Source: Escherichia phage AV126
Length of the DNA stretch: 64,000 nt
Sequence record: OR352956.1
Direction: 5' to 3' (one strand)
Shown here: in pieces, positions 1 to 64,000 of the stretch
Numbering within the stretch: the stretch's first letter is position 1
Layout: each line of letters opens with the position of its first letter
Program-made: the position numbers and the translations under genes
Notes under the pieces: generated by a model
The model's database searches: none
What the model saw: the letters and a program-made list of their open reading frames with translations, nothing else
Told to the model about the DNA's origin: nothing

Positions 1-2
1 CA

Positions 3-548
3 GGTGGTATTGGAGCTATTGTAGGGACAACTGGCAAAGTTTATTACTTAGAGCCTAACCCTAGCCGAAACATTGATGGGATGCATTTCCCAACAGGGAA
101 GGAGTTTGACAAAGGGGATATGATAGTCAAAGCGGATAATACGTTCTTCCTTGTAACAACAAGTGGGGCATACATTCCAGATATCCCAGCTTTCGGTATT
201 CGAGCTACACAGGCAGGAGATACCTTCCTGACACAGAACTTGACTCCTAACGGGACAGCAACAAACGCTTCTTGGTTGTATCACTATCCTCTGTCAGCAG
301 GAACACGTATCCGTATTCCTGGTGCTGGTGTAGGTGGAGCAGATTTGGACACAGTTATTACTCGTGCACCTTATCAAGATAATGATACGTGGACTAACCC
401 AGTTAAAATAGACATTGCAGATCCAATTGTAACGCCTACGAGTGCTGGAGTTAGAATCAAAACCATACCTAACGATTCTAGTAATGTTTCTGTAGGTAAT
501 ACTGCGGTTATTCGCCCAACACCAGTGGTAGATGTGCCAACAACCTAA
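3..548 (+). CDS. structural/tail-associated protein, C-terminal part (5' end lies outside window)
   Basis: Frame open from window edge to stop at 546-548; Thr/Asn/Ser/Gly-rich sequence immediately upstream of fibre genes. Confidence 0.5.
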   Translation, partial: GGIGAIVGTTGKVYYLEPNPSRNIDGMHFPTGKEFDKGDMIVKADNTFFLVTTSGAYIPDIPAFGIRATQAGDTFLTQNLTPNGTATNASWLYHYPLSAGTRIRIPGAGVGGADLDTVITRAPYQDNDTWTNPVKIDIADPIVTPTSAGVRIKTIPNDSSNVSVGNTAVIRPTPVVDVPTT

Positions 549-556
549 TGGAAATA

Positions 557-585
557 GAGAGGGGGGATTCCCCCCTCTTCTTCCA
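557..585 (+). terminator. hairpin GAGGGGGG-att-CCCCCCTC followed by TCTTCC
   Basis: GC stem-loop just after stop codon; weak T tract. Confidence 0.45.
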
Positions 586-614
586 ATAGAATGGTCTAAT
601 AATAGGAGAGATAA

Positions 615-2639
615 ATGAATTTAACAAGACCTAATAGTGCGATAGCCGATCTGGTAGAAGCTACTTATCGAAAACGTCGCAGTTTTGAGGCAGGTTTTAC
701 ATTACGTAATTCCCGTGAAGTTTTGCTGTTAGCGGCAGAAGGGAATTATTACCAATGGAAAGGAACTTTTCCTAAAGTAGTTCCAGCAAACTCTACGCCA
801 GCCACCACAGGCGGTATTTCTTCCCTTGCATGGCAAAGTGTTGGGACCGCTGATGATATAGCAATTATCAATGCCAAGTTTACGGCAATGCAGCAACAGA
901 TTGATGATCTGTCGGAAACAATACCTGAAGCTGGTAAATCGGCTTATCAGATCGCACTTGATAATGGTTTTGTTGGAACAGAAGCACAATGGCTTGCTTC
1001 TTTGAAAGGGGATACTGGTGCTCAACTTAATATTAAAGGATCGTTAGCAAGCACTAGTGAACTACCATCTACAGGTAACGTTGCAGGGGATGGTTATATC
1101 GTAGGCGATGTGATTTACGCTTGGGACGGTTCTGTTTGGAAACTTATTTCTTCTCTTGGACCAGAAGGGAAATCAGCTTACGAGGTATGGTTGGCAGATG
1201 GTAATACAGGATCTGTTTATGACTTTCTTGCCTCTATAAAAGGTGATAAAGGAGACGTTGGTCCTACAGGTCCACAGGGTGCACCTGGTGTCAACGCTAA
1301 TGGTTTTGATTACCGTGGAGATTTGCCTTCTACAAGTAACTTACCACAACCTAACTCTGAAAACGTAAGCCAAGCTTATTCTATTAATGGTAATCTTTAT
1401 GTCTCTAATGGGACAGCTTGGGTCAACATGGGTAATATTGTTGGTCCTCAAGGTCCACAAGGTGAGGCAGGTAAAGACGGTCTAGATGGAACAGATGGAG
1501 ACGAAGGGAAATCTGCATATCAAAGTTGGCTGGACGCTGGTAATGAAGGGACAGAAGTAGATTTTATTGCCTCGCTTAAAGGTCCAAAAGGAGACAAGGG
1601 AGAGCAAGGAGAACGAGGACCACAAGGCGAATTAGGTCCACAAGGACCAGTGGGTGCAACAGGATCAGGTTTAGAGATTATCGGGGTTCTGAACAGCGAA
1701 GCTGAACTTCCTCCGACTGGAGAAGTAGGTGACGCATATAAAATTAATAATGATTTGTATGTTTGGGTTCAAGATGCTACGGAATGGATGAATGTTGGTA
1801 GTCTTGGAGGAACATCAATTACAGCTAAAGGTCATGTTCCGAACAGTGAAGCTCTACCTGTTTACAATAACTATGGTGATGCCTACTTAACTGAAGACAC
1901 TAGTAATCTTTACATCTATACCTACGATCAAGACACCAATTCCGCATCTTTTGTTGACATGGGAAGTATTAAAGGCGACAAAGGTGAAAAAGGGGATAAA
2001 GGAGATAAGGGTGATCCTGGAACAAACGGAACCAACGGTACTGATGGGACCAACGGTAAGGACGGCGCACAGTGGTTTGTAGCAACAACTAATCCAGTCG
2101 CAGGAGACGGTGTTATCAATGATTACGCCTTCAATACTACCACTGGAGCAGTGTTTAAGAAAACAGATTCTTCTACGTGGACACTTATAGGAACTCTTCC
2201 TAGTATACCAGAAGCCCCTCAAGACGGCTTGACGTATGGTCGTTCTGATGGAAACTGGATCGAAATATCAGGATCAGATCCTACGGAAGCTATAACACCA
2301 ACTAGAGTTACAGCAGGTTTCATGGAACTTGAAACAACTACTACCAACTCTGGAGCATCTTGGACTCCTTCTGGAACTTCCAATATGTATGTTGTTACAG
2401 TAACTGACGCTCTGACAGTTGGAGCATGGCCTGGTGTCACTGGCTCTACAAAACCTAAAGCGTTTTCAGCAATGATTTATTTGATTCAAGATACAACGGG
2501 ACACACGGTTACACTAGATGCGTCTTATGGAGCACTAAATGATACAGAAATAGCAACTACTGCTAACGCAGTAACAATTTTGCAATTAACGTATCCTGGT
2601 GTGGGTGATATCGTGGACATGGTTGTTGTAACACGATAA
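615..2639 (+). CDS. tail fibre protein with collagen-like Gly-X-Y repeats
   Basis: 674 aa; runs such as GDKGDVGPTGPQGAPG and GDKGEKGDKGDKGDPGTNGTNGTDGTNGKDG; four internal ~60-aa repeats; RBS AGGAGAG before ATG. Confidence 0.75.
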   Translation: MNLTRPNSAIADLVEATYRKRRSFEAGFTLRNSREVLLLAAEGNYYQWKGTFPKVVPANSTPATTGGISSLAWQSVGTADDIAIINAKFTAMQQQIDDLSETIPEAGKSAYQIALDNGFVGTEAQWLASLKGDTGAQLNIKGSLASTSELPSTGNVAGDGYIVGDVIYAWDGSVWKLISSLGPEGKSAYEVWLADGNTGSVYDFLASIKGDKGDVGPTGPQGAPGVNANGFDYRGDLPSTSNLPQPNSENVSQAYSINGNLYVSNGTAWVNMGNIVGPQGPQGEAGKDGLDGTDGDEGKSAYQSWLDAGNEGTEVDFIASLKGPKGDKGEQGERGPQGELGPQGPVGATGSGLEIIGVLNSEAELPPTGEVGDAYKINNDLYVWVQDATEWMNVGSLGGTSITAKGHVPNSEALPVYNNYGDAYLTEDTSNLYIYTYDQDTNSASFVDMGSIKGDKGEKGDKGDKGDPGTNGTNGTDGTNGKDGAQWFVATTNPVAGDGVINDYAFNTTTGAVFKKTDSSTWTLIGTLPSIPEAPQDGLTYGRSDGNWIEISGSDPTEAITPTRVTAGFMELETTTTNSGASWTPSGTSNMYVVTVTDALTVGAWPGVTGSTKPKAFSAMIYLIQDTTGHTVTLDASYGALNDTEIATTANAVTILQLTYPGVGDIVDMVVVTR

Positions 2640-2641
2640 CA

Positions 2642-2668
2642 GAAGCCCCGAAAGGGGCTTTCTTTTTA
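2642..2668 (+). terminator. rho-independent terminator between the two fibre genes
   Basis: GAAGCCCC-gaaa-GGGGCTT followed by TCTTTTTAT. Confidence 0.7.
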
Positions 2669-2680
2669 TGGAGGGTTTAA

Positions 2681-5353
2681 ATGTTTCCAATTCCAATATT
2701 TACTATTATGACCAGCACTGGTGTCGTTCCTCTGCCAGCAGGTATTGTTAAAAAAGTAATCACTTTAGATTACCCAGATAATGCTGGTAATTCTAATAGC
2801 AGTTTAGCAATTTTGCTTAATGATGGCAGATTGTTTACTCAAGGCGCAAACCTTTTTGGTGAGATTGCAGATGGAACTCGTAGTGCACGATTCAATAATT
2901 TCCACTTAGCTTCTACTGTAGTAGCGGATGTGTTTACCGCAGATCGTTGTTTTGTTATTAAAACTAACAGTGGGGGATGGCAATATTCAGGATTGACAGC
3001 AGGGTTAGTAGGATCTATAGCAGCAGGTGGGACGGATGCATGTGTAACTACTTGGACCAGCTTTCCATCTGTAATAACAGGGACTATCTCTTTAGCCAAT
3101 CTTAAAGAGGTTAAGGGAGGATATAACAACACTCTCTGGTTAATGAATAGTGGTGTTCTTTATGGATCGGGTCAAAACACAGTAGGCAGTTTAGGTGCAA
3201 GTACTACTAACGAAGTTTCTACTCCTCGTCAGATAACAAGTGCAGCAGTTGCTTTTGATGCAGGTTACAACCAATGCTCTTATGTCAACAATGTGGGAAC
3301 CTTGCGTGTTTGTGGAGCCAGCAAAGGTTTAGCAGGTAACAATAACACAACAAAAGCTTTTGTAAATGCTACGATATCCACTACTGAAACAGTGTATGTC
3401 AAAGATTACATCAATACCGTTTCCCAGACAATAGTTGTAGGAGATACCTCCGGCGGCACGGGTACAGTAAACTACTTATATGTTAGGTCTAATACAGAAA
3501 CAACCTACACTAAACTGGATACCTTTGCAGCAGGTTTCTCAACATGGAAGTTTCCACCAAGCCGCCACTCTTTTTTCGTTGGGATCAATAATTCCTTGTG
3601 GGCTATTGGTAAGAACTACACTGCAAACTTAGGTTTGGGGTATGATTCTGCGAGCGGAGATCCACTTCAAGTGGGAAAACCAGTTAAACCTGAAGGAGTG
3701 GGTTCCTGGGATATAAACAAGCTCACAAGCGTTCATACGCTGAATATGGATGTTACTAACCAATTAGGTTATCAAGGAACCTTTTTCGTTTATAATGGAG
3801 ATATGTATTATTCCGGTATTTGGAAAGATGGGAAAGCCTCGTATCTGTTCAATAGTGGTCTAAACTATAATAAATTCACACCAATAGCAAGCTCCGTGAT
3901 TACGGGTGATATTCTGGCAACTGGCTTAACTACAGATTCTTTAGGAATTTGTATTGTAGGTGGAACTAAACAGTTGACACATTCTGTTAGCCCAGAAGGA
4001 GGTAAACTTTTCAATATTAAATACACTTCTTCTGCCCCTGCAAACATGACAATATCATCTACTGGTTTAATGACTTTCCATGCAGAAGGTGGTTTTGATG
4101 CAGGTATGACAGCCTTAAACGCTGAAGGAACAACTTTATCAGATACCTCTGGAGGATATGCTTCAACATTGAGTGTTTACACCCCTAGCTTATCTGCGAT
4201 GGATGTAGGAACAACACAAACAATGGTAGCAGAAATAACGCCAACAGGAGCAGCAAGCTTACCTGGTATGGTTGTTGAGTATACAACTACAGATCCTAAT
4301 GTTGCTACAGTAGATCCTACAACTGGTGTAATAACTGGTGTTGGTGATGGTGGTTGTAGAATTGGTTGCACAGCTACGTATCAAGGTGTTGTTACCGCTT
4401 CTGATAGTTCTTATTTAACGGTGAACGCTGTTGCGGGAAAGGAGTTAGCTCCATCTCCGAGTAGTAGTCTAACGGTTCTAAACGGATATTTCAACCACTC
4501 GGCAGATGGGGCAATTACGTTCCCAATTTTATCGGGTACTGTCACACCAGCTAACTTTGTAGTTAAGGTGGATGACGTTGTAATACCTTCAAATAAAGTA
4601 ATATTTAGAAATAAAGCTTTCTCTACAGTGGATAGTTATCCAGCAGGAGAATATAGACTGGCTATTGAATTTGCAAGTGCTTCAGTAGTGAATAGTGTTG
4701 ATGTGTCTATGGAAGCAAATCCAGATCTTTTAGAATTATGGGGCGGCAACAGAATTGGTTATTCTACAAGCCCAGCCTCACAATTCTTAAAAGGTTGTGC
4801 TAACTTAAGACGAATAACTTCTGATTGTTTTAGTAACACATCTTACACCGGAACATCTATAAGTGGTATCTTCTCTGGCTGTACAAGTTTGACAGCTATC
4901 CCTGAAGGATTATTCAGTGATGCTTTATTTCCTTCAATGACAACAATGTCAAGCACGTTTGAAGGTTGTACATCTTTAACATCTATTCCTTCAGATTTAT
5001 TTAAGAATCTATCAAAAGTTACAAGATATTCTTACACCTTTAAAGATTGCACCTCTCTTGCAGAAGTTCCAGCAGGAATGTTTGATAATATTCCAACGAA
5101 AGTGACCTCTTTAACAGCTACATTCCAAGGTTGTTTAGGACTTACAGATTTTAATAAGATCTTTAATGACAACCCAGGGTTAACTGTTTGTGGTAAACGT
5201 GGAGCATTATCTTCTTTCTTTAGTGGATGCACAAATCTTACAGGAACAGGAACAACATTAACAAATACATTAGGCGGAGTAGCTAATAGTTACCTATTCA
5301 GGTATTGCACAAAACTTTCGGATTATAACAACATTCCTTCCGGTTATAAATAA
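2681..5353 (+). CDS. tail fibre/spike protein with Ig-like (Big_2-like) domain and C-terminal BspA-type leucine-rich repeats
   Basis: 890 aa; Ig-like segment PTGAASLPGMVVEYTTTDPNVATVDPTTGVITGVGDGG; repeated FxGCTSLTxIP units near C-terminus. Confidence 0.7.
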   Translation: MFPIPIFTIMTSTGVVPLPAGIVKKVITLDYPDNAGNSNSSLAILLNDGRLFTQGANLFGEIADGTRSARFNNFHLASTVVADVFTADRCFVIKTNSGGWQYSGLTAGLVGSIAAGGTDACVTTWTSFPSVITGTISLANLKEVKGGYNNTLWLMNSGVLYGSGQNTVGSLGASTTNEVSTPRQITSAAVAFDAGYNQCSYVNNVGTLRVCGASKGLAGNNNTTKAFVNATISTTETVYVKDYINTVSQTIVVGDTSGGTGTVNYLYVRSNTETTYTKLDTFAAGFSTWKFPPSRHSFFVGINNSLWAIGKNYTANLGLGYDSASGDPLQVGKPVKPEGVGSWDINKLTSVHTLNMDVTNQLGYQGTFFVYNGDMYYSGIWKDGKASYLFNSGLNYNKFTPIASSVITGDILATGLTTDSLGICIVGGTKQLTHSVSPEGGKLFNIKYTSSAPANMTISSTGLMTFHAEGGFDAGMTALNAEGTTLSDTSGGYASTLSVYTPSLSAMDVGTTQTMVAEITPTGAASLPGMVVEYTTTDPNVATVDPTTGVITGVGDGGCRIGCTATYQGVVTASDSSYLTVNAVAGKELAPSPSSSLTVLNGYFNHSADGAITFPILSGTVTPANFVVKVDDVVIPSNKVIFRNKAFSTVDSYPAGEYRLAIEFASASVVNSVDVSMEANPDLLELWGGNRIGYSTSPASQFLKGCANLRRITSDCFSNTSYTGTSISGIFSGCTSLTAIPEGLFSDALFPSMTTMSSTFEGCTSLTSIPSDLFKNLSKVTRYSYTFKDCTSLAEVPAGMFDNIPTKVTSLTATFQGCLGLTDFNKIFNDNPGLTVCGKRGALSSFFSGCTNLTGTGTTLTNTLGGVANSYLFRYCTKLSDYNNIPSGYK

Positions 5354-5384
5354 GAAAAGGAGCCATTTGGCTCCTTTCTTTTAT
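5354..5384. terminator. bidirectional terminator between convergent genes
   Basis: AAGGAGCC-attt-GGCTCCTT flanked by A run on one side and T run on the other. Confidence 0.7.
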
Positions 5385-5409
5385 AAAAACTCTTTATAAA
5401 TCAATAAGA

Positions 5410-6297
5410 TCAGAACGGAATATCATCATCGAAGTCCATCGGAGGTTCTTCTTGATTACTTGGAGTTGGTTCTGGTTGTGGTTCAGGCTTTTTAACTTCT
5501 TTCTTCTCTTCTTTCTTAGGTTGTTCTGCGGAACCACGAATGGCAGCAGCAACTTTATCAGACAGAGCTAGAACTTTACGAGCAGAATCAATCAGATCTT
5601 CTACAGATACAGTCTTAATGGTATGGTCTTTACAAGCATTGAGGATAGCGTGACCAACAGATGCCCCAAGATCATAATCATTAATATCAACGCCACGAGA
5701 TTCAGCAATTTCAGATTTCAGCGTGACAGTTGCAGATTGAACAACCCCAGCGATATCGAAAGCATCGCCTTTAACACCATTACGAATCAGTTCCAGTGCA
5801 CCATTTACTGCGTGACCAGTTTCCAGACCTACAGTATCACGTTTTTTATAGGACTGTTTAGGAGCAGCATCGTTGGAACCTTTATTGCCAGAAGATTTGT
5901 TAGACTTCTGAACACCATCGGTAGACAATACTGTAATACGAGATTTTTTAGTATTGTAGTAAGTTTTACCGCCTTTATTATCAACGCGATCAATATCAAT
6001 ACTTACTTCTACACCTTTTTCAATAGTGATCCAGTTATCACCTTCTTTAACTTGCAGGTTTTCATAACCTTCTTTCAGTTCAATGTCACCAAGAGAAATC
6101 CAAACACCTTTCTCATCTGGTTTAGCACCTTTCTCTTTCAGAACAAGAGAAGCTCGGTGAGTTGAAACAATCGTTTTTCCTTCCCAATGAAAAGTTTTAG
6201 GTTCAGCGAATTTATCCAGTTTAACGTAGTCTACGATACCAGTTGCATAAGTTACGGTTTTGCCTTTACGATCAGTTTCAGTATTAATTACGGACAT
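5410..6297 (-). CDS. ssb: single-stranded DNA-binding-like protein with bacterial SSB C-terminal tail
   Basis: 295 aa ending EEPPMDFDDDIPF, matching the E. coli SSB C-terminal tip; Lys-rich linker; adjacent to replication genes. Confidence 0.6.
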   Translation of the reverse strand: MSVINTETDRKGKTVTYATGIVDYVKLDKFAEPKTFHWEGKTIVSTHRASLVLKEKGAKPDEKGVWISLGDIELKEGYENLQVKEGDNWITIEKGVEVSIDIDRVDNKGGKTYYNTKKSRITVLSTDGVQKSNKSSGNKGSNDAAPKQSYKKRDTVGLETGHAVNGALELIRNGVKGDAFDIAGVVQSATVTLKSEIAESRGVDINDYDLGASVGHAILNACKDHTIKTVSVEDLIDSARKVLALSDKVAAAIRGSAEQPKKEEKKEVKKPEPQPEPTPSNQEEPPMDFDDDIPF

Positions 6298-6313
6298 TAT
6301 TATCTCCTCTACA

Positions 6314-6706
6314 TTACATTAATTTTGCACAGAAAGAGCGGAGTCTTTCCATATCATCTTGCTCTAACAGGTATTTACCTTTACCTATTCCAACTCCAAT
6401 TTCACCATTAGGAAAATGAACTATTTGCACTGGGAAACCTCCGAGTTTAATTGTGGCAGCTTTGCCTTCTTCGTCTATAACGTTTCGGATTGTATCTTGC
6501 AGTGAAATGAATTCTTTGTTTGTAACAGTGGTTTCAATTATTTCAGATGTTTCAACACGAGCAGTTAGCTTCTTGTTTCCACCTTGAATAACCAAAATTT
6601 GAAAATAAAAAGAGTTGTCAAGACCTACAACATTTTTCTCAACTAGTGTTAAACTGGTATAATTTCCATAAACAGTTTCAACAGCTATCTTAGAACGTTC
6701 AGTCAT
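6314..6706 (-). CDS. hypothetical protein
   Basis: 130-aa ORF packed in minus-strand operon. Confidence 0.45.
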   Translation of the reverse strand: MTERSKIAVETVYGNYTSLTLVEKNVVGLDNSFYFQILVIQGGNKKLTARVETSEIIETTVTNKEFISLQDTIRNVIDEEGKAATIKLGGFPVQIVHFPNGEIGVGIGKGKYLLEQDDMERLRSFCAKLM

Positions 6707-6751
6707 TGAATGCTATCCTATCATAAAATGTTTAATATTGTCAAGCTTTAA

Positions 6752-7348
6752 TTACCAAGGAATATCATCTTCTTCTTCCGATTTGGTATCTACTTGAGGC
6801 GGACGTGGAACATTAACCTCTTTAACAAAGCGAAGATATGGGAAACGCGTAGCGATTTTAATAACATGTTTGGCATCTTCTCTAACATCTTTGTGCAAGA
6901 AGCAGATCCCTGTTTCCAAAGTTGTTTCAAAATCTTTAGAGTAATAACAATCCTTTCCATCAAATGCAGCCTGGCAGATGGACAGATCAAACTCATTCAG
7001 AAAGGTTGTCATTACATTTGGGTCCATAATCATAAGGTTGCAAAGCTGACCATCACGTTCAAATTCAAAAACGTGTTTAAGACCAGTAACACCCTCGTAG
7101 TTATCCGAAGCCTCTTTGTTTCCTAGTTTACGAATATTAGTTCCCATCAAAGCAGATGCAATCAAGTCTTGTATTTGCTCTTCTGATCGATGTGCAGGAA
7201 GAGACGTGTAAAAATCCAGATCACGTCCAGCAATATCAAGAATACGCCAATCACGAACAGCACCGCCAGCCAAGACAGAATTAGGATCAGCGATCTTTAA
7301 TACGGTAAGAATTTCTTTGGCAATATTGATTTGTTTTGATTTAGTCAT
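6752..7348 (-). CDS. nucleotidyltransferase-fold protein with SSB-tail-like C-terminus
   Basis: 198 aa; GGAVRD...LDIAGRDLDF resembles Pol-beta superfamily GS/DxD head; C-terminus EEEDDIPW. Confidence 0.5.
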   Translation of the reverse strand: MTKSKQINIAKEILTVLKIADPNSVLAGGAVRDWRILDIAGRDLDFYTSLPAHRSEEQIQDLIASALMGTNIRKLGNKEASDNYEGVTGLKHVFEFERDGQLCNLMIMDPNVMTTFLNEFDLSICQAAFDGKDCYYSKDFETTLETGICFLHKDVREDAKHVIKIATRFPYLRFVKEVNVPRPPQVDTKSEEEDDIPW

Positions 7349-7559
7349 TGATACGCTCCACAGTTACTTTAACAATATCGTCCATATTAATCTCATCTCC
7401 CAAGACTTCAATAACACCTTCCTCATAAAGTCGAGCACATTCTTCCCATACTTCTGCTTCCGTCATTCCACCTTCAATCTTATTTGCAAGACCTTTAATA
7501 ACATCTTCATTTTGTTCATCAATAAGAATTGAAACATTAAAGCTCACTAGTTTACGCAT
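7341..7559 (-). CDS. hypothetical protein
   Basis: 72-aa ORF, overlaps upstream stop by 8 nt. Confidence 0.4.
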   Translation of the reverse strand: MRKLVSFNVSILIDEQNEDVIKGLANKIEGGMTEAEVWEECARLYEEGVIEVLGDEINMDDIVKVTVERIND

Positions 7560-7569
7560 TGTTTTCTCC

Positions 7570-7737
7570 TTATACCTCTAAATGGAAAGTTTCTTTAGAT
7601 ACAAAATCGTATCCACCTTTTTCAAGCCAGTCATTGTAAACCTCATCGGCTTGAGACTCTATCATAAAATACCGAGTGGTAACTTCGTCTCCGACAATAC
7701 GCACAATTTTATAGCAAATCATGATACCATTTCCCAT
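7570..7737 (-). CDS. hypothetical small protein
   Basis: 55-aa ORF not in track; ATG shares one base with upstream TAA (TAATG). Confidence 0.3.
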   Translation of the reverse strand: MGNGIMICYKIVRIVGDEVTTRYFMIESQADEVYNDWLEKGGYDFVSKETFHLEV

Positions 7738-7928
7738 TAATCTTCCTCCAGATCAATTTCATTATAGCAATGTATGCAGTAGCCATCGTTGTGCATATGC
7801 TGTTCATAAGACATATCTTTACCACAAGACCAACAACGAATATCACCATCGTCCCATTCACGTTCTTCTTCGCCTTCAAATGCATCTGGTAGGTAAGGCA
7901 TACCAAGACAATGTAAATCGTAATGCAT
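7737..7928 (-). CDS. small zinc-ribbon protein
   Basis: Start re-set to ATG after RBS AGGAGGAG; CWSC...CIHC four-Cys pattern; track ORF extended into polymerase 3' end. Confidence 0.45.
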   Translation of the reverse strand: MHYDLHCLGMPYLPDAFEGEEEREWDDGDIRCWSCGKDMSYEQHMHNDGYCIHCYNEIDLEED

Positions 7929-7935
7929 ATCTCCT

Positions 7936-7960
7936 CCTATAAAGGGGCAGAAGCCCCTTA
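7936..7960 (-). terminator. hairpin after polymerase gene
   Basis: AAGGGGC-agaa-GCCCCTT then TTTAT on minus strand. Confidence 0.5.
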
Positions 7961-7977
7961 TAAAACAATATGTTAGA

Positions 7978-10900
7978 TCAATGACAGGATGCCCAGGAAT
8001 TACCCACGTCATATCCGGCAGTAAGCTGAACATTAAGATTGTAAAATTCTCCAGCCTTAGTAACAGCTAAAGCAGCAAGTTCACCTGCCCGACTATAGGC
8101 TGTAAACCATCCACCTTTGGGAGATTCATGAATGTTAGCCCAAATTTGCCCTGTCTCTTTTTCCTTATTATGCTTCCATTCTTCAACTTTAGCAAGGCAT
8201 TCTTTATCAATTTTCTTTTGTTCTTCAGGATCGTCTACTTTCTTCCAACCTAATGATTCAGGTGAAAACCATTTAAATTCTACAAGGCTACGAGAAACTT
8301 CAAGCTGGGCTTCATCGTGATATGCAATCATTTGTTGCACGAAGTCTTTATTCTTCCAGTCATCTTTAAAGAAGTCAACACTTAGCCCTTCTTCTTCGAT
8401 CATGTCGTCATAAATAACCATTGCACGTTTAGCACAGATAACCCCACCACTTTGGAACAGAGAGTTAAGAATCGCGTGAGCAGAACGAGTAGGAACCTTA
8501 CGACCGTCAATACCCAAAACATACTGTTTACCAGTCTTAACCCAGAAATCGTTTAAACGTTCTTTAAGACGCGCCAGTGGGAATGCAGCTTCCCAGAAAG
8601 CATCGAACACCAGTTGCCCTGTGTATTTATCGCTACCAATTGTTTTAGCAACCTTGTCTGCTTGAGCGCCGTACGTGCAGTTACCTGTCAACGTGATAAA
8701 ACCATTCTGACGCATAACAAAAGATTCATTCTTGGTTGAGATACAGAATACATCTGTTACTCGTGAAAAAGCTTTTGTCAACCTCTGTCCTGAAATAGTT
8801 TGTCCGTTATTGATTGCCAACGTTAACATGCCATCTTTTTGAACAGAACCATACGCAATATTACCTGTCATATTGATAGCCAAAGAAACAGCGTCGCTAA
8901 TCTTACCTTTCTTTTGACGGATAACAAGACTGCCGTTTGGACGCTTATGACCATCTGCCATCCAGAATGCCTCTAAGAATGCTTCCAACACAGCTTGACC
9001 TTGATTAGCAATTAATGTAGACCAGTCCACTTCGTGCTTATTTTGACCCACTTCAACGCCACATTTAGTCAAAAATTCCCTAAACTGACTCTTATTAGGA
9101 CGTAATGAATGCATCGTTCCAGATACATACTCGTCAAATGTGAAGATATCTCCCACAGCCTCACGTGCTTCTTCTAAGAATTTTTTCTCATCTTGATCTA
9201 CCGTGACTGTAATACCCATTACTTTATTTCTGGCTTTGCTAGACCACTTATAGTAGCCATCCGAAAGAAGCCAGCCTAAGAAACGACCTTCTTCCACTGT
9301 TAGAGTAGACACCACACCAGATCGCCCTGCTGCAATTATGTTTGACTCCGAGTTTAAATCCTCTGTAGATCTACGCTCCACTTGCATATACTTAACATTG
9401 TTACCATCTGATCGCATAGTTTTTCTCTGTGCGTTAATCCACATATGATCGTTAGTAACTTCTACTTTGAACCACTTGTTACCGAGAGAGACAACTTCTG
9501 CATCGTTATAGTCCCACAGCTTAAGAATAGGGGTATATTCGTAAAGAGCGGTGTGAGTATTATAAGATAAAACTTCATCCCCTACAAAAAGATCTTTACG
9601 TTTCTTCCAACCCGTTCTTGTTAACACTTCCGTATTATCTACAGGTACACAACCGTATTTAACGCTCTTAGCAGGACCACGTTCAAACTTACGTCCAATA
9701 ATATCAGTAATATGTTTTGCCATCATAGTATGCACATCGTTTGGTTTTTCTAACAGAAGTGCATTACAGTAAGCATGATCAGGATTATCATATCTCCACG
9801 TATAATGCGACTCAATCTTCGCCTCTAATGAATCAAAGTCATAACCAATCTGGAAGTATTTAGGAACCTCTACACCAAACAGGTTACGCATCTGCCATCC
9901 AAACAAAGAGGTAACACGAGGAATATTGGCTACAGACCTATGCTTCATACGAGAGGTTGCTGCATCGCATGTAGCCGCTGGCGTAGGTATACGTCCATCT
10001 GCACGAACTGCTGCCAAGAAACCTTTGTTGTATTCTTGATCTTCTTCGTCTTCTTCCCAATCAGCACCGCCACCTAAAATAGAGTTCCTACGATGCTTAT
10101 ACGTTAAGTATTCTACAATCTGTGTAGCATAAGGAAACTTCTCACCCAAAGCTTGCAGGTTAGGACAAATTTCTTTTTCCTGACCTTTGGTAAAACATGG
10201 GTTAGTCAATACTTTAAGACCGCGACCTTTACCTTTTGCTATACGCTCTTGAATCTTCCTTTCCAAGGTTTCCGGTGTGCACTCCAGATGATCACAACGG
10301 TCCTGACAAAAATTAGAAGATAGAGTTTGCTCAACGTAAGCTCGAATACCTTTCTGAAGTTCTTCCTCACTCTTTTTAATCTTGGTGCCAGATTTAAGAG
10401 TCAAATCTTTATCTTTATATTCCGATGGTACCCAACCTAATCCTACAAGCCAGTTTTTAATATGGGTTGTATCGTTTAATGTTGCAGGGATGTGAGGATC
10501 ACATAAAGGCTCATCTGCTGCAACTGGCAGTTTCCACTCTTTCCCCAACATAACTAACCACCAATCTCCATCCCTCTCTTCCAAATGACCATCATGTTTC
10601 TTAGCAAAATTGATCATATGGTTAGTTGGCTCTAAGTTCTTTTTAATTTGCAACTTAGGTGGAATAAAAGCCTTAAGATAGCCTTTTGTTGCTGGTTTAG
10701 GTGGCAAAATAGGCTCAACGAGTAAACGAAGACGCTCCATTTCTGCATCCAAAAAAGCAAGGTTCTCTTCTGCTTGCTTCATGTTAAAAGCAAACCCACG
10801 GTGTTCCTGGCGCGTGATAATGTCTGCTACACGTTGTTCAAGTTCAAATGGACCTTCCCATTTATCATAATCCCCCCATTCTTCCATGAGGTAATTATAT

Positions 10901-11547
10901 ACACTTGTGTTGGCTTTGTTATCATAGATACAGTAATAAAGCATATCCGCAGCAAAAGTCTTAAATCGATCTTCTTCTGGAATCTCTTTACGGAAATCTA
11001 TTTTTACATCCCCACCTGCCTTTCGAGAAAGTGCTGCCAAACTATGTCCTGATTTGCCCTCAATCTTTCGATCTGGGTTTAACACTTTACTCAAAATCAA
11101 GGAGTCAATAAGTTTTACCTTATTTTTGCCCCACGTATTATATTTAACACTGTAATCTAATCCATAAAACAGTTTTGTAGCCAACCAGTCGTAGTTGATA
11201 CCGTTGTGAGCCACAGCCATTTCAACCAGATATTCAGGCTTGTCTTTAAAATAACCTTCATGATTAATAAAGTCTGGGAAATCTTTTAGTTGAAAATGCG
11301 TGTAATCTTGCGCCACATACTCTTTAAGAACATATGTGTATTTACCATCTGACTCTTCATAAGGACGCCCATCAAAGATGTATTTAGGGCCATCGTGGAA
11401 AGCTACTATTTCTCCTGTTTCATGGTTCTCTAAGACAATACAGTGCATTTGAAATGTGTCTTTGAGACGATAAGGACTAGCTAAATAATCAATAGTGTCA
11501 TTATTCAACAATCCGTTTGCTTCAATATCCCATGTAAACTTACTCAC
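7978..11547 (-). CDS. family A DNA polymerase (T7 gp5-like, 3'-5' exonuclease domain) interrupted by an intein
   Basis: 1189 aa; N-terminal DIEANGL and VAHNGINYD exo motifs like T7; motif B RGPAKSVKYG/CTYGAQ split by a 324-aa insertion. Confidence 0.9.
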   Translation of the reverse strand: MSKFTWDIEANGLLNNDTIDYLASPYRLKDTFQMHCIVLENHETGEIVAFHDGPKYIFDGRPYEESDGKYTYVLKEYVAQDYTHFQLKDFPDFINHEGYFKDKPEYLVEMAVAHNGINYDWLATKLFYGLDYSVKYNTWGKNKVKLIDSLILSKVLNPDRKIEGKSGHSLAALSRKAGGDVKIDFRKEIPEEDRFKTFAADMLYYCIYDNKANTSVYNYLMEEWGDYDKWEGPFELEQRVADIITRQEHRGFAFNMKQAEENLAFLDAEMERLRLLVEPILPPKPATKGYLKAFIPPKLQIKKNLEPTNHMINFAKKHDGHLEERDGDWWLVMLGKEWKLPVAADEPLCDPHIPATLNDTTHIKNWLVGLGWVPSEYKDKDLTLKSGTKIKKSEEELQKGIRAYVEQTLSSNFCQDRCDHLECTPETLERKIQERIAKGKGRGLKVLTNPCFTKGQEKEICPNLQALGEKFPYATQIVEYLTYKHRRNSILGGGADWEEDEEDQEYNKGFLAAVRADGRIPTPAATCDAATSRMKHRSVANIPRVTSLFGWQMRNLFGVEVPKYFQIGYDFDSLEAKIESHYTWRYDNPDHAYCNALLLEKPNDVHTMMAKHITDIIGRKFERGPAKSVKYGCVPVDNTEVLTRTGWKKRKDLFVGDEVLSYNTHTALYEYTPILKLWDYNDAEVVSLGNKWFKVEVTNDHMWINAQRKTMRSDGNNVKYMQVERRSTEDLNSESNIIAAGRSGVVSTLTVEEGRFLGWLLSDGYYKWSSKARNKVMGITVTVDQDEKKFLEEAREAVGDIFTFDEYVSGTMHSLRPNKSQFREFLTKCGVEVGQNKHEVDWSTLIANQGQAVLEAFLEAFWMADGHKRPNGSLVIRQKKGKISDAVSLAINMTGNIAYGSVQKDGMLTLAINNGQTISGQRLTKAFSRVTDVFCISTKNESFVMRQNGFITLTGNCTYGAQADKVAKTIGSDKYTGQLVFDAFWEAAFPLARLKERLNDFWVKTGKQYVLGIDGRKVPTRSAHAILNSLFQSGGVICAKRAMVIYDDMIEEEGLSVDFFKDDWKNKDFVQQMIAYHDEAQLEVSRSLVEFKWFSPESLGWKKVDDPEEQKKIDKECLAKVEEWKHNKEKETGQIWANIHESPKGGWFTAYSRAGELAALAVTKAGEFYNLNVQLTAGYDVGNSWASCH
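8680..9651 (-). mobile_element. intein with LAGLIDADG homing endonuclease, inserted in polymerase motif B
   Basis: Begins CVPVDNTEV (block A), TNDH (block B), LGWLLSDGY and LEAFWMADGH (LAGLIDADG pair), ends NGFITLTGN with +1 Cys. Confidence 0.8.
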
Positions 11548-12341
11548 TATTCCTCCTTTCTAATGTTCTCCAGAACCCACTGAAGTTCTTTTAAACTTAA
11601 ACTTCTTACTCCCGCAGTTTTACTAGCTTCAGTTTTAAGTAACGGGTAAGCCTCAATGATACGTGTTTTAAGATCAGAAGTCAAGGCTTTTAAAAAATAG
11701 GTAGATGCTTCAGATAAAGAATCTTCTTCTGTTAGCACTTTACCTGCGCTTGCTCCGGCTCTCCTAACGGCTATGTCGTAGTCTTTGCTGTTACCTAATA
11801 CGAACAGTCGATTCTCTCCTAAAACAACGGGAGAACGCTTCTGGCTGCGTTTAATCCATATCTGGAATACACAAGGAACATCCCAAGGTTCTCCATGAAG
11901 AATAAAAGATCCTTTGGGACACTCTTCTTCGTGAAGAAGATGCATATAAGGATTTAGTTTGTGTGCAAAAAAGATTTTTTGAAATGTGCGAGGCAAGATA
12001 AAACAAATACCACCTTCGTTATCCAACATTTCAGCACAATGGTTAAAGAACTTAATGGCAAGACTAGCATTTTTTCCAAATGGAGGATTACCGACAAAAG
12101 CAGTTACACTACCAACAGACTCAACAGATTGAGCTAAAAAATCTGCCTCAATACAATCTTCAAACTTAGGGTCAATATCAAAAGAAGTTATGTTTTTAAA
12201 ACAAGAAGAGAAAGCTCCTTCTCCCGCAGATGGTTCTACGTAGTTAGCTTCCTCTCCAAAAATTTCTTTGATCTTATCACATAAGAACCCCGCATAAGCG
12301 GGGTTAGTGTAATATTGATCAAGTGTGTTCAACTTGCTCAA
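11547..12341 (-). CDS. DNA N6-adenine methyltransferase (putative)
   Basis: 264 aa; EPSAGEGAF (SAM-binding) and VGNPPFGK (NPPF catalytic motif). Confidence 0.6.
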   Translation of the reverse strand: MSKLNTLDQYYTNPAYAGFLCDKIKEIFGEEANYVEPSAGEGAFSSCFKNITSFDIDPKFEDCIEADFLAQSVESVGSVTAFVGNPPFGKNASLAIKFFNHCAEMLDNEGGICFILPRTFQKIFFAHKLNPYMHLLHEEECPKGSFILHGEPWDVPCVFQIWIKRSQKRSPVVLGENRLFVLGNSKDYDIAVRRAGASAGKVLTEEDSLSEASTYFLKALTSDLKTRIIEAYPLLKTEASKTAGVRSLSLKELQWVLENIRKEE

Positions 12342-12350
12342 TAGTCCTCC

Positions 12351-12782
12351 TTAGTTGTTAGCGAACTCAATAGTGAGGTCAACTTTACCATCATCAGAAA
12401 TAACCATGTTTTTGGTATTTTTAAAGATGATATCTACTTTACCTTCGCTTACACGACAGAATGCAACACCATCTGCAACTTTATCAATATAATATTTGTA
12501 AGAAAGAATACCCACTTTACTACGACCAGCACCTTTTGTGAAAGAAGGGCTTACATCGAAACGGAAACCTTTAGAAGAAACAACACGGTAAGAACGTCCA
12601 GTTGGGATATGTTCAATAACAGAGACATTGTTCTCAACAACTTTTACAGCAAACTCTTCAGGATGATCCTCAACAATCATGTGTGGGATGGCAAATGCCA
12701 ACGCTTGTTTGTGTTTAATAACACCAGCACCCAGAGCACCAGCAGCTTTAACTTTTGCATTCAGATCGATTGTCATACGCAT
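12351..12782 (-). CDS. hypothetical protein
   Basis: 143-aa ORF with RBS AGAGGAGAAG; own promoter upstream. Confidence 0.5.
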   Translation of the reverse strand: MRMTIDLNAKVKAAGALGAGVIKHKQALAFAIPHMIVEDHPEEFAVKVVENNVSVIEHIPTGRSYRVVSSKGFRFDVSPSFTKGAGRSKVGILSYKYYIDKVADGVAFCRVSEGKVDIIFKNTKNMVISDDGKVDLTIEFANN

Positions 12783-12815
12783 TTTTACTTCTCCTCTTGT
12801 TTGGTTGATGAGACA

Positions 12816-12844
12816 AGTATAAGTCCCTTCCGTAAAGTTGTCAA
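12816..12844 (-). promoter_or_regulatory. sigma70-type promoter
   Basis: TTGACA, 17-nt spacer, TATACT on minus strand just downstream of terminator. Confidence 0.5.
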
Positions 12845-12851
12845 CAGGTAT

Positions 12852-12876
12852 TTTTAATAAAAGGGCCGAAGCCCTT
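12852..12876 (-). terminator. rho-independent terminator after primase-helicase
   Basis: AAGGGC-ttcg-GCCCTT then TTTATTAAAAA on minus strand. Confidence 0.65.
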
Positions 12877-14653
12877 AATAGTTGCTATCCGTAGGCAAAT
12901 TAGCAGGATTGTTGAAATACTGCTCTTTGTCATGCAGAGTTGCAGTTCTAATGTCATAGTAAAACTGCCCTGCCGGACCAGTTTCCGAGAACTCACGGTT
13001 TTTTAGGATAAAGCAATGAGTCGTATTGCGTTCTACAGGGTCTTCAGCGGCTTTATCTCGTTCCAAAGCCAAGGTAATACCAGCACCTTTAGCCAAGAAA
13101 CTACTACCCATTGCATCGTCCTCTGTTAAGTGTTCATTGCCACCATTAGCCGACTTCTTAACGTGTGAGATGACGATAATGGTTATAGCATACTCTTTCA
13201 TGATGCGCTTCAACCATGTTGCTAACTCTTCCTGGGCTTGAACATCCATACCAGAAAGCAAATCAGAATAAGGGTCGATAACAAGAATTGTTACTCCAAA
13301 ATAGATGATCATCTCCAAAACTTTTTCTTTGATAGACTCCACATCTGCTCCACGATCATCACACACATAAAAACGTGGTGATCCATCTTCTCTTTCGTAA
13401 AAATCTAGGATTTTTTCTTTATTCTCTTCCAAGATTTGAAATTTCTCTTCCGGTGTTTTCCTGTGTAGAGGAATATGCAGGAACGAGGACAACAGGTTAC
13501 GAGAATATTTCTTATAAGTTGCTTCCAAGGACAGAATACCTAGGGTATGTTCTGGGTGCGCAACAATAATATGTTTGGTGATCTCGTTCACCATCAAAGT
13601 TTTACCGATACTGGTCTTTGCCAGGATAACTGTAATCTCTTCCTCTACTAAACCACCACCCAGCATATTTGCAGCAACACGCATAAAAGGAGGCAAGGTA
13701 ATCATCTTGGATTCCAAGCATTCTAATGCAGCTTCATACAAGACATTAGAAGCATAAACACCTGCTGGGGTGTATAGACGAGCACTCCAAAAAGCTTTTA
13801 CGAAATCTTTTGCACGACCTTCTTCCAGATACTGATTGGCATCCTTAAGATCCATCTGCATACGGTAGACTTTGTTACGAGGCAGCACCTTAACAATATT
13901 TTCAAATGCCTCGTTACCTGCTTTGTCGTTATCCATGCAAACAATAATCTTCTTAAATTTTTCAAAGAAAGGATATTGTGCCTGAACTTGTTTATACATA
14001 CTGGTTTCACCAGTTGTGCCACTTACTACGGCTGGAAGCTCATATTTACTGTCCAAGTTTTCAGATAGCATTTGATAAGCTGCCAGAGCATCGTGTTCAC
14101 CACCTGTAATTACAACAGTATGAGAACGATCTGCAAAACGAATTTGTCCAAAAAGATCTACATCTTTACCTACTTGACCAATAGGTTTACTGAAATCTTT
14201 AGGATGAATACGACGCTTAAAACCAACCAATTCTTTACCGATGGTAGTTGGATATAAACAACTTTCTACTACCATCTGATCTCCTTCCTGACGGTATTCA
14301 TAACGAACACCATAGAAAGATGAAACTTTTTCTTTAATGCCTCGATAACCACGTGGGTTGGTTGATGTTTCTTGAACAATTTTACGATGAATCTGTTTAT
14401 TAAATTCCGAACCCACAATCTCCTCCTCTTCTTCTAAAACTTCACCATTTTCTCGTAACCATTCTACGCTAGGAATAGTGTATTCACACGCAAAGCACTT
14501 AGCACCTTTATGCTCTCCATTAGAATCTAATCCATAAACCATCAGGTTATTACGAGAGCGATCCTTGCCATTTTTCATGCAGCGCGGACAACCTGTATGT
14601 CCTTCCTTGCTAAGATCAACATCAAATCCATATTTAGTTATAATGTGCGACAC
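12875..14653 (-). CDS. bifunctional DNA primase-helicase (T7 gp4-like)
   Basis: 592 aa; N-terminal Cys4 zinc ribbon (CPRC...CFAC), TOPRIM-like GGEHD and DNDKAG, helicase Walker A TSIGKT. Confidence 0.85.
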   Translation of the reverse strand: MSHIITKYGFDVDLSKEGHTGCPRCMKNGKDRSRNNLMVYGLDSNGEHKGAKCFACEYTIPSVEWLRENGEVLEEEEEIVGSEFNKQIHRKIVQETSTNPRGYRGIKEKVSSFYGVRYEYRQEGDQMVVESCLYPTTIGKELVGFKRRIHPKDFSKPIGQVGKDVDLFGQIRFADRSHTVVITGGEHDALAAYQMLSENLDSKYELPAVVSGTTGETSMYKQVQAQYPFFEKFKKIIVCMDNDKAGNEAFENIVKVLPRNKVYRMQMDLKDANQYLEEGRAKDFVKAFWSARLYTPAGVYASNVLYEAALECLESKMITLPPFMRVAANMLGGGLVEEEITVILAKTSIGKTLMVNEITKHIIVAHPEHTLGILSLEATYKKYSRNLLSSFLHIPLHRKTPEEKFQILEENKEKILDFYEREDGSPRFYVCDDRGADVESIKEKVLEMIIYFGVTILVIDPYSDLLSGMDVQAQEELATWLKRIMKEYAITIIVISHVKKSANGGNEHLTEDDAMGSSFLAKGAGITLALERDKAAEDPVERNTTHCFILKNREFSETGPAGQFYYDIRTATLHDKEQYFNNPANLPTDSNY

Positions 14654-14665
14654 TTTGTTCTCCTG

Positions 14666-14944
14666 TTAAAATGGTTCGTTAGTCTCCATCATATATTCTG
14701 CTTCTAGTTCTTCCATGTGCTTTCTAAATTGGAAAGCAATTTCTGCTACAGTTACATTTAAATCTTTTTCAAAAACTTCTGTAGATCCTTCATAAAAACG
14801 AATACCGTCAATTAAAAGCCCTCCGTGGTAATCCCAATCGCTTTCACGAGAAAGTGGATTAGGTTCTTCATAATAGTAATCCACCTCCACGACCAAGGCT
14901 TTCCCGTTACGAGCGGTGTATTCAAAATCAAAAGTGTTAATCAT
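14666..14944 (-). CDS. hypothetical protein
   Basis: 92-aa ORF in operon. Confidence 0.45.
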   Translation of the reverse strand: MINTFDFEYTARNGKALVVEVDYYYEEPNPLSRESDWDYHGGLLIDGIRFYEGSTEVFEKDLNVTVAEIAFQFRKHMEELEAEYMMETNEPF

Positions 14945-15888
14945 TATAACTCCTCAAATAAAAGCCTACGACGCTCATTCAACACATCAATGTGATAATG
15001 AGTCCTGACATACTTAGCTAATGCTAATCCTTTCTCCATGCAAACATCGGGAGCACTTAATAAGTATTCCGTAATATCTTTCCACTCGGAAGGTGTTTCA
15101 GCAAAGAATAACAAATCTTTAAACTCTTGTGTATGATAATTCTCACGAGGAGAGCAGATTAAAGGTAAACCCTTAGCACCTGCCTCAAGAATTTTAAGAT
15201 TGCTTTTTGCATTATTAAACACGTTATCGATCAATGGTGCAAGACTGATTTGATGACCATCGTAAGATTCCATGTAGTTGGCATATGGTCTTACACCTTC
15301 ATAAACACAAGTTGGTGCTACATTTTCCCTGATTAAAGACCATTCACGACTACTTAAAACTTCAGAATCCCTACGAAAACCACATATTGTAAGATCTTTA
15401 CCAAAATCGGGCAAGATAGCCAAATCTTGTTTATGTGTTTCACTTCCAGCCCAGACTAATGGAGTTTTGGAGTAGCGATCACGGGTCAACACAAATTGAC
15501 CTTCATCGTAAGGAAGTCCATTAGGGATTATGTGCACATTATCATTGTATTGTGAAAGTTCAACTTGCAAGGCAGGTGTCGTAGTTGTAACAAGATCACT
15601 GTGCTCTAAAAACCATTTTAAATGTTCACGAATACCTGATTCAAAAATACCTTCTAACATGTGTCCTTTTGGAATAACTAAAGAGTCATCCAAATCCATA
15701 ACCATTTTAAAGCCTAGGTTTTTAAGGGCTAAAAAGCCCTCTTTACCTTTTGTTGGCACTCCGTTAAAAACGAAAACGTTGTGTTTAGGTTGTGAAGAGA
15801 ACTGCCTTGAGTAAGGCAGCACTACCCTATGGAAATCGCAGACACTATAATTGATTCCGTTACGATTGTCAAGAATTATTTGTCCCAT
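14944..15888 (-). CDS. glycosyltransferase, GT-B fold (group 1-like)
   Basis: 314 aa; C-terminal SNLKILEAGAKGLPLICS resembles GT1/GT4 donor-binding motif; paralog of next gene. Confidence 0.5.
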   Translation of the reverse strand: MGQIILDNRNGINYSVCDFHRVVLPYSRQFSSQPKHNVFVFNGVPTKGKEGFLALKNLGFKMVMDLDDSLVIPKGHMLEGIFESGIREHLKWFLEHSDLVTTTTPALQVELSQYNDNVHIIPNGLPYDEGQFVLTRDRYSKTPLVWAGSETHKQDLAILPDFGKDLTICGFRRDSEVLSSREWSLIRENVAPTCVYEGVRPYANYMESYDGHQISLAPLIDNVFNNAKSNLKILEAGAKGLPLICSPRENYHTQEFKDLLFFAETPSEWKDITEYLLSAPDVCMEKGLALAKYVRTHYHIDVLNERRRLLFEEL

Positions 15889-15895
15889 ACTTCAC

Positions 15896-16843
15896 CTACA
15901 AACTTTCAATAACCTGGCGTCGCAACTCGTTTGCATCTGCCAGATTATAATGTGTTCGAACATGTTCAGCCAAGAACAAGCCACGATCTTCCCGATAATT
16001 TGGATTGCGAAGAAGCTTAACAATTTCGTAATGCCATTCTGCTTTATTCTCTGCGTAAGCAACAGCGCGAGCATCTACAGGGTTAAAATAAGGTAATACC
16101 TTAGAACAAACAATTGGAATACCTTTTGCTCCAGCTTCCAGGATTTTGAGATTGCTTTTACAATTATTAAAATCATTATCTACCAAAGGAGCTATAGCAA
16201 TAGCATGACTTTCGTAAACACTCATGTAATTATCTAAATCTTTTACAGCGGCTTTATATTTGGCATTTGGTAAATTTCTGCGAATCTTAATCCACTCTTG
16301 TCCCGTGATGCTTTGTGATGCTTCATATCCCGCAATAGTAAGAAGTTCATCATCGAAAGTATTAGAGACTAGTCGTAAGTCTGGTTCGTGACTAGCACCG
16401 CCAGCCCATACAACAGGGGTACCGGATGAACGATCATTTGACAAAGTGAATTGTCCGCTATCAAAAGGAAGTGCATTTCGGATCACAACAACATTCCTAT
16501 TTAAGTGACGGATCTTATATGCCAAATATTCCGTAGTCACAATAACCACATCAGCAAGCTTAACCATAGCTACAATAGCATGAGTGTTTGACTCGTATAG
16601 ACTTGCTAAATAATGTTCTGGATTAAGTTGGTAAAAATCATCTAAGTCTACAACAACCTTAACACCTTGACGTTTCAAAGATAAAACGTATTCTGCACCT
16701 TTAGAGTGGATACGGTTAAACACAACAACATCTTTCTTAGGTTGAATATTATTGTTGTTAAATGGTATAACAATACGATGATAGTCACAACCGCTGTGAG
16801 GTTTTGCATCAATTTTTAGTTTAGACCATTTTTTATTTGACAT
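15896..16843 (-). CDS. glycosyltransferase, GT-B fold, paralog
   Basis: 315 aa; SNLKILEAGAKGIPIVCS; collinear similarity to 14944-15888. Confidence 0.5.
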   Translation of the reverse strand: MSNKKWSKLKIDAKPHSGCDYHRIVIPFNNNNIQPKKDVVVFNRIHSKGAEYVLSLKRQGVKVVVDLDDFYQLNPEHYLASLYESNTHAIVAMVKLADVVIVTTEYLAYKIRHLNRNVVVIRNALPFDSGQFTLSNDRSSGTPVVWAGGASHEPDLRLVSNTFDDELLTIAGYEASQSITGQEWIKIRRNLPNAKYKAAVKDLDNYMSVYESHAIAIAPLVDNDFNNCKSNLKILEAGAKGIPIVCSKVLPYFNPVDARAVAYAENKAEWHYEIVKLLRNPNYREDRGLFLAEHVRTHYNLADANELRRQVIESL

Positions 16844-17516
16844 GTGCTAGTGCCTCCTCATAGGAAATTCGGATTTTCCCATTTTTAATATCCTCTAAAG
16901 ATGCTTTATATTCTTCCCAGTTAATCCCAATAGCAGCCTCTTTCTCTTCTTTTGTCAGGTTAGCAAAAGGCATAGGATTGTTTCCAAAAACATCGTCTGG
17001 GTGGATATAAGCCATGATACGAAGTGGACAAGGTGTTGCCTGAATACCATGATTCAAACCAGCAGCTTGCAAACGGTGTCCCCATTCAGCATCTTCAAAA
17101 CCATAACCGTGAGTGTAAGGACGGAAATAACCCATCTTCTCAACAACGGAACGAGAATACATTGCAAATTGACACATTGCAAGTTCCCAGAGAATAACTT
17201 CTCCTTTGCTTCCAACAACTTTATCTTTGAAATACTCCGGCATACCAAAGAAATCCCATCCTCCAGAGACAGCTTGATCTACAAAGTATGTTTCCCATCC
17301 CTCCATGACTGGGTAGCAATCATCGTCAAAAATAAACCAATAATCATAACCTTCTTCATAAAACTGGTGCATAAGTTCATTCCTGGCATAAGCTACACCT
17401 TTACGATCTGGATCGTTGAATACTCGAAAATCTGCACGTGGATCTGTTACAAGGTAGTCTTTAAGTGGACGGACACCTACAGTGATAACACCCACTCCGA
17501 TTTTAATATTTTCCAT
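16833..17516 (-). CDS. glycosyltransferase, GT-A fold (family 2-like)
   Basis: 227 aa; DxD-type FIFDDDCYP and GYGFEDAEWGHRL resembling GT2 motif. Confidence 0.55.
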   Translation of the reverse strand: MENIKIGVGVITVGVRPLKDYLVTDPRADFRVFNDPDRKGVAYARNELMHQFYEEGYDYWFIFDDDCYPVMEGWETYFVDQAVSGGWDFFGMPEYFKDKVVGSKGEVILWELAMCQFAMYSRSVVEKMGYFRPYTHGYGFEDAEWGHRLQAAGLNHGIQATPCPLRIMAYIHPDDVFGNNPMPFANLTKEEKEAAIGINWEEYKASLEDIKNGKIRISYEEALAHVK

Positions 17517-17524
17517 TTTCTCTC

Positions 17525-18088
17525 CTAAATAGTTTTACTGTGATCGTGACAGTGTAATAAATGATGTATAGACCGTTGAGGATTTGTTTGACCTAATCTG
17601 TAAATGTGAAACAGATACATTCCCCGCATCAATCCTAACCTCTTTCCTTTTTCATGTAAAGTGCGAGAGAAAATTAAGTCGAATTGGATAGATTTTTCTT
17701 CGAAAGGAATTTCGTTCCACAACGATTTTCTAAAAAGCAAAAAGAAACCTGCCAGAGGTGTTCCGAAAGGAACTTCTTCAACACTCACTTTATGATATTC
17801 TCTTGCAATCTTAGCATATTCTATATGGTTTAGAATATCTGGATCATCGTTAATTTGGTTAGAGAAAAGCTGATAACCACTACCTAACCTGTTACAAGTT
17901 GCACCTATTACATCAAAAGGTGGGTTTGAAATAACAAGCTCTTCAAGCATAGATGGTTGATCAGGCAGGAGGAACATTGTATCGGTATCTCTTAAGCACA
18001 CCCAACTATCATCTGGAAGAACGGCAATAGCTTCATTGATAGCCTTGCCGATATTTCCTGTCAGATAGGGAGTAATATAATAAATCAT
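17525..18088 (-). CDS. putative GT-A-like glycosyltransferase
   Basis: 187 aa; CLRDTDTMF DxD-like motif; adjacent to GT cluster. Confidence 0.35.
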   Translation of the reverse strand: MIYYITPYLTGNIGKAINEAIAVLPDDSWVCLRDTDTMFLLPDQPSMLEELVISNPPFDVIGATCNRLGSGYQLFSNQINDDPDILNHIEYAKIAREYHKVSVEEVPFGTPLAGFFLLFRKSLWNEIPFEEKSIQFDLIFSRTLHEKGKRLGLMRGMYLFHIYRLGQTNPQRSIHHLLHCHDHSKTI

Positions 18089-18104
18089 TCTCCCCTCCGT
18101 TATA

Positions 18105-18296
18105 TTAACTGTCAGCTACAATCCCACGTTTAATCATTTCTTGTTGGATTTGGATGACACGATCTCGTGCTTCCATATATTCTTTAAAAGATTCTTGGAG
18201 ATGGTCACGAGCTACATCCCGTAGTTTAATCAGTTTGTCGTTTGTCACTTCTTGAAGAGAGATTTCGCCAGTTTCATTGGTCCCAAGCGTTTTCAT
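18105..18296 (-). CDS. hypothetical small protein
   Basis: 63-aa ORF. Confidence 0.4.
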   Translation of the reverse strand: MKTLGTNETGEISLQEVTNDKLIKLRDVARDHLQESFKEYMEARDRVIQIQQEMIKRGIVADS

Positions 18297-18504
18297 TTAC
18301 AACCTCCTTAATAGCTACTGCACAGTTCTTACAAATACATTGACCTTTGTTCTTAGAAATTTCAATGTAAGGTTCATTTTCGTTTTCTCTGCGTCGTGAA
18401 TCGTATATTACAGTATTGAAGCAGACAACGCAAATGTTTTTAATAACGACATATTTTTGCACTTTTTGCTTAGTGCGAAAATTGACTTCAATGACTTCTC
18501 CCAT
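18274..18504 (-). CDS. small zinc-ribbon protein
   Basis: Start re-set to ATG after RBS GGGGAG (ATGA overlap with upstream stop); CVVC...CKNC. Confidence 0.4.
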   Translation of the reverse strand: MGEVIEVNFRTKQKVQKYVVIKNICVVCFNTVIYDSRRRENENEPYIEISKNKGQCICKNCAVAIKEVVNENAWDQ

Positions 18505-18788
18505 CAGTGAATCTCCCCTAAAATGTTGTTTTGAGACATTACTGCGGAGCATTCTACAGCATCATGAGTCCTTGCAAAACGCTCCCACAGCACAGCATCT
18601 ACTTTAAGAACCATACAAGGATAAATACTGTCGTTGATCATATCAATGCTATATTTATCTACATCCTTTTCATCTTCCATAAACAAAGTAGCGTATGCTT
18701 CCAAATGTTTACGGGTGTAGTATACGTCCTCTTCGGTAAGACCGACAACCAGGTAACTTGCTACAACAACAGTATTATCTTCTTGCAT
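18504..18788 (-). CDS. hypothetical protein
   Basis: Start re-set to ATG after RBS AGGGGAG, one base downstream of SleB-like stop. Confidence 0.4.
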   Translation of the reverse strand: MQEDNTVVVASYLVVGLTEEDVYYTRKHLEAYATLFMEDEKDVDKYSIDMINDSIYPCMVLKVDAVLWERFARTHDAVECSAVMSQNNILGEIH

Positions 18789-18789
18789 T

Positions 18790-19311
18790 TTAACTCCCCT
18801 TTGGTAGATAGAAACCATGCACTTTATCTCGATAAACAAGACGCATATCACGCTCCCAGTGTGTCCTTATATTCCGTTTCTTGAAGTATAGAGCACCTTT
18901 AGTAACATCTAAAACAGACCGCAATTCAGGAAAATGTTTCTCTAAATAAAGTAAACGTTCCGCTATTGCTTTTGCTTCCTGCCACTTATCTTTTTCTGTT
19001 ACGTTAAAAGTTTTCGCATATGAGAATTGCCCTTTCTGGAACAAGACTCCTCTGACTGTGTTAGGGAAGTATGTATCATTTCTTCTGTTGATTACTACAT
19101 TCCCAACGGCATTCATTCCTTTTTTACCCAGACCTCGACCTTCTGCGTAAATTGCACAAGCTAATAGAATTTTATCATTATATTGCTTTGTACATTTGTG
19201 AACTACTTTAGCAGTTTTTACGTTTGCAGCTTCGGCTTTCGCCACAACAGGTGTAAATGTAAAAGCAGTTAAGGATAGTAACGCAACTGTTACAAAGTTT
19301 TTTATCAGCAA
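18790..19311 (-). CDS. secreted cell-wall hydrolase, SleB/Hydrolase_2-like
   Basis: 173 aa; N-terminal signal peptide; AIYAEGRG...GMNAVGNVVINR motif; TTG start with RBS AAAAGGAGG. Confidence 0.6.
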   Translation of the reverse strand: MLIKNFVTVALLSLTAFTFTPVVAKAEAANVKTAKVVHKCTKQYNDKILLACAIYAEGRGLGKKGMNAVGNVVINRRNDTYFPNTVRGVLFQKGQFSYAKTFNVTEKDKWQEAKAIAERLLYLEKHFPELRSVLDVTKGALYFKKRNIRTHWERDMRLVYRDKVHGFYLPKGS

Positions 19312-19363
19312 ATTTTGCCTCCTTTTTAAGTTAACGAACTTCTAGTATAACACGATAGAGGCT

Positions 19364-19383
19364 TTATTGCAAGAGGGGGATTT
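19364..19383 (-). terminator. terminator-like hairpin after terD
   Basis: GAGGGGGA-gaaa-TCCCCCTC; no strong U tract. Confidence 0.35.
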
Positions 19384-19410
19384 CTCCCCCTCAAAATCAT
19401 TTGTTAATTA

Positions 19411-20013
19411 TTATGGACATTCATACCATTCTTTTTTACCACCGAAGGCCATCACCACATCGCAAATATCCAGACCAGCTTTACCTACACCATATGCTTT
19501 CAGTTTCCATTCCCCATCTTCACGAACCAAGGAAGCCACGTGGCAGATTGTGTTGCCAGCTACTTCAGGAGCTAGGAAGTCAAAATCCAGAATTTCCACA
19601 TTGCGCTCGGAGTCGAAGATTTTAAGCATACCTTCAGAAGCATGACCAAAACGTTTCAGACCTGTATCATCATCAATGGTCAGAACAAAGGCAATCTCTT
19701 GTGCATCAGGAGAGATTTTAGCCAGAGTAATATCAATCTGCTCCATGCTGCCAGTCCCATCACGAACATCGTCACCAGCGAAGGTAGAACGTTCAGGATC
19801 AAACTTGTTAGCATAGCAAACCAGATGACGTGCAGACAGCATTTCAGGATTGCCAGCGGCATTGTGACGACAAACCAGTGCACTTACATCCAGATCCAGT
19901 TTAGAATCAGATTTCCAAGAGAATTCCAGGCGCAGTTCTTTCAGAGCCGGAGCAACTTTCTTCAGGGAAATTTTTTCGCTAGAGCCTTTTTTCAGGGAAA
20001 TTTTATCATTCAT
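19411..20013 (-). CDS. terD: TerD-family stress protein
   Basis: 200 aa; DLDVSAL, GDDVRDGTGS, IDITL, EIAFVLTI, DGEWKLKAYG track E. coli TerD. Confidence 0.8.
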   Translation of the reverse strand: MNDKISLKKGSSEKISLKKVAPALKELRLEFSWKSDSKLDLDVSALVCRHNAAGNPEMLSARHLVCYANKFDPERSTFAGDDVRDGTGSMEQIDITLAKISPDAQEIAFVLTIDDDTGLKRFGHASEGMLKIFDSERNVEILDFDFLAPEVAGNTICHVASLVREDGEWKLKAYGVGKAGLDICDVVMAFGGKKEWYECP

Positions 20014-20028
20014 CTTTTGTCTCCTCTA

Positions 20029-20298
20029 TTATTTAAGTGTAATACCAGTTACAGTCAATTCTACTTCCAAAAGCTTAGATGTGTTTTGGATTGCTACTAA
20101 TTGTGCATGATGGTTTAGTTCTACAGCAGAATAATCATTTTCCCCATCATCTACTTTTAAATAAACAATAACTTCACTAAGGTCTAAACCATTTTCGTCA
20201 AATGCATTTTCATAGACGAAAGTATCTCCTACATCCAAATCTTTAATGGTAAGGCATCGTTTATTTACTTTTTGCTCATCAATTTCGAAGTTTAACAC
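20029..20298 (-). CDS. hypothetical protein, paralog family A
   Basis: 89 aa; LDVGDTFVY...TVTGITLK similar to 21320-21598 product. Confidence 0.45.
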   Translation of the reverse strand: MLNFEIDEQKVNKRCLTIKDLDVGDTFVYENAFDENGLDLSEVIVYLKVDDGENDYSAVELNHHAQLVAIQNTSKLLEVELTVTGITLK

Positions 20299-20527
20299 TT
20301 CTTCCTCCTAATGTTATCTCCGGTTTGTATATACGAAGAATTATAGCATTTTCATTTTCTTTGTCAACCCATTCTTCATAATCGGGCCATACATGAATCT
20401 CTACTCTACTTACAATATTTTCCATCCGCACAGTCCCAATGAAATATTCTTTGAGACTGCGCATAATGAAAGCTTCTCTCTCGCGCCAATAATTTTCTAC
20501 GACTTGAGAGGCAAGCTCGTCGATCAT
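20279..20527 (-). CDS. hypothetical protein
   Basis: 82-aa ORF, ATGA-type overlap with upstream gene. Confidence 0.4.
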   Translation of the reverse strand: MIDELASQVVENYWREREAFIMRSLKEYFIGTVRMENIVSRVEIHVWPDYEEWVDKENENAIILRIYKPEITLGGRSVKLRN

Positions 20528-21318
20528 TTTTTAGCACCTACCTTAACAACCCACTCTCCGAACTCTTCAGATAAGAGTTTGTCATAAAGCTCTGAATCTG
20601 TCAAGTCTAAATCTTTAATGCCAATAAAACCAACATTGTCATAAGCATTTGCCAGTTCTTTCAGGAAGCTGAACTTCTCATTACCAACGCCAACCATGAA
20701 CCAATAGATAGGCTTATTCTTATTCTCTTCAATAAGACGACGAACAGCACTAGGATCACCATTCTCACCATCTGTCTGGAAGAATACAACACCAGGAGTA
20801 ACGTCAGCACCTGGTTCAGATACAGCTACAACTTTTTCACGCTCTACAGATACTGTTTCAGTTTTACCCAGCAGACGATTAAAGAAGCCTTTCTTTGGAG
20901 CCTCCTCTTGTACCACTTGTTTAGTGGTAACATATTTGGTAACAGTGCCAAAATACTCATCGTAGATATCTGCCATTACAGGGGCGTAATTTGTTCCACC
21001 TCCGATACGAACATTACGCATACATTTACCAACATAGTCATCGTAAACGTCTGCTGTTGCTGGAGTAAGCTCTTGAGAACTCGTATTGAAGGCCCACATG
21101 TCAATTTGTTCATTATCGTCGAACAGCATACCAAAAGGAAGCAGTTTGCCTACAAAATCACTCACTACCCCACGAGTATATAGACCATGCATACTACCAG
21201 AAATATCTAGAGCACATGCTACACGAAGAACAATCTTACCTTCATTCAGGTTCTTATTCTTTTTCAGAGAGAAAGCAAGGTTTTCTTGACGTTTTTTCAG
21301 GCTGATTTTCTCGGACAT
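20524..21318 (-). CDS. von Willebrand factor A domain protein (TerY-like)
   Basis: 264 aa; MIDAS DISGSM, GGGTNYAP, TDGENGD; N-terminal ISLKK like TerD. Confidence 0.65.
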   Translation of the reverse strand: MSEKISLKKRQENLAFSLKKNKNLNEGKIVLRVACALDISGSMHGLYTRGVVSDFVGKLLPFGMLFDDNEQIDMWAFNTSSQELTPATADVYDDYVGKCMRNVRIGGGTNYAPVMADIYDEYFGTVTKYVTTKQVVQEEAPKKGFFNRLLGKTETVSVEREKVVAVSEPGADVTPGVVFFQTDGENGDPSAVRRLIEENKNKPIYWFMVGVGNEKFSFLKELANAYDNVGFIGIKDLDLTDSELYDKLLSEEFGEWVVKVGAKK

Positions 21319-21319
21319 A

Positions 21320-21598
21320 TTATTTCTCCTTCTTAAGTGTAATATTGGTAACTTCTAAATCTACTTCCACCATATTTGTATCTGGTGGGATGCAATGAGT
21401 ATAGCCTCGTTGTGCTAGTGATCCATTAATACAGATCGCACTGTTTGTGGAATTTTTAATGAACACCAAGTTACGGTAGGTATCCAACCCTGCGTCTTCA
21501 TAGGCATCATAATACATGAATGTGTCCCCTATGCCAAGGTCTTCGAAAGCAATAGGTAAATCCTGACACTTTTCTTCTTGAATATTGAATCTAAACAC
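21320..21598 (-). CDS. hypothetical protein, paralog family A
   Basis: Probable GTG start after RBS GAGGAGG; LGIGDTFMY...EVTNITLK; track ORF extended to 21664. Confidence 0.4.
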   Translation of the reverse strand: MFRFNIQEEKCQDLPIAFEDLGIGDTFMYYDAYEDAGLDTYRNLVFIKNSTNSAICINGSLAQRGYTHCIPPDTNMVEVDLEVTNITLKKEK

Positions 21599-22154
21599 GC
21601 ATACCTCCTCTACCAATTTTGAAGCCCAAATCGTAAGCTTCCTTAGTGATCTTTTGTAACTCACTTATAGGAAGTGTTACAAGAGGATCATCTTCTTCAA
21701 TTTCCATCTTGTCATCTTCTGTTTCAATGAGAGTATTATGCACTTTGTGATAAGGGTTGTCAACACGTTTAAACTTATTCTTTTCTGTGCTGAAAAAACA
21801 ATCTGGATCTTCTTCACCATCACCCCAACCTTGGTTAGGATCTCCGTCAGATTGTTCTGTAGGGATTTCACCTGTAAAATACTCTTCCAGCACCATAGCG
21901 ATACCGTCCCTTGGATTCGAGGAATGCATTAAATCACAAACCTTACCCCAATCCATAGCCCATTCGAACCGTTCACGAACGCCATTTTCATTCTCCTTTC
22001 CAGAGAAAACACAACCATAACTATCATAGTTGCCATACATCTCTTCAATAACAACACCATCCTTCAAAAGAAAGAGATAGCAAGGTGATCCGTCGAAAGA
22101 AGTAGAAAGGGCAGCTTTGCCCGATTCCTTACACAAAAAGCTAAAACAACCCAT
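21591..22154 (-). CDS. hypothetical protein
   Basis: 187-aa ORF, acidic C-terminal half. Confidence 0.45.
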   Translation of the reverse strand: MGCFSFLCKESGKAALSTSFDGSPCYLFLLKDGVVIEEMYGNYDSYGCVFSGKENENGVRERFEWAMDWGKVCDLMHSSNPRDGIAMVLEEYFTGEIPTEQSDGDPNQGWGDGEEDPDCFFSTEKNKFKRVDNPYHKVHNTLIETEDDKMEIEEDDPLVTLPISELQKITKEAYDLGFKIGRGGMRV

Positions 22155-22351
22155 TACAAACCCTCCTTCAGATTATCAAGAGCTACAGTGGTTTCACAAA
22201 ATTCTCCATATGCTTTATGATGTTCTAGAAAAGCTTCAGGTCCACCCCAATCATTATCGTGTGTATTCCAACCATCAATAAAAGCATCTTCAATGATTGT
22301 GATCAGTTCCTGTCGAGTCAACGTAATGGTATCAGGTTTTGGATTATGCAT
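22154..22351 (-). CDS. hypothetical small protein
   Basis: 65-aa ORF. Confidence 0.4.
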   Translation of the reverse strand: MHNPKPDTITLTRQELITIIEDAFIDGWNTHDNDWGGPEAFLEHHKAYGEFCETTVALDNLKEGL

Positions 22352-22517
22352 CTTCTTTCTCCTCTAAAATATGAAACCCATAGCTACAATAGTCCTGAAA
22401 GGTTTCGTGTGCAAGATCTTCTATATCCTCTTGAGACATATCATCTTCAATTTCGATATCCACAACCTCATTGCATCCACACCAAGCAGTTTCAATATTC
22501 ACTCGTAAAGTTTTCAT
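22344..22517 (-). CDS. hypothetical small protein
   Basis: 57-aa ORF not in track; ATGA overlap with upstream stop. Confidence 0.3.
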   Translation of the reverse strand: MKTLRVNIETAWCGCNEVVDIEIEDDMSQEDIEDLAHETFQDYCSYGFHILEEKEDA

Positions 22518-22720
22518 TCTTCTTCCTCATTAAATTCCACATCAGAAATAACTTTAAATCTACCAAAGTTACGACAACCTTCATAGATATATCCATCACG
22601 ACAAGCTGCAAAAATATCTGGAGTTTGTAGCTGGGTCATTGGGGCAAAGCGTTTCTCTTCGTCATAACGAACACCTATTTCTCCAGCTTGTTCGTCAAGC
22701 ATGTATACACGGATTCTCAT
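22514..22720 (-). CDS. hypothetical small protein
   Basis: 68-aa ORF. Confidence 0.4.
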   Translation of the reverse strand: MRIRVYMLDEQAGEIGVRYDEEKRFAPMTQLQTPDIFAACRDGYIYEGCRNFGRFKVISDVEFNEEEE

Positions 22721-23829
22721 TTACCCAACCCCTTCTTAACAGCGTCAACCATCCCATCTTCGAGAGATTGAACTTCATTGATGTAATCAACACGGGCAGC
22801 ACGGGCTTCCGTATTGATGCGGTTAGTTTCTTCCAACATTTTAACCAAGTTTTCCTGATCGTGACGCAGAGTTTCAATATCCAACACTTGACGGTTAGCC
22901 AGTGCTGCTGCTTCGATCTGATTCTGTGTGGCAAGATCGCTACCCAGTTTAATTGCCAGGTTAAATTCATCAAGAACGTTATTCTGTGTCTCTGCGGCTT
23001 TCATTTGACGTAAGCTTTCAATATACATTGAGAAGTTAGCAGAGTAAGCAGGAATAACATTATTTACTATGTTACGCGCAGATCGCATTAAGCTTGCAGA
23101 AACTTTTTGCATACCTTGCACACGTGGTCCCATTTGGACACACAGTAGGCGCAATGCTTTTAAATCCGCAATACGAATCTCCAGAAGATCCAAGGTATCT
23201 CGGATCGCTTGTCGCTGTTCTACCGCATCTTCTGGAAGAGCAGCCAAAGCTTGTTCTTCTTTTTCATAGGTCGCTGTTAGAAGCTGCATATCTCGGTTCA
23301 AACTTGCAGCATATTGTCCAATAGCTTGATGTAGCTTTTCAAGGTATACCAAAGAATCTTCTTCTTTGCGAATATCCATTTGAAGGTTCTTTACCAACTC
23401 TTCAATACGGTTATTAACATTATCAAACTCCCCAAACAGGTCTTCTTTCATACCCATAACTTTTTTAATGAGTTTAGTAATACCCTTGCTTTGTTTAATA
23501 GAGTTTGGATCAAGTTGTTTTGCCTGTTTAATCAAAGCTGTGAGTCGTTCACTCATCTGATCGCCTTGATTACTACGTTGATGTTTTAATACCTCAGCAT
23601 TCAAGGAACGCAAGGTTGTTCCTGCCTCTGCCCCAATCTCTTCGATCTCTTGTCGGGTCATAGAAGGCAAAACTGGAACTTCTTGCGGTGCCGCTGGTGC
23701 ATAAACAGGACTGGCATCTAACACGCTTGGAGCGAATACAGATTTACTTGCATCTGTTGTTGCAGCGAATACACTCATTTCAGACTTCTTCTGACCACCA
23801 GTAGCTGCTTTTAAAAATGGACTTGTCAT
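22717..23829 (-). CDS. TelA-like (toxic anion resistance family) protein, putative
   Basis: 370 aa, mostly helical/coiled-coil; assignment rests on size and Ter neighbourhood, not a verified motif. Confidence 0.4.
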   Translation of the reverse strand: MTSPFLKAATGGQKKSEMSVFAATTDASKSVFAPSVLDASPVYAPAAPQEVPVLPSMTRQEIEEIGAEAGTTLRSLNAEVLKHQRSNQGDQMSERLTALIKQAKQLDPNSIKQSKGITKLIKKVMGMKEDLFGEFDNVNNRIEELVKNLQMDIRKEEDSLVYLEKLHQAIGQYAASLNRDMQLLTATYEKEEQALAALPEDAVEQRQAIRDTLDLLEIRIADLKALRLLCVQMGPRVQGMQKVSASLMRSARNIVNNVIPAYSANFSMYIESLRQMKAAETQNNVLDEFNLAIKLGSDLATQNQIEAAALANRQVLDIETLRHDQENLVKMLEETNRINTEARAARVDYINEVQSLEDGMVDAVKKGLGK

Positions 23830-24416
23830 TCTTCATTCTCCTCTTCTGCATCTCTTATATATGGTGAAACACCGTACTCTTTAGCTACTTTAACCCAATC
23901 ATCCCATTTATATAACCATAATTTTCCTTCAGTTCCTTCTTTATCTGATTTCAACCACATGTTAGGTTGCTTGCCTGGGTACATGCGATTAGGTTTACGA
24001 TTATAACCTCTAACACATCTTGTCGCAAACCTATCTACCAGAACAAGAACATATTTATATTCGTGGTTCAACGGCTCTTTGGAAGTGGCTTTAGGATTAG
24101 CCCCTAATTCTGCTGCCAGTTTTTGCCAATGAGCACCGTGCCTACTAAACTTACCCATACAACCATCAATAGCATGAGCAATTTCGTGCTTCATTGTATC
24201 CACGATCATATCTCTTGTGGAGTTCTTATGCAAGTGCCAATTTACAACAACAATTTTATCTCGGTAGTTGCACCAACCGAAAGAGTTATTCACTTTGTTT
24301 CTAACACAAGCTTTATATCCTGCTTCACGTAACATGTTGTAGTAAACAGGAAAATCTTCTTTTATTTCCTGCATCACTTCCCACCACAAGAGTTGCAAGT
24401 CTCTCTCGGTATGCAT
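23826..24416 (-). CDS. SprT-like zinc metalloprotease
   Basis: 196 aa; HEIAH (HExxH) preceded by WCNYRDKIVVVNW. Confidence 0.5.
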   Translation of the reverse strand: MHTERDLQLLWWEVMQEIKEDFPVYYNMLREAGYKACVRNKVNNSFGWCNYRDKIVVVNWHLHKNSTRDMIVDTMKHEIAHAIDGCMGKFSRHGAHWQKLAAELGANPKATSKEPLNHEYKYVLVLVDRFATRCVRGYNRKPNRMYPGKQPNMWLKSDKEGTEGKLWLYKWDDWVKVAKEYGVSPYIRDAEEENEE

Positions 24417-24419
24417 AAC

Positions 24420-25013
24420 TTACACCTTAAAAGCGAAATGCGTGGTCGTGGCTTCAAAATCAGGGCCAGATAAACTTGCACTGAAATCTGAAATATTTGT
24501 AATTAAAAAGCTTTTATGCATACCTAACACAGCCACGCTTTCAATATCTTCTACTAACATTTCAATCATGTTAGAAACATGGCTGAACGTATAGTTTTGT
24601 TTTTTGATGGTGTAGAAAGAAAGACTCCCACCTGCTGTATAAGATACCTCTTCAAAATCTTTAATCGTATATTGTGTGCCATCAGTAAAGAAAATGGTAG
24701 CTTTATTAGTAGCACGTTTCTTGTTTTTTGGTCCTTTTTTACGTTTACTGCGAGTAGGCAAACCGTTTGGAAATACCGTAGCTACAAATTCTTCAGGAGA
24801 AACCTCCTTACCGAAATCATAACCGTAAGAAACAGCGTCTATAAACTCGTCGTCTTCATTTTTAAAATAATGAAAATAGGGCCAATTTGAGAGATTATCG
24901 AGCATCTTATGCTCATCCACAGCAGAGAACGTATCCCTCAAAGCACGTGTGATTTGCAAAGCATTAGGCAAACTTTTAACACCTGTAATGGAAGTACGAA
25001 TAGAAATTGTCAT
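24420..25013 (-). CDS. hypothetical protein
   Basis: 197-aa ORF. Confidence 0.45.
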   Translation of the reverse strand: MTISIRTSITGVKSLPNALQITRALRDTFSAVDEHKMLDNLSNWPYFHYFKNEDDEFIDAVSYGYDFGKEVSPEEFVATVFPNGLPTRSKRKKGPKNKKRATNKATIFFTDGTQYTIKDFEEVSYTAGGSLSFYTIKKQNYTFSHVSNMIEMLVEDIESVAVLGMHKSFLITNISDFSASLSGPDFEATTTHFAFKV

Positions 25014-25027
25014 TGTTTTTCTCCTTA

Positions 25028-25465
25028 TTAACGTCGCTTGCTACGAGATGAACTCTTTTTACTTAAAGGGCTATTGTAAGATTTACGAGTTGTATAGCTA
25101 CTATTTGTTTTAAAAGTTTGTCTCGGCTTTTCATAAGTTTTTATCTCTTGTTTAGGCTTACCATAAAAATTAGTTTTCGGCTTAGGTGTATTATAATGCT
25201 TATTAATAATCGTTCTGTTATCGTTATAATCTCCACTGCTACGATTACTACCGCCACTCATCATATGCCCTAACAACATACCTGTAGCAAACTCACCAAC
25301 ACCGCTACTACTAGAACCGCCACCATTGTTGATAATAGTTGTATCTCCGTCAGATCCTTGTTGAGCGTATTGTTGAGGAGGTTGTTGGTATTGTGCAGGA
25401 TTTGTTTCATCCTCGCAAGCTGTTAAAAAGATACAACCAATTAAAATCAGGGCTAGTTTTTTCAT
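25028..25465 (-). CDS. lipoprotein
   Basis: Start re-set to MKKLALILIGCIFLTAC (lipobox LTAC) after RBS GAGGAAAG; Gln/Pro/Gly-rich mature part. Confidence 0.55.
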   Translation of the reverse strand: MKKLALILIGCIFLTACEDETNPAQYQQPPQQYAQQGSDGDTTIINNGGGSSSSGVGEFATGMLLGHMMSGGSNRSSGDYNDNRTIINKHYNTPKPKTNFYGKPKQEIKTYEKPRQTFKTNSSYTTRKSYNSPLSKKSSSRSKRR

Positions 25466-25652
25466 ATTTGCTTTCCTCGTTTTGGCTATTAATACATCTG
25501 TGTTTGAAATCTCCAGAGAAGCAATAAAGTTGCTCTCCATCTCGGTATAAACTCACTTTACTGCCGTTGATTACGCTTGTCAATACAAAAATTACAACAA
25601 ACAACCCTATTGCAAAACAGATATTTTCAAACACAACCAACAAGTATTTCAT
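25407..25652 (-). CDS. small membrane protein
   Basis: 81 aa, hydrophobic N-terminal helix; ATGA overlap with upstream stop. Confidence 0.4.
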   Translation of the reverse strand: MKYLLVVFENICFAIGLFVVIFVLTSVINGSKVSLYRDGEQLYCFSGDFKHRCINSQNEESKYEKTSPDFNWLYLFNSLRG

Positions 25653-25999
25653 TTTAAAAATACCTCATCATCAGTTTCATTATCCCAGAAGAACAAATCC
25701 CAACCATTTGGATCGTTCCATTTGGCTGCTGGAGAAGTCCATATTTGTTCGATATCAATATTCAAAACTTCACCGTTTCGTTTTGAAACAGCTTTAGTTA
25801 ATTCCCAACGAGATACAGGCTCTACTTCTCCTGAACCACTTCCACAACAAGCTACAACATTAGGAGGCAAATTAATTGGATCTTTGGTCACAATCATAAC
25901 GCTTACCCCAGGGTAAACTTTTGAAAGATAGTCTGAAATGTAATCCACATCACCAGATAAATCCCAAACAAGTTCTTGAATTTCATCAAAATTATTCAT
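25649..25999 (-). CDS. hypothetical protein
   Basis: 116-aa ORF, RBS AGGAGAG. Confidence 0.5.
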   Translation of the reverse strand: MNNFDEIQELVWDLSGDVDYISDYLSKVYPGVSVMIVTKDPINLPPNVVACCGSGSGEVEPVSRWELTKAVSKRNGEVLNIDIEQIWTSPAAKWNDPNGWDLFFWDNETDDEVFLK

Positions 26000-26010
26000 A
26001 AGTCTCTCCT

Positions 26011-26035
26011 ATAAAATAGCCTCCCGAAGGAGGCT
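26011..26035 (-). terminator. hairpin after terC
   Basis: AGCCTCC-ttcg-GGAGGCT then ATTTTAT on minus strand. Confidence 0.5.
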
Positions 26036-26041
26036 CATCTA

Positions 26042-27016
26042 TTAAACAGCAGCTTCTTCTTTTTCAGGGAAGATAAAGCTTGCAATAACACCAAGAGCTA
26101 ATGTGCCTAGAACAATCATCAGACTTACGTTAGGGGAAATATCATGCGGGAGGAATGACCATTTGGCATGAAGTGTTTCACCGAACGGGTGATACATAAG
26201 TTTAGCACCAACAAACACCAGAACCACAGCAACAGCTTTCTCTAAGTGAACCAGATATTTCACAGCTACACTTAACACAAAGAAAAGTGCACGTAAACCA
26301 AGAACAGCCATCAGCATTGCAGAATAAACTAGCAGAGGTTCTTGTGTCACCCCGATCACAGCCGGAACTGAATCAAAAGAGAAGACAATATCTGTAAGCT
26401 CAATAACAAACACACAAAGAAGAGCAGGAGTTGCATATTTAATACCATTCTTAATGGTAATGAACTTTTCACCATCCAGTGCATTGTGCACAGGCAGAAC
26501 TTTACCTACTAAACGAACAGCCCAATGCTTAGAGTAATCAATATCCTCTTCTTCGTCACCACCTTTGATGATAGCCACGGCAGACCAGGCTACAATCAAA
26601 CCGAACAACACTTGGACCGACCAATGAAGGTTAAACAAAGCGGTGCCTGCTGCAACAAAAATACCTCGGAAGACAATGGCTCCTGCAATCCCCCAAAGTA
26701 AAATCTTATGTTGGAGATGTGTGCTCTTAATTCCAAAGCTTGCAAAAATTGCCATGAACACCATCAGGTTATCTACAGAAAGACTCTTTTCCAACACATA
26801 ACCACTTAGGAAAAGCGCGGCAAACTCTTTACCATGTTCTACCCAAATGAATGCGTAATATCCTAAAGCTAAAGCAATCCAAAAAACAGACCAAAGCAAA
26901 GCAGATTTAATTCCAATTTCTTTATTCTCTTTATGACCAAAGAAATCGATACCAATAGACAATGCCAAAATACCAACTAAAACAACTACATCAATAATTG
27001 GGAAACCGAGTTGCAT
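26042..27016 (-). CDS. terC: TerC-family integral membrane protein
   Basis: 324 aa, multi-pass; EKSLSVDNLMVF and SFDSVPAVIGVT motifs. Confidence 0.8.
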   Translation of the reverse strand: MQLGFPIIDVVVLVGILALSIGIDFFGHKENKEIGIKSALLWSVFWIALALGYYAFIWVEHGKEFAALFLSGYVLEKSLSVDNLMVFMAIFASFGIKSTHLQHKILLWGIAGAIVFRGIFVAAGTALFNLHWSVQVLFGLIVAWSAVAIIKGGDEEEDIDYSKHWAVRLVGKVLPVHNALDGEKFITIKNGIKYATPALLCVFVIELTDIVFSFDSVPAVIGVTQEPLLVYSAMLMAVLGLRALFFVLSVAVKYLVHLEKAVAVVLVFVGAKLMYHPFGETLHAKWSFLPHDISPNVSLMIVLGTLALGVIASFIFPEKEEAAV

Positions 27017-27033
27017 TCTTTTCTCCTCTCTTT

Positions 27034-27092
27034 GCGGGGAACTATTCCCCGCTTCATGTGATATATCTTACTCTTTTTAAGAACTATGTCAA
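27034..27092 (-). promoter_or_regulatory. promoter plus 5' hairpin cassette driving terC
   Basis: Minus strand TTGACA, 16 nt, TAAGAT, then GCGGGGAA-tag-TTCCCCGC and RBS; same design as island cassettes. Confidence 0.6.
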
Positions 27093-27095
27093 CAC

Positions 27096-27317
27096 TTATT
27101 TTGTTGAATGAGAGGAAAAGATTCCTCGTAATACAGCCAGAATAAACGAAACACAAACCACGGTCCAGAAGGTTACTGGGACAGTGATATCTGCATGACC
27201 CATAACTTCAGCAACATAGTTGTAAGCCAGCAACAGTAACCAAGCTGGAATCAAACTAAGCATAAAAGCAATAACAAAAAAGCTTACCACTGCAACAATA
27301 CCTGCAAAAACACCCAT
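27096..27317 (-). CDS. small membrane protein
   Basis: 73 aa, two hydrophobic helices. Confidence 0.45.
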   Translation of the reverse strand: MGVFAGIVAVVSFFVIAFMLSLIPAWLLLLAYNYVAEVMGHADITVPVTFWTVVCVSFILAVLRGIFSSHSTK

Positions 27318-27329
27318 ACTAATCTCCTC

Positions 27330-27815
27330 TTAAAGTTTATAAATAGTCACATCGTGACCAGCTTTTACTAAAGTTTCTTTGATCATGACTTCAATGATAG
27401 CCCAATTACCTCCAGCATGACCTGCACCTATCATAGGTAGACCAATCTTATGTGCTGGCTGATCTCCTTTATCGTAATTGTGTAAGTCCATTGCCATAGC
27501 TGCAAGAGCATCATACAGCGCATCATAATCTAGTTGACGACCTTTACTATTGTATCCATAACGATACTGTCCATAAAGGTTGTATACCATAGGGTTAGGA
27601 TAATCTTCTGGTTCCCCTAAACTAAAAGAACCAAGCTTTTTCTGGTTTCCTGCTCCTGTAGCTAAATCTGCTTCGTATGCATATGGAAACGCATATTTTA
27701 TTTGTGGGGCAATGCCTGCCCCCATATTACACATACAGTTGCAACAATGAGCAATAACAGTTACTTCACCTGCTTTAGCGGCATCAATAAGATTACCTGT
27801 TTTCATTTTAAGCAT
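27330..27815 (-). CDS. macro-domain protein (ADP-ribose binding/hydrolase)
   Basis: Start re-set to ATG after RBS AAGGAG; VIAHCCNCMCNMGAGIA resembles macro VNAAN...GGGV motif. Confidence 0.7.
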   Translation of the reverse strand: MLKMKTGNLIDAAKAGEVTVIAHCCNCMCNMGAGIAPQIKYAFPYAYEADLATGAGNQKKLGSFSLGEPEDYPNPMVYNLYGQYRYGYNSKGRQLDYDALYDALAAMAMDLHNYDKGDQPAHKIGLPMIGAGHAGGNWAIIEVMIKETLVKAGHDVTIYKL

Positions 27816-27828
27816 TTTTAGCTCCTTA

Positions 27829-28656
27829 TTACAGAATGTGTTGTTTTGTGTAACGATCCAAGAATTCAAAGTTTTCAGCATACTTTGCAATCCGATTGTA
27901 GCCTTCAGCTAAACAGCCGAAGAAAAGTTGTTCCACATAGTAGTGTGGCAATTGGCTAAGAATGATTTTGAAGTCTTCATGATTTTGGCCCATAAGATAC
28001 TTAATAGGACGAACAAGGCACTGTGCATCACGTTCTTCATTAATCATTTTAACAAACGCTTCTGGTGTATTAATGTAGTTAAAATTCAGTTTAGCTTCAG
28101 TATCTGCTTGATTACCTTCGTATTTTGCAAAATACAAGAAGTAAACATCATTTTTAACTTGATTTTCATCAAGAATCTCAATCAGTTTGTCTTCATGCGT
28201 TCCGGTGATATTTACATCATCAATGAACACCAACTTCTTATCACCCCAGAATTCTTTGTTGCAGTAGAATGTATCCCCATCAATAAGTTTCTTACGACTA
28301 GCTTTATCCAAGAAGCCATAATCGTTAATATAACTAACTTTACGATGAATAATATCCAGTTCTGCTGAACGACCTTGATCATATTGTGCTTGCAACATAT
28401 TAAAGTAATTAATAAAATGATCTGTCATCATTGTTGCAGCATTATGCACATGGTTATAAGGAGAAGGAATGATAACAAATTGTTCCCCAATATGTTTCAT
28501 TGCCACTTGAGCAAAAAACTGAAGTGCCAATTCTTTACCCATACGACGCGCAGCTTGGTTACTGCCAAATTTCAATTTTGAATAATCTTTGATATCAAAA
28601 GTAGCAGTTTCCAGGTCATCAAATTTATTTGCAAAAATTTGAGTTTGATTACGCAT
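27829..28656 (-). CDS. phosphoribosyltransferase-domain protein
   Basis: 275 aa; KKLVFIDDVNITGTHE matches type I PRTase PRPP-binding motif. Confidence 0.55.
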   Translation of the reverse strand: MRNQTQIFANKFDDLETATFDIKDYSKLKFGSNQAARRMGKELALQFFAQVAMKHIGEQFVIIPSPYNHVHNAATMMTDHFINYFNMLQAQYDQGRSAELDIIHRKVSYINDYGFLDKASRKKLIDGDTFYCNKEFWGDKKLVFIDDVNITGTHEDKLIEILDENQVKNDVYFLYFAKYEGNQADTEAKLNFNYINTPEAFVKMINEERDAQCLVRPIKYLMGQNHEDFKIILSQLPHYYVEQLFFGCLAEGYNRIAKYAENFEFLDRYTKQHIL

Positions 28657-29305
28657 TTACAATTTCTCCTCTTTTAAGTTTCTCTAGTAAGTCGTTAGGG
28701 TTCTTAATATGACAGAAGTTAATCCCTATGTCAACACATTTTCCATCAAATTCTTCGCTGTCCCCAACATGTAAAATCTCTTCAGCCTTCAAAGGAATGC
28801 TTGAATATGTGGCGGTCCTAACAAAGAATCTAGGATCTGGTTTACACAACAGATGTTCGTCTGAAAAATGCATAAATTCAAAACAATTCCAACTGTCAAA
28901 CATACAAGCACGACGCAAAATATCCCCAGATATAAAATTAGTATTGCTTTTAATACTAAGATCATATTTACCAGACAAGTATAGCAAACAAACTGGCAAA
29001 TCTAAAGCAATATGTGGAGGAAATTTAAGAAACCATTGCTCACACTCAAAACGCATTTGTGCAGATTCTACAGGGGTTAAACCTATCTTTCTTCCCAACA
29101 TATTCCATGCATATGCTACACCTTCTGCACACCCATTTAGTGCAGCATTATCCATAATTTCTTTGGCATCTTTATAGGCTTCTTTTGCGGCACGTTCAGA
29201 CATTCTACCATATGTGGCAATAGTGTGCGTACGTGCATCTGCATAGTTTTGATTGGCAGAAATAAGAGTATTCCATACATCAAAAGAGATATGTTTTATT
29301 GTCAT
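28649..29305 (-). CDS. HAD-superfamily hydrolase (putative)
   Basis: Start re-set to MTIKHISFDVWNTL (HAD motif I-like); C-terminal HVGDSEEFD (motif IV-like). Confidence 0.5.
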   Translation of the reverse strand: MTIKHISFDVWNTLISANQNYADARTHTIATYGRMSERAAKEAYKDAKEIMDNAALNGCAEGVAYAWNMLGRKIGLTPVESAQMRFECEQWFLKFPPHIALDLPVCLLYLSGKYDLSIKSNTNFISGDILRRACMFDSWNCFEFMHFSDEHLLCKPDPRFFVRTATYSSIPLKAEEILHVGDSEEFDGKCVDIGINFCHIKNPNDLLEKLKRGEIVNA

Positions 29306-29306
29306 A

Positions 29307-29912
29307 TTAGGCCCACCATGCATCAAGATTTAAGTTACTATCTACCACAACTTGTTCTATGTGGTAGCCTTTTATCTGTATCCCACTGTTTAAGAGCATA
29401 TCATATGCTTCATTGAAACGCAACTTATCTTCTGCGGAATATAAGCGAGCATTATAAAATCGGTAATCAATTTCTTCAACATTAGAAGAAATACGGAAGA
29501 AGTTTGTTTCTACTTCAGGATCACTTGCTGAAGTCTTAATGTGAACTTCTCCATAATTTTCTTTACTTAGATCCATGAAAAGAACACAGGCAACATGTTT
29601 AAACATTCGTTCCAGTTTGTAACGAACAACATTGAAACCTGCATTCTCAAGTTTCTCTACACATTGCAACATTAACGTAGTGTCGAGATCGCTTTGATAC
29701 TTTGTTAACATACGATCACGTTGAGACTTTGTATCCCGATGTAAATCAATTGTTGTGCATTTGGCACCAATGATCTTAGCTGCTTTCATCAACTCTTCAG
29801 AACTAACGTTAGATAAAGTAAGATGAAAATGGGCTTTCCACACTTTTTTAGCAGGAATGCCAAAAGATTTATCCCCGCTATTTGGCATGTTAACTACTAC
29901 ACTATGTTGCAT
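29307..29912 (-). CDS. hypothetical protein
   Basis: 201-aa ORF; HFHLTL is a possible H-x-T-x motif, unverified. Confidence 0.45.
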   Translation of the reverse strand: MQHSVVVNMPNSGDKSFGIPAKKVWKAHFHLTLSNVSSEELMKAAKIIGAKCTTIDLHRDTKSQRDRMLTKYQSDLDTTLMLQCVEKLENAGFNVVRYKLERMFKHVACVLFMDLSKENYGEVHIKTSASDPEVETNFFRISSNVEEIDYRFYNARLYSAEDKLRFNEAYDMLLNSGIQIKGYHIEQVVVDSNLNLDAWWA

Positions 29913-29927
29913 TACTTATCTCCTCAC

Positions 29928-30119
29928 TTAAAATGGAAGTCTTTGAAGTTCATCTCCTCCGATATCAAGTAATTTAGCAACATCTCGATCAGAAAGCAAC
30001 TCTTTTCTTTGTAAAATATCTACAAGGGTTGCAAGAATATCCTTAACGTCCCGATCACTGTTCTTCAAAAGTTCTCCTGCCGTCCCTACCCTATCTCCTA
30101 CAGCAAAATATGTAACCAT
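29928..30119 (-). CDS. hypothetical small protein downstream of nrdG
   Basis: Start re-set to ATG after RBS AGGAGG; 63 aa. Confidence 0.4.
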   Translation of the reverse strand: MVTYFAVGDRVGTAGELLKNSDRDVKDILATLVDILQRKELLSDRDVAKLLDIGGDELQRLPF

Positions 30120-30132
30120 AAAACCTCCTAAG

Positions 30133-30603
30133 TTAATCTGATTGCCAACCACTTGCCGTTTTGGTCCATAATCTTTGATTATCTGACCCTCTGAAAGGTT
30201 TTGTAGTTGGATTGTTTATTTCATACTTTCCGTCTACAATAATGTCAACAAGATTTTTAATATACAAAGGCACTTCCTCAAAAGTATATCCTGTATACAC
30301 CATTATATCTTTGCTTGACCCATAAACGTCTCTAACCTTTTCTATAAGGTTTTTAACATTGTAAATATTCTGCGGATCTAATGGCTCTCCTCCTAAAATT
30401 GTTAAACCTTTTACAAACGGTCTTGACAAATCTTTTAAAACTTGCTCTACATTTTCGTGAGTGAACGGTTTCCCATAAGAATAAGACCAGGCTTTTTGGT
30501 TAAAACAGCCACGACAACCGTGGCTACAACCACTAACCCAGAGGGAGCACCTAACTCCCTCACCATTAATAAGATCTACAGGTTCATATCCTGCAAAATT
30601 CAA
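30133..30603 (-). CDS. nrdG: anaerobic ribonucleotide reductase activating protein (radical SAM)
   Basis: 156 aa; CSHGCRGC; N-terminus collinear with E. coli NrdG. Confidence 0.9.
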   Translation of the reverse strand: MNFAGYEPVDLINGEGVRCSLWVSGCSHGCRGCFNQKAWSYSYGKPFTHENVEQVLKDLSRPFVKGLTILGGEPLDPQNIYNVKNLIEKVRDVYGSSKDIMVYTGYTFEEVPLYIKNLVDIIVDGKYEINNPTTKPFRGSDNQRLWTKTASGWQSD

Positions 30604-32414
30604 AGATGTTTCTCCCTTTGCAAAACTTCCTGCATTTTACCTTTGTTGTAAGGCCGTGAATTAGGGGCAGAAAGATACCCTGATACACGTCTAACTACAG
30701 AAATAGTTTCTTCTTCATGGTTGCCACAATCAGGACACTCAAACCCTTTAGCCGTTGCCTTAAATTCTCCATGAAAACCACACTTAAAGCATTGATCCAC
30801 GGGCTGATTAATACCAAAATAGTGAATATGTTCATAAGCGTAGTCTACTAAAGTCTCCAAAGCTTCTAAGTTATTCTTTAAGTTTGGTGTTTCGACATAA
30901 CTTATGTTACCACCATTGCTAATCTGTGCAAAACCTGCTTCATAATCCCATTTTTCAAAAGGATTTGTTACCAACCAAACAGGTTGATGAAAAGAGTTAG
31001 TAAGATAGTCTCTTTCTACCAAACCTGGGTATTTTTCATTTAAAGCTGTTGCAAACTTATAGCACAAAGATTCTGCTGGAGTTCCATAGAGACTAAACGC
31101 CAGGTTAGATCGTTCTTTAAACACAGCACACACATCTTTCATATGTTGCAGAATGTTTTTACCAAGTTCCTTTTTATCTTTTTCTTCTGGATAAAGGATT
31201 TCCAAAGCTTCGGCAAGACCTACATAACCAATACTAATAGAAGCATAACCACCTTCAAACAAAACACCAATTTCATCATTGGCATTTAAACGCGCTAAAG
31301 CCCCTTCCATGAAAAGAATAGGGTTTTCAGATGCTTTGGTATGTCTGATACGGTTTACACGTAGCATGTGAGCATCGTAGGCTATCTCCATATGTTTATT
31401 AAGAAGATCGGTGAAAGATTCTCCTTTACTTCTCGCTTCCGCAGCAATCAGTGGCAAATTGATAGAAACTACTCCAAGGTTGAATCGTCCATCATATTTT
31501 TCTCCTTGTTCGGTGGCATAGTACGACAAAAAGGAACGACAACCCATACTCGTAACAGTACCATCTGCTGATCCCGTAACTTCTTTGTTCAAAGGAACAG
31601 AAATAAAGTCTGGATAAATACGATCAGCACAACATGCCAAAGCTTGTTGCTTAAGGTCATAGTTAGGATCACTAGGTTTCATGTTAACACCTTCTTGTAA
31701 AAAGAAAATAACTTTAGGGAATACAGGCGTTACATGATCTTTGCCTAGACCATTACTATGCACTTTAAGATAGTTAGCTGTGATCATTCTGCCAAAAACA
31801 GAGGTATCCAGACCCATACTGATTGTAATAAAAGGAGATTGTCCATTTACACTCATTAAAGTATTAACCTGATACAAGAGAGTTTGCATAGCATCATATA
31901 CATCTTGTTCGGTCATTTCCAGGGCTTCTTTCCTTGCATAACAGCCGTAGCGACGTTTGGTTATCTCCATGTTTTTAAGGAAACTAGCTTCAACATAAGG
32001 ACTAAGACCTTTATCAATGTGCGCACACGTTTGACCTCCATACTGACTGGAGGCAACAGCTTGAATGATTTGAGTTAGCACTGTAGTAGCTACCCCAATA
32101 GATTTTGGTTTTTCTATCTGTGCGGCTCCGATCTTAAAACCATTCTCTAACATATCTTGATAATTAACAAGACAACAGTTTGTAAGAGGAGAGAGCAGAT
32201 AATCCAAGTCGTGAATATGCCCAAAACCTTCTGTATGCCATTCTGACAAGTTTTTTGGCAGTATCTGTGTCATTGCCATATGTTTGCTTAAAATCCCCGC
32301 CAAGAGATCCCTATGCGTGTTAACGAGGTGGGAAGGTTTGTTTGCATTCTCTCTAGTGTATGTTTCTGAAGTGCGATCTAAAAAAGAAAAAACATCTTGG
32401 TACAAATCTTTCAT
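30600..32414 (-). CDS. nrdD: anaerobic ribonucleoside-triphosphate reductase
   Basis: 604 aa; C-terminal Zn ribbon CFKC...CPDC and glycyl-radical RVSGYL; ATGA overlap with nrdG. Confidence 0.9.
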   Translation of the reverse strand: MKDLYQDVFSFLDRTSETYTRENANKPSHLVNTHRDLLAGILSKHMAMTQILPKNLSEWHTEGFGHIHDLDYLLSPLTNCCLVNYQDMLENGFKIGAAQIEKPKSIGVATTVLTQIIQAVASSQYGGQTCAHIDKGLSPYVEASFLKNMEITKRRYGCYARKEALEMTEQDVYDAMQTLLYQVNTLMSVNGQSPFITISMGLDTSVFGRMITANYLKVHSNGLGKDHVTPVFPKVIFFLQEGVNMKPSDPNYDLKQQALACCADRIYPDFISVPLNKEVTGSADGTVTSMGCRSFLSYYATEQGEKYDGRFNLGVVSINLPLIAAEARSKGESFTDLLNKHMEIAYDAHMLRVNRIRHTKASENPILFMEGALARLNANDEIGVLFEGGYASISIGYVGLAEALEILYPEEKDKKELGKNILQHMKDVCAVFKERSNLAFSLYGTPAESLCYKFATALNEKYPGLVERDYLTNSFHQPVWLVTNPFEKWDYEAGFAQISNGGNISYVETPNLKNNLEALETLVDYAYEHIHYFGINQPVDQCFKCGFHGEFKATAKGFECPDCGNHEEETISVVRRVSGYLSAPNSRPYNKGKMQEVLQREKHL

Positions 32415-32479
32415 TATTAATCCTTATTTTGTGAGTAGAACTATTATTCTACCTCTTCCAACCGAAAAAAGCTTTGAGG

Positions 32480-32512
32480 AAAATCAAAAAAGGCGCAAAG
32501 TGCGCCTTTAAG
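32480..32512 (-). terminator. rho-independent terminator
   Basis: AAAGGCGCA-ctt-TGCGCCTTT then TTTTTGATTTT on minus strand. Confidence 0.7.
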
Positions 32513-32514
32513 TT

Positions 32515-33864
32515 TTATCGTTTGGAGAGGAATTGTCTTCCCATGATCTTACCGTTCTTTACAGCGGTCCCATCATGTCCATTATAATCCCAAGTTCCAT
32601 CGATATTACGCAAGAAGCTATCACGAACAGTGTAGGCTTTACCGTTCTCTACTTTACTTTCTTCCACAATGATCGCCATAACAAGCTTATTTTCAATTTC
32701 GGTAGTAACCGATTCTTTGATACCTTCTGTAACTTCACGATCATATTGGATATAAACTCGCTCCTCAGTCACTTGCACGTCTACCACATTTTTAAATGTG
32801 TAGGTCTGTTGTGTAGTGTAGAGGACACGAACGACACTCTTCTTACCTACTGGCGGCTTCTGACGACGCTTGCGGTAACGTGGAGACGGGTTAAGTTTAA
32901 TATAGCCTACAATATCTGATCCATCCCCAGAGTGGCTCCAATAAAGTGTCTCTGCCAACAAACCTTTTCCTTGGTCCCCATTTCGAAAAAGAACATCAAC
33001 AGGACCATCACAAGGGCGTTTACCTCCAATGTGGGCTTGGTATTTTGCTGTTCTTGGGAGAACAAAATATTCTTCAATCTGCCATTCACTATCGTATTTC
33101 TCCCATTCAAAGTGGTTGGCTTTGCATACTTCTAAAACACCATTTTTGTAACGGACTTGAACAAAGTCCTCACAAGGTTGAATACCTGTATTAGGAATAT
33201 AGGTAGGCTCTGTGTCTTCTGGTTCAAAAGTCTCTTTTTGTTGTTCCACATCTTCCACTTTTCTTACATGTTTAGTATAAAACATATCTTTAAACTCCTG
33301 TGCTTCAACCTCGACTGCAAATTCATGTTCTCTGACAGCCGGAGGCACAAGGCTTCCACACTCAAGATGTAGAGCATCCAGACCTGCCATTTTATCGTAA
33401 AAGATAACTTTTCGATACTTCTTACCGTCTTCTGGAATAGCAGGGTCTACTCGTTTAAGACGGGAAGCATCGCTTTTAGTCCAAAAACTCTTCCCTGTTG
33501 TATTATTGAAAGTAGTAATCATTTCTCCAATTTCTTCTTCAGAAAGGTTACTAGTGTCTGTGTAAACATCTTCAATTTTTAGCATTTTAGTTTTCTTAAA
33601 AATTAAATCTAGCATTGCATCTCCTGTAAAACGTAGTTCATTATCTCCTACTGTCGGCTCTCCAGTAAATTCATCGGTCCCGACTGTGTGACAGACGTAT
33701 GGAAAATTTGTGCAACCGTGTAAAAGAGCATATTGTCCTGTAAGTTTAGGATCTGTCTCTTTAGTCCAACCATATGCAATCTCAATAGCTTTGCAAAGCT
33801 TATCGAACAAGCCCCGATTGTTTGCCGCTGTTACCAAATCTTGCTTATGTGCATATACATTCAT
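32515..33864 (-). CDS. hypothetical protein
   Basis: 449-aa ORF, no motif recognised. Confidence 0.5.
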   Translation of the reverse strand: MNVYAHKQDLVTAANNRGLFDKLCKAIEIAYGWTKETDPKLTGQYALLHGCTNFPYVCHTVGTDEFTGEPTVGDNELRFTGDAMLDLIFKKTKMLKIEDVYTDTSNLSEEEIGEMITTFNNTTGKSFWTKSDASRLKRVDPAIPEDGKKYRKVIFYDKMAGLDALHLECGSLVPPAVREHEFAVEVEAQEFKDMFYTKHVRKVEDVEQQKETFEPEDTEPTYIPNTGIQPCEDFVQVRYKNGVLEVCKANHFEWEKYDSEWQIEEYFVLPRTAKYQAHIGGKRPCDGPVDVLFRNGDQGKGLLAETLYWSHSGDGSDIVGYIKLNPSPRYRKRRQKPPVGKKSVVRVLYTTQQTYTFKNVVDVQVTEERVYIQYDREVTEGIKESVTTEIENKLVMAIIVEESKVENGKAYTVRDSFLRNIDGTWDYNGHDGTAVKNGKIMGRQFLSKR

Positions 33865-34415
33865 AATAACCCTCCTCGTTTTATTGCAATAGATGCCCTA
33901 GGCTCTGCGATACCAGTGGCGTATAAATATGGATGACCTTGTGGAGAAGTTCTCATCCCAAACGAACCTAATTCTAACCCATACATATCCTCCACGTCAA
34001 GACCAATATCTGTCTCTATGATTTGAGTTTGAACTTTGTAATACGTCCAAAAGAAATAGCGCATAGTTTCGGCATATTCTTTGACGGACGCTCCTGGATA
34101 AAACTCAATAATTTCCAACTTTAAGAAAATGTTAAAGTGAGCATCATCCAACTCTTCTTCTGTTCGGTAGCAAGGTGTTAGAGCCATATAAGGATGATCT
34201 GTTGAAAATTCAAACCCATCTTTCTCCATCTGGAGGAAAGACTGCTCTGCACTGGCTACGTAGAACTTACCATTAGGATGCCCCAAGGGGCGATCCTCTT
34301 TACCTTCTGGTAATGTATATGCAAGGATATCCGCATCTACAAGATAAGGGACTTCCAACATCTCCGCAAATCGCCCGTAGTAATCAATAGCTTGAGCAAT
34401 AACAGCTACGTTCAT
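33861..34415 (-). CDS. hypothetical protein
   Basis: 184-aa ORF, ATGA-type overlap. Confidence 0.5.
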   Translation of the reverse strand: MNVAVIAQAIDYYGRFAEMLEVPYLVDADILAYTLPEGKEDRPLGHPNGKFYVASAEQSFLQMEKDGFEFSTDHPYMALTPCYRTEEELDDAHFNIFLKLEIIEFYPGASVKEYAETMRYFFWTYYKVQTQIIETDIGLDVEDMYGLELGSFGMRTSPQGHPYLYATGIAEPRASIAIKRGGLL

Positions 34416-34663
34416 GATCTTCCTCCTGTGCGGAAAGCGCGTTTAGTAATGTTGGACATAATGATTAAATCTTGTAAAGTCATATCTGGGAACTGTTGTT
34501 CTAAAACTCCCTCAACAGCCCCTATAATATCTGATAATTCCACAAGTTGCATTATTTTGCAATCCTGTTCAACAGCATCAAAAAGTTCTTCTACTTCCTC
34601 TTTAATCTTTTCTATGCTGCCATAAGGTTGTTTCTTAATGTCTGTTATGTGATACCCCGCCAT
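34412..34663 (-). CDS. hypothetical small protein (possibly MazG-like NTP pyrophosphatase fold)
   Basis: 83 aa, Glu-rich helical; tentative. Confidence 0.35.
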   Translation of the reverse strand: MAGYHITDIKKQPYGSIEKIKEEVEELFDAVEQDCKIMQLVELSDIIGAVEGVLEQQFPDMTLQDLIIMSNITKRAFRTGGRS

Positions 34664-36256
34664 TTAACGATCCTCTCTGATTTGATTAATCTTACGAGCA
34701 AGGGCAGCTATAAGCTTATCTTCTTCAGATACAGGAGCCGTGCTCTTACCTAAACGATGCATGTCTAAAATCTCTTGAACAGTCCGGTTCCATTGCAGAC
34801 ATTTAATACAACGTGTATGTGCAACATACAGAAGATTTCGTTCTGATTCTTCAAGACCTACCCACTCACCCTTCTTATCATAATTAGAAGGGAAGTCATT
34901 TGCAACAATAACCTGATCCCATTCCAAACCTTTTGATTTGTGGGCTGTAGTTAAAGTAACTTTAGCCGTTGGAGAGTTACGGTGCATACGTAAAGTGTAT
35001 GCAATATTATTAGCTTTACCAGAAACAACGATGTTTAAAAGTCGTTTTGCATCAGGATCTGATTCTGCACACTCTACAAATTCTTCCCAAGAAGTGTAAG
35101 GGAGAACTGTCTCATGCTTAACTTTGTCCAAATCACCTCTACGTAAAGCATTAACACTATCAACCATAGAAATGAAATCTTTGGTATCTACGTTAATAAT
35201 AATCTCTTCTCCGTTAGCGATTCGGTCCATAGCTTCGAGCAACAAAGTCAAATTCTTACGGAAAATAATAGTGTAAGGTTTACTATAATCTACCACATCA
35301 GAATGAAAACTTCCAGTGACAGTATCATAACCTTTGCCTACCAACGGATGCTTCAGAGGTGAGCGATCAGAAAGGATCGCATTAGCAATGTCCGCAACTT
35401 TAGGACCAAAGCGAAAACAAGCTGTCAGAGGCAACTCAACCCCATATGTAGCTGTTTGCTTCATCATGTTCTGGCTTCCACGGAACTGATAAATACTCTG
35501 AAATTCATCACCCACAACAACAATACGTTTAGCCGATTTAGCATTGCGAAGGATAGACAGGAATGCAGGGTTAACATCCTGGAATTCATCTCCAAAAATA
35601 ATATCGTATCCTAAGTCTTCTTTGCTCAATTCAAAGAGTTTCACATAGGTGTCATGAGTCATAATGGTTTCTGATTTAGGATCAATACGCTCACGCCAAA
35701 GTTGCTTCGCATATTTAACAACTTCATTAATAAGTTTTTGTTCGTTGATGTTTTTACGTTTTAAGTCTGACATGTGCACTTTAGGAAAATGTTTATGTCC
35801 GATATGTTCATCGTCAGAAAACTCATATTTAGCTAAAGTTTGTTTTACCATTAACCCGATCATTGCACGAGTCAGTAGCACTTTACCATTCTTATCGATC
35901 AAGTTCTGAATCTTGAATTTCTTGGCAATCTCACTACCAGTGCCAGCTACGTTAACATATTGACCTTCTGGACGAGATAATTTGTGTCGAAGGTTTTGTG
36001 GAAGACGCTGGTAACAGATAGAATGTAGCGTTCGGCACATAACATTGGGCGGCATTTTACGTCGAGCTTCCTCTGCCATACTTTTGTTAAATGCTAAGTA
36101 TAGAATACTATCATTTGTGCCATTAGCCAACATATACAGCGTTGACGTTTTACCTGATCCAGATTTAGCTTGAATTGTAACGAAACGATTTTCTTGATAC
36201 CCACTTTCAATAGCGTATTGTTCATCGGTAGGTGTAAAACTCAATTGTGTAGACAC
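34664..36256 (-). CDS. superfamily 1 DNA helicase (UvrD/Dda-like)
   Basis: 530 aa; Walker A AKSGSGKT; TLHSICYQ; C-terminal TTAHKSKGLEWD. Confidence 0.75.
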   Translation of the reverse strand: MSTQLSFTPTDEQYAIESGYQENRFVTIQAKSGSGKTSTLYMLANGTNDSILYLAFNKSMAEEARRKMPPNVMCRTLHSICYQRLPQNLRHKLSRPEGQYVNVAGTGSEIAKKFKIQNLIDKNGKVLLTRAMIGLMVKQTLAKYEFSDDEHIGHKHFPKVHMSDLKRKNINEQKLINEVVKYAKQLWRERIDPKSETIMTHDTYVKLFELSKEDLGYDIIFGDEFQDVNPAFLSILRNAKSAKRIVVVGDEFQSIYQFRGSQNMMKQTATYGVELPLTACFRFGPKVADIANAILSDRSPLKHPLVGKGYDTVTGSFHSDVVDYSKPYTIIFRKNLTLLLEAMDRIANGEEIIINVDTKDFISMVDSVNALRRGDLDKVKHETVLPYTSWEEFVECAESDPDAKRLLNIVVSGKANNIAYTLRMHRNSPTAKVTLTTAHKSKGLEWDQVIVANDFPSNYDKKGEWVGLEESERNLLYVAHTRCIKCLQWNRTVQEILDMHRLGKSTAPVSEEDKLIAALARKINQIREDR

Positions 36257-36270
36257 GTATTTCTCCTCTC

Positions 36271-36786
36271 TTAATAAAAACTCTTGACAATCCTCATCAT
36301 TTCCTTAGCTCTGCTGGCGTAAGGTTCTTTTAGATTAGGTGGCAAATGTGCATTAATGTATCCCATTTGTTTTTCCCATGTCCACTTATCTTTAAATCTT
36401 GGCATGGTGTCTCCTGCTAAACTGTTTTCTTTTCGTGTTTGAATAATCCAATTACATGGAAAATGCACACCACCTTTACGGAAGGGAATATAATGTCCCA
36501 ATGTGAATGCCTTATTGTTCTTTAAACGTCCAGCTAAATTAAGATTAACAATAAGACTACGAAACACGTAGTATTGATAAAGATTGTCAACAGTATATAC
36601 AGAGTAGTATGCTCTAAGTGCATTATCTCTACTAAGATTACCAACATCCAAACTGCACCAGTTTAAATTACTTGGATCGTAGTTGTGATTATCAATCCAT
36701 TCTTCTCTTTCCTCAAATTCTGCATTAACAGCAGACTGCCCTGCTGTAGATACAAAAAGAGAATTTGCATCAAAGAACATACTCAC
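36271..36786 (-). CDS. hypothetical protein
   Basis: 171-aa ORF. Confidence 0.5.
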   Translation of the reverse strand: MSMFFDANSLFVSTAGQSAVNAEFEEREEWIDNHNYDPSNLNWCSLDVGNLSRDNALRAYYSVYTVDNLYQYYVFRSLIVNLNLAGRLKNNKAFTLGHYIPFRKGGVHFPCNWIIQTRKENSLAGDTMPRFKDKWTWEKQMGYINAHLPPNLKEPYASRAKEMMRIVKSFY

Positions 36787-36793
36787 TCCCCCT

Positions 36794-37147
36794 TTAGTTT
36801 ACATCGTTTAGAGCATTACCAATCTTTAAGATAATAACATCGTTAAGAGCTTCTTCTCCATTAAGGCCAGAGAAAGCAGGAGTAACGAAAGTTACCATAT
36901 AATAATGGTCTTCTTGTAGGATTGCGATAACGCCGTCTAGTTTAACATCTCCTGTGAAACGAAAAACTTTCAACTTTTGTTCTAAAGGAAGATCTCCTTC
37001 AACATTTAAAACCATATCTCCGACACCAAACTTTTCTGCCCCGATGTAGATGTAAGCTTGGTCCTCTTTTTTATGATAATACAATGTTGCTTGTTTGTCT
37101 TGTAGTGTTGTGATACCAAACACATCTACATCAATAATATTTTTCAA
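36794..37147 (-). CDS. hypothetical protein
   Basis: 117-aa ORF. Confidence 0.5.
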   Translation of the reverse strand: MKNIIDVDVFGITTLQDKQATLYYHKKEDQAYIYIGAEKFGVGDMVLNVEGDLPLEQKLKVFRFTGDVKLDGVIAILQEDHYYMVTFVTPAFSGLNGEEALNDVIILKIGNALNDVN

Positions 37148-37260
37148 AAAATTCTCCTCTTATTTTGTGTTGACCTTATTTCACATTAACCTGTGGGATA
37201 CAGAGTTGCGAGATCTGTTTAGAACCTTACCAATCCCTGCATGACTACACCCTTCACTAT

Positions 37261-37623
37261 TTAACCTAAACACATACGTGCGATCAGACCCTGGATGAGT
37301 TTATCTGCTTCTTCACGATCATAGTCGGTATCTTCTATACCACCATCTTCGTCACGATAAACTTTACCTTCCAGGTACCCAGCATCGATCAAACCAATAA
37401 TCAAATCAAACTGCCAGCAAGAGTTACCGAAAGGGCGTTTTCCACTGAAACTGTCTTCTTCTTCCCAAAGTGTAGAGAGCAGTCGTCTGAAATATTCACG
37501 CACAGTAACAGTTCCAAGATCATCGTCTTCAAAAACAACATCTAAAGCATCTGGTTCAGCTTTCTCTACAACAGGCACATAACGTTGACCATTAATAACA
37601 ACATCTACAATCGTTTCTCTCAT
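37261..37623 (-). CDS. hypothetical protein
   Basis: 120-aa ORF. Confidence 0.5.
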   Translation of the reverse strand: MRETIVDVVINGQRYVPVVEKAEPDALDVVFEDDDLGTVTVREYFRRLLSTLWEEEDSFSGKRPFGNSCWQFDLIIGLIDAGYLEGKVYRDEDGGIEDTDYDREEADKLIQGLIARMCLG

Positions 37624-37982
37624 TTTTCCTCCTTCTTGTATTCTAAGAACATGTCAACTTCATAAGCTGTCCGTTCATCAAATTTGCTAGGATCTACTAA
37701 AATAAAAAGTTGTTTATTTATATCTTGAAACTCTTTTACTACAATGTAAAGGTGTTTCTTACAAGAGAAGCCTGTTGCTTGATAAGCATCACCCCAATCA
37801 TCCACACCTTTTAATGTTTCTACATACTTACATTTTATTTTATCTTTACCGTCTTGGTAAAGTGCTTCACCTCCGAACCATGTGAAGAATTTAGTGCGAT
37901 CTGCCCCAACCTTAAAGCCGTCACGAGCAAAAACACCAGCAGAGGCTAATAACAGCAAGGCAAACAGCACTTTTCTCATCAC
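37620..37982 (-). CDS. secreted hypothetical protein
   Basis: 120 aa with N-terminal signal peptide MMRKVLFALLLLASAGVFA. Confidence 0.5.
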   Translation of the reverse strand: MMRKVLFALLLLASAGVFARDGFKVGADRTKFFTWFGGEALYQDGKDKIKCKYVETLKGVDDWGDAYQATGFSCKKHLYIVVKEFQDINKQLFILVDPSKFDERTAYEVDMFLEYKKEEK

Positions 37983-38287
37983 ATCTCCTCGTCGGACTTC
38001 AAGGCTTTAGAGAATACTACATTAAACATTTCACCGCAACCATTATTAACATAATACATGATGTAATTATCATCTTCGTCTACAGGCGCACGATACTCCA
38101 GTTCATAACTATACAAATTAGAATTACTTGTGCAACCTTGTGGATACCAAAAGTAAAGTTCACCACAAGATTCTACCCATTTAAGACCAGTCCGATCTTC
38201 AAATACTAATGTAGATGGATTTTCTGAATCTTTTACAGCTTCTTCGTAATACTGGTGCACCGTAACTGCTAATGATAATGTACTCAT
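37979..38287 (-). CDS. hypothetical protein
   Basis: Start re-set to ATG (TGATG overlap with upstream stop). Confidence 0.45.
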   Translation of the reverse strand: MSTLSLAVTVHQYYEEAVKDSENPSTLVFEDRTGLKWVESCGELYFWYPQGCTSNSNLYSYELEYRAPVDEDDNYIMYYVNNGCGEMFNVVFSKALKSDEEM

Positions 38288-38460
38288 CACGCCTCCAAAT
38301 AGTGTTTACAAATGACAAAACGCCATGTTTGTTTGTAGTAGTCTCTTTTTTCAAGAGCCTCTTTGTAAGAGGGTATACGTTGCGACAGAAGCGTCCATTC
38401 ACAATCTGCACCCATTCTTCCATAAAGCGCGTAACGGATGTTACTTTGTTTATCTCCCAT
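38287..38460 (-). CDS. hypothetical small protein
   Basis: 57-aa ORF not in track; strong RBS AAGGAGG 5 nt before ATG. Confidence 0.45.
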   Translation of the reverse strand: MGDKQSNIRYALYGRMGADCEWTLLSQRIPSYKEALEKRDYYKQTWRFVICKHYLEA

Positions 38461-38503
38461 AAATGCCTCCTTAATCTTGTTTACAAGTATACCCTCTAAT
38501 TAG

Positions 38504-38701
38504 TTACACTTTTTCCCAAGTACCAAAAGCACAGGAAGGGTAGATTCCAACTTGAGGGTTTCCGTTATCATCTTTGAAAGTAAAACTGTTGTTGTCTTTA
38601 TCAAGAACTGTAGAATAAATCTTACCAACAGTAACGCAGTTGGAAGCTTGACCCAGTTCAGTGAGAGTAAGACATTTCATTTTCTGTTTCTTTGTAGCCA
38701 T
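38504..38701 (-). CDS. hypothetical small protein
   Basis: 65-aa ORF. Confidence 0.45.
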   Translation of the reverse strand: MATKKQKMKCLTLTELGQASNCVTVGKIYSTVLDKDNNSFTFKDDNGNPQVGIYPSCAFGTWEKV

Positions 38702-38783
38702 TTATAAAATCTCCTTAGTAAGTGAATCTTTATTCTACACAAAGAGCTTTGCACATGTCAAGTAACTCTTTGTCAGATTAGTC

Positions 38784-39053
38784 TTAATGATTAGTGATGT
38801 TGATGACAATCTTAGTTTCAACCTTAGCCCAACAGTAGTCTGCTTCATTAAAACGACTAGTCACAATGTATTCTCCTGCACGAGAACCTGTTAAGCACAC
38901 TGCACCTGTATCTGTAGCTAAGTAGTAGTCCCGTTCTTGTTCACTTACTTCTGAATCGTAGTAGTAGAAAACAGACATAGGTTCAATTTCATCTAAACGA
39001 TATAATTTTGGAACAGGGGATTTCTCGATAAACTCGATAGAAGTCTTACTCAT
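38784..39053 (-). CDS. hypothetical protein
   Basis: 89-aa ORF. Confidence 0.45.
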   Translation of the reverse strand: MSKTSIEFIEKSPVPKLYRLDEIEPMSVFYYYDSEVSEQERDYYLATDTGAVCLTGSRAGEYIVTSRFNEADYCWAKVETKIVINITNH

Positions 39054-39286
39054 TTGTTTTCTCCTAGATCTAAACTAATTAAGAAGTCACGAAGGATGAT
39101 CATTTGTTCTGTAGATAATGATAATACACCTTCTCCATAAATATCACCAGACCATTCAGCAGTTAGATCTAGTGTACCAGTACCAGGAAACCAATCAACA
39201 GTGATCTGATTACCATTAGAGTCAGGTAGTATTTCACTGACTAACATAACACACTCTCCTATTATTGTTCTTGATCTTACGATCAT
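39050..39286 (-). CDS. hypothetical protein
   Basis: 78-aa ORF; inverted repeat spans its start region. Confidence 0.45.
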   Translation of the reverse strand: MIVRSRTIIGECVMLVSEILPDSNGNQITVDWFPGTGTLDLTAEWSGDIYGEGVLSLSTEQMIILRDFLISLDLGENK

Positions 39287-39417
39287 CTACCGATAAGAAC
39301 AAGTACTTAAATCTCTGTTCTTCGAACATCTAACGATAGAGATTAATCTATTACATAATCTATACTCGCTATCGCTCGACCCTTCGGGGTTAGGGTAGCA
39401 TATTTTTTGAAAAAAAG

Positions 39418-39741
39418 TCAACACTTATTTTTGGTAAGTAGAGAAATCAATTGTTCACCTGCTTCTGGTGCATATAGTGCTTTAGTATCGAAGTCAAAGA
39501 AGTGAGTGACCCCTGTTACTTTGGATGCCTGAATAGATAATCGTGCAAGCTTAAGCAGATTATCCATTTCCGCAATCTTTGCACGAAATACTGCACGTGT
39601 AGCGTCAAAAGCTGCATGTGGCATGTATTTACGATTTAGACTACTACGTTTAAATTTACGATAATCTGCAATGATCTTGTTACGTTCTTTGTTCAAGTGC
39701 TTTACCAGTGCAGTGTATACATGTGGTTCTTTGTTAGCCAT
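39418..39741 (-). CDS. hypothetical protein
   Basis: Start re-set to MANKEPH after RBS GAGGAG. Confidence 0.45.
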   Translation of the reverse strand: MANKEPHVYTALVKHLNKERNKIIADYRKFKRSSLNRKYMPHAAFDATRAVFRAKIAEMDNLLKLARLSIQASKVTGVTHFFDFDTKALYAPEAGEQLISLLTKNKC

Positions 39742-39946
39742 TGTTAATCTCCTCTTCATATGTTGGTAGTGCATGGTATGCGATCACAGGTGCCAAGTCA
39801 AAATAAAAATGACCATTGATAACAGCTATCGTGCCATTGCGTGTTTTGTTAACTTCACAGAATCCTTTCTTGCCGTTTGCCATGATTACAAGCCACTCTC
39901 CGATAGGAACATCCTCGGTACCAGATACTTTAATCCATCCACTCAC
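39734..39946 (-). CDS. hypothetical small protein
   Basis: 70-aa ORF. Confidence 0.45.
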   Translation of the reverse strand: MSGWIKVSGTEDVPIGEWLVIMANGKKGFCEVNKTRNGTIAVINGHFYFDLAPVIAYHALPTYEEEINNG

Positions 39947-40200
39947 TTTACTTCCCCTTTGTAATCGGACACTATACCAGGTCTTACTTTTGCCTTAAGA
40001 TGTTTCAACTCTGCCATAGGAGTTGCCACTTGTATAGGGTTAACTTCAACCTCGTAGATAGTATACTCATAACCCGCATACTTCCCGATGGAATGCAGGT
40101 ATTTGATAGCATGTTCAGGTGAATCTGCTTCAACATACCCCAAATCTTTTGTAGTGCGGCCTTCACAGTCGCCTTCTGTAGTTACGTGATAAAGTGTCAT
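39943..40200 (-). CDS. hypothetical protein
   Basis: 85-aa ORF. Confidence 0.45.
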   Translation of the reverse strand: MTLYHVTTEGDCEGRTTKDLGYVEADSPEHAIKYLHSIGKYAGYEYTIYEVEVNPIQVATPMAELKHLKAKVRPGIVSDYKGEVK

Positions 40201-40520
40201 AAAACCTCCTTCTTGTTGGCTGCTTCAATCATAGCGTTAAGAGTCTCCATACCGCTTTCAACTGCTTGAGCAATCTCTTGGAACACAGACTTCTTAAAGA
40301 TGTATAAAGACCCTGCCTGTAAGCGTTGCACACAACATAAGATCGCTTGGTGATCCATCAGGAAGTCGCCGTAGGCTGAATCAATCTTACCTGTAATTGG
40401 GTTGTCTCGTGAGCGAGGATCGTATTCTAATGTGATATGCGTTACACCAGGTAAAGTAACAAACTGACAACGGATGTTGACACGTGGTGTAATTGACACG
40501 CTAAACAGGCTGTTTGACAT
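40197..40520 (-). CDS. hypothetical protein
   Basis: 107-aa ORF, RBS GAGGAGG. Confidence 0.45.
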   Translation of the reverse strand: MSNSLFSVSITPRVNIRCQFVTLPGVTHITLEYDPRSRDNPITGKIDSAYGDFLMDHQAILCCVQRLQAGSLYIFKKSVFQEIAQAVESGMETLNAMIEAANKKEVL

Positions 40521-40667
40521 TTAAACCTCCTCGTAGTAAGGTAAAGCTTTAATCAATTGTTCTGAAGCGCCATTCTCTATCCATGTAGCCCCGTTGTCAA
40601 GAGAAACATACCCTTTCTTATCGATAAATTTACGGAGACAACCAGTGAACTTGTTTTTGTAGATCAT
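40521..40667 (-). CDS. hypothetical small protein
   Basis: 48-aa ORF not in track; ATGA overlap with upstream stop. Confidence 0.35.
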   Translation of the reverse strand: MIYKNKFTGCLRKFIDKKGYVSLDNGATWIENGASEQLIKALPYYEEV

Positions 40668-41107
40668 TTCTTCTTTCCTTTCTTTAATTTGTTGTGACCT
40701 TTACCCTTATAAAGCTTGTGATTACGAGCAGACGGGTTATTTTGGTTATCCAGTCGGCTAATAGGTGTCTTCCAAAGATTCCCTGCTACAAAAGAGGCTG
40801 CCACAAGTTCTTCCAGGTATACAAAATCCAAAGCAGGTATCTTTGTTTCCCTTATCTCGCGTTCTACATTAGACAACACGCCTTCTTCCTTACTGTCTTC
40901 TTTTTCAATTACAGACCAACCCTCTTCCTGCCAAGCTTCCCCTCTGAACCAAGTTTCCATGTTATAACCTTGTTCGTCGAGAATAACACCATCTCGCATC
41001 TCAAACCATTCGCCACCACAAAAATGGCGGTGCTCAACACGTCTACCTTCCTTCATTGCTTCTTTAGCTTCGGGCCAAGTCAGTTTGATGTTTTGGATGT
41101 TTTGCAT
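40664..41107 (-). CDS. hypothetical protein
   Basis: 147 aa, Lys-rich C-terminus; first gene after divergent promoter. Confidence 0.5.
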   Translation of the reverse strand: MQNIQNIKLTWPEAKEAMKEGRRVEHRHFCGGEWFEMRDGVILDEQGYNMETWFRGEAWQEEGWSVIEKEDSKEEGVLSNVEREIRETKIPALDFVYLEELVAASFVAGNLWKTPISRLDNQNNPSARNHKLYKGKGHNKLKKGKKK

Positions 41108-41137
41108 TTGTTTTCTCCTTTTGTTTGGTAGGAGTTG

Positions 41138-41165
41138 ATCTTAACAAGATTAAAAAGTATGTCAA
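41138..41165 (-). promoter_or_regulatory. sigma70-type promoter for minus-strand block
   Basis: TTGACA, 16 nt, TAAGAT on minus strand. Confidence 0.55.
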
Positions 41166-41168
41166 TAC

Positions 41169-41196
41169 TTGATCTGAAATTATTTTCAGGTATCAT
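41169..41196 (+). promoter_or_regulatory. sigma70-type promoter for plus-strand block
   Basis: TTGATC, 16 nt, TATCAT; back-to-back with minus promoter. Confidence 0.45.
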
Positions 41197-41221
41197 GTAT
41201 GAACATTAACAAGAGAGGTAG

Positions 41222-41515
41222 ATGATGAACATTACTTTAGCAACTAAGAATATTTCTGAAACAATTAACGGTTTTGGTGTTATTGTAGCCTTGCACGGTA
41301 ACAACGAGAAATGGTTGGCTTCTTTTGAAGAGGATCGTCAACACAACATCATTTTAGACGCTCCTATAAAAGTTATGCATATACTTGGTGAAAACAAAGT
41401 GCTCACTTCCTCCCGTTCAAAGGAACAAATTACAAACGAATTAGTAAAACTGCTTGACAATGTTCTTAACATGTTTGATAATGCACCCATCGATACAAAA
41501 CGTGTCTTAATGTGA
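41222..41515 (+). CDS. hypothetical protein
   Basis: 97-aa ORF. Confidence 0.5.
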   Translation: MMNITLATKNISETINGFGVIVALHGNNEKWLASFEEDRQHNIILDAPIKVMHILGENKVLTSSRSKEQITNELVKLLDNVLNMFDNAPIDTKRVLM

Positions 41516-41527
41516 GAGGAGAACAAA

Positions 41528-41815
41528 ATGTACTATTCACAAGACGAAGCAGCAAACATTAAACTGGCAGTGGGCGATCTTATTGTGTCACCTAACTACC
41601 ATTGGGATAACACAGACTTGGTTGAAGTAGTAACCCATGTTGGAGTTGAAGGTATTGTGCTCTACACACTAGGTGGAGGTGTTGTTGGGGAAATGGAACG
41701 TTATACAACGACCAAGAAACTGGTAAGCTCTTATCGCATGTTTTTACACCAAGGTTCTGAAGAGTATACAGCTTTCTTGTCGAAATTAGATGCAGATCGG
41801 GAGAATGCACGATGA
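41528..41815 (+). CDS. hypothetical protein
   Basis: 95-aa ORF, RBS GAGGAG. Confidence 0.5.
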   Translation: MYYSQDEAANIKLAVGDLIVSPNYHWDNTDLVEVVTHVGVEGIVLYTLGGGVVGEMERYTTTKKLVSSYRMFLHQGSEEYTAFLSKLDADRENAR

Positions 41816-42168
41816 AAATTGTACACGATGAAATTCAAATAGAAGAAAGTGACCTGATGGATTTGGATGCAGCTTTGGGGAAGGTAATCTATGCAGGAAT
41901 TAAAGCCTTCCGTGAGAAGGCAAACAATAGCACGTTTGTCATGATCCCCACTAAACTGATGCGTGTTTTGTATCCAAATAGAAGTGCGCCGTATACAGAT
42001 GAAGAAGAGGAGACAGGTAGAAGAGAGTGGTTAAATATTTTAGAAAAGATGGAGAATGCTTTTATTGATAGTGGTAATCCAGAAATCGTGTATGCTGAAG
42101 ATCAAAGGAAGGCACGGTTAGAGGGCCGTCTTTTATTCGCTAGTTATTTTGATAATCTTTGGAGCTAA
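41812..42168 (+). CDS. hypothetical protein
   Basis: 118-aa ORF, ATGA overlap. Confidence 0.5.
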   Translation: MKIVHDEIQIEESDLMDLDAALGKVIYAGIKAFREKANNSTFVMIPTKLMRVLYPNRSAPYTDEEEETGRREWLNILEKMENAFIDSGNPEIVYAEDQRKARLEGRLLFASYFDNLWS

Positions 42169-42170
42169 AT

Positions 42171-42347
42171 ATGTCTGAATTCTTCACAATGGCTTTCTTA
42201 GGGATCTATCTGATTATTAGTGCTGTTGGCTTAATCATGTCTCTAATAGAGGAAATGGGAATTAAGTGGAATTGTGCATTCGGTATAGCTCTTATGCTCA
42301 CTCCAGTTTGGATTTACATTTGCAAATCGGTTGAACTAATTGGTTAA
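42171..42347 (+). CDS. small membrane protein
   Basis: Start re-set to MSEFFTMAF; hydrophobic. Confidence 0.45.
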   Translation: MSEFFTMAFLGIYLIISAVGLIMSLIEEMGIKWNCAFGIALMLTPVWIYICKSVELIG

Positions 42348-42357
42348 TGGAGGTAAT

Positions 42358-42696
42358 ATGTTTAGTAAAGAAATGAGAGAGGTGATCGCTACTCTGGTAG
42401 TTGATCATGGTGTTGAAGTTGAGCGTCACGTTTGGAAAGATGAGCCTCCTTTCTTTGATTTGGCATCACGGGCTAAAAGTCACATGTATCTCCTTGAAGA
42501 TGATAAGGATTTTATTCTGCGTATGCGTTATGATCGAGAGTTTAGAATTCCTCTTGACACAGATCCTGATGATGTAGTATTGTGGTTGGCAGAGCATTTC
42601 GCATTTAACGCTCTACATGGAAGAAGTTTTGGTAATGAACGTTGGGATACCATTTGTCGTAAACATAATATTGAACCAGAATACGGGAGTATGTAA
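42358..42696 (+). CDS. hypothetical protein
   Basis: Start re-set to MFSKEMREV after RBS GGAGG. Confidence 0.5.
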   Translation: MFSKEMREVIATLVVDHGVEVERHVWKDEPPFFDLASRAKSHMYLLEDDKDFILRMRYDREFRIPLDTDPDDVVLWLAEHFAFNALHGRSFGNERWDTICRKHNIEPEYGSM

Positions 42697-42947
42697 TGTT
42701 AAGCGTTAAGCCTAAGATGATCAGTGAAGACCAGAAAGATTTCATTTACAAGTGTGGACGAATCTGGAGAGAGTATACCAAGGGTAACGAGGTCGTGGTG
42801 GTTACTGAACACCAGATTGAAATCTCTGATCTTTTCGGTGATTATTTGCAAGTGATCAAATTAGGCATTGACAGAGGTTTGGTGCAGGTGTTAACATTAT
42901 CCCAAGTTGAAGCAGAACACTTAGACAAAATCATTGTCGAGTTCTAA
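42696..42947 (+). CDS. hypothetical protein
   Basis: 83-aa ORF. Confidence 0.5.
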   Translation: MLSVKPKMISEDQKDFIYKCGRIWREYTKGNEVVVVTEHQIEISDLFGDYLQVIKLGIDRGLVQVLTLSQVEAEHLDKIIVEF

Positions 42948-42960
42948 GAGGAGAAAGAAT

Positions 42961-43125
42961 ATGATCTCTTTAGAATCAATAGCTTTTAAGAAGGGGTATA
43001 CCGCAGGGTTCAAGTTTGGTATGTTTAATAAAGTAAATCCATATTGTCCAATGACACACAAAAAGGAATTCGAAGAATGGGAAGATGGATTTTCTAAAGG
43101 CTATCAGGCAAAAGGTTGGTTGTAA
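42961..43125 (+). CDS. hypothetical small protein
   Basis: Start re-set to MISLESIAF after RBS AGAGGAG. Confidence 0.45.
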   Translation: MISLESIAFKKGYTAGFKFGMFNKVNPYCPMTHKKEFEEWEDGFSKGYQAKGWL

Positions 43126-43134
43126 GGAGAGAAT

Positions 43135-43299
43135 ATGATTTTAAACTTCATCATCAACTTGTGTTTGACATTGGGATTACTCTGTGCAATAGTATCCCCT
43201 CTGGTTGGTGAATATTGTTCTGAACTGGCGATGTTTATAGTTCTTGGTGCGGCTATTGCTAATATGTTTGTCGCTGCGATTTGTATGTTGTGGGAATAG
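43135..43299 (+). CDS. small membrane protein
   Basis: 54-aa ORF not in track; RBS AAGGAGAG; two hydrophobic helices. Confidence 0.35.
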   Translation: MILNFIINLCLTLGLLCAIVSPLVGEYCSELAMFIVLGAAIANMFVAAICMLWE

Positions 43300-43310
43300 G
43301 AGGGAAGTTT

Positions 43311-43667
43311 ATGAAAAAATTAATCTTAGCCACATTGCTGGCTACCGTAAGCTTCACCACTTACGCTCAAAAATTTGTAGCAGTTAAAACGGATATTGGT
43401 AAAGATGTTGTGATCACAGGCAACAAGTTTTACTATACACCTGGGAATGGTGTTCTAGAAGAGTGCAAAGATGTTGAGGCATATACAGGAAAAGAAGATA
43501 ACACGGAACGTCCTTTTTATTCGATTATAGCTACTTGCAAAAATGAAATAGTAGCTATTAAACAATACAAAGATGCCCCTGGAGGAGAATACTTATTAGT
43601 CAAGAATATTAAGAGTGAAAAAACTGCAAAGTTTACAGTAATTATTTTAAAAGGAGAAACGTTCTAA
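43311..43667 (+). CDS. secreted hypothetical protein
   Basis: Start re-set to MKKLILATLLATVSFTTYA signal peptide. Confidence 0.5.
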   Translation: MKKLILATLLATVSFTTYAQKFVAVKTDIGKDVVITGNKFYYTPGNGVLEECKDVEAYTGKEDNTERPFYSIIATCKNEIVAIKQYKDAPGGEYLLVKNIKSEKTAKFTVIILKGETF

Positions 43668-44806
43668 TGAAATACACTATTTTTGGAGATGTAGCGGTTG
43701 TAAATAAGGAATATGGCGTTGAAGCTAATAAACTTCCTGCTGGAGTTTGGGTTGTCAACTGCGATCCGCACGGTAACTACTCTTTAGTGCGTGGCGAAAG
43801 TTTCTCTCTTCCGAACACTCTTTATGGGGAAACTAAAGACCGCGCCGCACATGTTATTAAAACATTTGCTCGTCGTAGTAAAGAAGGTAAAAATACTGGG
43901 GTGTTACTGACAGGGACAAAAGGCAGTGGTAAGACGATGTTAGCTAAACTGATTAGCATGTCTCTAATGTCCACAGAAGGTTTAGGTATTCCAACCATTT
44001 TGGTTACACAGCCTTACACAGATGCTGGCTTCTTAGAATTTATGAGTAAAATTACAGATCGTGCTGTTGTTTTATTTGACGAATTTGATAAAGTGTACGC
44101 TAAGAAAGAAGATCAGGAAGCACTGTTGACCTTGTTGGATGGAACAGGAAGTGGGAATAAACTTTACATCCTCACTAAAAATAGTGGTTATATCTCGGAA
44201 TATTTTGTAAACCGTCCTAGTCGTATCTACTACAGTTTCAATTACGATAAACTGTCTAGTGAAACTATGTTAGATTACTTGGATAAGAACTTGGTAAATA
44301 AAAAGCACGTAGATAACTTCCAACGTTTATGGGATGTTAGCACAGAGTTGTCTTTCGATGTTATTCAAGGCATTGTAGAAGAATTGAATTTCTATCCAAA
44401 AATGACTTTTAAAGAATGTCTTGAAATGATGGGTATTTCTTTAGGGAACGATGCTAAATGGAATGTGGCTTCTATCGTAGCTAATGGCAAAACCTTGAAG
44501 GTGAATTGGATCAATAACTGGCACGACTTCACCCCTACTAAGTTTTTGTCGGGTGCTTGTTCCCTGAACATCTATCTACAAAGTTTGAAAGATGATGAAG
44601 TGGAAGCAATGGAAACCAACAGTTATGTTATCCTGGATGAAGATGGTGATCCACATATTGATCTATGTGCAACGGCTGATGGTCTAACTTGTGATCTGAT
44701 TGAAGGTGGTAAGATTCTGGTTATGAGCACTACACCAGGAAACACTTTGCGAGTGGTGCTGGAGCCTGTAACACAACGTTCCACTACACTTGGTAGCGTG
44801 TTCTAA
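43667..44806 (+). CDS. AAA-type ATPase
   Basis: 379 aa; Walker A GTKGSGKT, Walker B VVLFDEFD. Confidence 0.6.
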   Translation: MKYTIFGDVAVVNKEYGVEANKLPAGVWVVNCDPHGNYSLVRGESFSLPNTLYGETKDRAAHVIKTFARRSKEGKNTGVLLTGTKGSGKTMLAKLISMSLMSTEGLGIPTILVTQPYTDAGFLEFMSKITDRAVVLFDEFDKVYAKKEDQEALLTLLDGTGSGNKLYILTKNSGYISEYFVNRPSRIYYSFNYDKLSSETMLDYLDKNLVNKKHVDNFQRLWDVSTELSFDVIQGIVEELNFYPKMTFKECLEMMGISLGNDAKWNVASIVANGKTLKVNWINNWHDFTPTKFLSGACSLNIYLQSLKDDEVEAMETNSYVILDEDGDPHIDLCATADGLTCDLIEGGKILVMSTTPGNTLRVVLEPVTQRSTTLGSVF

Positions 44807-44809
44807 TAA

Positions 44810-44835
44810 AGATGCCCCGCAAGGGGCATTTGTTA
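44810..44835 (+). terminator. rho-independent terminator
   Basis: ATGCCCC-gcaa-GGGGCAT then TTGTTAT. Confidence 0.55.
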
Positions 44836-44894
44836 TGGAGGGATTTTAGTTATTCTTTTGTTGTAGGCTCGCACTAATAGCTAAAGGGGGAGGT

Positions 44895-46355
44895 GTGCCA
44901 AAAATAGTCACTTGGGAACAATATAAAACAGATATAAAACAAGCTTATCAAGGTAAGTCTTGGACTGTTGTAGATTATATTGAGCCGTGGAACGGCAATA
45001 AAACTAAACTTAGATGCATCTGTGCTCTGCATGGAGAATGGAAAACAACAAGCATAAATACCGCTAAACTAGGGAGGGGTTGTCCAGAATGCGGTAGGGA
45101 GATTATAAGTAAAGCAGTATCTATAAACAAATCAAAAACCTGGGAGCAATATAAAGAAGAAGTGCAAACCGCTTACAATCAGGCAGGTAAGTTTTGGACT
45201 GTTACAGGATGGCACGGAGAATGGAAAGGATGGAATACTAAACTGGTTTGTTGTTGTGCTTTACATGGGGAGTGGAGGTCTACTTCTATATCTTCTGCGA
45301 AAAACGGGAGTGGATGCAGGAAGTGTATGGGAGAAGCAAACAGAGAAAGAACATCGATTGCATGGGAGAAACATAAAGAAGAAGTAGAAGAAGCTTATAA
45401 AGAAAAACCCTGGATTGTTAGAGGCTATGTGGAACCGTGGAACGGTTCCCGCACTAAGTTGATTTGTGAGTGTAAGGTTCATGGTCAATGGTGCACTACC
45501 ACTGTAAACAGTGCTAAACAAGGGACTGGATGCTACAGTTGTCAAAGAGAAATGACGAAACAAAGGAATACAATGGAGGATAAACAACATGTTGAAGATT
45601 TTATAAAAGCTTGTCCTGATAATGTAGAGCGTAAATATTATCGTAGCGATAGAGTAGATAGATTAGGTCGTCAGGTTTACTGGATTGTAGAATGTCCTAT
45701 ATGTGCAGAGGATGATTATTGTAAAGAAGGCTTATGCGATAATAAATTTGAGATGAAGATGAGTCATTTGAAAAGGGGTGGCCTTCCTTGCCGTTGTTCT
45801 AAATATTATCATTACACTCCTGAACAATGGGCCTACCGTATGACCAAAGCTTGCCAGGAACGAGGGGATCAATTTATAGGATTCATTGATAAGGTAAGCA
45901 ATAACAGCAAGTTTAAATATCTATGTAGGGAGCATGGAGAGCAAACGATCACACCTACCGATTATCTCAATGGGAAAGGTTGTCCAGGCTGTAAGAACAG
46001 AAATATGCAAGAATTTTACATCAATATTATTCTTGATGAGTACGGAGAAGACACGGGAGCTTACAAGTTGGGGATTGCAAAGGACAGTGATATCAGGATC
46101 AAAGGGCAGAATGCAAACAACAATTACTTTATGCGCCGTATAGCATTGTTCGATCTGCCGTCCTACCAAGCTTGCAGGGCGTTAGAGAGTAAGCTAAAGT
46201 CTAAGACTGATCAGATTCTACCGTCTATTGGCTGTGTAGAACGCTTGCACATGAAAGATGGTCATAGTGAAACCTTCCTGCGCGAGGATTTGGCTATCGT
46301 CTTAAGTGCTATCAACCAAGCAGGTGGAATAATGAGAGAGGAGGAAACATGTTAG
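44895..46355 (+). CDS. zinc-ribbon repeat protein
   Basis: 486 aa; three tandem ~70-aa units each with C-x-C...HGxW...SAK-x-G-x-GC-x2-C; probable GTG start. Confidence 0.55.
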   Translation: MPKIVTWEQYKTDIKQAYQGKSWTVVDYIEPWNGNKTKLRCICALHGEWKTTSINTAKLGRGCPECGREIISKAVSINKSKTWEQYKEEVQTAYNQAGKFWTVTGWHGEWKGWNTKLVCCCALHGEWRSTSISSAKNGSGCRKCMGEANRERTSIAWEKHKEEVEEAYKEKPWIVRGYVEPWNGSRTKLICECKVHGQWCTTTVNSAKQGTGCYSCQREMTKQRNTMEDKQHVEDFIKACPDNVERKYYRSDRVDRLGRQVYWIVECPICAEDDYCKEGLCDNKFEMKMSHLKRGGLPCRCSKYYHYTPEQWAYRMTKACQERGDQFIGFIDKVSNNSKFKYLCREHGEQTITPTDYLNGKGCPGCKNRNMQEFYINIILDEYGEDTGAYKLGIAKDSDIRIKGQNANNNYFMRRIALFDLPSYQACRALESKLKSKTDQILPSIGCVERLHMKDGHSETFLREDLAIVLSAINQAGGIMREEETC

Positions 46356-46714
46356 TTGACGTTCAAATTATGCGCAACGAAAGAATGGACTTCTTTGAAG
46401 CAGTAGAGAAACATCTGATCCGATGGGACTATGAATTTGTTCCTGCTGGATGTGGACCAGTAGAGCATTTAGCGGAAGACGACGATGTATACATGATCAT
46501 TCGTCAAGTGTACCAGACAGACCAGTGTGAAGAAACTCCCGAACTGATTTTGTTTGAGTGTAAAGATCTTGCAAAATATTTTGACTATGGCGGAAAAGAG
46601 GGTCATAATCTCTCCAGATACAATAAACGTCTACTTATCTTAGACTACATGCGGAACAACAAACACAAACTCATCGACGCAGACGCAGTTTATGGCTACT
46701 GGTGGATGGACTAA
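46349..46714 (+). CDS. hypothetical protein
   Basis: 121-aa ORF. Confidence 0.5.
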   Translation: MLVDVQIMRNERMDFFEAVEKHLIRWDYEFVPAGCGPVEHLAEDDDVYMIIRQVYQTDQCEETPELILFECKDLAKYFDYGGKEGHNLSRYNKRLLILDYMRNNKHKLIDADAVYGYWWMD

Positions 46715-46727
46715 CAAAGGAGAAACT

Positions 46728-46907
46728 ATGGCACGTTTAGCAGATCATGAAATCTTTAAACCTATTCTGAACCACTATGATGAACTTAAAGCAGTGTTGG
46801 ATTGTTATAGAGAGGATGAAGAACGTTTGGAAGTCAATCTTAAGATAGTTCTGATGAAAGCTTTTCAAGACGGGCAAGCTAAAGTTTTAGAAGGCATGAA
46901 AAAATGA
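46728..46907 (+). CDS. hypothetical small protein
   Basis: Start re-set to MARLADHEIF after RBS AAGGAGA. Confidence 0.5.
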   Translation: MARLADHEIFKPILNHYDELKAVLDCYREDEERLEVNLKIVLMKAFQDGQAKVLEGMKK

Positions 46908-47446
46908 GAATAACTGATGAATATGTATTCTTCTTTTCACATAAAGATGTGTTTAGTAATTGGTATATTGCACCCTTTACAGAAACTGAACTAGGTTACA
47001 ATGAGACTTTCTGTTGTGTTGAGCAATATATGATGTGGCGTAAGGCTTTGCTGTTCAAGGATCATGCGATTGCAGCAGCTATCCTTGATCACTCAACTAT
47101 ACGTGACAACGAGAGGAAACAAGCATACTACAAACGTATGGGTCGAGCGGTATCTGGTTTTAATAATGATATGTGGGAAGAGAACCGTGAGCGTATTGTT
47201 ATGCGAGGCTTATGCTTGAAATATGTACAGAATCCAGATTTGTATGCAGACTTACACCTTTACCAATACAAAACGTTTGTTGAAGCAAGCCCCTACGATA
47301 AGGTTTACGGAATTGGAATGGGGATGTATGAACCAGGGGTGCTAAACCCTGCTACCTGGAAAGGGCAGAATCTTTTAGGCAAATATCATAATAAACTGAT
47401 CGAAATACTTTTCCCAGACAAAATACCGCAAAGACGATATTTGTGA
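46904..47446 (+). CDS. NADAR-domain protein (YbiA-like)
   Basis: 180 aa; FSNW, VEQYMMWRKALLF, KRMGRAVSGF, VEASPYDKVYGIGMG collinear with E. coli YbiA. Confidence 0.75.
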   Translation: MRITDEYVFFFSHKDVFSNWYIAPFTETELGYNETFCCVEQYMMWRKALLFKDHAIAAAILDHSTIRDNERKQAYYKRMGRAVSGFNNDMWEENRERIVMRGLCLKYVQNPDLYADLHLYQYKTFVEASPYDKVYGIGMGMYEPGVLNPATWKGQNLLGKYHNKLIEILFPDKIPQRRYL

Positions 47447-47502
47447 TATTTTAACTTTTTTCATTTTTAGAACAAAGGTGTCACTTTGTAGCACAGAAAT
47501 AA

Positions 47503-47536
47503 GGCTCCTACAGCACCGTAGAGAGCCTGTTATTTT
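47503..47536 (+). terminator. rho-independent terminator ending plus-strand block
   Basis: GGCTCCTAC-agcacc-GTAGAGAGCC then TGTTATTTTG. Confidence 0.6.
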
Positions 47537-47685
47537 GTCCTATACAAACCCTTGTCTTTTTCAGTTTGCATCACTAGGATTCGATCTGAGTGGGTTCCTG
47601 AAGGTCTGCCAATAAGATTAAAGGTTATCTCAAATTCCCACTACCTATTATCTCAAAAATCCCTCAAATTATTTAAACTTTTTAA

Positions 47686-47870
47686 GAATTTACAAAAGTG
47701 AAAGTTGAAAACCAAAATTTAAAGTTTAGGAAAAATTATCTTAGAATGTTAGATACAAACAAAACTCAAAAGTCAAGGAAAATTTTAAAAATTTTGCGCG
47801 CCCACAGTATTTAAAGTTTTTTTGCTTTTACAAAAATGAAAGTACAAAAGCAAAATTTAAAGTTTACAAA
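47686..47870. repeat. two imperfect ~45-bp direct repeats
   Basis: TTTACAAAAGTGAAAGTTGAAAACCAAAATTTAAAGTTTA (47686) vs TTTACAAAAATGAAAGTACAAAAGCAAAATTTAAAGTTTA (47818). Confidence 0.6.
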
Positions 47871-47914
47871 AATTTATGCAGGTGGGAATGAGAAGAGTTC
47901 TCATGTGGAAATGC

Positions 47915-47993
47915 AAATGATAATGATTCGCATTTAAGTTTATAAACGAGATTGATTCTTATTCAATAAGGTAAATGATAATCATTCTCATTT
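47915..47993. promoter_or_regulatory. two Fur-box-like motifs
   Basis: AAATGATAATGATTCGCATTT (47915-47935) and AAATGATAATCATTCTCATTT (47973-47993) vs consensus GATAATGATAATCATTATC. Confidence 0.4.
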
Positions 47994-48251
47994 AGAGAAT
48001 GACGCGCAGGGGCGGTGTTTGTCTCGCGCTCCCGTGTCCCCTCGCCATGTAATAAGAATAACAGATCCAACCAGGAAAGCAAGCGATTATTTTATCTTTA
48101 CATTTCTTTACAAATATATAGCGCCCAGCCTACCGGCGATCAACCTTCCAACCAGCGCCCCTGGTATGTTAGCCCCGCCTTTACGCCGTGGGGTGGCGCT
48201 TCCTCTTCTGTATGTAAAACAGTATAAGCCCGATCCCTGGGCTTGTCAAGA

Positions 48252-48518
48252 TTATTTTTTGTTTTCTTGCCAGGATAGGACACCTAACCAAAAATGCATA
48301 TCGCCCCGCGCCGCTGGCGGGATCTTGCTTTCCCCGCCGCCACTGCAAGCCCATAAATAACCATCAGCAAACGGATCAAAATGTTCTATCTCTTCCACTT
48401 TATGATCGCCCAGGTTGAGAACGGTTTCAACCTTTAAGCCCGTTGCGCTTGCTACCTGGTGCACCGTGCCGCCTTGCCAGCCCAATGAGTGCATAAGGTG
48501 TAATGTAGTATTTGTCAT
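48252..48518 (-). CDS. hypothetical protein (uncertain)
   Basis: 88-aa ORF in GC-rich non-coding-looking stretch; weak RBS. Confidence 0.25.
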   Translation of the reverse strand: MTNTTLHLMHSLGWQGGTVHQVASATGLKVETVLNLGDHKVEEIEHFDPFADGYLWACSGGGESKIPPAARGDMHFWLGVLSWQENKK

Positions 48519-48626
48519 GGTATCGCCCTTTCTTTGATGTGCGCCCTGGTTGGCGCGGTAGAAAGATAATAGCCCTTTTCTTTATATATAGCAAGCAAAA
48601 AGAAAATAAAAAAGATTGAAAAATGG

Positions 48627-48683
48627 TTGACGTTAACCAGGCGGCGGCGTAGTATTCATCTTATAGGGCGGCAATGGTGCCGC
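48627..48683 (+). promoter_or_regulatory. promoter-hairpin cassette 1
   Basis: TTGACG, 17 nt, TAGTAT, then GGCGGCA-atgg-TGCCGC. Confidence 0.6.
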
Positions 48684-48704
48684 TCACTATTTGGAGTTAA
48701 GATC

Positions 48705-48902
48705 ATGGCAACATTGCACATTGTGGCGAAAGCTGGACAAATCAACGTAGTGGTAAACGGTTTTACTGAGTTCAGTCACCCCCAGGATGATCATGAAACG
48801 GTTTTATCTTTCATTGATTCCCTGTTAGAAATGGGAGTCATTACAGAAGACCAGCACGCTACAAAATGCAAGCGCGTTAATCAAATTGCAGGAATAGAAT
48901 AA
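48705..48902 (+). CDS. hypothetical small protein
   Basis: 65 aa from ATG after RBS GGAG; track ORF begins at the TTG of the -35 box. Confidence 0.55.
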   Translation: MATLHIVAKAGQINVVVNGFTEFSHPQDDHETVLSFIDSLLEMGVITEDQHATKCKRVNQIAGIE

Positions 48903-48908
48903 AAACTA

Positions 48909-48968
48909 TTGACAACAAACAACAACCTGATAAGATGTATCACATAGGGCGGGAAGTGGTTTCCCGCT
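48909..48968 (+). promoter_or_regulatory. promoter-hairpin cassette 2
   Basis: TTGACA, 16 nt, TAAGAT, then GGCGGGAA-gtggt-TTCCCGC. Confidence 0.65.
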
Positions 48969-48992
48969 CGTAACAGAAGAGAGATTATCATC

Positions 48993-49265
48993 ATGGCATC
49001 ATATAGCGCAACAATGATCGTAGCTGGCACAACTGGTAAACCTATGAGCGGTGGCGGATCTTTCGCTAATATCAATATTGACGGGCGTTTATCCCTGGAC
49101 GCAGCGATCGCTATTGCACGGGAAACATTTAAGAAAGAATGTAATTTCAACAAGCAAGATTATCTCGGTTTCGCTATTGAAAAAACCGCGCGCTTTGTTG
49201 ATTATAAAAGCCCGAAAATGGTTGATACTACACTAAAAGCGCAAGATGTAGCGTTTTTGCTTTAA
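48993..49265 (+). CDS. hypothetical small protein
   Basis: 90 aa; RBS AGAAGAGAG. Confidence 0.55.
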   Translation: MASYSATMIVAGTTGKPMSGGGSFANINIDGRLSLDAAIAIARETFKKECNFNKQDYLGFAIEKTARFVDYKSPKMVDTTLKAQDVAFLL

Positions 49266-49268
49266 GGC

Positions 49269-49323
49269 TTGACATTAACGAATAATTTGTTAATATGTTA
49301 CATAAAGCGGGAATAGTTCCCGC
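49269..49323 (+). promoter_or_regulatory. promoter-hairpin cassette 3
   Basis: TTGACA, 16 nt, TAATAT, then GCGGGAA-tag-TTCCCGC. Confidence 0.65.
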
Positions 49324-49341
49324 TATTTGTAAGGTGGTAGA

Positions 49342-49599
49342 ATGTTTTACATCAAATTAAAAGGTCACGTGATCGCGTTCAAAGATAACGCTTTTTACAG
49401 ATTAGCAAAATATGCGTTAATACATCCCCACTATGTTTATATAAGGGGGCGTGATGAAATAAATATCTTTGATCAAACAACATGCGAGAACATCGAGATC
49501 CGCAAGGTTGGCGTACGTGATTATCGTACATCTTTCTACCCTTGCAAGGATTCAGCAAGTCTTTTTAAAGTATGCCAATTGTTGAAAAAAGGTGGTTAA
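49342..49599 (+). CDS. hypothetical small protein
   Basis: 85 aa; RBS AAGGTGG. Confidence 0.55.
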   Translation: MFYIKLKGHVIAFKDNAFYRLAKYALIHPHYVYIRGRDEINIFDQTTCENIEIRKVGVRDYRTSFYPCKDSASLFKVCQLLKKGG

Positions 49600-49600
49600 T

Positions 49601-50158
49601 ATGGGCCGCGAATATGTGATCCAGTCTTGGGTAAAACATGAAGCAGATGATCCGCGCATCATTCCCGATCATCTTATCGATGAATCCACGGGATATAGCG
49701 GTGAGCAAATAGGTAACAGATTAGCACGTAGTAACGGCAACGTAAAAGCGCGTTATGTGCGCCCTGGCTGGCTGGCAAATGGTAACGCTGATTTATCCAG
49801 TGCGGAAGATGCAAGCGACGGCGCGAAAGATAATCCTTTGTACAAAATTGATCCGGCTTTTCGTGTCCTGGATGAATACCCCAGCAAGATAGCGGCGCTT
49901 GATGAAGCATTGGAAAGTAAGCGCATCACCTGGACCGCTTACAACATGGCAAAAAACGTACTTGATGGTAAATTGATTCAAGCTGAAAGAAAATTAGCCA
50001 AAATTGCAGCCATAGCCCAGGAGGAAGACGAGGAGACAACGGAAGAGGAAGAGTACGAAGAGATCCCGCCGTTGTTGTGTATTGATGCTTTTCCTGATTA
50101 TCAGCCGACAGAGGAAGAAAAAAGGATCGCACTAGAAAACTTTGAAAATAGTCTTTGA
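49601..50158 (+). CDS. hypothetical protein with acidic C-terminal region
   Basis: Start re-set to MGREYVIQ after RBS AAAGGTGG; EEDEETTEEEEYEE. Confidence 0.5.
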   Translation: MGREYVIQSWVKHEADDPRIIPDHLIDESTGYSGEQIGNRLARSNGNVKARYVRPGWLANGNADLSSAEDASDGAKDNPLYKIDPAFRVLDEYPSKIAALDEALESKRITWTAYNMAKNVLDGKLIQAERKLAKIAAIAQEEDEETTEEEEYEEIPPLLCIDAFPDYQPTEEEKRIALENFENSL

Positions 50159-50211
50159 CATATCGCCGCCACTGGCATAATATTTACCACGTAGGGCGGC
50201 AATGGTGCCGC
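50155..50211 (+). promoter_or_regulatory. promoter-hairpin cassette 4
   Basis: TTGACA, 17 nt, TAATAT, then GGCGGCA-atgg-TGCCGC. Confidence 0.65.
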
Positions 50212-50240
50212 TCATAGTGAAATTATACAGGAGGTTTACA

Positions 50241-50336
50241 ATGATTAATAAAGAAAATAGCTTGACGGTTGGAACGATTAACGCTATCATTTTCGCCGTT
50301 CCATTTTGGGTTGTAGTAGCGGCTATTATTTTCTAA
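50241..50336 (+). CDS. small hydrophobic peptide
   Basis: 31-aa ORF not in track; RBS AGGAGG. Confidence 0.4.
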   Translation: MINKENSLTVGTINAIIFAVPFWVVVAAIIF

Positions 50337-50345
50337 AAAATATTC

Positions 50346-50406
50346 TTGACAACGTTTTTTAATCTGATAAGATGTATCACATAGGGCGGCGGAATACTTC
50401 CCCGCC
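50346..50406 (+). promoter_or_regulatory. promoter-hairpin cassette 5
   Basis: TTGACA, 16 nt, TAAGAT, then GGCGGCGGAA-tac-TTCCCCGCC (imperfect). Confidence 0.6.
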
Positions 50407-50427
50407 AAAACAAAAAAGGGTAACACA

Positions 50428-50790
50428 ATGAGCAAGCAAATCAATACTATCATGTTTAATCTGGTATCTTTCCGCGATGATATGAAAAATTTACCACGTG
50501 AAACGGTTGATATTCATGTTTCAGCTTATCGCGCCCTTATTGATATGTTACCGCTAAAACGTGATCAACATGCCGCTAATATGATGCTTAATGCTATGCT
50601 TAAAAAGATGATTCAAACGGATCTTACTCTGGCATATGAGTATCAAGGGCGCTTATATGCTACTTACAACAAAGCGGTACCTGGTCTGGGAAGTACCGAA
50701 GAGTTGCACGGCTTAAACCTGGATCAGAACACTTGGGATAGTATGCGCCGCGTTATGGTATGGGCCGAAAGCGGTAAAATTTACGAATAA
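50428..50790 (+). CDS. hypothetical protein
   Basis: 120-aa ORF. Confidence 0.55.
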   Translation: MSKQINTIMFNLVSFRDDMKNLPRETVDIHVSAYRALIDMLPLKRDQHAANMMLNAMLKKMIQTDLTLAYEYQGRLYATYNKAVPGLGSTEELHGLNLDQNTWDSMRRVMVWAESGKIYE

Positions 50791-50796
50791 AAACGG

Positions 50797-50856
50797 TTGA
50801 CACTGTTTAAAATGCTGGTATAGTTTATCACATAGGGCGGGAAGTGGTTTCCCGCC
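50797..50856 (+). promoter_or_regulatory. promoter-hairpin cassette 6
   Basis: TTGACA, 16 nt, TATAGT, then GGCGGGAA-gtggt-TTCCCGCC. Confidence 0.65.
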
Positions 50857-50878
50857 AACAATGAAAAAGGTTATCATC

Positions 50879-51244
50879 ATGGCTATTAATATTAATGTTT
50901 CCGCTTATGCTACCCTGGCTAACACGGCTAAAATTGAATTATCCAGCATTGAGGCGGTGCATATTAGCGCCCGTCGCTGGTTTCAACAGTCCTACGGTAA
51001 CACGTATTTTTCTTTAATGGTTGACGTTGAGATCGGCGGTAAACTGATCGAGGTGGTTAACGTTCCGTTTCAATATGGCTATGGTGATCATTTTGATACC
51101 GTCGCCCTGGAAGAATTTAGCAAGGTTATCAACCTTGAGGGCAAGGAATTTTCACGCGGCGCGTATCTTTCCCGTTTTTGCCGTGACAATGGGATCACTG
51201 TATACAGTCATGCAAGCGATGTTAAACGTAAAAAAGATCTATAA
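50879..51244 (+). CDS. hypothetical protein
   Basis: Start re-set to MAININVSAY by analogy with sibling cassettes. Confidence 0.5.
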   Translation: MAININVSAYATLANTAKIELSSIEAVHISARRWFQQSYGNTYFSLMVDVEIGGKLIEVVNVPFQYGYGDHFDTVALEEFSKVINLEGKEFSRGAYLSRFCRDNGITVYSHASDVKRKKDL

Positions 51245-51250
51245 AAAGCA

Positions 51251-51309
51251 TTGACAGCACGAATAAAAAGAGTAAACTGTATTACATAGAGAGCGGGAAC
51301 ACTTCCCGC
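51251..51309 (+). promoter_or_regulatory. promoter-hairpin cassette 7
   Basis: TTGACA, 16 nt, TAAACT, then GCGGGAA-cac-TTCCCGC. Confidence 0.65.
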
Positions 51310-51333
51310 CTCACTGAAAAAGAGAGAAAAATC

Positions 51334-51573
51334 ATGGCTAAATCTAAAATGTACAACGGTCACAAAAACAAAACTCATTGGAATGTAAGCCTGTGGATTA
51401 ATAACGATGAGGGATTGTATCGGTTTGCATTGGGATTGATCAATGAGTGCGGTAATAAAGATCAGGCGGCTGATTTAATGTGCTACCGTTTGAAACAGGA
51501 TGGAATCACTACAACGCCAGACGGCTTTAAGTATAGTAAAACTGCAATCCGCGCCGCTATGGTTGGAATGTAA
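51334..51573 (+). CDS. hypothetical small protein
   Basis: 79 aa; RBS AAAGAGAGA. Confidence 0.55.
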   Translation: MAKSKMYNGHKNKTHWNVSLWINNDEGLYRFALGLINECGNKDQAADLMCYRLKQDGITTTPDGFKYSKTAIRAAMVGM

Positions 51574-51582
51574 TAAAAACAG

Positions 51583-51642
51583 TTGACAACGTTTAAAATT
51601 AGTGTAAGATGTATCACATAGGGCGGGAAGTGGTTTCCCGCC
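51583..51642 (+). promoter_or_regulatory. promoter-hairpin cassette 8
   Basis: TTGACA, 16 nt, TAAGAT, then GGCGGGAA-gtggt-TTCCCGCC. Confidence 0.65.
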
Positions 51643-51664
51643 AACAACAGAGAGATTAAAGATT

Positions 51665-51892
51665 ATGGCTATCAATATTGTTCGTGTATCCGGCACCGTT
51701 GGCAGTTCCCAGGTTGTAGCAGTTGTAACAAACAAAAAGATTAATGATGTATGTGAGATCTTGAATAAGTGGGCTATTGCTAATTTTGGGGAATATGCAA
51801 GCGTTGAGTACATCGAATCCTACCAGGTGCCGACCATCAGCCTAACCGATCTCAACGTTGATCGCCTGTTATGCCTGGATGAATTAATCTGA
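51665..51892 (+). CDS. hypothetical small protein
   Basis: 75 aa; N-terminus MAINIV resembles 50879 gene. Confidence 0.55.
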   Translation: MAINIVRVSGTVGSSQVVAVVTNKKINDVCEILNKWAIANFGEYASVEYIESYQVPTISLTDLNVDRLLCLDELI

Positions 51893-51901
51893 AAAAGATT
51901 G

Positions 51902-51957
51902 TTGACACGGGAAAGAAAAAGAGTAAACTGTATTACGTAGGGCGGCAATAGTGCCGC
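51902..51957 (+). promoter_or_regulatory. promoter-hairpin cassette 9
   Basis: TTGACA, 16 nt, TAAACT, then GGCGGCA-ata-GTGCCGC. Confidence 0.65.
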
Positions 51958-51982
51958 TCACAACAGAAGAGAGATTATCACG

Positions 51983-52198
51983 ATGGCTAATATCCGTACA
52001 CTGTTAAAAAATGCAAGTCAAGTTTTATTTTCAGATGACGAGTATTTCAACAAAGACATTACAGGCGTGAAAAATTTAAAAGACGTGAAGGATGTTATCG
52101 GTATCCGTGGATCTTTACGTAAAGGTGATATATACGGTAACAAGGTGCAATATAAACTGTCAAAAGATTATGATTTTACTTTGACAATTATTTCATAA
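51983..52198 (+). CDS. hypothetical small protein
   Basis: 71-aa ORF. Confidence 0.55.
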   Translation: MANIRTLLKNASQVLFSDDEYFNKDITGVKNLKDVKDVIGIRGSLRKGDIYGNKVQYKLSKDYDFTLTIIS

Positions 52199-52204
52199 AA
52201 CCGC

Positions 52205-52266
52205 TTGCAATCTTAATAAAATAAAGTAAACTGTATTACATCAAGGCGGCGGAATGGTCCACCGCC
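52205..52266 (+). promoter_or_regulatory. promoter-hairpin cassette 10
   Basis: TTGCAA, 16 nt, TAAACT, then GGCGGCGGA-atgg-TCCACCGCC. Confidence 0.6.
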
Positions 52267-52290
52267 TAACAAAGAGAAGAGGAAAATATT

Positions 52291-52458
52291 ATGATCACTT
52301 TCGCTACCCGTGAAGCCGCTCGCAACGTTGCCCGTAAAGTTAACGCCGCCAACCTGGGCGCTACACTTAAAGCCCCGGTAAAAGATGCATCAGGCGCGTG
52401 GATCTTCCCTGGTCTGCGTCACGCTGATAAGCTAGGCACTTTAAGCCTTAAAAAATAA
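52291..52458 (+). CDS. hypothetical small basic protein
   Basis: 55-aa ORF not in track; RBS AGAGGA. Confidence 0.45.
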   Translation: MITFATREAARNVARKVNAANLGATLKAPVKDASGAWIFPGLRHADKLGTLSLKK

Positions 52459-52461
52459 TCG

Positions 52462-52500
52462 TTGACTTTTCGTTATAGCGCCTTATAATGGGCGCTATAG
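52462..52500 (+). promoter_or_regulatory. promoter with palindrome over the -10 box
   Basis: TTGACT, 16 nt, TATAAT lying in the loop of ATAGCGCC-N8-GGCGCTAT. Confidence 0.55.
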
Positions 52501-52532
52501 AGAAGAGAAACCACTACTAACAAGGAAACATC

Positions 52533-52754
52533 ATGATCACTTTCGCTATTGTCGCCGTTGTCGCTGGTCAGGTTTACGTAAACGAGACATTTACTACAGA
52601 AGACAAGGCCGCAGGAGATATAACCGCCGTTTACAACGAGTGCAAGGCAGTAGAAAGGATGTTAGCGCCTTGTATGCTAATGAGTGAACGCCAGGACGGG
52701 ATAACAGTATTTACTAACATTGAAACAGGGTACCAAATGGTAGTAACAAAATAA
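52533..52754 (+). CDS. hypothetical small protein
   Basis: 73-aa ORF. Confidence 0.55.
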   Translation: MITFAIVAVVAGQVYVNETFTTEDKAAGDITAVYNECKAVERMLAPCMLMSERQDGITVFTNIETGYQMVVTK

Positions 52755-52757
52755 AGC

Positions 52758-52814
52758 TTGACACGGATTTAATTTTCAGTAAACTGTTACACGTAGGGCG
52801 GGAATAGTTCCCGC
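52758..52814 (+). promoter_or_regulatory. promoter-hairpin cassette 11
   Basis: TTGACA, 16 nt, TAAACT, then GCGGGAA-tag-TTCCCGC. Confidence 0.65.
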
Positions 52815-52833
52815 TCAAAAAGAGAGAAAGACT

Positions 52834-53187
52834 ATGAAAGCACAAAATGCAATTAAAGAGTACATCCTTGCCGCTATCGATTTTAATGATTACGGTATTA
52901 CAACCGAAAAAGAGAAGATCGCGGAATTGATGCGCCGTTTTAATTCCGAGTACTGGTACCCTGATAACCAATCACGTTTTAATTATAGTATTGTTAAAGC
53001 ACTTGCATCATGGTTACAAGGTTTGCCATCAGATATCAATATCGCTTTCGAATATTGGGAAATTGATCGCCTGTTAACATCCTGGGGATACATTAAAGAG
53101 AATAGCCGCGATGATAAAATCCAACGAGAAAGGGAAAATTATTGGCTTTATATTGCAGGCGTGATCCTTGCTTGCTCTTATGAATGA
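52834..53187 (+). CDS. hypothetical protein
   Basis: 117-aa ORF. Confidence 0.55.
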   Translation: MKAQNAIKEYILAAIDFNDYGITTEKEKIAELMRRFNSEYWYPDNQSRFNYSIVKALASWLQGLPSDINIAFEYWEIDRLLTSWGYIKENSRDDKIQRERENYWLYIAGVILACSYE

Positions 53188-53193
53188 TAAACC

Positions 53194-53246
53194 TTGACAA
53201 TTTTACAAAACAGTTTAAATTAACAATATAGCGGCAATGGTGCCGC
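53194..53246 (+). promoter_or_regulatory. promoter-hairpin cassette 12
   Basis: TTGACA, 16 nt, TAAATT, then GCGGCA-atgg-TGCCGC. Confidence 0.6.
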
Positions 53247-53266
53247 TCATATGAAGAGGAAACAAA

Positions 53267-53413
53267 ATGAATACATCTAATCGCGCAGAAAAAATTCAAT
53301 CTTCCAAGATCCGCAAGGCCTGGAACGAGGAAGTGATCCGCAAAGGCGACAAGCGTAATAAAACAAAGCGCGGGAAGAGTGACAAATATAATTGGATGGA
53401 TTTAGAGGATTAA
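53267..53413 (+). CDS. small basic protein
   Basis: 48-aa Lys/Arg-rich ORF not in track; RBS GAGGAAAC. Confidence 0.4.
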   Translation: MNTSNRAEKIQSSKIRKAWNEEVIRKGDKRNKTKRGKSDKYNWMDLED

Positions 53414-53419
53414 CATAAC

Positions 53420-53447
53420 AAGGGCGCACCAAGCGCCCTTTCTTTTT
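53420..53447 (+). terminator. rho-independent terminator
   Basis: AAGGGCGC-acca-AGCGCCCTT then TCTTTTT. Confidence 0.7.
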
Positions 53448-53468
53448 ACATGTAGAGGATAAACAAAA

Positions 53469-53654
53469 ATGACTTTAAACGAGCTTAAAACAGCGTACAG
53501 CGCAACATTAAAAATAGCCGTGCGTTACCGTGACGAATACGGTTTTATTGCGCAGGGCGTGATCCTGGGCTTTTCTGACGATGGTTTGATCTATGTTGAT
53601 GCACATTATAACAAGGTTAAACCGGAAAACGTTATTAGCATAAAATATCTTTAA
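53469..53654 (+). CDS. hypothetical small protein
   Basis: 61 aa; RBS GAGGA. Confidence 0.5.
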   Translation: MTLNELKTAYSATLKIAVRYRDEYGFIAQGVILGFSDDGLIYVDAHYNKVKPENVISIKYL

Positions 53655-53660
53655 AAACGG

Positions 53661-53720
53661 TTGACACCATAACCGGACCTGTTAAACTGTATTACATCAG
53701 GCGGGGAATAGTTCCCCACC
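53661..53720 (+). promoter_or_regulatory. promoter-hairpin cassette 13
   Basis: TTGACA, 16 nt, TAAACT, then GGCGGGGAA-tag-TTCCCCACC. Confidence 0.6.
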
Positions 53721-53739
53721 ATACAAAAAGGTAAATATT

Positions 53740-53946
53740 ATGATCACCGCAAAACAAGAAAAAATCATTATCGACGTTGCAGCCGTTGCCGCTATCGCTA
53801 TTATTGGATCTTATTATGATACCCGTTTCCCGTCGGCTATGCATGAGGTCGCCGCCGTTGCATCAGTTGGCGTACTGTTTTACGTTGGTAAACGCTATTT
53901 ATCACCAATGATTAACAAGCTGACACCGTGGAAAAATAAAGGTTGA
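53740..53946 (+). CDS. small membrane protein
   Basis: 68 aa, hydrophobic core AAVAAIAIIG. Confidence 0.5.
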   Translation: MITAKQEKIIIDVAAVAAIAIIGSYYDTRFPSAMHEVAAVASVGVLFYVGKRYLSPMINKLTPWKNKG

Positions 53947-53997
53947 TCCTGTTTTACATTGTGTTATAGTTATCGTGTAGGGCGGCAATGGTGCCGC
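53943..53997 (+). promoter_or_regulatory. promoter-hairpin cassette 14
   Basis: TTGATC, 16 nt, TATAGT, then GGCGGCA-atgg-TGCCGC. Confidence 0.6.
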
Positions 53998-54017
53998 GCC
54001 CCTTTGAGGATGCAATC

Positions 54018-54302
54018 ATGAGTAAAGCTAACACCGTGCTAATGTTTTCCCTGATTAATGATCTCGCTTACTTGTCCAACATGACGCAGGAGGGTAACAC
54101 ATTAACGGCAACATTCACCAATAAGCTTGACCGAGTGATCATCGTCTCACTGAAAACAGTTAGTAAAGGCTTTTACTCGTTAGCTTATCATTGTATCACT
54201 GACACCGACGAGACAAGCCAGGACTATAGCGCCCCTTTCCCTGAATCAATGGCACGGGAGATCATCGCCGCCGTTGTAAATGATGGTTTGTTTACTGCAT
54301 AA
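54018..54302 (+). CDS. hypothetical small protein
   Basis: Start re-set to MSKANTVL; track start is the ATG inside the hairpin loop. Confidence 0.5.
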   Translation: MSKANTVLMFSLINDLAYLSNMTQEGNTLTATFTNKLDRVIIVSLKTVSKGFYSLAYHCITDTDETSQDYSAPFPESMAREIIAAVVNDGLFTA

Positions 54303-54319
54303 ATAATTTAGAAAAAGGC

Positions 54320-54376
54320 TTGCAATCATTTTGAGATAGTGTATATTTAATTCATAGGGCGGCGGGAATAGTTCCC
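54320..54376 (+). promoter_or_regulatory. promoter-hairpin cassette 15
   Basis: TTGCAA, 16 nt, TATATT, then GGGCGGCGGGAA-tag-TTCCC. Confidence 0.55.
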
Positions 54377-54399
54377 AAAGCAAACGAGAGGATTACACG

Positions 54400-54519
54400 A
54401 TGAGCAAGTACACAGTAGAATACACGGTAGAGAATCCGGCAGTATCCGAAGGTAAAAAGATGACATTTGCCATCAGTATAATCGCTTTCGTTGTCACTAT
54501 CTTATCAATCATCTTATAA
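54400..54519 (+). CDS. small membrane peptide
   Basis: 39-aa ORF not in track; RBS GAGAGGA; C-terminal hydrophobic helix. Confidence 0.4.
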   Translation: MSKYTVEYTVENPAVSEGKKMTFAISIIAFVVTILSIIL

Positions 54520-54529
54520 GGTACACACC

Positions 54530-54691
54530 ATGAAAATAGCAGACATTATCAAAGAGATCGCCCTTGCCACTGGTATCGAGATCGAGGAAGTGATCGCGCT
54601 CAATCTTACAGAAAACGATTTGCGCAACTATGAAGCGGAAAGCGTGAAAGCAAGTGGCGCGGTCCTGGCATATAATCCGGCTAACAAATAG
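54530..54691 (+). CDS. hypothetical small protein
   Basis: Start re-set to MKIADIIKE; 53 aa. Confidence 0.4.
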   Translation: MKIADIIKEIALATGIEIEEVIALNLTENDLRNYEAESVKASGAVLAYNPANK

Positions 54692-54692
54692 T

Positions 54693-54750
54693 TTGACAAG
54701 CTGAATCAACCTGATAAGATGTATGACATAGGGGCGACAAGCGCCCCGCC
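54693..54750 (+). promoter_or_regulatory. promoter-hairpin cassette 16
   Basis: TTGACA, 16 nt, TAAGAT, then GGGGCG-acaa-GCGCCCC. Confidence 0.65.
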
Positions 54751-54771
54751 TAACAGAAGAGAGAAAAAATC

Positions 54772-55050
54772 ATGACCATCACCAAATTATCTACCGAAGA
54801 GATCACCAACATTCTGACTACTAATCTGCAAGATTGGAAGCGTGAAGCCGATTTGCAAGCGGTTTGCAAGCTGAATGTAGAGTTAACAGAAAGCGACATT
54901 GACGCCATTATTAACCCTGATTTCTATGATGCTATTCATGATGATTCTATTATCCTTGAAACACTATTAGATAATACTTGGATCAATCCCGATTTGGCAG
55001 CTTATGACCGTAGCGCCTTTATCACTATCCACAATATCTATAACCGTTAA
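54772..55050 (+). CDS. hypothetical small protein
   Basis: 92-aa ORF. Confidence 0.55.
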   Translation: MTITKLSTEEITNILTTNLQDWKREADLQAVCKLNVELTESDIDAIINPDFYDAIHDDSIILETLLDNTWINPDLAAYDRSAFITIHNIYNR

Positions 55051-55060
55051 GGGGCGTAGC

Positions 55061-55171
55061 ATGAATCCGAGAGATATGCAATCATGGAAAGGGTGCGACG
55101 ATCTAAGCGCCTTGCGCAATAAGTCAAGCCGTAACCTTAGACGGTTGGAAGCAAAGAAAAAGAAAAAATAG
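55061..55171 (+). CDS. small basic peptide (uncertain)
   Basis: 36-aa ORF not in track; Lys-rich tail. Confidence 0.3.
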   Translation: MNPRDMQSWKGCDDLSALRNKSSRNLRRLEAKKKKK

Positions 55172-55172
55172 T

Positions 55173-55228
55173 TTGACAAGTCGGCTTAGTCTGGTAATAT
55201 GTATCTTGTAGGGCGGCAATGGTGCCGC
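55173..55228 (+). promoter_or_regulatory. promoter-hairpin cassette 17
   Basis: TTGACA, 16 nt, TAATAT, then GGCGGCA-atgg-TGCCGC. Confidence 0.65.
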
Positions 55229-55249
55229 TCACAAGAAGAGAGAAAAATC

Positions 55250-55534
55250 ATGGAAATCACAAAAAGCCTAACTAATTATGCAGCACGTCGCGGATTATGT
55301 TTAACCGTTGAAAACTTAGGGAAAGAAGACTTTTTGTGTTTTTGGGAGCTTGAAAATGATTGCGAGTGGATGTTTTCCTATTCTATCTGCGAAGATCAAA
55401 ACGGTTGTTTGTTAACCTGGCGCGGTAATATCTATTTACCGGAAGAAATTAAAGAAGAGTTACCAGGTACAATCATGACAGAGAGACAGCTTAAGGAAGT
55501 GATCAATTTTGTAGGGCAAAACATTAAAAAATAA
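55250..55534 (+). CDS. hypothetical small protein
   Basis: Start re-set to MEITKSL; 94 aa, Cys/Trp-rich. Confidence 0.5.
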   Translation: MEITKSLTNYAARRGLCLTVENLGKEDFLCFWELENDCEWMFSYSICEDQNGCLLTWRGNIYLPEEIKEELPGTIMTERQLKEVINFVGQNIKK

Positions 55535-55535
55535 T

Positions 55536-55597
55536 TTGACAGCACGCAAACAACGTAGTAAAGTTTACCACATAGGGCGGCGGAATGGTCCACCGCT
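55536..55597 (+). promoter_or_regulatory. promoter-hairpin cassette 18
   Basis: TTGACA, 17 nt, TAAAGT, then GGCGGCGGA-atgg-TCCACCGC. Confidence 0.6.
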
Positions 55598-55619
55598 CAC
55601 AACAGAAGAGAAACAAATC

Positions 55620-55790
55620 ATGATCCCGACTATGTTTTATGTATCGCGCAAAGGTCACAATATTTTTTGGTCTGAAGATTTAAATGAAGCCATGACGTTT
55701 GCCCGTGATCGTGTTGCTATCGGTGGCGTTAACATCACCGTAACCGATGAAAATGGCATTGAATACTATAACGGCGACGATGAAGAGTAA
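55620..55790 (+). CDS. hypothetical small protein
   Basis: Start re-set to MIPTMFYVSRKG; 56 aa. Confidence 0.5.
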   Translation: MIPTMFYVSRKGHNIFWSEDLNEAMTFARDRVAIGGVNITVTDENGIEYYNGDDEE

Positions 55791-55856
55791 TTAATAAGGC
55801 GGGGAATACTTCCCGCCACGCAGTGAATTTTCCGTTTGGGAAGTAAAAAATAAATC

Positions 55857-55918
55857 TTGACGATAATTTGTTATCTGATAGAATGTATTTCGTAGGGCGG
55901 GGCAATAAGGCAACGCCC
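55857..55918 (+). promoter_or_regulatory. promoter-hairpin cassette 19
   Basis: TTGACG, 16 nt, TAGAAT, then imperfect GC hairpin GGGCGGGGCAATAAGGCAACGCCC. Confidence 0.5.
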
Positions 55919-55936
55919 ATTAATGAGGGTAGAATC

Positions 55937-56041
55937 ATGTTAGAGAAAATTTTCACGGTTGCAGTAGTTGGCCTGGCGTTATCGGTTGGAGTGGTTGCAA
56001 CTATGGCTAATATGATCCTATCTTCCCACGGTATCGGCTAA
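55937..56041 (+). CDS. small membrane peptide
   Basis: 34-aa ORF not in track; RBS GAGGG; hydrophobic. Confidence 0.4.
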   Translation: MLEKIFTVAVVGLALSVGVVATMANMILSSHGIG

Positions 56042-56051
56042 GGTGAAACAA

Positions 56052-56267
56052 ATGATCACGAATAAGACAGGTAAAACGGAATTTTTACGCGGCTTGCAAG
56101 TTGGTAAACCTGAGATCTGGCATTGTACTAAATCCGCGCATAATGAAATGAAAGATTTTACCGCTACTTTACAACGTGTTAAAATATCTATCACACAGAA
56201 AAAAGCCTTGTTAGTAGTAGAAAACGAGATCCCGCAAACTATTATTATTGTCGAGCGTACAGCATGA
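56052..56267 (+). CDS. hypothetical small protein
   Basis: Start re-set to ATG after RBS AAGGTG. Confidence 0.5.
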   Translation: MITNKTGKTEFLRGLQVGKPEIWHCTKSAHNEMKDFTATLQRVKISITQKKALLVVENEIPQTIIIVERTA

Positions 56268-56650
56268 AAACAGAAATCATTATTGAAATCATCAACGGTT
56301 ATAAAGAAGCCTTTATTTTTGCTGAATCAGCAAGGGATCATGAAGGTAATTTTATTGAAAACTTAGACGATTATGATTTTTCTCCTAGCGCGGACGAACG
56401 GATCGCCCAGGATGTAACAGCCTTTATTAATGCTAATCTTGCCGCTATCTCTGAGGCAATGAGCGACGGCGCAACAGCCAACCAGATCGGGAATGATTTA
56501 CATTTTACCCGTAACGGTCACGGCGTAGGCTTTTGGGATCGCCCTGAAATATACACCACTAACACGGCGAACCGCCTAACCAATGCAGCTAAGTTTATGC
56601 CGAACGTGTCGGCTTACATTGGTGAAGATAATTTGATTTATATTGAATAA
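56264..56650 (+). CDS. hypothetical protein
   Basis: 128 aa; ATGA overlap with upstream gene. Confidence 0.55.
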   Translation: MKTEIIIEIINGYKEAFIFAESARDHEGNFIENLDDYDFSPSADERIAQDVTAFINANLAAISEAMSDGATANQIGNDLHFTRNGHGVGFWDRPEIYTTNTANRLTNAAKFMPNVSAYIGEDNLIYIE

Positions 56651-56656
56651 AAAGTA

Positions 56657-56713
56657 TTGACACAGATCGCCAGTGTGCTAATATTTACCACGTAGGGCGG
56701 CAATGGTGCCGCC
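56657..56713 (+). promoter_or_regulatory. promoter-hairpin cassette 20
   Basis: TTGACA, 16 nt, TAATAT, then GGCGGCA-atgg-TGCCGCC. Confidence 0.65.
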
Positions 56714-56731
56714 GATAATGAGGAAAGTAAA

Positions 56732-57031
56732 ATGGAAACTATCGCTATTGTTACCGTAGAAAAACTGGTTGTTGGTGATGTATTCGCGTTAATGGTGCCT
56801 AACAGCAGCAAGCTGGGCGCTTATGAAGTAATGGATCATAAAAATGAATCATTTGGCGACGGTTGCACAATGGCGGTAAAATCTTTAAAGGATGGAATCA
56901 TCCGCCAGGCTAACTGGCACAAAGGGAATCAAGTCGGTTTAATATCAGCTAATTTCTTGCCAGAAGAGCAAACGTTAGACCAACTATCAGGCGGTAAGAC
57001 GTTAGCCGAACTACTGGAAACAGCGATCTAA
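56732..57031 (+). CDS. hypothetical protein
   Basis: 99-aa ORF; RBS GAGGAAAG. Confidence 0.55.
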   Translation: METIAIVTVEKLVVGDVFALMVPNSSKLGAYEVMDHKNESFGDGCTMAVKSLKDGIIRQANWHKGNQVGLISANFLPEEQTLDQLSGGKTLAELLETAI

Positions 57032-57075
57032 TCAACAAAGGGGCGGCAACGCCCCACATCAGAAAGGAAAAGATT

Positions 57076-57312
57076 ATGAGTATTGCAACAGTATTAAACG
57101 CCGTTAAAACCGCTGAATCATCCGGCTTGCATGTTGAGCTTATAGATCAACCAGGTGGCGATCTCCTTGTCCAGGTTTACCCGCCGAAAGTAGGGGATGA
57201 TTATTATTGGGCTTATTCTGATACGTTCGAACAAGTAGACACGAAAGCGATCACGGCTTTTATTTTAAAAGCTATTGAAGAAAATAACTTTCATCATAAC
57301 ATCAATCAATAA
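57076..57312 (+). CDS. hypothetical small protein
   Basis: 78 aa; preceded by promoterless hairpin GGGGCG-gcaa-CGCCCC. Confidence 0.55.
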   Translation: MSIATVLNAVKTAESSGLHVELIDQPGGDLLVQVYPPKVGDDYYWAYSDTFEQVDTKAITAFILKAIEENNFHHNINQ

Positions 57313-57366
57313 ACCATAAGCGGGGCGGTAACGCCCCATTAAACGCAATAGGAAGAGGATAGACGC

Positions 57367-57657
57367 ATGAAAAAGATGATCGCAGTAGTTGCCCTGGTTG
57401 TTGGTATTAACGCGCCTGTACTGGCTAATGAGTTGCCAGAATCCATCACGCTAACCGATATCAACGCAATAAACCGGATCGGCGTTAATTATCGCCTATG
57501 CCTTGCCGCTAAAACTTTCCAGGACGGCACGACAGAATACCACGGATTCGAGGGTATCCGCTGCGGTGAGCTTGCACGCGACCTTAAGGAAGATCCAGAC
57601 CTTGAGGCCATACCGATGACCGTAAACGGTAAAGCTTACGTAAACCGCCAACAATGA
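57367..57657 (+). CDS. secreted small protein
   Basis: 96 aa; signal peptide MKKMIAVVALVVGINAPVLA. Confidence 0.55.
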   Translation: MKKMIAVVALVVGINAPVLANELPESITLTDINAINRIGVNYRLCLAAKTFQDGTTEYHGFEGIRCGELARDLKEDPDLEAIPMTVNGKAYVNRQQ

Positions 57658-57788
57658 GAAAGATAATCATCACAATGGGGATCGTAGTAGCAACGCTGGC
57701 GCTTATCCCCTTCATGGTTGAACATGTGCTGATCAGTGTTGTCCTTGTAGTCAGTGACCTATTGGAAACGGTTGGCAACTGGTTTTAA
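57654..57788 (+). CDS. small membrane peptide
   Basis: 44-aa ORF not in track; ATGA overlap; hydrophobic. Confidence 0.4.
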   Translation: MRKIIITMGIVVATLALIPFMVEHVLISVVLVVSDLLETVGNWF

Positions 57789-57797
57789 GATAAATAA

Positions 57798-57825
57798 ACA
57801 GGGCTTGTTTTTGTCCTGTTTTTTG
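57798..57825 (+). terminator. rho-independent terminator
   Basis: ACAGGGC-ttgtttttgt-CCTGT then TTTTTTG. Confidence 0.65.
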
Positions 57826-57963
57826 TTATACTTATTGAACGGGCGGCACTTGGGAGCAGGTGAAGATAATCACCGGAAGATCCCGCTATATATCGATAGC
57901 TAATACCTATCAAACAACAAAACATCAAAGAGATAAACTATCAAATCTTTACAATCCTACCTA

Positions 57964-58024
57964 TTGACACCGGATCACGCTTACATTATTATTTATCACG
58001 TAGGGCGAGCAATACAGCAAGCCC
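57964..58024 (+). promoter_or_regulatory. promoter-hairpin cassette 21
   Basis: TTGACA, 17 nt, TATTAT, then GGGCGAGCAA-tac-AGCAAGCCC. Confidence 0.55.
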
Positions 58025-58041
58025 ACAAAGAGGAAAAGAAG

Positions 58042-58410
58042 ATGAGCAAATCAGCAATTAAAGCAGTTGAAAAAGCGCAAGAAGTGATCGCAACGTCAAC
58101 CACTGGCGCAAAGGTTAATCTCGTTGGTTATCTGACAGATGAAGCTATCCGTAAAAATTGGCGTAATGCTGATTTACTGGCTTGCTTATTGATTAATAGT
58201 GTCGCTAATGCTTTCCAGTGTGAAACAGCCGAGAGCCTGGAGGAAAACTTGTTTGATAATATGGATCAAGCCATTGAAACCTATATACAATCAAACCTGG
58301 ATAGCTGGAACAGTAAGACATGGCCTGACAGCTTACGCGATACAACTGATCAACTGATCCGCCTTGCCCTGATGGTTGAACGCGATAACGTTCACAACCG
58401 CACAAAGTAA
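58042..58410 (+). CDS. hypothetical protein
   Basis: Start re-set to MSKSAIKAV after RBS AGAGGAAAAG. Confidence 0.55.
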   Translation: MSKSAIKAVEKAQEVIATSTTGAKVNLVGYLTDEAIRKNWRNADLLACLLINSVANAFQCETAESLEENLFDNMDQAIETYIQSNLDSWNSKTWPDSLRDTTDQLIRLALMVERDNVHNRTK

Positions 58411-58468
58411 GATTATACAAGGGGCGCACTAAGCGCCCTTTAACGTAAAGAAATGTAAATAATGCGCT

Positions 58469-58505
58469 ATCCCCTATTGACAGGGGATCGGCGTTATATT
58501 ATATT
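58469..58505 (+). promoter_or_regulatory. promoter with palindrome over the -35 box
   Basis: ATCCCCT-attgac-AGGGGAT enclosing TTGACA; 17 nt; TATATT; no downstream GC hairpin. Confidence 0.5.
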
Positions 58506-58550
58506 TAACTCACTGGCAGCAAACAACGAAACGAAACAAAGGACAACACC

Positions 58551-58970
58551 ATGAACATTAAATCAAATAATCCAGCTTACTCCTTCGATAACGCTTTTTG
58601 TCACGGTAGCGCCGCCAAAGGCTTCGAAATCGATGGTAAATTGGTTATCGTGAACGTTGACGGGGAAGAGGTTGCAGTGTATCCGGTAAACGATGTTAAA
58701 AGCCGTTTACAATGCCGCATGGATGTTACCGCATATCAGCTTGATCCGGTCCGTGTAGTTGCCCTGGTATTAGAGGAAGAGATCAAAGCAATGCATCACA
58801 GTAATAAGTTTATTGGTGACGCGCAGGATAATATGAACGTTTGCCGCCATAAAGTTAATGAAGCATTGAAAGAATATGGTTTTAAGGATCTGATGATCAA
58901 ACGTGATGAAAAATTCCGCTTTCGTAATGACCTGGCAAACCGGATCTACTCAATCTATGAAGCGTTATAA
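58551..58970 (+). CDS. hypothetical protein
   Basis: 139-aa ORF. Confidence 0.55.
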   Translation: MNIKSNNPAYSFDNAFCHGSAAKGFEIDGKLVIVNVDGEEVAVYPVNDVKSRLQCRMDVTAYQLDPVRVVALVLEEEIKAMHHSNKFIGDAQDNMNVCRHKVNEALKEYGFKDLMIKRDEKFRFRNDLANRIYSIYEAL

Positions 58971-58984
58971 TCGACAACAAAACA

Positions 58985-59012
58985 AGGGGCGCACCAAGCG
59001 CCCTTTCTTTTT
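58985..59012 (+). terminator. rho-independent terminator closing the island
   Basis: AAGGGGCGC-acca-AGCGCCCTT then TCTTTTTG. Confidence 0.75.
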
Positions 59013-59217
59013 GCCTGAACAATGTTGATAGCTTTCGCCTATGAAAAACCGACACAGAACAAAACTGAATAAATCGCGGTATCGAGCTAATCAACCATCA
59101 AACGAATAACCATACATCCCAGGGCAACAGGCTGTTAGAGAGCTATTTAGAGCGGTTAAAATCGATCTACAACCAACAACAAACCATCAAAAACACCCTT
59201 TTACCTCCTTTCTAGTG

Positions 59218-59237
59218 CAATGATAACCATTATCATC
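59218..59237. promoter_or_regulatory. Fur-box-like motif
   Basis: CAATGATAACCATTATCATC; 14 of 15 core positions match ATGATAATCATTATC. Confidence 0.4.
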
Positions 59238-59989
59238 TACCCATGATTATCTATGCAATATAAGCGCATAATTATAATGTTGATAATAGTTCGCAACAAC
59301 TAACCAACAAACAACATAAAACAATAAGCAAACTAATCATAATCAAAGGAATAATAGCAAGATGATTGATAACGACAAACAATCAAACCATGATGAATAC
59401 TAAGCAAGATAACGATAACACGACAAAACAACCAACTAACGAACAATAACAAACGAAACCATTAAAAGATCAACTATTAGCAAAATAGTGTCTATTGCCA
59501 TAATAGTGACTGAATGAAATCATTACAAAACGAATCATTCCAAGGATCATCATTAGCACGCTACGCCGGACACGTAGCGAGCTAATAATAAGCCAACTAC
59601 ACCCCAACAATCATAACCATCGGTGACGGTTATTTCTTGTTACTGCGTAGCTTGCAATAATTGCAAGCGTAATGACGCTTACACTTATTGCGCTGGCTTA
59701 TTATTAGCATTATATGTAATTACCAAGATCATAACATTAGCGCAATAACAATAATCATTACAATAATTACATAAGGAAACAATTAGCATAGCAATAATTA
59801 TGGGGGCAATGGGAGGATGATTATCATCATTCCGATACATTGCACACTATGCACATAATAAGATAAAAAGCAATAATCTTGGGGGCGAAATGTTACCGCC
59901 ACAGGCGGGAATGTTGAGCATCTTCTCTTAAACGTAAATAAAATCAGAAAATTCTTGATTTATTTTAGTTTTTATGTTAATAAACGTTT

Positions 59990-60010
59990 AAATAATAATC
60001 ATTCTCATAT
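59990..60010. promoter_or_regulatory. Fur-box-like motif (weaker)
   Basis: AAATAATAATCATTCTCATAT shares ATAATCATTCTCAT with 47973 site. Confidence 0.3.
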
Positions 60011-60167
60011 AAATAATAGTCTGCTTGTCATGAGCGGGATTAGTTGACATTGTTCCGTCATATGATGAAGTTGCCAAGCCATTGATAAATAAGTGTTTGT
60101 GTGATTTATAATCAAGTGGCCCACCTTGTCGCTACGTTGGCATGAGCCTTGCATAAGTCATTGAATA

Positions 60168-60190
60168 CGAATGATAATTATTCTCATTCG
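60168..60190. promoter_or_regulatory. Fur-box-like motif
   Basis: GAATGATAATTATTCTCATTCGC. Confidence 0.35.
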
Positions 60191-60529
60191 CATGATATTT
60201 GGGAATTGTCGCTGCGTGGACCTGACGGCCCGAAAATTCGCGTTAAGCACTTCTTACGTATGCGCCATGATTTTTGCCATATCATATTGATTCTATTAGA
60301 TATTCTTGCCATGATTGCCATGAAACAGGGTGTCCCGAAATAATCTCTCCCCGTAGATATTTTGGGTTACTTTTTATACAAGAGTGGGGTGTCAAAAATA
60401 ATCGGTATATATGGGATAATTGATAGGAATCCCCTATGATAATTCGATTGTAATTCCCTAAGATTGATCGTATGATGTTGGTGATTGATGATTGCCATGA
60501 AAGATGGCTAACGATGAGAGGAGATTATC

Positions 60530-60898
60530 ATGCAAGAGAGTAAAAATATTCCGTTGAGCAGTGCAGCATTGATTCAATTCTACAAAGCATGGATGGCTGA
60601 TCACTACAGCATGGATCGCACGGAGAATGGACTGTGTTTATGTATTCATCATTTTGTGCGATCTCATCTTATGAAAGATGTGGAGAATCCCCGATGGTAT
60701 GCCGACATAATAGATAGCTTGTTGTTTGAGATGCGTGCTCAGTTCAAAGACGCTGGCATTGATACGTGCGCACCCTTCAACACTGGATATGCGGATTACT
60801 TGATTGAAGTGGAAGATAAAATGTGTCACCTGAATCCACTTCGCATTCAGTGGGTGAAAGATCGCATTGAAGATGCAAATAATGCTTGCATTGAATAA
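60530..60898 (+). CDS. hypothetical protein
   Basis: 122 aa; RBS GAGAGGAG. Confidence 0.55.
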   Translation: MQESKNIPLSSAALIQFYKAWMADHYSMDRTENGLCLCIHHFVRSHLMKDVENPRWYADIIDSLLFEMRAQFKDAGIDTCAPFNTGYADYLIEVEDKMCHLNPLRIQWVKDRIEDANNACIE

Positions 60899-60968
60899 AA
60901 ATGTCTGTATGATGTTTGTATAAGATATGCAATACCGCGCATAACAAACAGCTAATGAGGAGATTGGA

Positions 60969-61199
60969 ATGCATAGCATGAAACGCATGAAAATTCGTAT
61001 TGAGAATGATGGTGGTTATAAAGGATTGGCACATGCAAAATTTCCACTTGTGCTGGAAGCTACGGTGGAATACAGTGGGCTTGCTCATGTGCGATTCTCG
61101 AAGATGATGGAAGTGCAGGAATGGTTTTGGGACGAGATAGATGCACGAGAAGGAGAAGATTATGTTTTCTTTCCTCACGAATATGAAATTATCTATTAA
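60969..61199 (+). CDS. hypothetical small protein
   Basis: 76 aa; RBS AGGAGA. Confidence 0.5.
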   Translation: MHSMKRMKIRIENDGGYKGLAHAKFPLVLEATVEYSGLAHVRFSKMMEVQEWFWDEIDAREGEDYVFFPHEYEIIY

Positions 61200-61211
61200 G
61201 GGTTGTGTGCA

Positions 61212-61451
61212 ATGATCACACCACAACAGAATGAAGCAGCAATGGATCTTCTTGATAGTTTGTATTTCGATAATTGGTACTCTGAATGTGAATGGATGAA
61301 TGTGCAAACTCTGAAAGAGAAGACAAAAGCGTTGATTACAGTAGATCAATTTCTTGCAGAGACGGAAAGAATGAATTATGATATGGCATCTCGCGCACGA
61401 CGCGTTTCCATTTTCAATAAAATGTTAGCATTATGGGGAGGTAGAAAATGA
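61212..61451 (+). CDS. hypothetical small protein
   Basis: Start re-set from TTG to first ATG. Confidence 0.45.
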   Translation: MITPQQNEAAMDLLDSLYFDNWYSECEWMNVQTLKEKTKALITVDQFLAETERMNYDMASRARRVSIFNKMLALWGGRK

Positions 61452-61909
61452 GACAACCATCTATACTGGAAGCGCATGTGCAGTGTGTTGTAGATTATGT
61501 CAAAGAACACTCAAGTTTATTAAATGTAACCTGTGCAGTGCAAAATGATGTAGGTATTGTCTGTGTGCAACATATCTTATCTGAAACTCGTTATGAAGTG
61601 TTTCGTGCCACGTTGTTTGGATGTGATCGGGTGCATGTAAACTTCCTGGACTCCAATTATCGTTATGCTTTAGAAAATATTGATGACTATCTTCCTTGCT
61701 CTCCGACAGGATATGTAATGGTAACAGCAAACGAAGTAACACCGAGCAACAGTGAACGGGAAGCTTTGTTACGGAAGAAAATACGCCAACTGCAAGTGTT
61801 GAATGAAATGCAAGAAGAGATTGAAAAAGAACTAAAAGAAGATTTTGGTATACTTCCAAAAGACGCTTTGAAATGGTATGATGAACTAGGAGGAGAAAGT
61901 TATGAATAA
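61448..61909 (+). CDS. hypothetical protein
   Basis: 153 aa; ATGA overlap. Confidence 0.5.
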   Translation: MRQPSILEAHVQCVVDYVKEHSSLLNVTCAVQNDVGIVCVQHILSETRYEVFRATLFGCDRVHVNFLDSNYRYALENIDDYLPCSPTGYVMVTANEVTPSNSEREALLRKKIRQLQVLNEMQEEIEKELKEDFGILPKDALKWYDELGGESYE

Positions 61910-62096
61910 AGGAACCACTGTATATTTAGTGACTAAGAACACCCCATGTTGGAATCAGTGCACAACGACTCCATATAAAATCTGTGCAACACTGGAACTA
62001 GCACAACGTGCAGAAGCAGAAGTTGACGCTATGCATTACAGTTATGGGGAGATCATTCCTTTCACTCTGGAACAAGAAGGAGCATACAATGTTTAA
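61902..62096 (+). CDS. hypothetical small protein
   Basis: 64 aa; RBS GGAGGAG. Confidence 0.5.
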   Translation: MNKGTTVYLVTKNTPCWNQCTTTPYKICATLELAQRAEAEVDAMHYSYGEIIPFTLEQEGAYNV

Positions 62097-62547
62097 AGAA
62101 GGCCATGTCTACCGTTTCCAGGATGAGGATTATATGCGACTGTATTCTACCTTTGATAAAGGTATTGCGACTATCATTGGAGAGAATTTTTTCGAGGTGT
62201 TGAGCACTGATACGAATGGTAATATCTTGTCAATGGTTGTAATAGGTATGAGAGATGGTATTATCACTGCTGGTGATGGGGATCGTTACATAATCAATTC
62301 TGCTCATATAGATTATTTTGTTGACGGTGGTGTTCGTGGTGGTCGTGGAAAACCCCAAGAAGAACCTGTTGATACAACAAAAGAAGAGTGGTATGTTGTA
62401 ATGACTGATGACACATGTATTTCTGGATTTGAAAGTTATGAAGAAGCTTTGAAAGAAGCAGCAGAGCATAAAATGGCTAATCCTACAGAAGAGGTTGAAG
62501 TTTATAAACGTTTGGTTGTTGCTACCATCGGCGTATCTTTTGTTTAA
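62089..62547 (+). CDS. hypothetical protein
   Basis: Start re-set to MFKEGHVYRF after RBS AAGGAG. Confidence 0.5.
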   Translation: MFKEGHVYRFQDEDYMRLYSTFDKGIATIIGENFFEVLSTDTNGNILSMVVIGMRDGIITAGDGDRYIINSAHIDYFVDGGVRGGRGKPQEEPVDTTKEEWYVVMTDDTCISGFESYEEALKEAAEHKMANPTEEVEVYKRLVVATIGVSFV

Positions 62548-62559
62548 AAGGAGAATGTT

Positions 62560-62997
62560 ATGTTTAAAGTTAATGCTGTTTACTGTTTCAAAAGTAAAGC
62601 TGCATGTGAAGCTTTCTCTATGATCTCTGATGAAAATTTCAAAATGGCAGCTTTGATTGAAGGGTCTTGTTTCCGCGTCGAAGATGTTAGTGAATCAGGG
62701 TCTGTTTGCTCATTGACTTTATTGGACAGCGGGGATATTATTGAAGCTGGACAGTATCCGTTCAGAAGTTGGGAGATATTGTTAGCTCGCGGAGAGCGTA
62801 ACTTTTTTATGTGCGTGTCTGCGGGGGAAGTTGTGAAAGAAACTAAGGATGTTTCTGTTTACAATTCTGAATTTATAAGTTATAGTGAGTATCAACATCT
62901 GGAAGGCATTGTTGGTCACTTGTTATCTCTGATTGACATTGAATGTGACTTGCCTGAATCATTGAAAGAAGAGTTGAAAGCATTAGATCTGTTATAA
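62560..62997 (+). CDS. hypothetical protein
   Basis: 145 aa; RBS AAGGAGA. Confidence 0.55.
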   Translation: MFKVNAVYCFKSKAACEAFSMISDENFKMAALIEGSCFRVEDVSESGSVCSLTLLDSGDIIEAGQYPFRSWEILLARGERNFFMCVSAGEVVKETKDVSVYNSEFISYSEYQHLEGIVGHLLSLIDIECDLPESLKEELKALDLL

Positions 62998-63024
62998 TGT
63001 TTCGCACAACGAAAGGAGAATAAG

Positions 63025-63324
63025 ATGAATCTGACCGAACAGTTACGCCGTATTGCAAAAGAAGCTTCCTTCAACTTCCCTGTTGAAGAAGTGATCGAGA
63101 CATGTTTTGCTGAAGCACGAGCGGGAAACTCTTCAAGAAATTTCACGCCATCTGATTTTGGTCTGGATAACTCCCCTACCCACCCAGGGGAGATCTACAA
63201 TCAGGTGAAGTGGATGGATGAAGCAGTAGCAATTCTTCGTGAGCGTGGGCTTATTGTTTATAAAGAAATGGATCTGAACGGGGCATACGAGTGGATCACT
63301 ATTGATTGGTCGGAGGTGAAATAA
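63025..63324 (+). CDS. hypothetical protein
   Basis: 99 aa; RBS AAGGAGA. Confidence 0.55.
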   Translation: MNLTEQLRRIAKEASFNFPVEEVIETCFAEARAGNSSRNFTPSDFGLDNSPTHPGEIYNQVKWMDEAVAILRERGLIVYKEMDLNGAYEWITIDWSEVK

Positions 63325-63533
63325 TGGTTACTATCACATTGACAGTTACACAAGAGCAAGCAGAAGAATTACGTGATGCACTGGCATATATGGGACGCGC
63401 TTATTATATGCCTCATAAATCTCAAGATGTTTTTGCTACAGCCGTTGAGAAAGCTTTAAACAAATACCGAGAAACTCATGCCGTTCCTAAAGTATCAGCA
63501 GAAGAGTTTGGCACTTGGCACGAAGTTCACTGA
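63324..63533 (+). CDS. hypothetical small protein
   Basis: Start re-set to MVTITLTV after RBS GGAGGTG. Confidence 0.5.
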   Translation: MVTITLTVTQEQAEELRDALAYMGRAYYMPHKSQDVFATAVEKALNKYRETHAVPKVSAEEFGTWHEVH

Positions 63534-63543
63534 GGAGGTTTCG

Positions 63544-63777
63544 ATGAAAGGTAACAAGATGAAAGTTAGTCAAGTGCCGAGCGCATACACTTTGTGGCTT
63601 GCGCGAGCGTTACACCAGACGATCAAAAACCCTAAGAAGCCAATGAAGAGCGGGAAGAAGTTTATGTCTAAGGGCAAAACAACCTTTGGCTTCACTCGTA
63701 TGTCTGTTAAGATGAAAAGACTGGGATACAAGCCAAACTACGCTCGTTACCCTTCCGAATACAACTGGTTTGACTAA
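63544..63777 (+). CDS. small basic protein
   Basis: Start re-set to MKGNKMKV after RBS GAGGAGG. Confidence 0.5.
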   Translation: MKGNKMKVSQVPSAYTLWLARALHQTIKNPKKPMKSGKKFMSKGKTTFGFTRMSVKMKRLGYKPNYARYPSEYNWFD

Positions 63778-63790
63778 AAGGAGAAAGATT

Positions 63791-63967
63791 ATGGCTACTT
63801 TTCAACAATTGAAAGATGTTTCACGTTTAGTAAGAAAAATCCGAGAAGCAGACGCTGCTGTGCGGAATGCACTAACACCAGCAGAGCGTGAAGATCTTGA
63901 AGAGGAGGTGAAAACAGCCGAGAATGCTTTTGCTGCGTATCTTTCAACACTGTACACAGGAGGTTAA
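63791..63967 (+). CDS. hypothetical small protein
   Basis: Start re-set to MATFQQL after RBS AAGGAGAAAG. Confidence 0.5.
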   Translation: MATFQQLKDVSRLVRKIREADAAVRNALTPAEREDLEEEVKTAENAFAAYLSTLYTGG

Positions 63968-64000
63968 ATGTCAGAAGAACTTAAAGAATTTTATCAGGCA
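63968..64000 (+). CDS. hypothetical protein, N-terminal fragment (runs off window)
   Basis: ATG after RBS GGAGG; open to window end. Confidence 0.35.
   Translation, partial: MSEELKEFYQA

What the first reader, a model, noticed from the sequence alone, without database searches (positions are those of the whole stretch)
5410..7348. Two proteins ending in a host-SSB-like acidic tail
The 295-aa SSB-like protein ends PMDFDDDIPF, the same tip used by E. coli SSB to recruit its partner proteins, and the neighbouring nucleotidyltransferase-fold protein ends EEEDDIPW. The phage may hijack or compete for host SSB-interacting proteins (e.g. exonuclease I, RecQ, PriA, chi subunit), or use the tail to load its own enzymes.
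Basis: partly seen in the sequence, partly recalled or inferred. Interest (0 to 1): 0.55.

Follow-up and report, generated by a model that had tools for sequence, protein, structure and literature searches.

The report
Phage SSB and enzyme share docking tail
An E. coli phage's own single-stranded-DNA-binding protein ends in an exact copy of the host SSB docking peptide, and a small nucleotidyltransferase two genes away ends in a look-alike, so both probably plug into the same partner pockets at the replication fork.

Summary
In this Phapecoctavirus window, the 295-aa protein (5410-6297, minus strand) ends PPMDFDDDIPF. The 198-aa protein (6752-7348, minus strand) ends EEEDDIPW. No other ORF in the window, or in the whole 149-kb ESCO5 genome, has such an end.

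Best reading: both tails are SSB-Ct-type docking peptides, much like T7 gp2.5 and gp4 on T7 polymerase. The partner, host or phage, cannot be determined with these tools.

Caveat: whole genera of viable relatives carry a conserved 15-aa extension after DDDIPF, so a free tip is not universally needed.

I rate this a new variant of a known kind, of moderate interest.

The parts
5410..6297 (-). Gene for the phage SSB-like protein (295 aa; PHROG 4477; annotated 'single-stranded DNA-binding protein' in ESCO5 RefSeq).
   Evidence: ORF. PHROG hit at 2.7e-97. ESCO5 annotation. 137 homologues. 344 phage records by tblastn.
5908..6297 (-). N-terminal beta domain (aa 1-130), predicted OB fold.
5533..5832 (-). 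Conserved four-helix domain (aa 156-255; motifs RDxxGxETGHAxNGAL and DYDLGASVGHAxLNA). Function unknown.
5446..5532 (-). Disordered Pro/Glu/Lys-rich linker (aa 256-284).
   Evidence: pLDDT 44-65. Length and sequence vary among homologues.
5413..5445 (-). SSB-Ct tip PPMDFDDDIPF (aa 285-295), identical to the E. coli SSB C-terminus.
   Evidence: PDB and NCBIfam matches confined to the tail. 90% DNA identity to E. coli ssb over the last 40 nt. Present in all 120 representatives.
5355..5378 (.). Bidirectional intrinsic terminator between the SSB-like gene and the convergent tail-protein gene.
   Evidence: Sequence. Terminator scan.
6314..6706 (-). 130-aa ORF of unknown function, conserved between the NTase and SSB-like genes (PHROG 16560).
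   Evidence: The PolA-NTase-130aa-SSB-like order is kept in L007-L017, L087 and L092.
6752..7348 (-). Gene for a stand-alone class-II nucleotidyltransferase head-domain protein (198 aa).
7214..7267 (-). Catalytic motif A of the NTase (aa 28-45, GGAVRDW...DLD).
   Evidence: G28 G29 R32 D33 W34 D43 D45 are invariant across 65 family members. Aligns to GGAVRD...DVD of CCA-adding enzyme 6ibp.
6755..6778 (-). Acidic tip EEEDDIPW (aa 191-198), an SSB-Ct look-alike at the end of a disordered linker.
   Evidence: pLDDT 45-57 over the last 20 residues. A PW-ended tip in all 10 close homologues (nine DDIPW, one DDSFPW) with a variable linker. Also in P0136 at 36% identity. Absent in most of the family.
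7978..11547 (-). Family-A DNA polymerase, interrupted by an intein-like insert. It heads the same leftward replication gene string and is a candidate reader of the tails.
   Evidence: Weak Pfam DNA_pol_A hit. ESCO5 annotation. Synteny with NTase genes in 43 of 78 loci. The candidate-partner role is inference only.

Best explanation
The 295-aa protein is the phage's own ssDNA-binding protein. It belongs to a non-canonical family found in rV5-like myophages. Its layout is an N-terminal OB fold, a conserved four-helix domain, a disordered linker, and a tip identical to the host SSB C-terminus.

The tip most likely works as the bacterial SSB-Ct does. It is a flexible docking peptide whose acidic residues, Pro-Phe and terminal carboxylate fit the SSB-Ct pockets of partner proteins. 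Proteins that read the host SSB tip, whether host SSB-interacting proteins or phage replication and recombination proteins, would then be recruited to phage ssDNA coated by the phage protein.

The 198-aa protein is a stand-alone class-II nucleotidyltransferase head. It belongs to a large phage family that travels with family-A DNA polymerase genes. In the Phapecoctavirus lineage it has gained a disordered linker ending in DDIPW, a look-alike of the SSB tip.

That tail most likely docks the enzyme onto a pocket of the same kind, placing it in or near the replisome. The precedent is T7, where the acidic Phe-ended tails of gp2.5 and gp4 both bind the T7 polymerase.

Shown here: the tails, their conservation, the disorder, the two folds and the synteny. 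Inferred: ssDNA binding, the docking function, the identity of the partner, and the substrate of the NTase.
For: - Tails and statistics.
- Tip present in every one of 120 family representatives while the linker varies.
- Similarity to E. coli SSB confined to the last roughly 12-40 residues, with PPMDFDDDIPF identical. Relatives carry PSNEPPMDFDDDIPF, 15 residues identical to E. coli SSB.
- OB fold.
- NTase fold and catalytic motif.
- NTase tip invariant across 58-96% identical homologues with variable linkers.
- Other NTase lineages independently end in acidic, aromatic tails (PDDIPW, SNDIPW, DDGIPF, DDLDEGLF, EEDDGFIDF, SDDDF).
- Synteny: 43 of 78 NTase loci carry a family-A polymerase on the same strand, with a median gap of 1.2 kb.
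- In an unrelated phage contig, a tailed NTase lies directly upstream of PolA, and a 242-aa protein ending EDEGEDTPW follows the polymerase.
- T7 precedent for tail-polymerase docking, as summarised in bioRxiv 10.64898/2026.02.22.705581.
Against: - No binding partner was or could be identified here.
- Whole genera of viable relatives (Justusliebigvirus, PVP-SE1, Mydovirus, some Vequintavirus) carry a conserved 15-aa extension after DDDIPF. A free Phe carboxylate, which is essential for E. coli SSB-Ct docking by established knowledge, is therefore not required by them.
- One Phapecoctavirus variant combines a capped SSB with a tipped NTase, so the two tips are not strictly coupled.
- Close NTase relatives in the same gene order lack the tip.
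- The NTase ends in Trp, not Phe. Whether SSB-Ct pockets accept Trp is untested.
Confidence: 0.55

Rival explanations
1. Host-directed use. The tips are mimics aimed at host SSB-interacting proteins such as ExoI, RecQ, PriA, chi, RNase HI or RecO. The phage SSB would recruit or sequester them. The NTase would use its tip as an address label to reach, block or nucleotidylate a host protein that has an SSB-Ct pocket, possibly as an anti-defence enzyme like the Gad2 nucleotidyltransferase.
For: - The 11-residue (15 in relatives) identity to the host SSB tail goes beyond the minimal DDDIPF, with 90% DNA identity to ssb.
- The Pfam family PF26128 'Gad2' is a precomputed hit in about 40 of 110 NTase family members.
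- Gad2 is a phage NTase-domain protein that cancels Gabija defence (bioRxiv 10.1101/2023.05.01.538930).
Against: - The Gad2 hits are weak or faint. They are absent for the window protein's own 90%-identity cluster (P0121) and are not reproduced by the local Pfam scan.
- No PADLOC hit.
- Synteny of the NTase family is with the polymerase, not with anti-defence islands.
- The tip ends in Trp, whereas E. coli SSB and this phage's own SSB-like family end in Phe.
- Capped-tip relatives are viable.
Confidence: 0.2
2. Intramolecular or SSB-directed regulation. The acidic, aromatic tails act as ssDNA mimics that fold back onto the OB cleft, as described for T4 gp32, T7 gp2.5 and E. coli SSB, and tune DNA binding and cooperativity. 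The NTase tail would bind the free SSB-like protein's DNA cleft rather than a partner pocket.
For: - Both tails are acidic and aromatic and sit on flexible linkers.
- Tail-OB contacts are established for other SSBs (general knowledge; T7 tail roles are cited).
Against: - This does not explain residue-for-residue identity to the host tip, or strict conservation of I-P-F/W rather than mere acidity.
- It does not explain why an enzyme should carry such a tail.
Confidence: 0.1
3. The NTase is simply a phage tRNA 3'-end repair (CCA-adding type) enzyme serving the phage's tRNA set, and its tail resembles SSB-Ct only incidentally.
For: - Best structural matches are tRNA nucleotidyltransferases.
- GenBank records annotate it as 'putative tRNA nucleotidyl transferase / poly(A) polymerase'.
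- ESCO5 carries 10 tRNA genes and RNA ligase genes.
Against: - At 198 aa it lacks the neck, body and tail domains that hold tRNA in enzymes of about 400 aa.
- Sequence similarity stops after motif A.
- Pfam PolyA_pol scores 15.2 bits, below the cut-off of 23.
- The family sits beside DNA polymerase genes across many phages.
- The tip is invariant across diverged homologues and unique in the genome, which argues against an incidental resemblance.
Confidence: 0.1

Closest known systems
Bacterial SSB (E. coli Ssb, Pfam PF00436) and its C-terminal tip (SSB-Ct), including plasmid- and prophage-encoded copies
   Same: - OB-fold DNA-binding domain, then a disordered linker, then an acidic tip.
- The last 11 residues, PPMDFDDDIPF, are identical.
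- Located in a replication gene string.
   Different: - The body of the protein has no detectable sequence similarity to PF00436.
- It carries an extra conserved four-helix domain between the OB fold and the linker.
- Oligomeric state is unknown.
- Some relatives extend 15 aa beyond the tip.
T7 gp2.5 (SSB) and gp4 (helicase-primase) acidic C-terminal tails that bind T7 DNA polymerase gp5
   Same: - Two different replication-module proteins of one phage end in acidic tails with a terminal aromatic residue.
- The phage polymerase is family A.
- A non-SSB enzyme carries the same kind of tail as the SSB.
   Different: - Here the second protein is a nucleotidyltransferase, not the helicase-primase.
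- The SSB tip copies the host's SSB-Ct exactly.
- Binding to the polymerase is untested.
Class-II nucleotidyltransferases (CCA-adding enzymes, bacterial poly(A) polymerase; Pfam PF01743) and stand-alone head-domain proteins (PDB 2la3)
   Same: - GGxxRD...DxD catalytic motif.
   Different: - Half the size, with no tRNA-holding body or tail domains.
- Sequence similarity is limited to motif A.
- Below the Pfam threshold.
- Carries an SSB-Ct-like tail.
- Syntenic with DNA polymerase genes.
Gad2, phage anti-Gabija nucleotidyltransferase (Pfam PF26128)
   Same: - A phage-encoded NTase-domain protein.
- The Pfam Gad2 model hits a minority of this NTase family in precomputed tables.
   Different: - Gad2 is about 400 aa and comes from SPbeta-like Bacillus phages.
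- The hits are weak or faint and absent for the window protein.
- The genomic context here is replication, not an anti-defence locus.
- No functional test.

Membership tests
Bacterial SSB family (Pfam PF00436 / NCBIfam PRK09010) | Sequence match of the DNA-binding domain to the family model above its cut-off. | tested here: not met
   No PF00436 hit at E <= 1. NCBIfam PRK09010 scores 22.8 bits against a cut-off of 260, and the match covers only residues 254-295, which is the tail. The PDB profile search matches SSB only in the last 24 residues.
Bacterial SSB family (Pfam PF00436 / NCBIfam PRK09010) | OB fold of the ssDNA-binding type. | tested here: met
   [not shown]
Bacterial SSB family (Pfam PF00436 / NCBIfam PRK09010) | Disordered linker followed by the acidic tip ...DDDIPF at the extreme C-terminus. 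| tested here: met
   The tip is universal in the family, but 17 of 120 representatives have it internal, followed by an extension.
Bacterial SSB family (Pfam PF00436 / NCBIfam PRK09010) | Binds ssDNA; forms a homotetramer. | not testable with these tools
   Needs EMSA or fluorescence titration and SEC-MALS on purified protein.
SSB-Ct-type docking peptide (short linear motif) | Extreme C-terminus, acidic run, penultimate Pro, terminal Phe with free carboxylate, on a flexible linker. Applied here to the NTase tail. | tested here: inconclusive
   EEEDDIPW sits at the C-terminus of a disordered stretch. The D-D-I-P positions match, but the terminal residue is Trp in all homologues. Pocket binding is untested.
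T7 gp2.5-like phage SSB | Fold similarity to gp2.5 plus an acidic tail with a terminal aromatic residue that binds the phage polymerase. | tested here: inconclusive
   [not shown]
Class-II nucleotidyltransferase (Pfam PF01743 PolyA_pol head) | Catalytic motif A (GGxxRD ... DxD) and the head-domain fold. | tested here: met
   [not shown]
Class-II nucleotidyltransferase (Pfam PF01743 PolyA_pol head) | Score above the Pfam gathering threshold. | tested here: not met
   15.2 bits against a cut-off of 23. The best family member reaches E 0.0011.
CCA-adding enzyme / tRNA nucleotidyltransferase | Neck, body and tail domains for tRNA binding, and nucleotide-selecting motifs downstream of motif A. | tested here: not met
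   198 aa against 370-420 aa for the matched enzymes. Sequence similarity ends after motif A. TIGR02692 scores 12.3 bits against a cut-off of 438.8.
Gad2 anti-Gabija NTase (Pfam PF26128) | Match to the PF26128 model; ability to cancel Gabija defence. | tested here: inconclusive
   Precomputed hits for about 40 of 110 relatives, graded weak or faint where graded. None for the window protein's own cluster P0121. The local Pfam scan returns none. The function is not testable here.

The most novel reading that the evidence does not exclude
The DDIPW tail may be an address label that delivers a nucleotidyltransferase to proteins with SSB-Ct pockets, or to 3' ends on SSB-coated ssDNA. There it would nucleotidylate a host nuclease or helicase, a defence protein (Gad2-like action), or DNA or primer 3' ends, protecting phage replication intermediates. 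If so, SSB-tip mimicry would be a general way for phages to target enzymes to the host's SSB interactome. The conserved 15-aa cap after DDDIPF in sister genera would then be a switch that hides the tip.
Probability: 0.12. Interest if true: 0.8.

Novelty: new variant of a known kind. Interest (0 to 1): 0.45.

Why it matters
SSB C-terminal tips organise the bacterial genome-maintenance machinery. T7 showed that phages use acidic tails to assemble their own replisome.

Here a structurally unrelated phage SSB scaffold carries an exact copy of the host tip. An enzyme of unknown function from a very large, polymerase-linked phage family has picked up a look-alike tip more than once.

If the tails are shown to dock, three things follow.
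- A concrete handle on the unknown function of about 1000 clusters of small phage nucleotidyltransferases.
- A test case for whether phage SSBs plug into host partners or only phage ones.
- A natural set of capped and uncapped tips for studying how the tip is regulated.

If they do not dock, this is an ordinary phage SSB plus an accessory enzyme.

Tried and rejected
- **Chance.** Rejected by six-frame scans of the window and of a whole related genome.
- **Canonical SSB membership.** Rejected. Pfam, NCBIfam and PDB sequence searches match only the tail.
- **The extension as a gene-calling artefact or intron.** My first idea was that the 15-aa extension after DDDIPF in relatives was mere read-through into an inserted homing endonuclease gene. 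I revised this. The extension also occurs with no endonuclease gene downstream (VEcB, PVP-SE1, a Mydovirus). Its DNA differences are almost all synonymous in the SSB frame. An intron is excluded because no downstream exon or stop is retained.
- **Context of other tipped NTases.** Searches of viral contigs with P0136, P0241 and P0279 found nothing. P0136's contig ends before the SSB tail. The contigs of P0362 and P0345 are too short or lack an SSB.
- **Direct Gad2 comparison.** Not possible. No accession for SPbetaL7 is given in the paper, tblastn with P0366 found nothing, and the local Pfam copy returns no PF26128 hit.
- **BFVD fold search.** Returned only uncharacterised homologues.
- **PADLOC.** No hits.
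- **Literature.** Searches found nothing on Phapecoctavirus SSB tails or on SSB-tip-bearing nucleotidyltransferases.
- **Horizontal transfer of the tip.** The 90% DNA identity of the tip to E. coli ssb cannot by itself separate transfer from convergence, because the encoded peptides are identical.
Full report
**Identity of the window.** The region is 96-98% identical to E. coli myophages of the genus Phapecoctavirus (ESCO5, vB_EcoM_REC and about 60 others). In ESCO5 RefSeq the two genes are annotated 'single-stranded DNA-binding protein' and 'nucleotidyltransferase'. They lie at the end of a leftward gene string: primase/helicase, a methyltransferase, DNA polymerase I, three small ORFs, the NTase, a 130-aa ORF, then the SSB.

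**Observation.** ORF 5410..6297 (minus strand, 295 aa) ends PSNQEEPPMDFDDDIPF. ORF 6752..7348 (minus strand, 198 aa) ends DTKSEEEDDIPW. A six-frame scan of all 427 stop-to-stop ORFs of at least 50 aa finds no other ORF that ends IP[FWYLM], or that ends aromatic with at least 3 acidic residues in the last 8. The same scan of the complete ESCO5 genome again yields only these two real cases. A bidirectional terminator (5355-5378) follows the SSB-like gene.

**The 295-aa protein: sequence.**
- No Pfam family matches above noise.
- NCBIfam and a PDB profile search match E. coli SSB only over the tail. EPPMDFDDDIPF is identical.
- PHROG 4477, of unknown function, matches strongly.
- 137 homologues were found, and tblastn finds the family in 344 phage records of rV5-like myophages: Stephanstirmvirinae, Vequintavirinae, Seunavirus, GAP31-like, CB7-like and others.

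**The 295-aa protein: structure.** An AlphaFold model built on 41 sequences (mean pLDDT 82) shows the following:
- a beta domain (residues 1-130)
- a disordered hinge
- a four-helix domain (156-255)
- a disordered tail

**The 295-aa protein: the tip across the family.** Among 120 cluster representatives, 103 end xPF, mostly DFDDDIPF. The other 17 have the same motif followed by an extension. None lacks it. Several relatives read PSNEPPMDFDDDIPF, which is 15 residues identical to E. coli SSB. The last 40 nt of the window gene are 90% identical to chromosomal ssb in 5416 of 5426 E. coli genomes. That is compatible with transfer of the tail-coding segment, but it does not prove it, because the peptides are identical.

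**The 198-aa protein.**
- Pfam PolyA_pol matches weakly (15.2 bits against a cut-off of 23). PHROGs 10174 and 1614 are 'nucleotidyltransferase'.
- The motif GGAVRDW...DLD is invariant across the family and aligns to motif A of CCA-adding enzymes. Sequence similarity stops there.
- At 198 aa it lacks the body and tail domains of those enzymes.
- An exhaustive profile search finds 1045 50%-identity clusters of such proteins, about 190 aa long.

**The tail within the NTase family.** Most members have no special end. The PW-ended tip is present in all ten close homologues at 58-96% identity (nine DDIPW, one DDSFPW), with linkers of varying length and sequence. It is also present in P0136, at 36% identity and in the same gene order. 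Scattered other lineages end in SNDIPW, DDGIPF, DDLDEGLF, DELDEGLF, EEDDGFIDF or SDDDF. Family-wide, 50 of 243 members end in an aromatic residue against a 12% background (p = 2e-4). That sample is not phylogenetically independent. Relatives at about 36% identity in the same synteny end instead FMDEI, EEFKI, WTDEI or PDVFNF. The tail is therefore a repeatedly gained and lost appendage.

**Genomic company of the NTase.** In 80 IMG/VR loci fetched with the family profile, 78 contain the NTase ORF. Of these, 43 contain a family-A DNA polymerase within the fetched flanks. All 43 are on the same strand, with a median gap of 1.2 kb, and 30 lie within 1.5 kb. Many loci also encode 180-350-aa proteins with acidic ...PF or ...PW ends, which are probable SSBs. 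In an unrelated contig, an NTase ending DDLDEGLF lies directly upstream of PolA, and a 242-aa protein ending EDEGEDTPW follows the polymerase. This argues for a replication-linked role rather than tRNA repair. It parallels T7, where the acidic, Phe-ended tails of gp2.5 and gp4 bind the polymerase (summarised in the paper read).

**A lead towards anti-defence.** The precomputed Pfam hit PF26128 seen in about 40 of 110 relatives is named 'Gad2'. Gad2 is a 400-aa phage protein with a predicted NTase domain that cancels Gabija defence. The hits are weak or faint. They are absent for the window protein's own cluster, and the local Pfam scan does not reproduce them. I could not obtain a Gad2 sequence to compare. 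Membership is left open.

**A complication found in relatives.**
- Seventeen of 120 representatives, and whole genera of cultured phages (Justusliebigvirus such as VEcB and PD06, Seunavirus PVP-SE1, a Mydovirus, some Vequintavirus), carry 15-17 extra residues after DDDIPF. The typical sequence is APIGLQYGRNF[LI]HC[FI].
- In some genomes a homing-endonuclease ORF starts at an ATG inside the QYG codons (L002, Mangalyan).
- In others no endonuclease follows and a terminator comes next.
- Between copies, nearly all DNA differences are synonymous in the SSB frame: 5 of 5, and 5 of 6. The peptide therefore appears to be selected.
- In those viable phages the DDDIPF is internal. By what is known of E. 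coli SSB-Ct recognition, which needs the terminal carboxylate, that should weaken or block docking.
- One Phapecoctavirus variant has the capped SSB together with a DDIPW NTase.

This is the main evidence against treating the free tip as indispensable. It also provides a natural experiment.

**Conclusion.** The two tails are real, conserved, disordered-linker-borne short motifs of the SSB-Ct kind. The first sits on a non-canonical OB-fold SSB. The second sits on a polymerase-associated stand-alone NTase head.

The most likely mechanism is docking to SSB-Ct-type pockets, probably within the phage's family-A polymerase replisome and possibly also on host SSB partners. ssDNA binding, the partner and the NTase substrate are inferred, not shown.

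Compared with what is known, the SSB part is a new scaffold for a known device. The tipped NTase is a new variant of the 'several replisome proteins share one tail' theme of T7.

Noticed in passing
Not in the window. L092:4403-4450 (VEcB), L093:2683-2730 (PVP-SE1), L091:2674-2721, L002:4886-4933, L094:2581-2628.: A conserved 15-aa extension (APIGLQYGRNF[LI]HC[FI] and variants) follows DDDIPF in 17 of 120 family representatives and in whole genera of cultured phages. It occurs with or without a downstream homing endonuclease. DNA differences are almost all synonymous in the SSB frame, so the peptide appears to be selected and the SSB tip is internal there. Function unknown: a mask, a degron or a second docking motif are possibilities.
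   Followed up: partly
L002:4905-5399 and L094:2600-3223: Related homing-endonuclease ORFs share an N-terminal CxKCG...EFYKH...DGH.NKCKEC region. One has an HNH C-terminus and the other is annotated endonuclease VII. Both start at an ATG embedded in the QYG codons of the SSB extension, so the 3' end of the SSB-like gene is a recurrent homing site.
   Followed up: partly
window 8680-9651 (- strand), inside the DNA polymerase gene 7978-11547: A 324-aa intein-like insertion (aa 633-956). It begins CVPVDN, ends TLTGN followed by C, and contains a LAGLIDADG-like LGWLLSDGYY. It interrupts the family-A polymerase exactly between KYG and TYGAQ, and is absent from the polymerases of L008 and L009. No Pfam intein hit at E <= 0.001.
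   Followed up: partly
window 6314-6706 (- strand): A 130-aa ORF of unknown function (PHROG 16560) is always found between the NTase and the SSB-like gene in this phage group. It has no Pfam, NCBIfam or PADLOC hit. It is a possible third component of the module.
   Followed up: no
window 7737-8033 (- strand): A small acidic protein with two CxxC pairs (CWSCG...CIHC), zinc-ribbon-like, ends EIDLEED. It lies just downstream of the polymerase gene and matches PHROG 25582, of unknown function.
   Followed up: no
GenBank records matched: Records labelled Campylobacter phage (B15, C3 and others), Acinetobacter phage ABPW7, Klebsiella phage ZCKP1 and Pseudomonas phage PsgM04F are 60-97% identical to this E. 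coli phage region. Several of these host labels look doubtful.
   Followed up: no
Phage records (Vibrio phage ICP1, Escherichia phage phi92): Homologues of the small NTase occur in the well-studied phages ICP1 (33% identity over residues 4-127) and phi92. These could serve as experimental systems for the family's function.
   Followed up: no
window 6715-6744 (- strand): A sigma-70-like promoter match (TTGACA, 18-nt spacer, TAGGAT) lies between the NTase gene and the 130-aa ORF. The number of such matches in the region is no higher than in shuffled sequence, so this is only a lead.
   Followed up: no
L006:23073-23264 (ESCO5 gp185): A 63-aa protein next to the anaerobic ribonucleotide reductase genes ends ...GGDELQRLPF. 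This is a weakly acidic LPF end, much less SSB-like than the two tails studied.
   Followed up: no

Follow-up and report, generated by a model that had tools for sequence, protein, structure and literature searches.

The window analyzed in this study is a 64,000-nucleotide stretch of DNA from Escherichia phage AV126 (OR352956.1). Its minus strand carries a gene for a family A DNA polymerase whose motif B is split by a long in-frame insert. The gene comprises the following parts:

7978..11547, minus strand: intein-containing family A DNA polymerase precursor of 1189 aa from the ORF listing (GTG start, stop codon 7978-7980)
9652..11547, minus strand: N-extein, polymerase residues 1-632, 619 of 632 the same as in the intein-free phAPEC8
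8680..9651, minus strand: predicted intein of 324 aa (Cys1...Gly323-Asn324), polymerase residues 633-956, 972 nt, precisely missing from phAPEC8
7978..8679, minus strand: C-extein, polymerase residues 957-1189 and the stop codon, 230 of 233 residues the same as in phAPEC8

The polymerase matched the PHROG 17 DNA polymerase (E=5e-103), its extein matched T7 gp5 (E=3e-17), and the precursor gene was 98.8% identical to the gene annotated as 'DNA polymerase I' in Escherichia phages ukendt, nieznany, and nepoznato, whose records give E. coli K-12 MG1655 as the host. The N-extein contains the 3'-5' exonuclease region, motif A (GYDFDSLE), and the first half of motif B (...RGPAKSVKYG); the C-extein begins with the +1 Cys codon (8677-8679) and continues with TYGAQ, which completes motif B, and it also contains motif C (AYHDE). 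The G+C content of the intein (0.399) and that of the exteins (0.401) revealed no anomaly in base composition.

The first-pass annotation had placed a 324-aa intein at 8680-9651, and the ORF translation and the comparison with phAPEC8, a close relative of AV126, revealed that this in-frame insert was located correctly to the base. The phAPEC8 polymerase comprises 865 aa, that is, 1189 - 324, and its exteins are 97-98% identical to those of AV126. The precursor reads ...RGPAKSVKYG / CVPVDNTEV...FITLTGN / CTYGAQADK... in a continuous frame, with the terminal Asn encoded at 8680-8682. The annotation had described the insert as lying exactly between KSVKYG and TYGAQ; the position was correct, but the exact form of the junction is KSVKYG / C-TYGAQ, in which the Cys is a residue of the C-extein. 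At this +1 position, intein-free alleles carry Ile instead of Cys (KSVKYG-I-TYGAQ in phAPEC8). All of the motifs that it had quoted were found, namely CVPVDNTEV (intein residues 1-9), TNDH (66-69), the two LAGLIDADG motifs LGWLLSDGY (125-133) and LEAFWMADGH (226-235), the terminal TGN, and the +1 Cys. Its assignment of the insertion to motif B, the O-helix, was to be checked against T7 gp5; we ran this alignment, and the spliced sequence aksvkygCtyga aligned without gaps to AKTFIYGFLYGA of T7 gp5 (residues 521-532, 2ajq numbering), with motif B seamless after excision. In T7 gp5 terms, the insertion point corresponds to the equivalents of Gly527/Phe528, between Tyr526 and Tyr530. Because the 324-aa insert lies within the O-helix, the unspliced polymerase would be expected to be disabled.

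We also considered whether the insert is an ordinary domain kept in intein-free homologs, and the phAPEC8 polymerase lacked exactly these 324 residues. The identification of the insert as an intein was further upheld by this precise presence/absence polymorphism, by the HINT and LAGLIDADG fold, and by the Cys1, block B Thr/His, and terminal Asn found family-wide. An exhaustive phmmer search returned at least 1753 cluster representatives at E<=1e-3, and the AV126 intein scored 338 bits against the family HMM. As judged from sequence, the exact absence in phAPEC8, this HMM score, and these phmmer representatives place the observation far beyond chance, and the clade to which it belongs appears to be very large, mostly phage-borne, and largely unannotated. 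We consider it highly probable that the insert is a bifunctional intein, predicted to combine a HINT splicing domain with a nested two-motif LAGLIDADG endonuclease, in the O-helix (motif B) of the polymerase.

The curated profile libraries did not call the insert. The Pfam family Hint (PF01079) reached E=0.09 and 12.8 bits against a cut-off of 29.7, LAGLIDADG_3 (PF14528) reached E=0.0015 and 19.2 bits against a cut-off of 22.5, and the NCBIfam and PHROGs scans of the insert yielded no relevant match. Because the fold and family searches were decisive, we regard this miss as a problem of sensitivity and not as counter-evidence. The sub-threshold scores explain why no intein is mentioned in NC_052661, the record inspected in full, or in the listed feature names of the other carriers; in the 11 carrier records, the gene is named 'DNA polymerase I', 'putative DNA polymerase/3'-5' exonuclease domain', or 'hypothetical protein', or has no annotation.

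The predicted splicing domain consists of two lobes:

9331..9651, minus strand: N-terminal splicing (HINT) lobe, intein residues 1-107, with blocks A and B
9649-9651, minus strand: Cys1 codon of block A
9439-9456, minus strand: block B, T66-N-D-H69-M-W71
8680..8796, minus strand: C-terminal splicing lobe, intein residues 286-324, with blocks F and G
8743-8745, minus strand: Cys303 codon in block F (...TDVFC303ISTKNESFVMRQ); block G is ITLT322-G323-N324

The AF2 model of the intein had a pLDDT of 82.9 and a pTM of 0.84, with low confidence at residues 135-156, the presumed DNA-binding region of the endonuclease. The best PDB matches of this model in Foldseek were all intein-endonucleases (TliVMA, 2e-15; PI-SceI, 1e-12; PhoVMA; PI-PfuI, 1e-9; PI-TkoII, 1e-8). 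A sequence profile of the splicing lobes matched the solved Spl DnaX mini-intein (2.7e-7) and then the AceL NrdHF intein (6.6e-6), as well as the NrdJ-1, Mtu RecA, and gp41-1 inteins. In a comparison with a 71%-identical homologue, both domains were under purifying selection (pN approximately 0.20 versus pS approximately 0.80); these are raw values with saturated synonymous sites and do not amount to a proper dN/dS.

Residue conservation was counted in 121 full-length family members with 25-71% identity. The class 1 signature of Cys1, Thr-x-x-His in block B, C-terminal Asn, and +1 Cys is present in the AV126 intein, and C1, T66, and H69 were found in all 121 members, N324 in 120, G323 in 119, and Q315 in 115. 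The Cys1 residue was also present in 30 of the 30 shorter members examined, and the +1 residue was always Cys, Ser, or Thr (54, 40, and 26 members, respectively). The His that usually assists Asn cyclization was found neither at G:6, where the intein sequence has Gly323, nor in block F. The first-pass annotation had pointed to the penultimate Gly and suggested atypical chemistry; the Gly is indeed present, but with its conservation across the family it is not a peculiarity of this copy. Inteins that splice without the usual His residue or residues include Bethlehem RDF, Mja, Ceu, and AceL NrdHF (PMC5050341, PMC7891396), and the Bethlehem RDF intein provides a precedent for efficient splicing with a penultimate Gly, because it spliced completely in E. 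coli with its native Gly and more slowly as G316H (PMC5050341). The penultimate Gly and the lack of a block F His are normal for the TGN intein clade and compatible with efficient splicing.

The AV126 intein is predicted to splice autocatalytically, and the laboratory E. coli host on record for the carrier phages and the purifying selection on both domains support this indirectly. Translation would yield the precursor of 1189 aa, in which Cys1, with Thr66 and His69 of block B, would convert the Gly632-Cys1 peptide bond into a thioester. The N-extein would then be moved onto the +1 Cys, cyclization of Asn324 would free the intein, and an S-to-N shift would produce a polymerase of 865 aa whose motif B runs uninterrupted (AKSVKYG-C-TYGAQ).

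The intein also carries a complete WCT triplet at canonical spacing, with Trp71 (B:12) at His69+2, Cys303 (F:4) at Asn324-21, and Thr322 (G:5) at Asn-2. The triplet together with Cys1, which the first-pass annotation had missed, is a more unusual signature than the penultimate Gly. Because Cys303, which is invariant, constitutes the class 3 signature together with Trp71 and Thr322, the order of the nucleophilic steps could differ from that of the class 1 scheme. It is improbable, however, that splicing follows a class 3 or mixed route, in which Cys F:4 would be essential, a branched intermediate would form in block F, the N-extein would then pass to the +1 Cys, and Cys1 would be dispensable or auxiliary; that route would make the clade a relative of the class 3 inteins that has Cys1, or a form resembling their progenitor. 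The spacings equal those in MP-Be DnaB (H65/W67/C320/N341) and Msm/Mle DnaB, the triplet is conserved in the family (C303 in 121 of 121 members, W71 in 119, T322 in 115), and a highly conserved Thr at G:5 has been described as a class 3-only trait (PMC7891396). Moreover, the class 3 AceL NrdHF intein, the second-best solved match of the splicing-domain profile, likewise lacks the F:13 and G:6 His. Tori et al. noted an N-terminal Ser or Cys in 3 of 37 WCT inteins, with the mechanism left open, and later literature describes the N-terminal nucleophile as 'not required' in class 3.

Against this route, class 3 requires that no N-terminal Cys/Ser nucleophile be present, whereas Cys1 is invariant in the 121 full-length and 30 shorter members. 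Free-standing, non-splicing homologues have lost Cys1, and this contrast argues that Cys1 is needed. The Thr at B:7 is invariant in the family but dispensable in the class 3 prototype, and 45% of the family have Cys at +1, where class 3 inteins almost never have it. The class 3 prototype itself, Bethlehem gp11, matched the family HMM weakly (30 bits), in contrast to the 106 bits of the class 1-assigned RDF intein. By the definition 'no Cys at N-end plus Cys at C2:4', the AV126 intein is outside class 3 (PMC7891396). The class 3 inteins MP-Be DnaB/Bethlehem gp11, Msm DnaB-1, and AceL NrdHF resemble that of AV126 in their phage association and in a WCT triplet at the same spacing, but they have by definition no N-terminal Cys, their +1 residue is almost always Ser or Thr, and class 3 inteins are found mostly in the ATPase P-loops of helicases and terminases and not in a polymerase.

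A tentative and fairly unlikely interpretation is that the clade, with Cys1, WCT, Gly at G:6, and no block F His, represents the postulated class 1 phage progenitor of class 3, or a dual-nucleophile set (Cys1/Cys F:4). Under the progenitor interpretation, class 3 would have originated through loss of the N-terminal nucleophile from a class 1 phage lineage. If either interpretation is true, the location of the intein in the polymerase of an E. coli phage makes the progenitor/dual-nucleophile question directly testable in E. coli.

The preferred explanation, a bifunctional intein, includes an endonuclease located between the splicing lobes:

8797..9330, minus strand: predicted LAGLIDADG homing endonuclease domain, intein residues about 108-285
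9256-9282, minus strand: LAGLIDADG motif 1, FLGWLLSDG, intein residues 124-132, with Asp131
8950-8979, minus strand: LAGLIDADG motif 2, FLEAFWMADG, intein residues 225-234, with Asp233

Among the 121 members, the catalytic acidic position 131 was Asp in 111 and Glu in 8, position 233 was Asp in 73 and Glu in 46, and G234 was found in all. This domain matched the endonuclease domain of PI-PkoII (2cw7) in phmmer (E=0.001), and Foldseek matched it to I-DmoI (1e-5) and also to I-Tsp061I and I-WcaI, with the duplicated alpha-beta-beta-alpha-beta-beta-alpha fold present. The intein is predicted to cleave DNA site-specifically.

The flanks of the intein are mosaic, as determined by 90-nt sliding identity and base-by-base alignment of the exteins with phAPEC8 and with phiWec187, a phage of another genus:

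9652..9879, minus strand: putative upstream co-conversion tract, 100% identical to phiWec187 and 61-82% identical to phAPEC8
8660..8679, minus strand: downstream flank of approximately 20 nt common to phiWec187, beyond which each phage is typical of its genus
9799..9804, minus strand: empty 'site a' (...KIESHY / T-WRY...), 50 codons upstream of the intein, from the alignment with phi92, ESCO5, and SD2

In phiWec187, the intein and approximately 230 nt of upstream flank were approximately 100% identical to AV126, whereas the rest of the polymerase was approximately 70% identical. The intein was carried by 11 phage records representing 8 distinct phages of two genera, among which its DNA was at least 99.7% identical; elsewhere, identity among the polymerase genes of these 8 phages was 58-85% in 90-nt windows. 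The block of identity reached approximately 227 nt upstream and approximately 20 nt downstream of the intein, and foreign-looking differences continued more sparsely beyond 9879 to approximately 10029. The site was empty in 126 phage records that the query covered contiguously; all 126 were at most 83% identical to the flank, and an empty site with the co-converted flank (a donor-like or precisely excised allele) was found in none of them. The earlier description of the intein as a selfish mobile element is supported by this co-conversion-like mosaic common to a phage of another genus. By sequence comparison, the intein is probably mobile now or was so recently, and it appears to have moved between two phage genera. 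During mixed infection, the freed intein or the precursor would act as a site-specific endonuclease and cut the intein-less allele around ...AAGTATGGT / ATTACCTAT...; repair off the intein-bearing copy would then copy in the intein and its flanks, including the +1 Cys codon and approximately 230-380 nt upstream.

At site a, AV126 has Thr (ACG, 9799-9801) in strongly diverged surrounding DNA that lies within the co-converted tract. A paralogous intein of 245 aa precedes a Cys at this site in related phages (35 records); the motif-B intein of AV126 is absent from all 35, and two of the records inspected (MZ501100 and PQ821640) annotate an 'intein-containing DNA polymerase precursor'. The asymmetric flank, which overwrites site a 50 codons away, suggests that two related inteins compete for one gene. 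A family-HMM scan of the six-frame translation of the 64,000 nt detected no further member of this intein family.

The near-identical copies show recent transfer, from which it does not follow that the endonuclease, rather than ordinary recombination, was the driver. The endonuclease could be inactive in an intein that still splices, with the block common to the two genera derived from ordinary homologous recombination between co-infecting phages. Decay of the endonuclease after fixation is a common stage of the intein life cycle, half of the endonuclease domain is missing from the site-a paralog of this gene family, the AF2 confidence is low at residues 135-156, and Stephanstirmvirinae genomes are generally mosaic. 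Nevertheless, we regard this as distinctly improbable: neither LAGLIDADG motif is disrupted, each retains its catalytic Asp, and the endonuclease domain had a pN of 0.196 against a pS of 0.841 in the comparison with the 71%-identical homologue (raw pN/pS approximately 0.23). The recombinant block is short, asymmetric, and centered on the intein, as break-initiated gene conversion would produce, and with 11 records carrying the intein against 126 with an empty site, the element is far from fixation, a stage at which endonuclease activity would be expected to be kept. A relative, the Bethlehem RDF intein, has an endonuclease that is toxic unless inactivated, and hence active (PMC5050341).

Splicing could also serve as a conditional switch in which oxidation or metal ions would reversibly block the reaction, and with it polymerase maturation, so that replication would be adjusted to host conditions; this is compatible with, and does not exclude, the bifunctional-intein explanation. 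Three conserved Cys residues (Cys1, Cys303, and Cys+1) lie at or near the catalytic center, and the precursor should be inactive given its insertion in the catalytic O-helix. One study describes mycobacterial DnaB inteins as responding differentially to environmental stressors (PMC6195587), and Kelley et al. argued that variation of the penultimate residue tunes the splicing rate in phage replication proteins (PMC5050341). Such a role is nonetheless very unlikely, because most of the close relatives lack the intein and yet replicate well, as the 126 records with an empty site indicate, and because a selfish element would have this distribution and mosaic pattern.

It is hardly credible that the insert is no intein but an accessory domain built permanently into the polymerase fingers, a pseudo-intein decaying within a dead gene, or a group I intron whose ORF happens to be in frame: although the curated libraries do not call it and the penultimate His is missing, it is precisely absent from 97-98% identical polymerases, its splice-junction residues are all conserved, it has the HINT and LAGLIDADG fold, it is under purifying selection, its reading frame is continuous, and the deposited records of the carrier phages name a host, E. 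coli K-12 MG1655. A group I intron was rejected because Rfam yielded no match anywhere in the 64,000-nt window and the frame is continuous; as a positive control, the same search did detect introns of this type in two relatives, L011 and L012, within their polymerase genes.

This kind of element is well known, and the AV126 intein is a clean, previously unannotated example. It provides a clean natural record of inter-genus intein movement, a near-identical 1.2-kb block in genes otherwise approximately 70% identical. It is also an E. coli-hosted member of the big TGN clade (penultimate Gly, WCT and Cys1), whose splicing chemistry is only partly characterized and which may help to explain how class 3 inteins arose. 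The endonuclease is a new candidate for a rare-cutting LAGLIDADG enzyme, its defined target being the sequence that encodes motif B in family A polymerases, and the intein is a possible recombination marker among therapeutic Stephanstirmvirinae phages.

Among known systems, the solved intein endonucleases PI-SceI (1vde), TliVMA/PhoVMA (7qsu, 7qss, 7qst), PI-PfuI (1dq3), and PI-TkoII (2cw7) have the same HINT and two-motif LAGLIDADG architecture (Foldseek E 2e-15 to 1e-8, TM 0.57-0.67), but their identity is 9-16% and their matched chains comprise 361-537 residues rather than 324. They have the canonical penultimate His and Asp at F:4 and are not known to carry the WCT triplet. The intein of phi92, ESCO5, PaulScherrer (BASEL Bas60), and SD2 resides, as does that of AV126, in a Stephanstirmvirinae polymerase, belongs to the same clade (32% identity), ends in ITITGN / C, and has the WCT and Cys1 signature; unlike that of AV126, it lies just past motif A and not in motif B, at a site 50 codons upstream (KIESHY / CWRY), and retains one LAGLIDADG motif after the loss of approximately half of its endonuclease domain. 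The Bethlehem RDF intein, designated gp51 by Kelley et al. 2016 in mBio (PMC5050341) and gp52 'phosphoesterase' in AY500153, belongs to the same family, which it matches end to end (family HMM 106 bits, E=4e-34; 22% pairwise identity). It shares Cys1, TxxH, the nested LAGLIDADG endonuclease, the block F 'VWC', and the LTGN end with the AV126 intein but differs in its mycobacteriophage origin, in its host protein (a recombination directionality factor/phosphoesterase), in Val rather than Trp at B:12, and in a +1 Ser rather than Cys (HLTGN / S). An IMG/VR scan for close relatives yielded a single locus (L010; 48% identical). Full-length homologues with 27-42% identity occur in the polymerases of Pseudomonas phages vB_PsyM_KIL1-5, Vibrio phages VnaP/VPMCC14, and many metagenomic phages; the KIL1 record annotates the polymerase CDS as two joined pieces. 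As in AV126, the insertion is in motif B of a family A polymerase, the first intein residue is Cys, and the last three are TGN. The KIL1 intein is located 4 residues earlier (GKT / CNYASVYNAG) and some metagenomic ones 1 residue earlier (AKxxNF / SxxYGAG), whereas many of these homologues occupy the exact site of the AV126 intein, AKxxxY[AG] / [CST]xYGAG.

The first-pass annotation had flagged a LAGLIDADG intein in a DNA polymerase gene, and the flagged stretch and every motif quoted for it were found in the following minus-strand ORF.

Polymerase gene and insert (window positions)
7978-11547, minus strand: intein-containing DNA polymerase ORF, 1189 aa
8680-9651, minus strand: intein, polymerase residues 633-956
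9649-9651, minus strand: Cys1 codon
8680-8682, minus strand: codon of the terminal Asn of the intein
8677-8679, minus strand: +1 Cys codon (first residue of the C-extein)

The gene shared 98.8% identity with those annotated as "DNA polymerase I" in Escherichia phages ukendt, nieznany, and nepoznato (Phapecoctavirus, Stephanstirmvirinae), and the G+C content of the insert (0.399) equaled that of the remaining gene (0.401). The GTG start of the polymerase (11547) overlaps by 1 base the end of an upstream DNA N6-adenine methyltransferase ORF (11547-12341, minus strand), as is likewise annotated in ukendt and phAPEC8; this overlap suggests that the two ORFs may be translationally coupled.

Many equally close relatives (e.g., phAPEC8, ESCO13, and tuntematon) matched the polymerase as two pieces with a query coverage of 72-73%. 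Because the phAPEC8 polymerase comprises 865 aa, exactly 1189 minus 324, and its exteins match those of the window (N-extein, 619/632 identities; C-extein, 230/233), the insert is optional and its boundaries are exact. The empty site of phAPEC8 around the motif B junction is GCTAAATCTGTTAAGTATGGT / ATTACCTATGGTGCACAAGCC (a slash marks the junction); the junction reads KSVKYG-I-TYGAQ in phAPEC8 and KSVKYG-[324 aa]-C-TYGAQ in the window, the replacement of Ile by Cys at +1 being the sole host-side change. The spliced sequence was aligned with T7 gp5 (E=3e-17), and the junction was crossed gap-free, with aksvkygCtyga aligned to AKTFIYGFLYGA, residues 521-532 of T7 gp5 (2ajq numbering). This alignment places the intein between the equivalents of Gly527 and Phe528, inside motif B (O-helix) and between the equivalents of Tyr526 and Tyr530. 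The previously proposed position was therefore right, and motif B is seamless after excision.

Domain searches of the insert yielded Pfam matches to Hint (E=0.09) and to LAGLIDADG_3 (E=0.0015, under the gathering score), and NCBIfam and PHROGs returned nothing relevant for it. The evidence that proved decisive came from phmmer, the predicted fold, and a profile of the splicing lobes. The phmmer search against the PDB identified the PI-PkoII endonuclease domain (E=0.001). An AlphaFold2 model built from eight homologues (pLDDT 82.9, pTM 0.84) revealed an alpha/beta core between beta-rich N- and C-terminal lobes, and its top Foldseek matches in the PDB were all intein homing endonucleases (TliVMA, 2e-15; PI-SceI, 1e-12; PhoVMA; PI-PfuI, 1e-9; PI-TkoII, 1e-8), followed by the free-standing LAGLIDADG enzyme I-DmoI (1e-5). 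A profile made from the two splicing lobes alone retrieved the solved inteins Spl DnaX (2.7e-7) and AceL NrdHF (6.6e-6), and then NrdJ-1, Mtu RecA, and gp41-1. The identification as a LAGLIDADG intein is thus borne out by the precise absence from phAPEC8, the intein endonuclease folds, and the splicing-lobe matches, and the element is very probably a splicing-competent, recently mobile LAGLIDADG intein.

An exhaustive phmmer search over 1.84 billion representatives retrieved 1753 homologous proteins at E<=1e-3, of which 603 reached 1e-10 and 47 reached 1e-30. Among the best 150 of the 1753, 120 matches covered the full intein; all 120 start with Cys, and 113 end with TGN. At the +1 position, 54 have Cys, 40 have Ser, and 26 have Thr. 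Motif B of a family A polymerase hosts most members, many at the same position as in the window (e.g., RDxAKTFIYA/C...TGN/TLYGAG), and different proteins host the others.

Conserved positions in an alignment of 121 family members (25-71% identity)
Cys1, block A: 121/121
Thr66 and His69, block B: 121/121 each
Trp71, block B (B:12): 119/121
Asp131, LAGLIDADG motif 1: Asp in 111 and Glu in 8 of 121
Asp233, LAGLIDADG motif 2: Asp in 73 and Glu in 46 of 121
Cys303, block F (F:4): 121/121
Gln315, block F: 115/121
Thr322, block G (G:5): 115/121
Gly323, block G (G:6): 119/121
Asn324, block G (G:7): 120/121

Four metagenomic proteins of 343-355 aa (P0004, P0005, P0124, and P0081) are encoded by separate ORFs homologous to the whole intein, HINT lobes and endonuclease included. 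The first three lack Cys1 and the terminal Gly-Asn (e.g., MGKGFNEGTEVLT...ITITSCL-stop), and P0081, which starts with MSEVLT inside the N-terminal lobe, also lacks Cys1. Such losses would be expected if these residues serve splicing, and the four may be intein-derived stand-alone homing endonucleases. The intein peptide patterns recovered a single IMG/VR locus, a relative with 48% identity located on a 9-kb viral contig (L010 520-1293, IMGVR_UViG_3300037423_000648). For a test of selection, the window intein was compared with its counterpart at the equivalent site of the metagenomic relative L011 (71% identity). The pN and pS values were 0.20 and 0.80 (saturated) for the whole intein, 0.215 and 0.743 for the splicing lobes, and 0.196 and 0.841 for the endonuclease domain; over this distance, both predicted activities, splicing and endonuclease, appear to be maintained.

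The intein DNA was present in 11 of 50,697 phage records, representing eight phages, and all copies were at least 99.7% identical. The carriers were three phapecoctaviruses, phiWec187 (classified as Justusliebigvirus), and four "Campylobacter phage" records, whose polymerase gene matches like that of phiWec187. Five unannotated records with this label (host C. jejuni; MG065639, MG065645, MG065656, MG065689, and MG065650) contain Stephanstirmvirinae-type polymerase genes, four of them with the same intein at 99.7% identity, and the label looks inconsistent with their sequence.

Comparison of the window and phiWec187 polymerases revealed 484/625 identities in the N-extein, 201/233 in the C-extein, and 322/324 in the intein. 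In 90-nt steps of comparison, the DNA of the window was approximately 97% identical to phAPEC8 and 58-85% identical to phiWec187, except in a block that begins approximately 227 nt upstream of the intein and ends approximately 20 nt downstream, where it was 100% identical to phiWec187 and its identity to phAPEC8 was just 61-82%. Foreign-looking differences continued, more sparsely, for approximately 150 nt further upstream.

Flank of the block and second intein site (window positions)
9652-9879, minus strand: upstream flank of the block, 228 nt
9799-9804, minus strand: site a (KIESHY/C), 50 codons upstream of the motif B site, empty in the window

Because phi92, a genus-mate of phiWec187, does not have the block either, the block must have entered both genera from a third lineage; this source was not found in the phage collection, in which all 126 of 126 empty sites were at most 83% identical to the window flank. 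Such a pattern is what homing classically leaves when neighboring markers are co-converted; the initiating break was presumably made by the intein-encoded endonuclease. This mosaic pattern, shared with a phage of another genus, upholds the description of the intein as a selfish mobile element.

Site a is occupied by a paralogous 245-aa intein (KIESHY/C...ITITGN/CWRY) in 35 phage records, including phi92, ESCO5, SD2, and PaulScherrer (loci examined: L004 1273-4587, L005 1255-4587, L006, and L014). It belongs to the same clade as the window intein (32% identity) and shares the TGN ending; however, only half of its endonuclease domain remains. None of the phage records carrying either intein carried both. 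At site a of the window, Thr replaces the +1 Cys, and the surrounding DNA lies within the imported block; we infer that gain of the motif B intein with a long upstream tract overwrites site a and would remove an intein there. The site-a intein is annotated as such in MZ501100 (PaulScherrer, BASEL collection) and PQ821640. In MZ501100, the "intein" mature peptide (L014 2204-2938) is one codon off the canonical Cys1...Asn (2201-2935), a shift attributable to the Cys at both ends (Y/C VPMD...TGN/C WRY), since alignment alone then leaves the boundary ambiguous.

In two metagenomic loci with the same motif B intein, L011 and L012 (71% and 55% identical), group I introns additionally interrupt the polymerase gene (Rfam RF00028, 82.7 and 55.5 bits).

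Further interruptions of the polymerase gene (locus positions)
L011 1634-1965: group I intron between His and Asp-Glu of motif C
L012 4581-4939: group I intron inside motif A, DFASL/E
L012 about 6513-7260: interruption at motif C with an HNH_3 gene inside and no Rfam match

With elements in motifs A, B, and C, each of the three catalytic motifs in this polymerase lineage is a target of selfish elements. In Pseudomonas phage vB_PsyM_KIL1 (NC_030934; L007 1237-4344), the polymerase CDS is annotated as a two-piece join, yet it is one continuous ORF holding a homologous intein of 331 aa, which scores 327 bits with the family HMM and is located 4 residues earlier in motif B (GKT/CNYASVYNAG) than the window intein. 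A join is likewise annotated for the adjoining primase/helicase CDS.

Inteins are well known in phage replication proteins, polymerases included, and the sister intein at site a is known from its two GenBank annotations. The literature searched contained no paper on the motif B intein of Stephanstirmvirinae, and the feature names of the 11 carrier records, of which NC_052661 was viewed in full, do not mention an intein. The first-pass observation and its interpretation hold, and the window intein, although no surprise to a specialist, offers a clean case that is convenient for experiments. Follow-up is merited by the traces of homing between genera, which involve two competing sites, and by the Cys1, WCT, and Gly signature.

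At the sequence level, with its Cys1, TxxH, terminal Asn, and +1 Cys, the element is a class 1-type intein. More unusual than its penultimate Gly is the class 3 WCT triplet, made up of Trp71, Cys303, and Thr322 in exact canonical spacing (Trp two residues after His B:10, and Thr two before Asn). Among the 37 WCT inteins surveyed in 2010, an N-terminal Ser or Cys was found in only 3 (Tori et al.); here, the combination of Cys1 and WCT defines a large clade. The definition of class 3, which requires that Cys be absent from the N-terminal end (PMC7891396), excludes the window intein, and the class 3 prototype matches the family weakly (30 bits). With Cys1 and Cys303 both invariant, the nucleophilic attacks may not follow the class 1 order. 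The penultimate Gly had been read as a sign of possibly atypical chemistry. The G:6 His is indeed absent, as is the block F His, a lack that inteins tolerate according to the literature; nevertheless, the Gly is not anomalous, and its retention in nearly all members marks it as a clade character rather than a lesion. In mycobacteriophage class 1 inteins, Gly, Lys, or Ser often takes the place of the penultimate His. Splicing of the Bethlehem RDF intein, whose penultimate residue is Gly, goes to completion in E. coli, and precursor accumulates in its G316H mutant (PMC5050341). We found this intein in AY500153 (gp52) as a full-length family member (106 bits, E=4e-34) ending HLTGN/S. Since a member of the same family splices with the same penultimate Gly, the proposed chemistry has a direct experimental precedent.

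Follow-up and report, generated by a model that had tools for sequence, protein, structure and literature searches.

A glycosyltransferase cluster of a Phapecoctavirus coliphage and its mobile relatives: a putative system for O-glycosylation of virion proteins

Four closely spaced glycosyltransferase (GT) genes, located on the minus strand of Escherichia phage AV126 (positions 14944-18088 of the 64,000-nucleotide stretch of record OR352956.1 analyzed in this work, hereafter the window), probably constitute a cassette for the O-glycosylation of virion proteins, with capsid and fibre proteins, rather than DNA, as predicted substrates. The observations behind this reading are the folds of the enzymes, the paralogy of two of them, the occurrence of the cassette in unrelated phages, its adjacency to capsid and terminase genes, and the co-variation of cassette content with Thr-Thr or Gly-Ser tags. 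An earlier sequence-only reading had left three acceptors side by side (DNA bases, host surface glycans and virion proteins), and the checks which it proposed were centred on DNA. Three lines of evidence favour virion proteins: the position of the cassette, the co-varying C-terminal tags, and a chain of homology leading to gp108 of Che8, a mycobacteriophage whose capsid has been reported, on experimental grounds, to be glycosylated by phage GTs. The evidence speaks against DNA.

The glycosyltransferase cluster

The window has been assigned to Phapecoctavirus, and is 98-99% identical to many records. The cluster is real, and includes two GT-B paralogs and two unrelated GT-A enzymes; folds, duplication and motifs had been correctly called by the sequence-only reading. 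The identification of the four products as GTs is already found in RefSeq, where no role is assigned to them. GT187 (17525-18088, minus strand, as all the genes described below unless indicated) opens the cluster as gene 1, and encodes a minimal GT-A-like enzyme of 187 aa carrying the DxD motif D34-T-D36. The protein matches phrog_14179 (E 3e-112), and 975 cluster representatives of its family were retrieved by an exhaustive HMM search. Many relatives measure ~180 aa; in others, ~400 aa long, the GT187 domain is fused behind a TOD1/MUCI70 GT-like domain. GT-A227 (16833-17516, 227 aa) carries the motifs DDD (residues 64-66) and YGFED (138-142). Assignment to the GT-A fold (GT2-like) reflects the presence of a single Rossmann-like domain and of a DxD metal/nucleotide-sugar motif.

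GT-B2 (15896-16843, 315 aa) and its divergent paralog GT-B1 (14944-15888, 314 aa) are 41% identical to each other. GT-B1 is only 36-40% identical to homologs found elsewhere, and GT-B2 is the copy nearest to the single-copy homologs of other phages. All the 29 residues invariant in the family alignment are retained in GT-B1, and both copies are found in Justusliebigvirus (two places per record). Successive or alternative sugar transfers by the duplicated enzyme, as formerly suggested, are plausible. The proteins feature two Rossmann-like domains, the C-terminal one being nucleotide-sugar-binding, and are GT-B enzymes; their best structural matches are GT4 enzymes acting on sugars, lipids or proteins. 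Yet, membership in GT4 is not demonstrable, because the first Glu of the EX7E motif is replaced (only the second, E236, is in place, the site of the first being occupied by a conserved C228/K229/S230/N231 block), and Pfam scores are at the gathering threshold or lower. Compared to bacterial GT4 enzymes (PimA, BshA, WaaG, PglH-like), the window proteins are shorter (~315 aa), carry the conserved stretch N-x-C-K-S-N-L-K-x-L-E in which the first Glu of EX7E is substituted, and have CDYHR and DxDD motifs of their own in the N-terminal domain.

The cluster proteins are predicted to be soluble, without membrane segments, and all but one are acidic. None of them matched a model in NCBIfam, searches of PDB sequences with GT-B2, GT-A227 and GT187 gave no usable match, and the matches found in BFVD were all unannotated phage GTs. 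In the window phage the cluster resides in the replication module, not in the structural module. Both in the window lineage and in Klebsiella phage KP2025 it adjoins genes encoding TerD, vWA-TerF, TelA, TerC, a phosphoribosyltransferase, and HAD and macro-domain proteins. The stop codon of GT-B1 overlaps (ATGA) the start of a small acidic ORF (14666-14944; 92 aa, pI 4.2; phrog_4240), which is 64% and 48% identical to ORFs of PaulScherrer and KP2025, respectively, and has no counterpart in the prophage cassettes. This ORF and a 63-aa ORF, both flanking the cluster, were considered as parts of the system and rejected, their conservation being limited to the myovirus lineage. Counts from promoter and terminator scans were similar to those of shuffled sequence, and the scans do not delimit the operon.

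A mobile cassette in temperate phages

A mobile cassette, newly described here, comprises GT187, GT-A227 and GT-B, three of the cluster's four gene types. The three genes recur in the same order in temperate prophages of Enterobacter, Serratia and Pseudomonas, and the Enterobacter and Serratia cassettes include GT187 homologs at 41-44% identity. In Enterobacter huaxiensis and Serratia M24T3 the cassette is flanked by lysis genes and by HNH-TerS-TerL; in Pseudomonas alliivorans it is located directly 3' of the major capsid gene, within the head module. A GT-B relative, along with a UDP-glucose dehydrogenase gene, immediately precedes the terminase of Streptomyces phage Zuko. An NDP-hexose 4,6-dehydratase-like gene resides within the cassette both in the Enterobacter prophage and in one metagenomic myovirus. 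Chromosomal GT-B homologs of Burkholderia and Trinickia adjoin an invasin-type surface adhesin, an arrangement which fits a protein acceptor.

C-terminal tags vary with cassette content

In temperate phages bearing the cassette, the major capsid and tail-tube proteins terminate in Thr-Thr. Capsid and tail-tube ends are ANTTT and ANPTT in Enterobacter, ANPTT in Serratia, SSSTT and EPTT in P. alliivorans. Likewise, Pfam-confirmed capsid and tube proteins from viral contigs hosting the cassette end in AAPTT, THPTT, AGSTT, EPTT, EATT and TWTTT. In a first capsid family (79 relatives), the protein ends in T in 5/5 phages with the cassette (PTT in four of them) and in 0/73 phages without, where the ends are PTP, TAP or DAP. 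In a second family, capsids end in GG when no GT is found (20/20), in GS or TS when the only GT is of the GT-A227 type (31/31; phrog_1579), and in TT when the cassette is complete (2/2); tube proteins of the phages with the single enzyme end in GS. Fisher p values are 5e-8 and 5e-15, respectively, and both tests are uncorrected for phylogeny. The comparisons rely on crude ORF calling, and absence of the cassette means absence within 10 kb. As a counterexample, P. silvicola-type prophages have GT-A227 and GT-B, and a capsid ending in FDGL. GT-A227 is a candidate for the enzyme linked to the C-terminal Ser/Thr tag.

Candidate acceptors and proposed model

In the window lineage the capsid protein ends in ...ELVVKLTTA, the decoration protein in ...VVFTS, the tailspike in ...VDVPTT; sheath and tube proteins carry no tag. 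The TTA end of the capsid is not the clean terminal TT of temperate phages. LTTA and FTS are the capsid and decoration protein ends in Stephanstirmvirinae, where the cluster is present, and the counterparts in a Vequintavirus are ATLKGE and LGEE, but the former are a single clade, and the association of tag and cluster amounts to one evolutionary event. The GT-B search of phage records gave no match in the Vequintavirus subfamily. The tailspike is a colanic-acid-degrading protein, and the 3' end of its gene lies in the window (1-548, plus strand; product ending in ...VVDVPTT). Its full-length ortholog in the relative vB_Ec-G1 (1017 aa) features Tail_spike_N and beta-helix domains; across 140 kb of that genome, TT occurs within the final two or three positions of only three proteins, this one included. 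A role of the tailspike as acceptor is speculative.

A full dTDP-rhamnose pathway is encoded in the lineage, outside the window, and RmlA-D of a close relative exceed the NCBIfam equivalog cut-offs. RmlC and the cluster are found in the same phage clade, among the records listed. In the papers found on Phapecoctavirus, phAPEC8, Stephanstirmvirinae, phi92 and Justusliebigvirus, a role of glycosyl or rhamnose functions has only been speculated, and no virion glycan is reported.

In the model proposed, the four soluble cytoplasmic GTs would assemble a short sugar chain, attached to hydroxyl residues right at the C-terminal ends of virion proteins. Acceptors would be abundant and surface-exposed proteins, modified plausibly at the terminal tags. 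Likely targets in the window lineage are the major capsid protein (...KLTTA), perhaps the decoration protein (...VVFTS), and a tailspike (...VPTT). The glycan may be started by GT-A227 or by a GT-B, and extended by the other enzymes; the duplicated GT-B could provide either another linkage or specificity for another acceptor. One or more of the sugar donors are probably supplied by the phage's own dTDP-L-rhamnose pathway (RmlABCD), and rhamnose would be used in the glycan. By analogy with Che8, the likely benefit is a glycan coat masking the particle from antibodies, proteases or adsorption.

Chances appear about even that the cluster belongs to a widespread and unrecognized system of virion O-glycosylation in phages of Gram-negative bacteria. 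Such a system would combine a GT-A227-type enzyme, either alone or with GT187 and a GT-B carrying the CDYHR motif, with a C-terminal tag, one or two residues long, of the capsid and tail-tube proteins (GS/TS for the single enzyme, TT for the three-gene cassette). The phAPEC8-like and phi92-like coliphages would host an expanded form, including four GTs and RmlABCD, and adding a rhamnose-containing glycan to capsid and tailspike. If so, the dTDP-rhamnose pathway of these genomes, long noted and unexplained, would be accounted for, and a simple rule (presence of a GT cassette together with Ser/Thr tags at the C-termini of capsid and tube proteins) would predict glycosylated virions across phage genomes, and be exploitable to engineer glycan display. 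phAPEC8-like and phi92-like phages have a broad host range and are frequent members of therapy and biocontrol collections; glycosylation would matter for their immunogenicity, pharmacokinetics, stability and detection, and could alter how the immune system views therapeutic phages.

Alternative acceptors

Rhamnose or another sugar might be attached by the enzymes to phage DNA bases carrying a hydroxyl or hydroxymethyl group, as in T-even phages, RB69 and RL38JI, conferring evasion of restriction. A DNA acceptor, one of the three named by the sequence-only reading, is very improbable. The four genes were confirmed in the sister phages Bas60-62, Paula and PATM, and what is known on restriction comes from the literature on these phages, not on the window phage itself. 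The phi92-like phages with these genes are described as 'exceptionally susceptible' to restriction-modification systems. Paula and PATM drop 7 logs under BREX, and have been grouped as targeted by BREX, and not by the modification-dependent nuclease BrxU. Sensitivity to restriction and BREX, combined with insensitivity to such a nuclease, argues against DNA glycosylation. The search for hydroxymethylase genes suggested earlier gave no support either. No base-modifying enzyme (ThyA-family hydroxymethylase, 5-hydroxycytosine synthase, TET/JBP dioxygenase) was found among the larger ORFs and annotated orthologs of the window, or in 140 kb of vB_Ec-G1 (all but the final 11 kb of the genome), whose single thymidylate synthase matches ThyX only. 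Nor does a DNA acceptor agree with the acidic character of three of the proteins, with structural similarity to GT4 enzymes, or with the presence of the cassette in small temperate prophages: the regions read, which in the Enterobacter and P. silvicola prophages span early as well as late genes, contain neither DNA polymerase nor base-modifying genes.

Remodelling of the host envelope is unlikely, though somewhat less so. LPS core, O-antigen, ECA or colanic-acid intermediates would be altered at the cytoplasmic face of the membrane, and superinfection blocked, or the progeny kept off cell debris. The proteins lack membrane segments, and Gtr-like flippase or polymerase partners are missing. The authors of the BASEL collection argued that it would be futile to modify abundant surface glycans completely in the course of a lytic cycle. 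Moreover, such remodelling leaves unexplained both the changes at the capsid and tail-tube C-termini and the location of the P. alliivorans cassette inside the head module. It is quite improbable that the acceptor is a host protein, or a small molecule such as a nucleoside-like product of the adjacent Ter, phosphoribosyltransferase and HAD genes. Contiguity of the cluster with these and the macro-domain genes, in the window lineage as in KP2025, would fit a metabolite, but no Ter genes were found near the prophage cassettes, and the idea of a Ter-linked metabolite was dropped for this reason. An acceptor of this kind gives no reason for the co-variation of C-terminal tags, which glycosylation of virion proteins would explain.

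Comparison with known systems

In the literature found, glycosylated phage particles are reported for mycobacteriophages only, and the glycans are said to shield virions from antibodies. Capsid and major tail protein of Che8 both end in GS. Freeman et al. (2023, Cell Host Microbe) reportedly mapped the Che8 glycans to the C-terminal ends of the capsid and tail-tube subunits. Che8 and the phages described here have in common several phage-encoded cytoplasmic GTs (gp108-110 in Che8). The short capsid/tail-tube tag with a terminal hydroxyl residue (GS in Che8) has counterparts in the temperate phages (GS or TS with the single enzyme, TT with the cassette); in the window lineage tags are seen on capsid, decoration protein and tailspike, and not on sheath and tube. 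Genes 108-110 adjoin an HNH gene at the end of the Che8 genome, whose linear map begins, at the opposite end, with the terminase genes; in the temperate relatives the GTs are similarly found at the HNH/terminase end. GT-A227 is connected to the GT domain of Che8 gp108 (phrog_8858) transitively, through phrog_2456 and phrog_1579. Direct BLAST comparison of the two proteins is marginal (E 0.01), and tblastn matches GT-A227 to GTs of cluster F mycobacteriophages (E 1e-8). The GT-B and GT187 families gave no sequence-level match to Che8 GTs. In contrast to Che8, the cassette tag is TT, the hosts are Gram-negative, and the cluster of the window phage resides in the replication module and is accompanied by a complete dTDP-rhamnose pathway.

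The α- and β-glucosyltransferases of T4 and the DNA GTs of RB69, DLP3 and RL38JI differ more markedly. No enzyme producing hydroxylated or hydroxymethylated bases was found in the window or in 140 kb of vB_Ec-G1, the sister phages lack a restriction-resistance phenotype, and the window GTs are structurally nearer to cellular GT4 enzymes. Kinship with Chlorovirus PBCV-1 A064R and the capsid enzymes of giant viruses is at the fold level only, and the PBCV-1 system operates in a eukaryotic host, with linkage to Asn and a different acceptor logic.

Results

The four minus-strand glycosyltransferase (GT) genes fill exactly the interval 14944-18088 assigned to them by the sequence-only reading. They encode GT187 (17525-18088), a minimal GT-A-like protein of 187 aa, GT-A227 (16833-17516), which has a GT-A fold, and the GT-B proteins GT-B2 (15896-16843, 315 aa) and GT-B1 (14944-15888, 314 aa). 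The paralogy proposed for the latter pair holds (41% identity, E 1e-77), and each matches phrog_7162 end to end. Genes are spaced by 8 nt or less, or overlap, and a strong ribosome-binding site precedes each. The cluster is part of a long minus-strand block, transcribed in the order Ter-family genes, SleB-like hydrolase, four GT genes, 92-aa ORF, primase-helicase, N6-adenine methyltransferase, and DNA polymerase with a putative intein. The GT genes reside upstream of the primase-helicase in the direction of transcription, not downstream as had been supposed. More than 60 records of Phapecoctavirus (phAPEC8-like myoviruses, Stephanstirmvirinae) match 14600-18400 at 98-99% identity, and in the RefSeq versions of these records all four genes are already labelled 'glycosyltransferase'.

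Three of the four proteins are acidic, and membrane segments were found in none. The two GT-A proteins showed no relationship to each other. GT187 had no match in either Pfam or NCBIfam. Its family includes 975 cluster representatives in an exhaustive HMM search; the DxD motif is conserved, GT2-type signatures are weak, and fusions that place this domain behind a TOD1/MUCI70 GT-like one are frequent. Single-copy homologs found elsewhere share 46-63% identity with GT-B2 but, in every case, about 36-40% with GT-B1. Activity of both copies is probable, since GT-B1 retains every family-invariant residue. Justusliebigvirus shares the duplication. In Justusliebigvirus alia (locus L017 of OZ035770.1, 2708-3691) the tandem pair is replaced by one chimeric gene of 327 aa, the N-terminal part coming from the GT-B2-like and the C-terminal part from the GT-B1-like copy. 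The crossover falls within a 108-bp stretch common to both paralogs, in the conserved segment that opens the C-terminal domain. Homologous recombination can thus collapse the pair, as seen in this one deposited phage assembly.

Among "bacterial" homologs, those nearest to the GT-B protein belong to prophages, and relatives of GT-B are encoded in over 575 IMG/VR stretches. By HMM and BLAST comparisons, the trio GT187, GT-A227, GT-B occurs in this order in Enterobacter huaxiensis and Serratia prophages, between lysis genes and HNH-TerS-TerL. In a Pseudomonas alliivorans prophage the same cassette directly follows the major capsid gene, within the head module. Prophages of the P. silvicola type carry GT-A227 and GT-B just before the terminase, Streptomyces phage Zuko a GT-B relative and a UDP-glucose dehydrogenase at the same place, Klebsiella phage KP2025 GT187 and one GT-B at a site syntenic with the window. 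A lone GT-B homolog resides in chromosomal three-gene units of Burkholderia dolosa (locus L010, 3025-8440) and Trinickia symbiotica (locus L014, 1742-8026), next to an intimin/invasin-type inverse autotransporter adhesin and a 555-571-aa protein (34% identity between the two species). The unit may be an adhesin glycosylation locus.

Prophages that carry the cassette have Thr-Thr at the C-terminus of both their major capsid and their tail-tube proteins. Among 2070 crude ORFs from 99 loci with a GT-B relative, TT endings number 17 (6.2 expected). Of ten TT-ending ORFs scanned with Pfam, eight were identified as proteins of the capsid, tail tube, head completion or tail completion, and two had no family match. 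Two controls relate tag and cassette. In 79 viral contigs encoding relatives of one TT-type capsid (59-100% identical), the capsid ends in T in 5/5 contigs with the cassette (PTT in four) and in 0/73 without it, 28 of which extend 8 kb or more in both directions (Fisher p 5e-8, ignoring shared ancestry). Capsids lacking the cassette end in PTP, TAP, DAP or ATP. For relatives of the Enterobacter/Serratia capsid family that have 6 kb or more of upstream sequence, three states separate cleanly (Fisher p 5e-15, ignoring shared ancestry): GG with no GT (20/20), GS or TS with a lone phrog_1579 GT (31/31), where tube proteins end in GS, and TT with the full cassette (2/2). The lone GT, found in 31 prophage-like IMG/VR contigs among loci L202-L266 (e.g. 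L235, 4674-6134), is a 486-aa protein with an N-terminal domain of the GT-A227 type, encoded before HNH-TerS-TerL. The pattern recurs across several unrelated capsid families.

Candidate tags are found in the lineage of the window as well. In Phapecoctavirus, Justusliebigvirus and Klebsiella phage KP13-26 the capsid ends in ELVVKLTTA and the decoration protein in VVFTS. The Vequintavirus homologs end in KATLKGE and TLGEE, respectively, and no GT-B match was found in this subfamily among the phage records searched. Across 140 kb of the close relative vB_Ec-G1, TT occurs among the final two or three residues of just three proteins, namely the product of a 67-aa ORF, the capsid protein and the tailspike that degrades colanic acid (VDVPTT), whose 3' end is at window 1-548. 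These tags fit a model of virion glycosylation, though as weaker evidence than those of temperate phages, because sheath and tube proteins of the lineage have no tag, and the lineage represents one evolutionary event.

Discussion

The existence of the four genes is confirmed, and annotations had already given their broad biochemical class; the acceptor had been guessed to be DNA. Phapecoctaviruses and phi92-like phages encode a complete dTDP-rhamnose pathway, as noted by Olsen et al., who speculated that the DNA is rhamnosylated. All four Rml proteins (A, B, C, D) of vB_Ec-G1 score above NCBIfam equivalog cut-offs, and their genes are located about 75 kb away from the GT cluster, outside the window. 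Across the listed records, RmlC is found in the same clade as the cluster (Phapecoctavirus, Justusliebigvirus, phiWec-like phages, Citrobacter phage Tr1, Klebsiella phages KP2025 and 05F01), and the cassette itself contains an NDP-hexose 4,6-dehydratase-like gene in two further lineages. Against DNA glycosylation, the 140 kb of vB_Ec-G1 inspected have no annotated TET enzyme and no annotated hydroxymethylase or hydroxylase of the ThyA family, and the sole thymidylate synthase there is ThyX-like. Moreover, the four genes have orthologs in BASEL phages Bas60-62, whose susceptibility to restriction-modification systems is described as exceptional. The cluster is also present, at 98-99% identity, in Durham phages Paula and PATM. 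BREX lowers these two by seven orders of magnitude, and both are among the phages targeted by BREX rather than by BrxU, a type IV nuclease cutting 5mC, 5hmC and glucosyl-5hmC DNA. The analysis establishes fold, homology, synteny and co-variation; beyond these, virion proteins, rather than DNA, are inferred with moderate confidence to be the acceptors.

Mycobacteriophage Che8 provides a parallel. Its virions are reported to bear O-linked glycans synthesized by GTs of the phage. The glycans, a finding credited to Freeman et al. 2023, reportedly sit at the C-terminus of capsid and tail-tube subunits. Capsid gp6 ends in KTGS and major tail protein gp11 in SDGS, the same GS tag as in enterobacterial prophages with the lone phrog_1579 GT. 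This 486-aa enzyme matches phrog_1579 (2e-246), phrog_2456 (7e-56), which is the family of GT-A227, and phrog_8858 (7e-18), which is that of Che8 gp108; direct similarity between GT-A227 and gp108 is marginal. The lone GT and its GS/TS tags look like a Che8-like virion glycosylation system outside mycobacteriophages. The comparisons suggest a general rule, by which a GT cassette would be paired with a C-terminal Ser/Thr tag. If true, Che8-type virion glycosylation extends to phages of Gram-negative bacteria.

Other features deserve mention. The ThyX-like protein of vB_Ec-G1 (locus L004, 21315-22313, outside the window), a putative 'thymidylate synthase', is long for its family (332 aa) and matches ThyX weakly (30.9 bits, cut-off 87.9). 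The N6-adenine methyltransferase-like ORF (11547-12341, minus strand; NPPF motif, phrog_5172) has a TTG start abutting the DNA polymerase stop. Relatives have at least two more DNA methyltransferase genes, yet sister phages stay restriction-sensitive. The DNA polymerase ORF (7978-11547, minus strand) spans 1189 aa versus 865 aa in phage SKA64, and the extra ~324 aa look like an intein; the PaulScherrer ortholog is annotated 'intein-containing DNA polymerase precursor', and the vB_Ec-G1 gene is also long (3333 nt). A full tellurite-resistance-type set resides at 19411-29326 (minus strand), including TerD (19411-20013) and vWA-TerF (20524-21318), both on the minus strand; orthologs of TelA, TerC, phosphoribosyltransferase, HAD hydrolase and macro-domain proteins are positioned in the window by phage SKA64 gene order. 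KP2025 has TelA, vWA and TerD genes at the matching position. At about 40000-43000 gene orientation turns from minus to plus, and GC skew changes sign near 41-42 kb; here transcription diverges, with the replication block on one side and a block of small early genes on the other.
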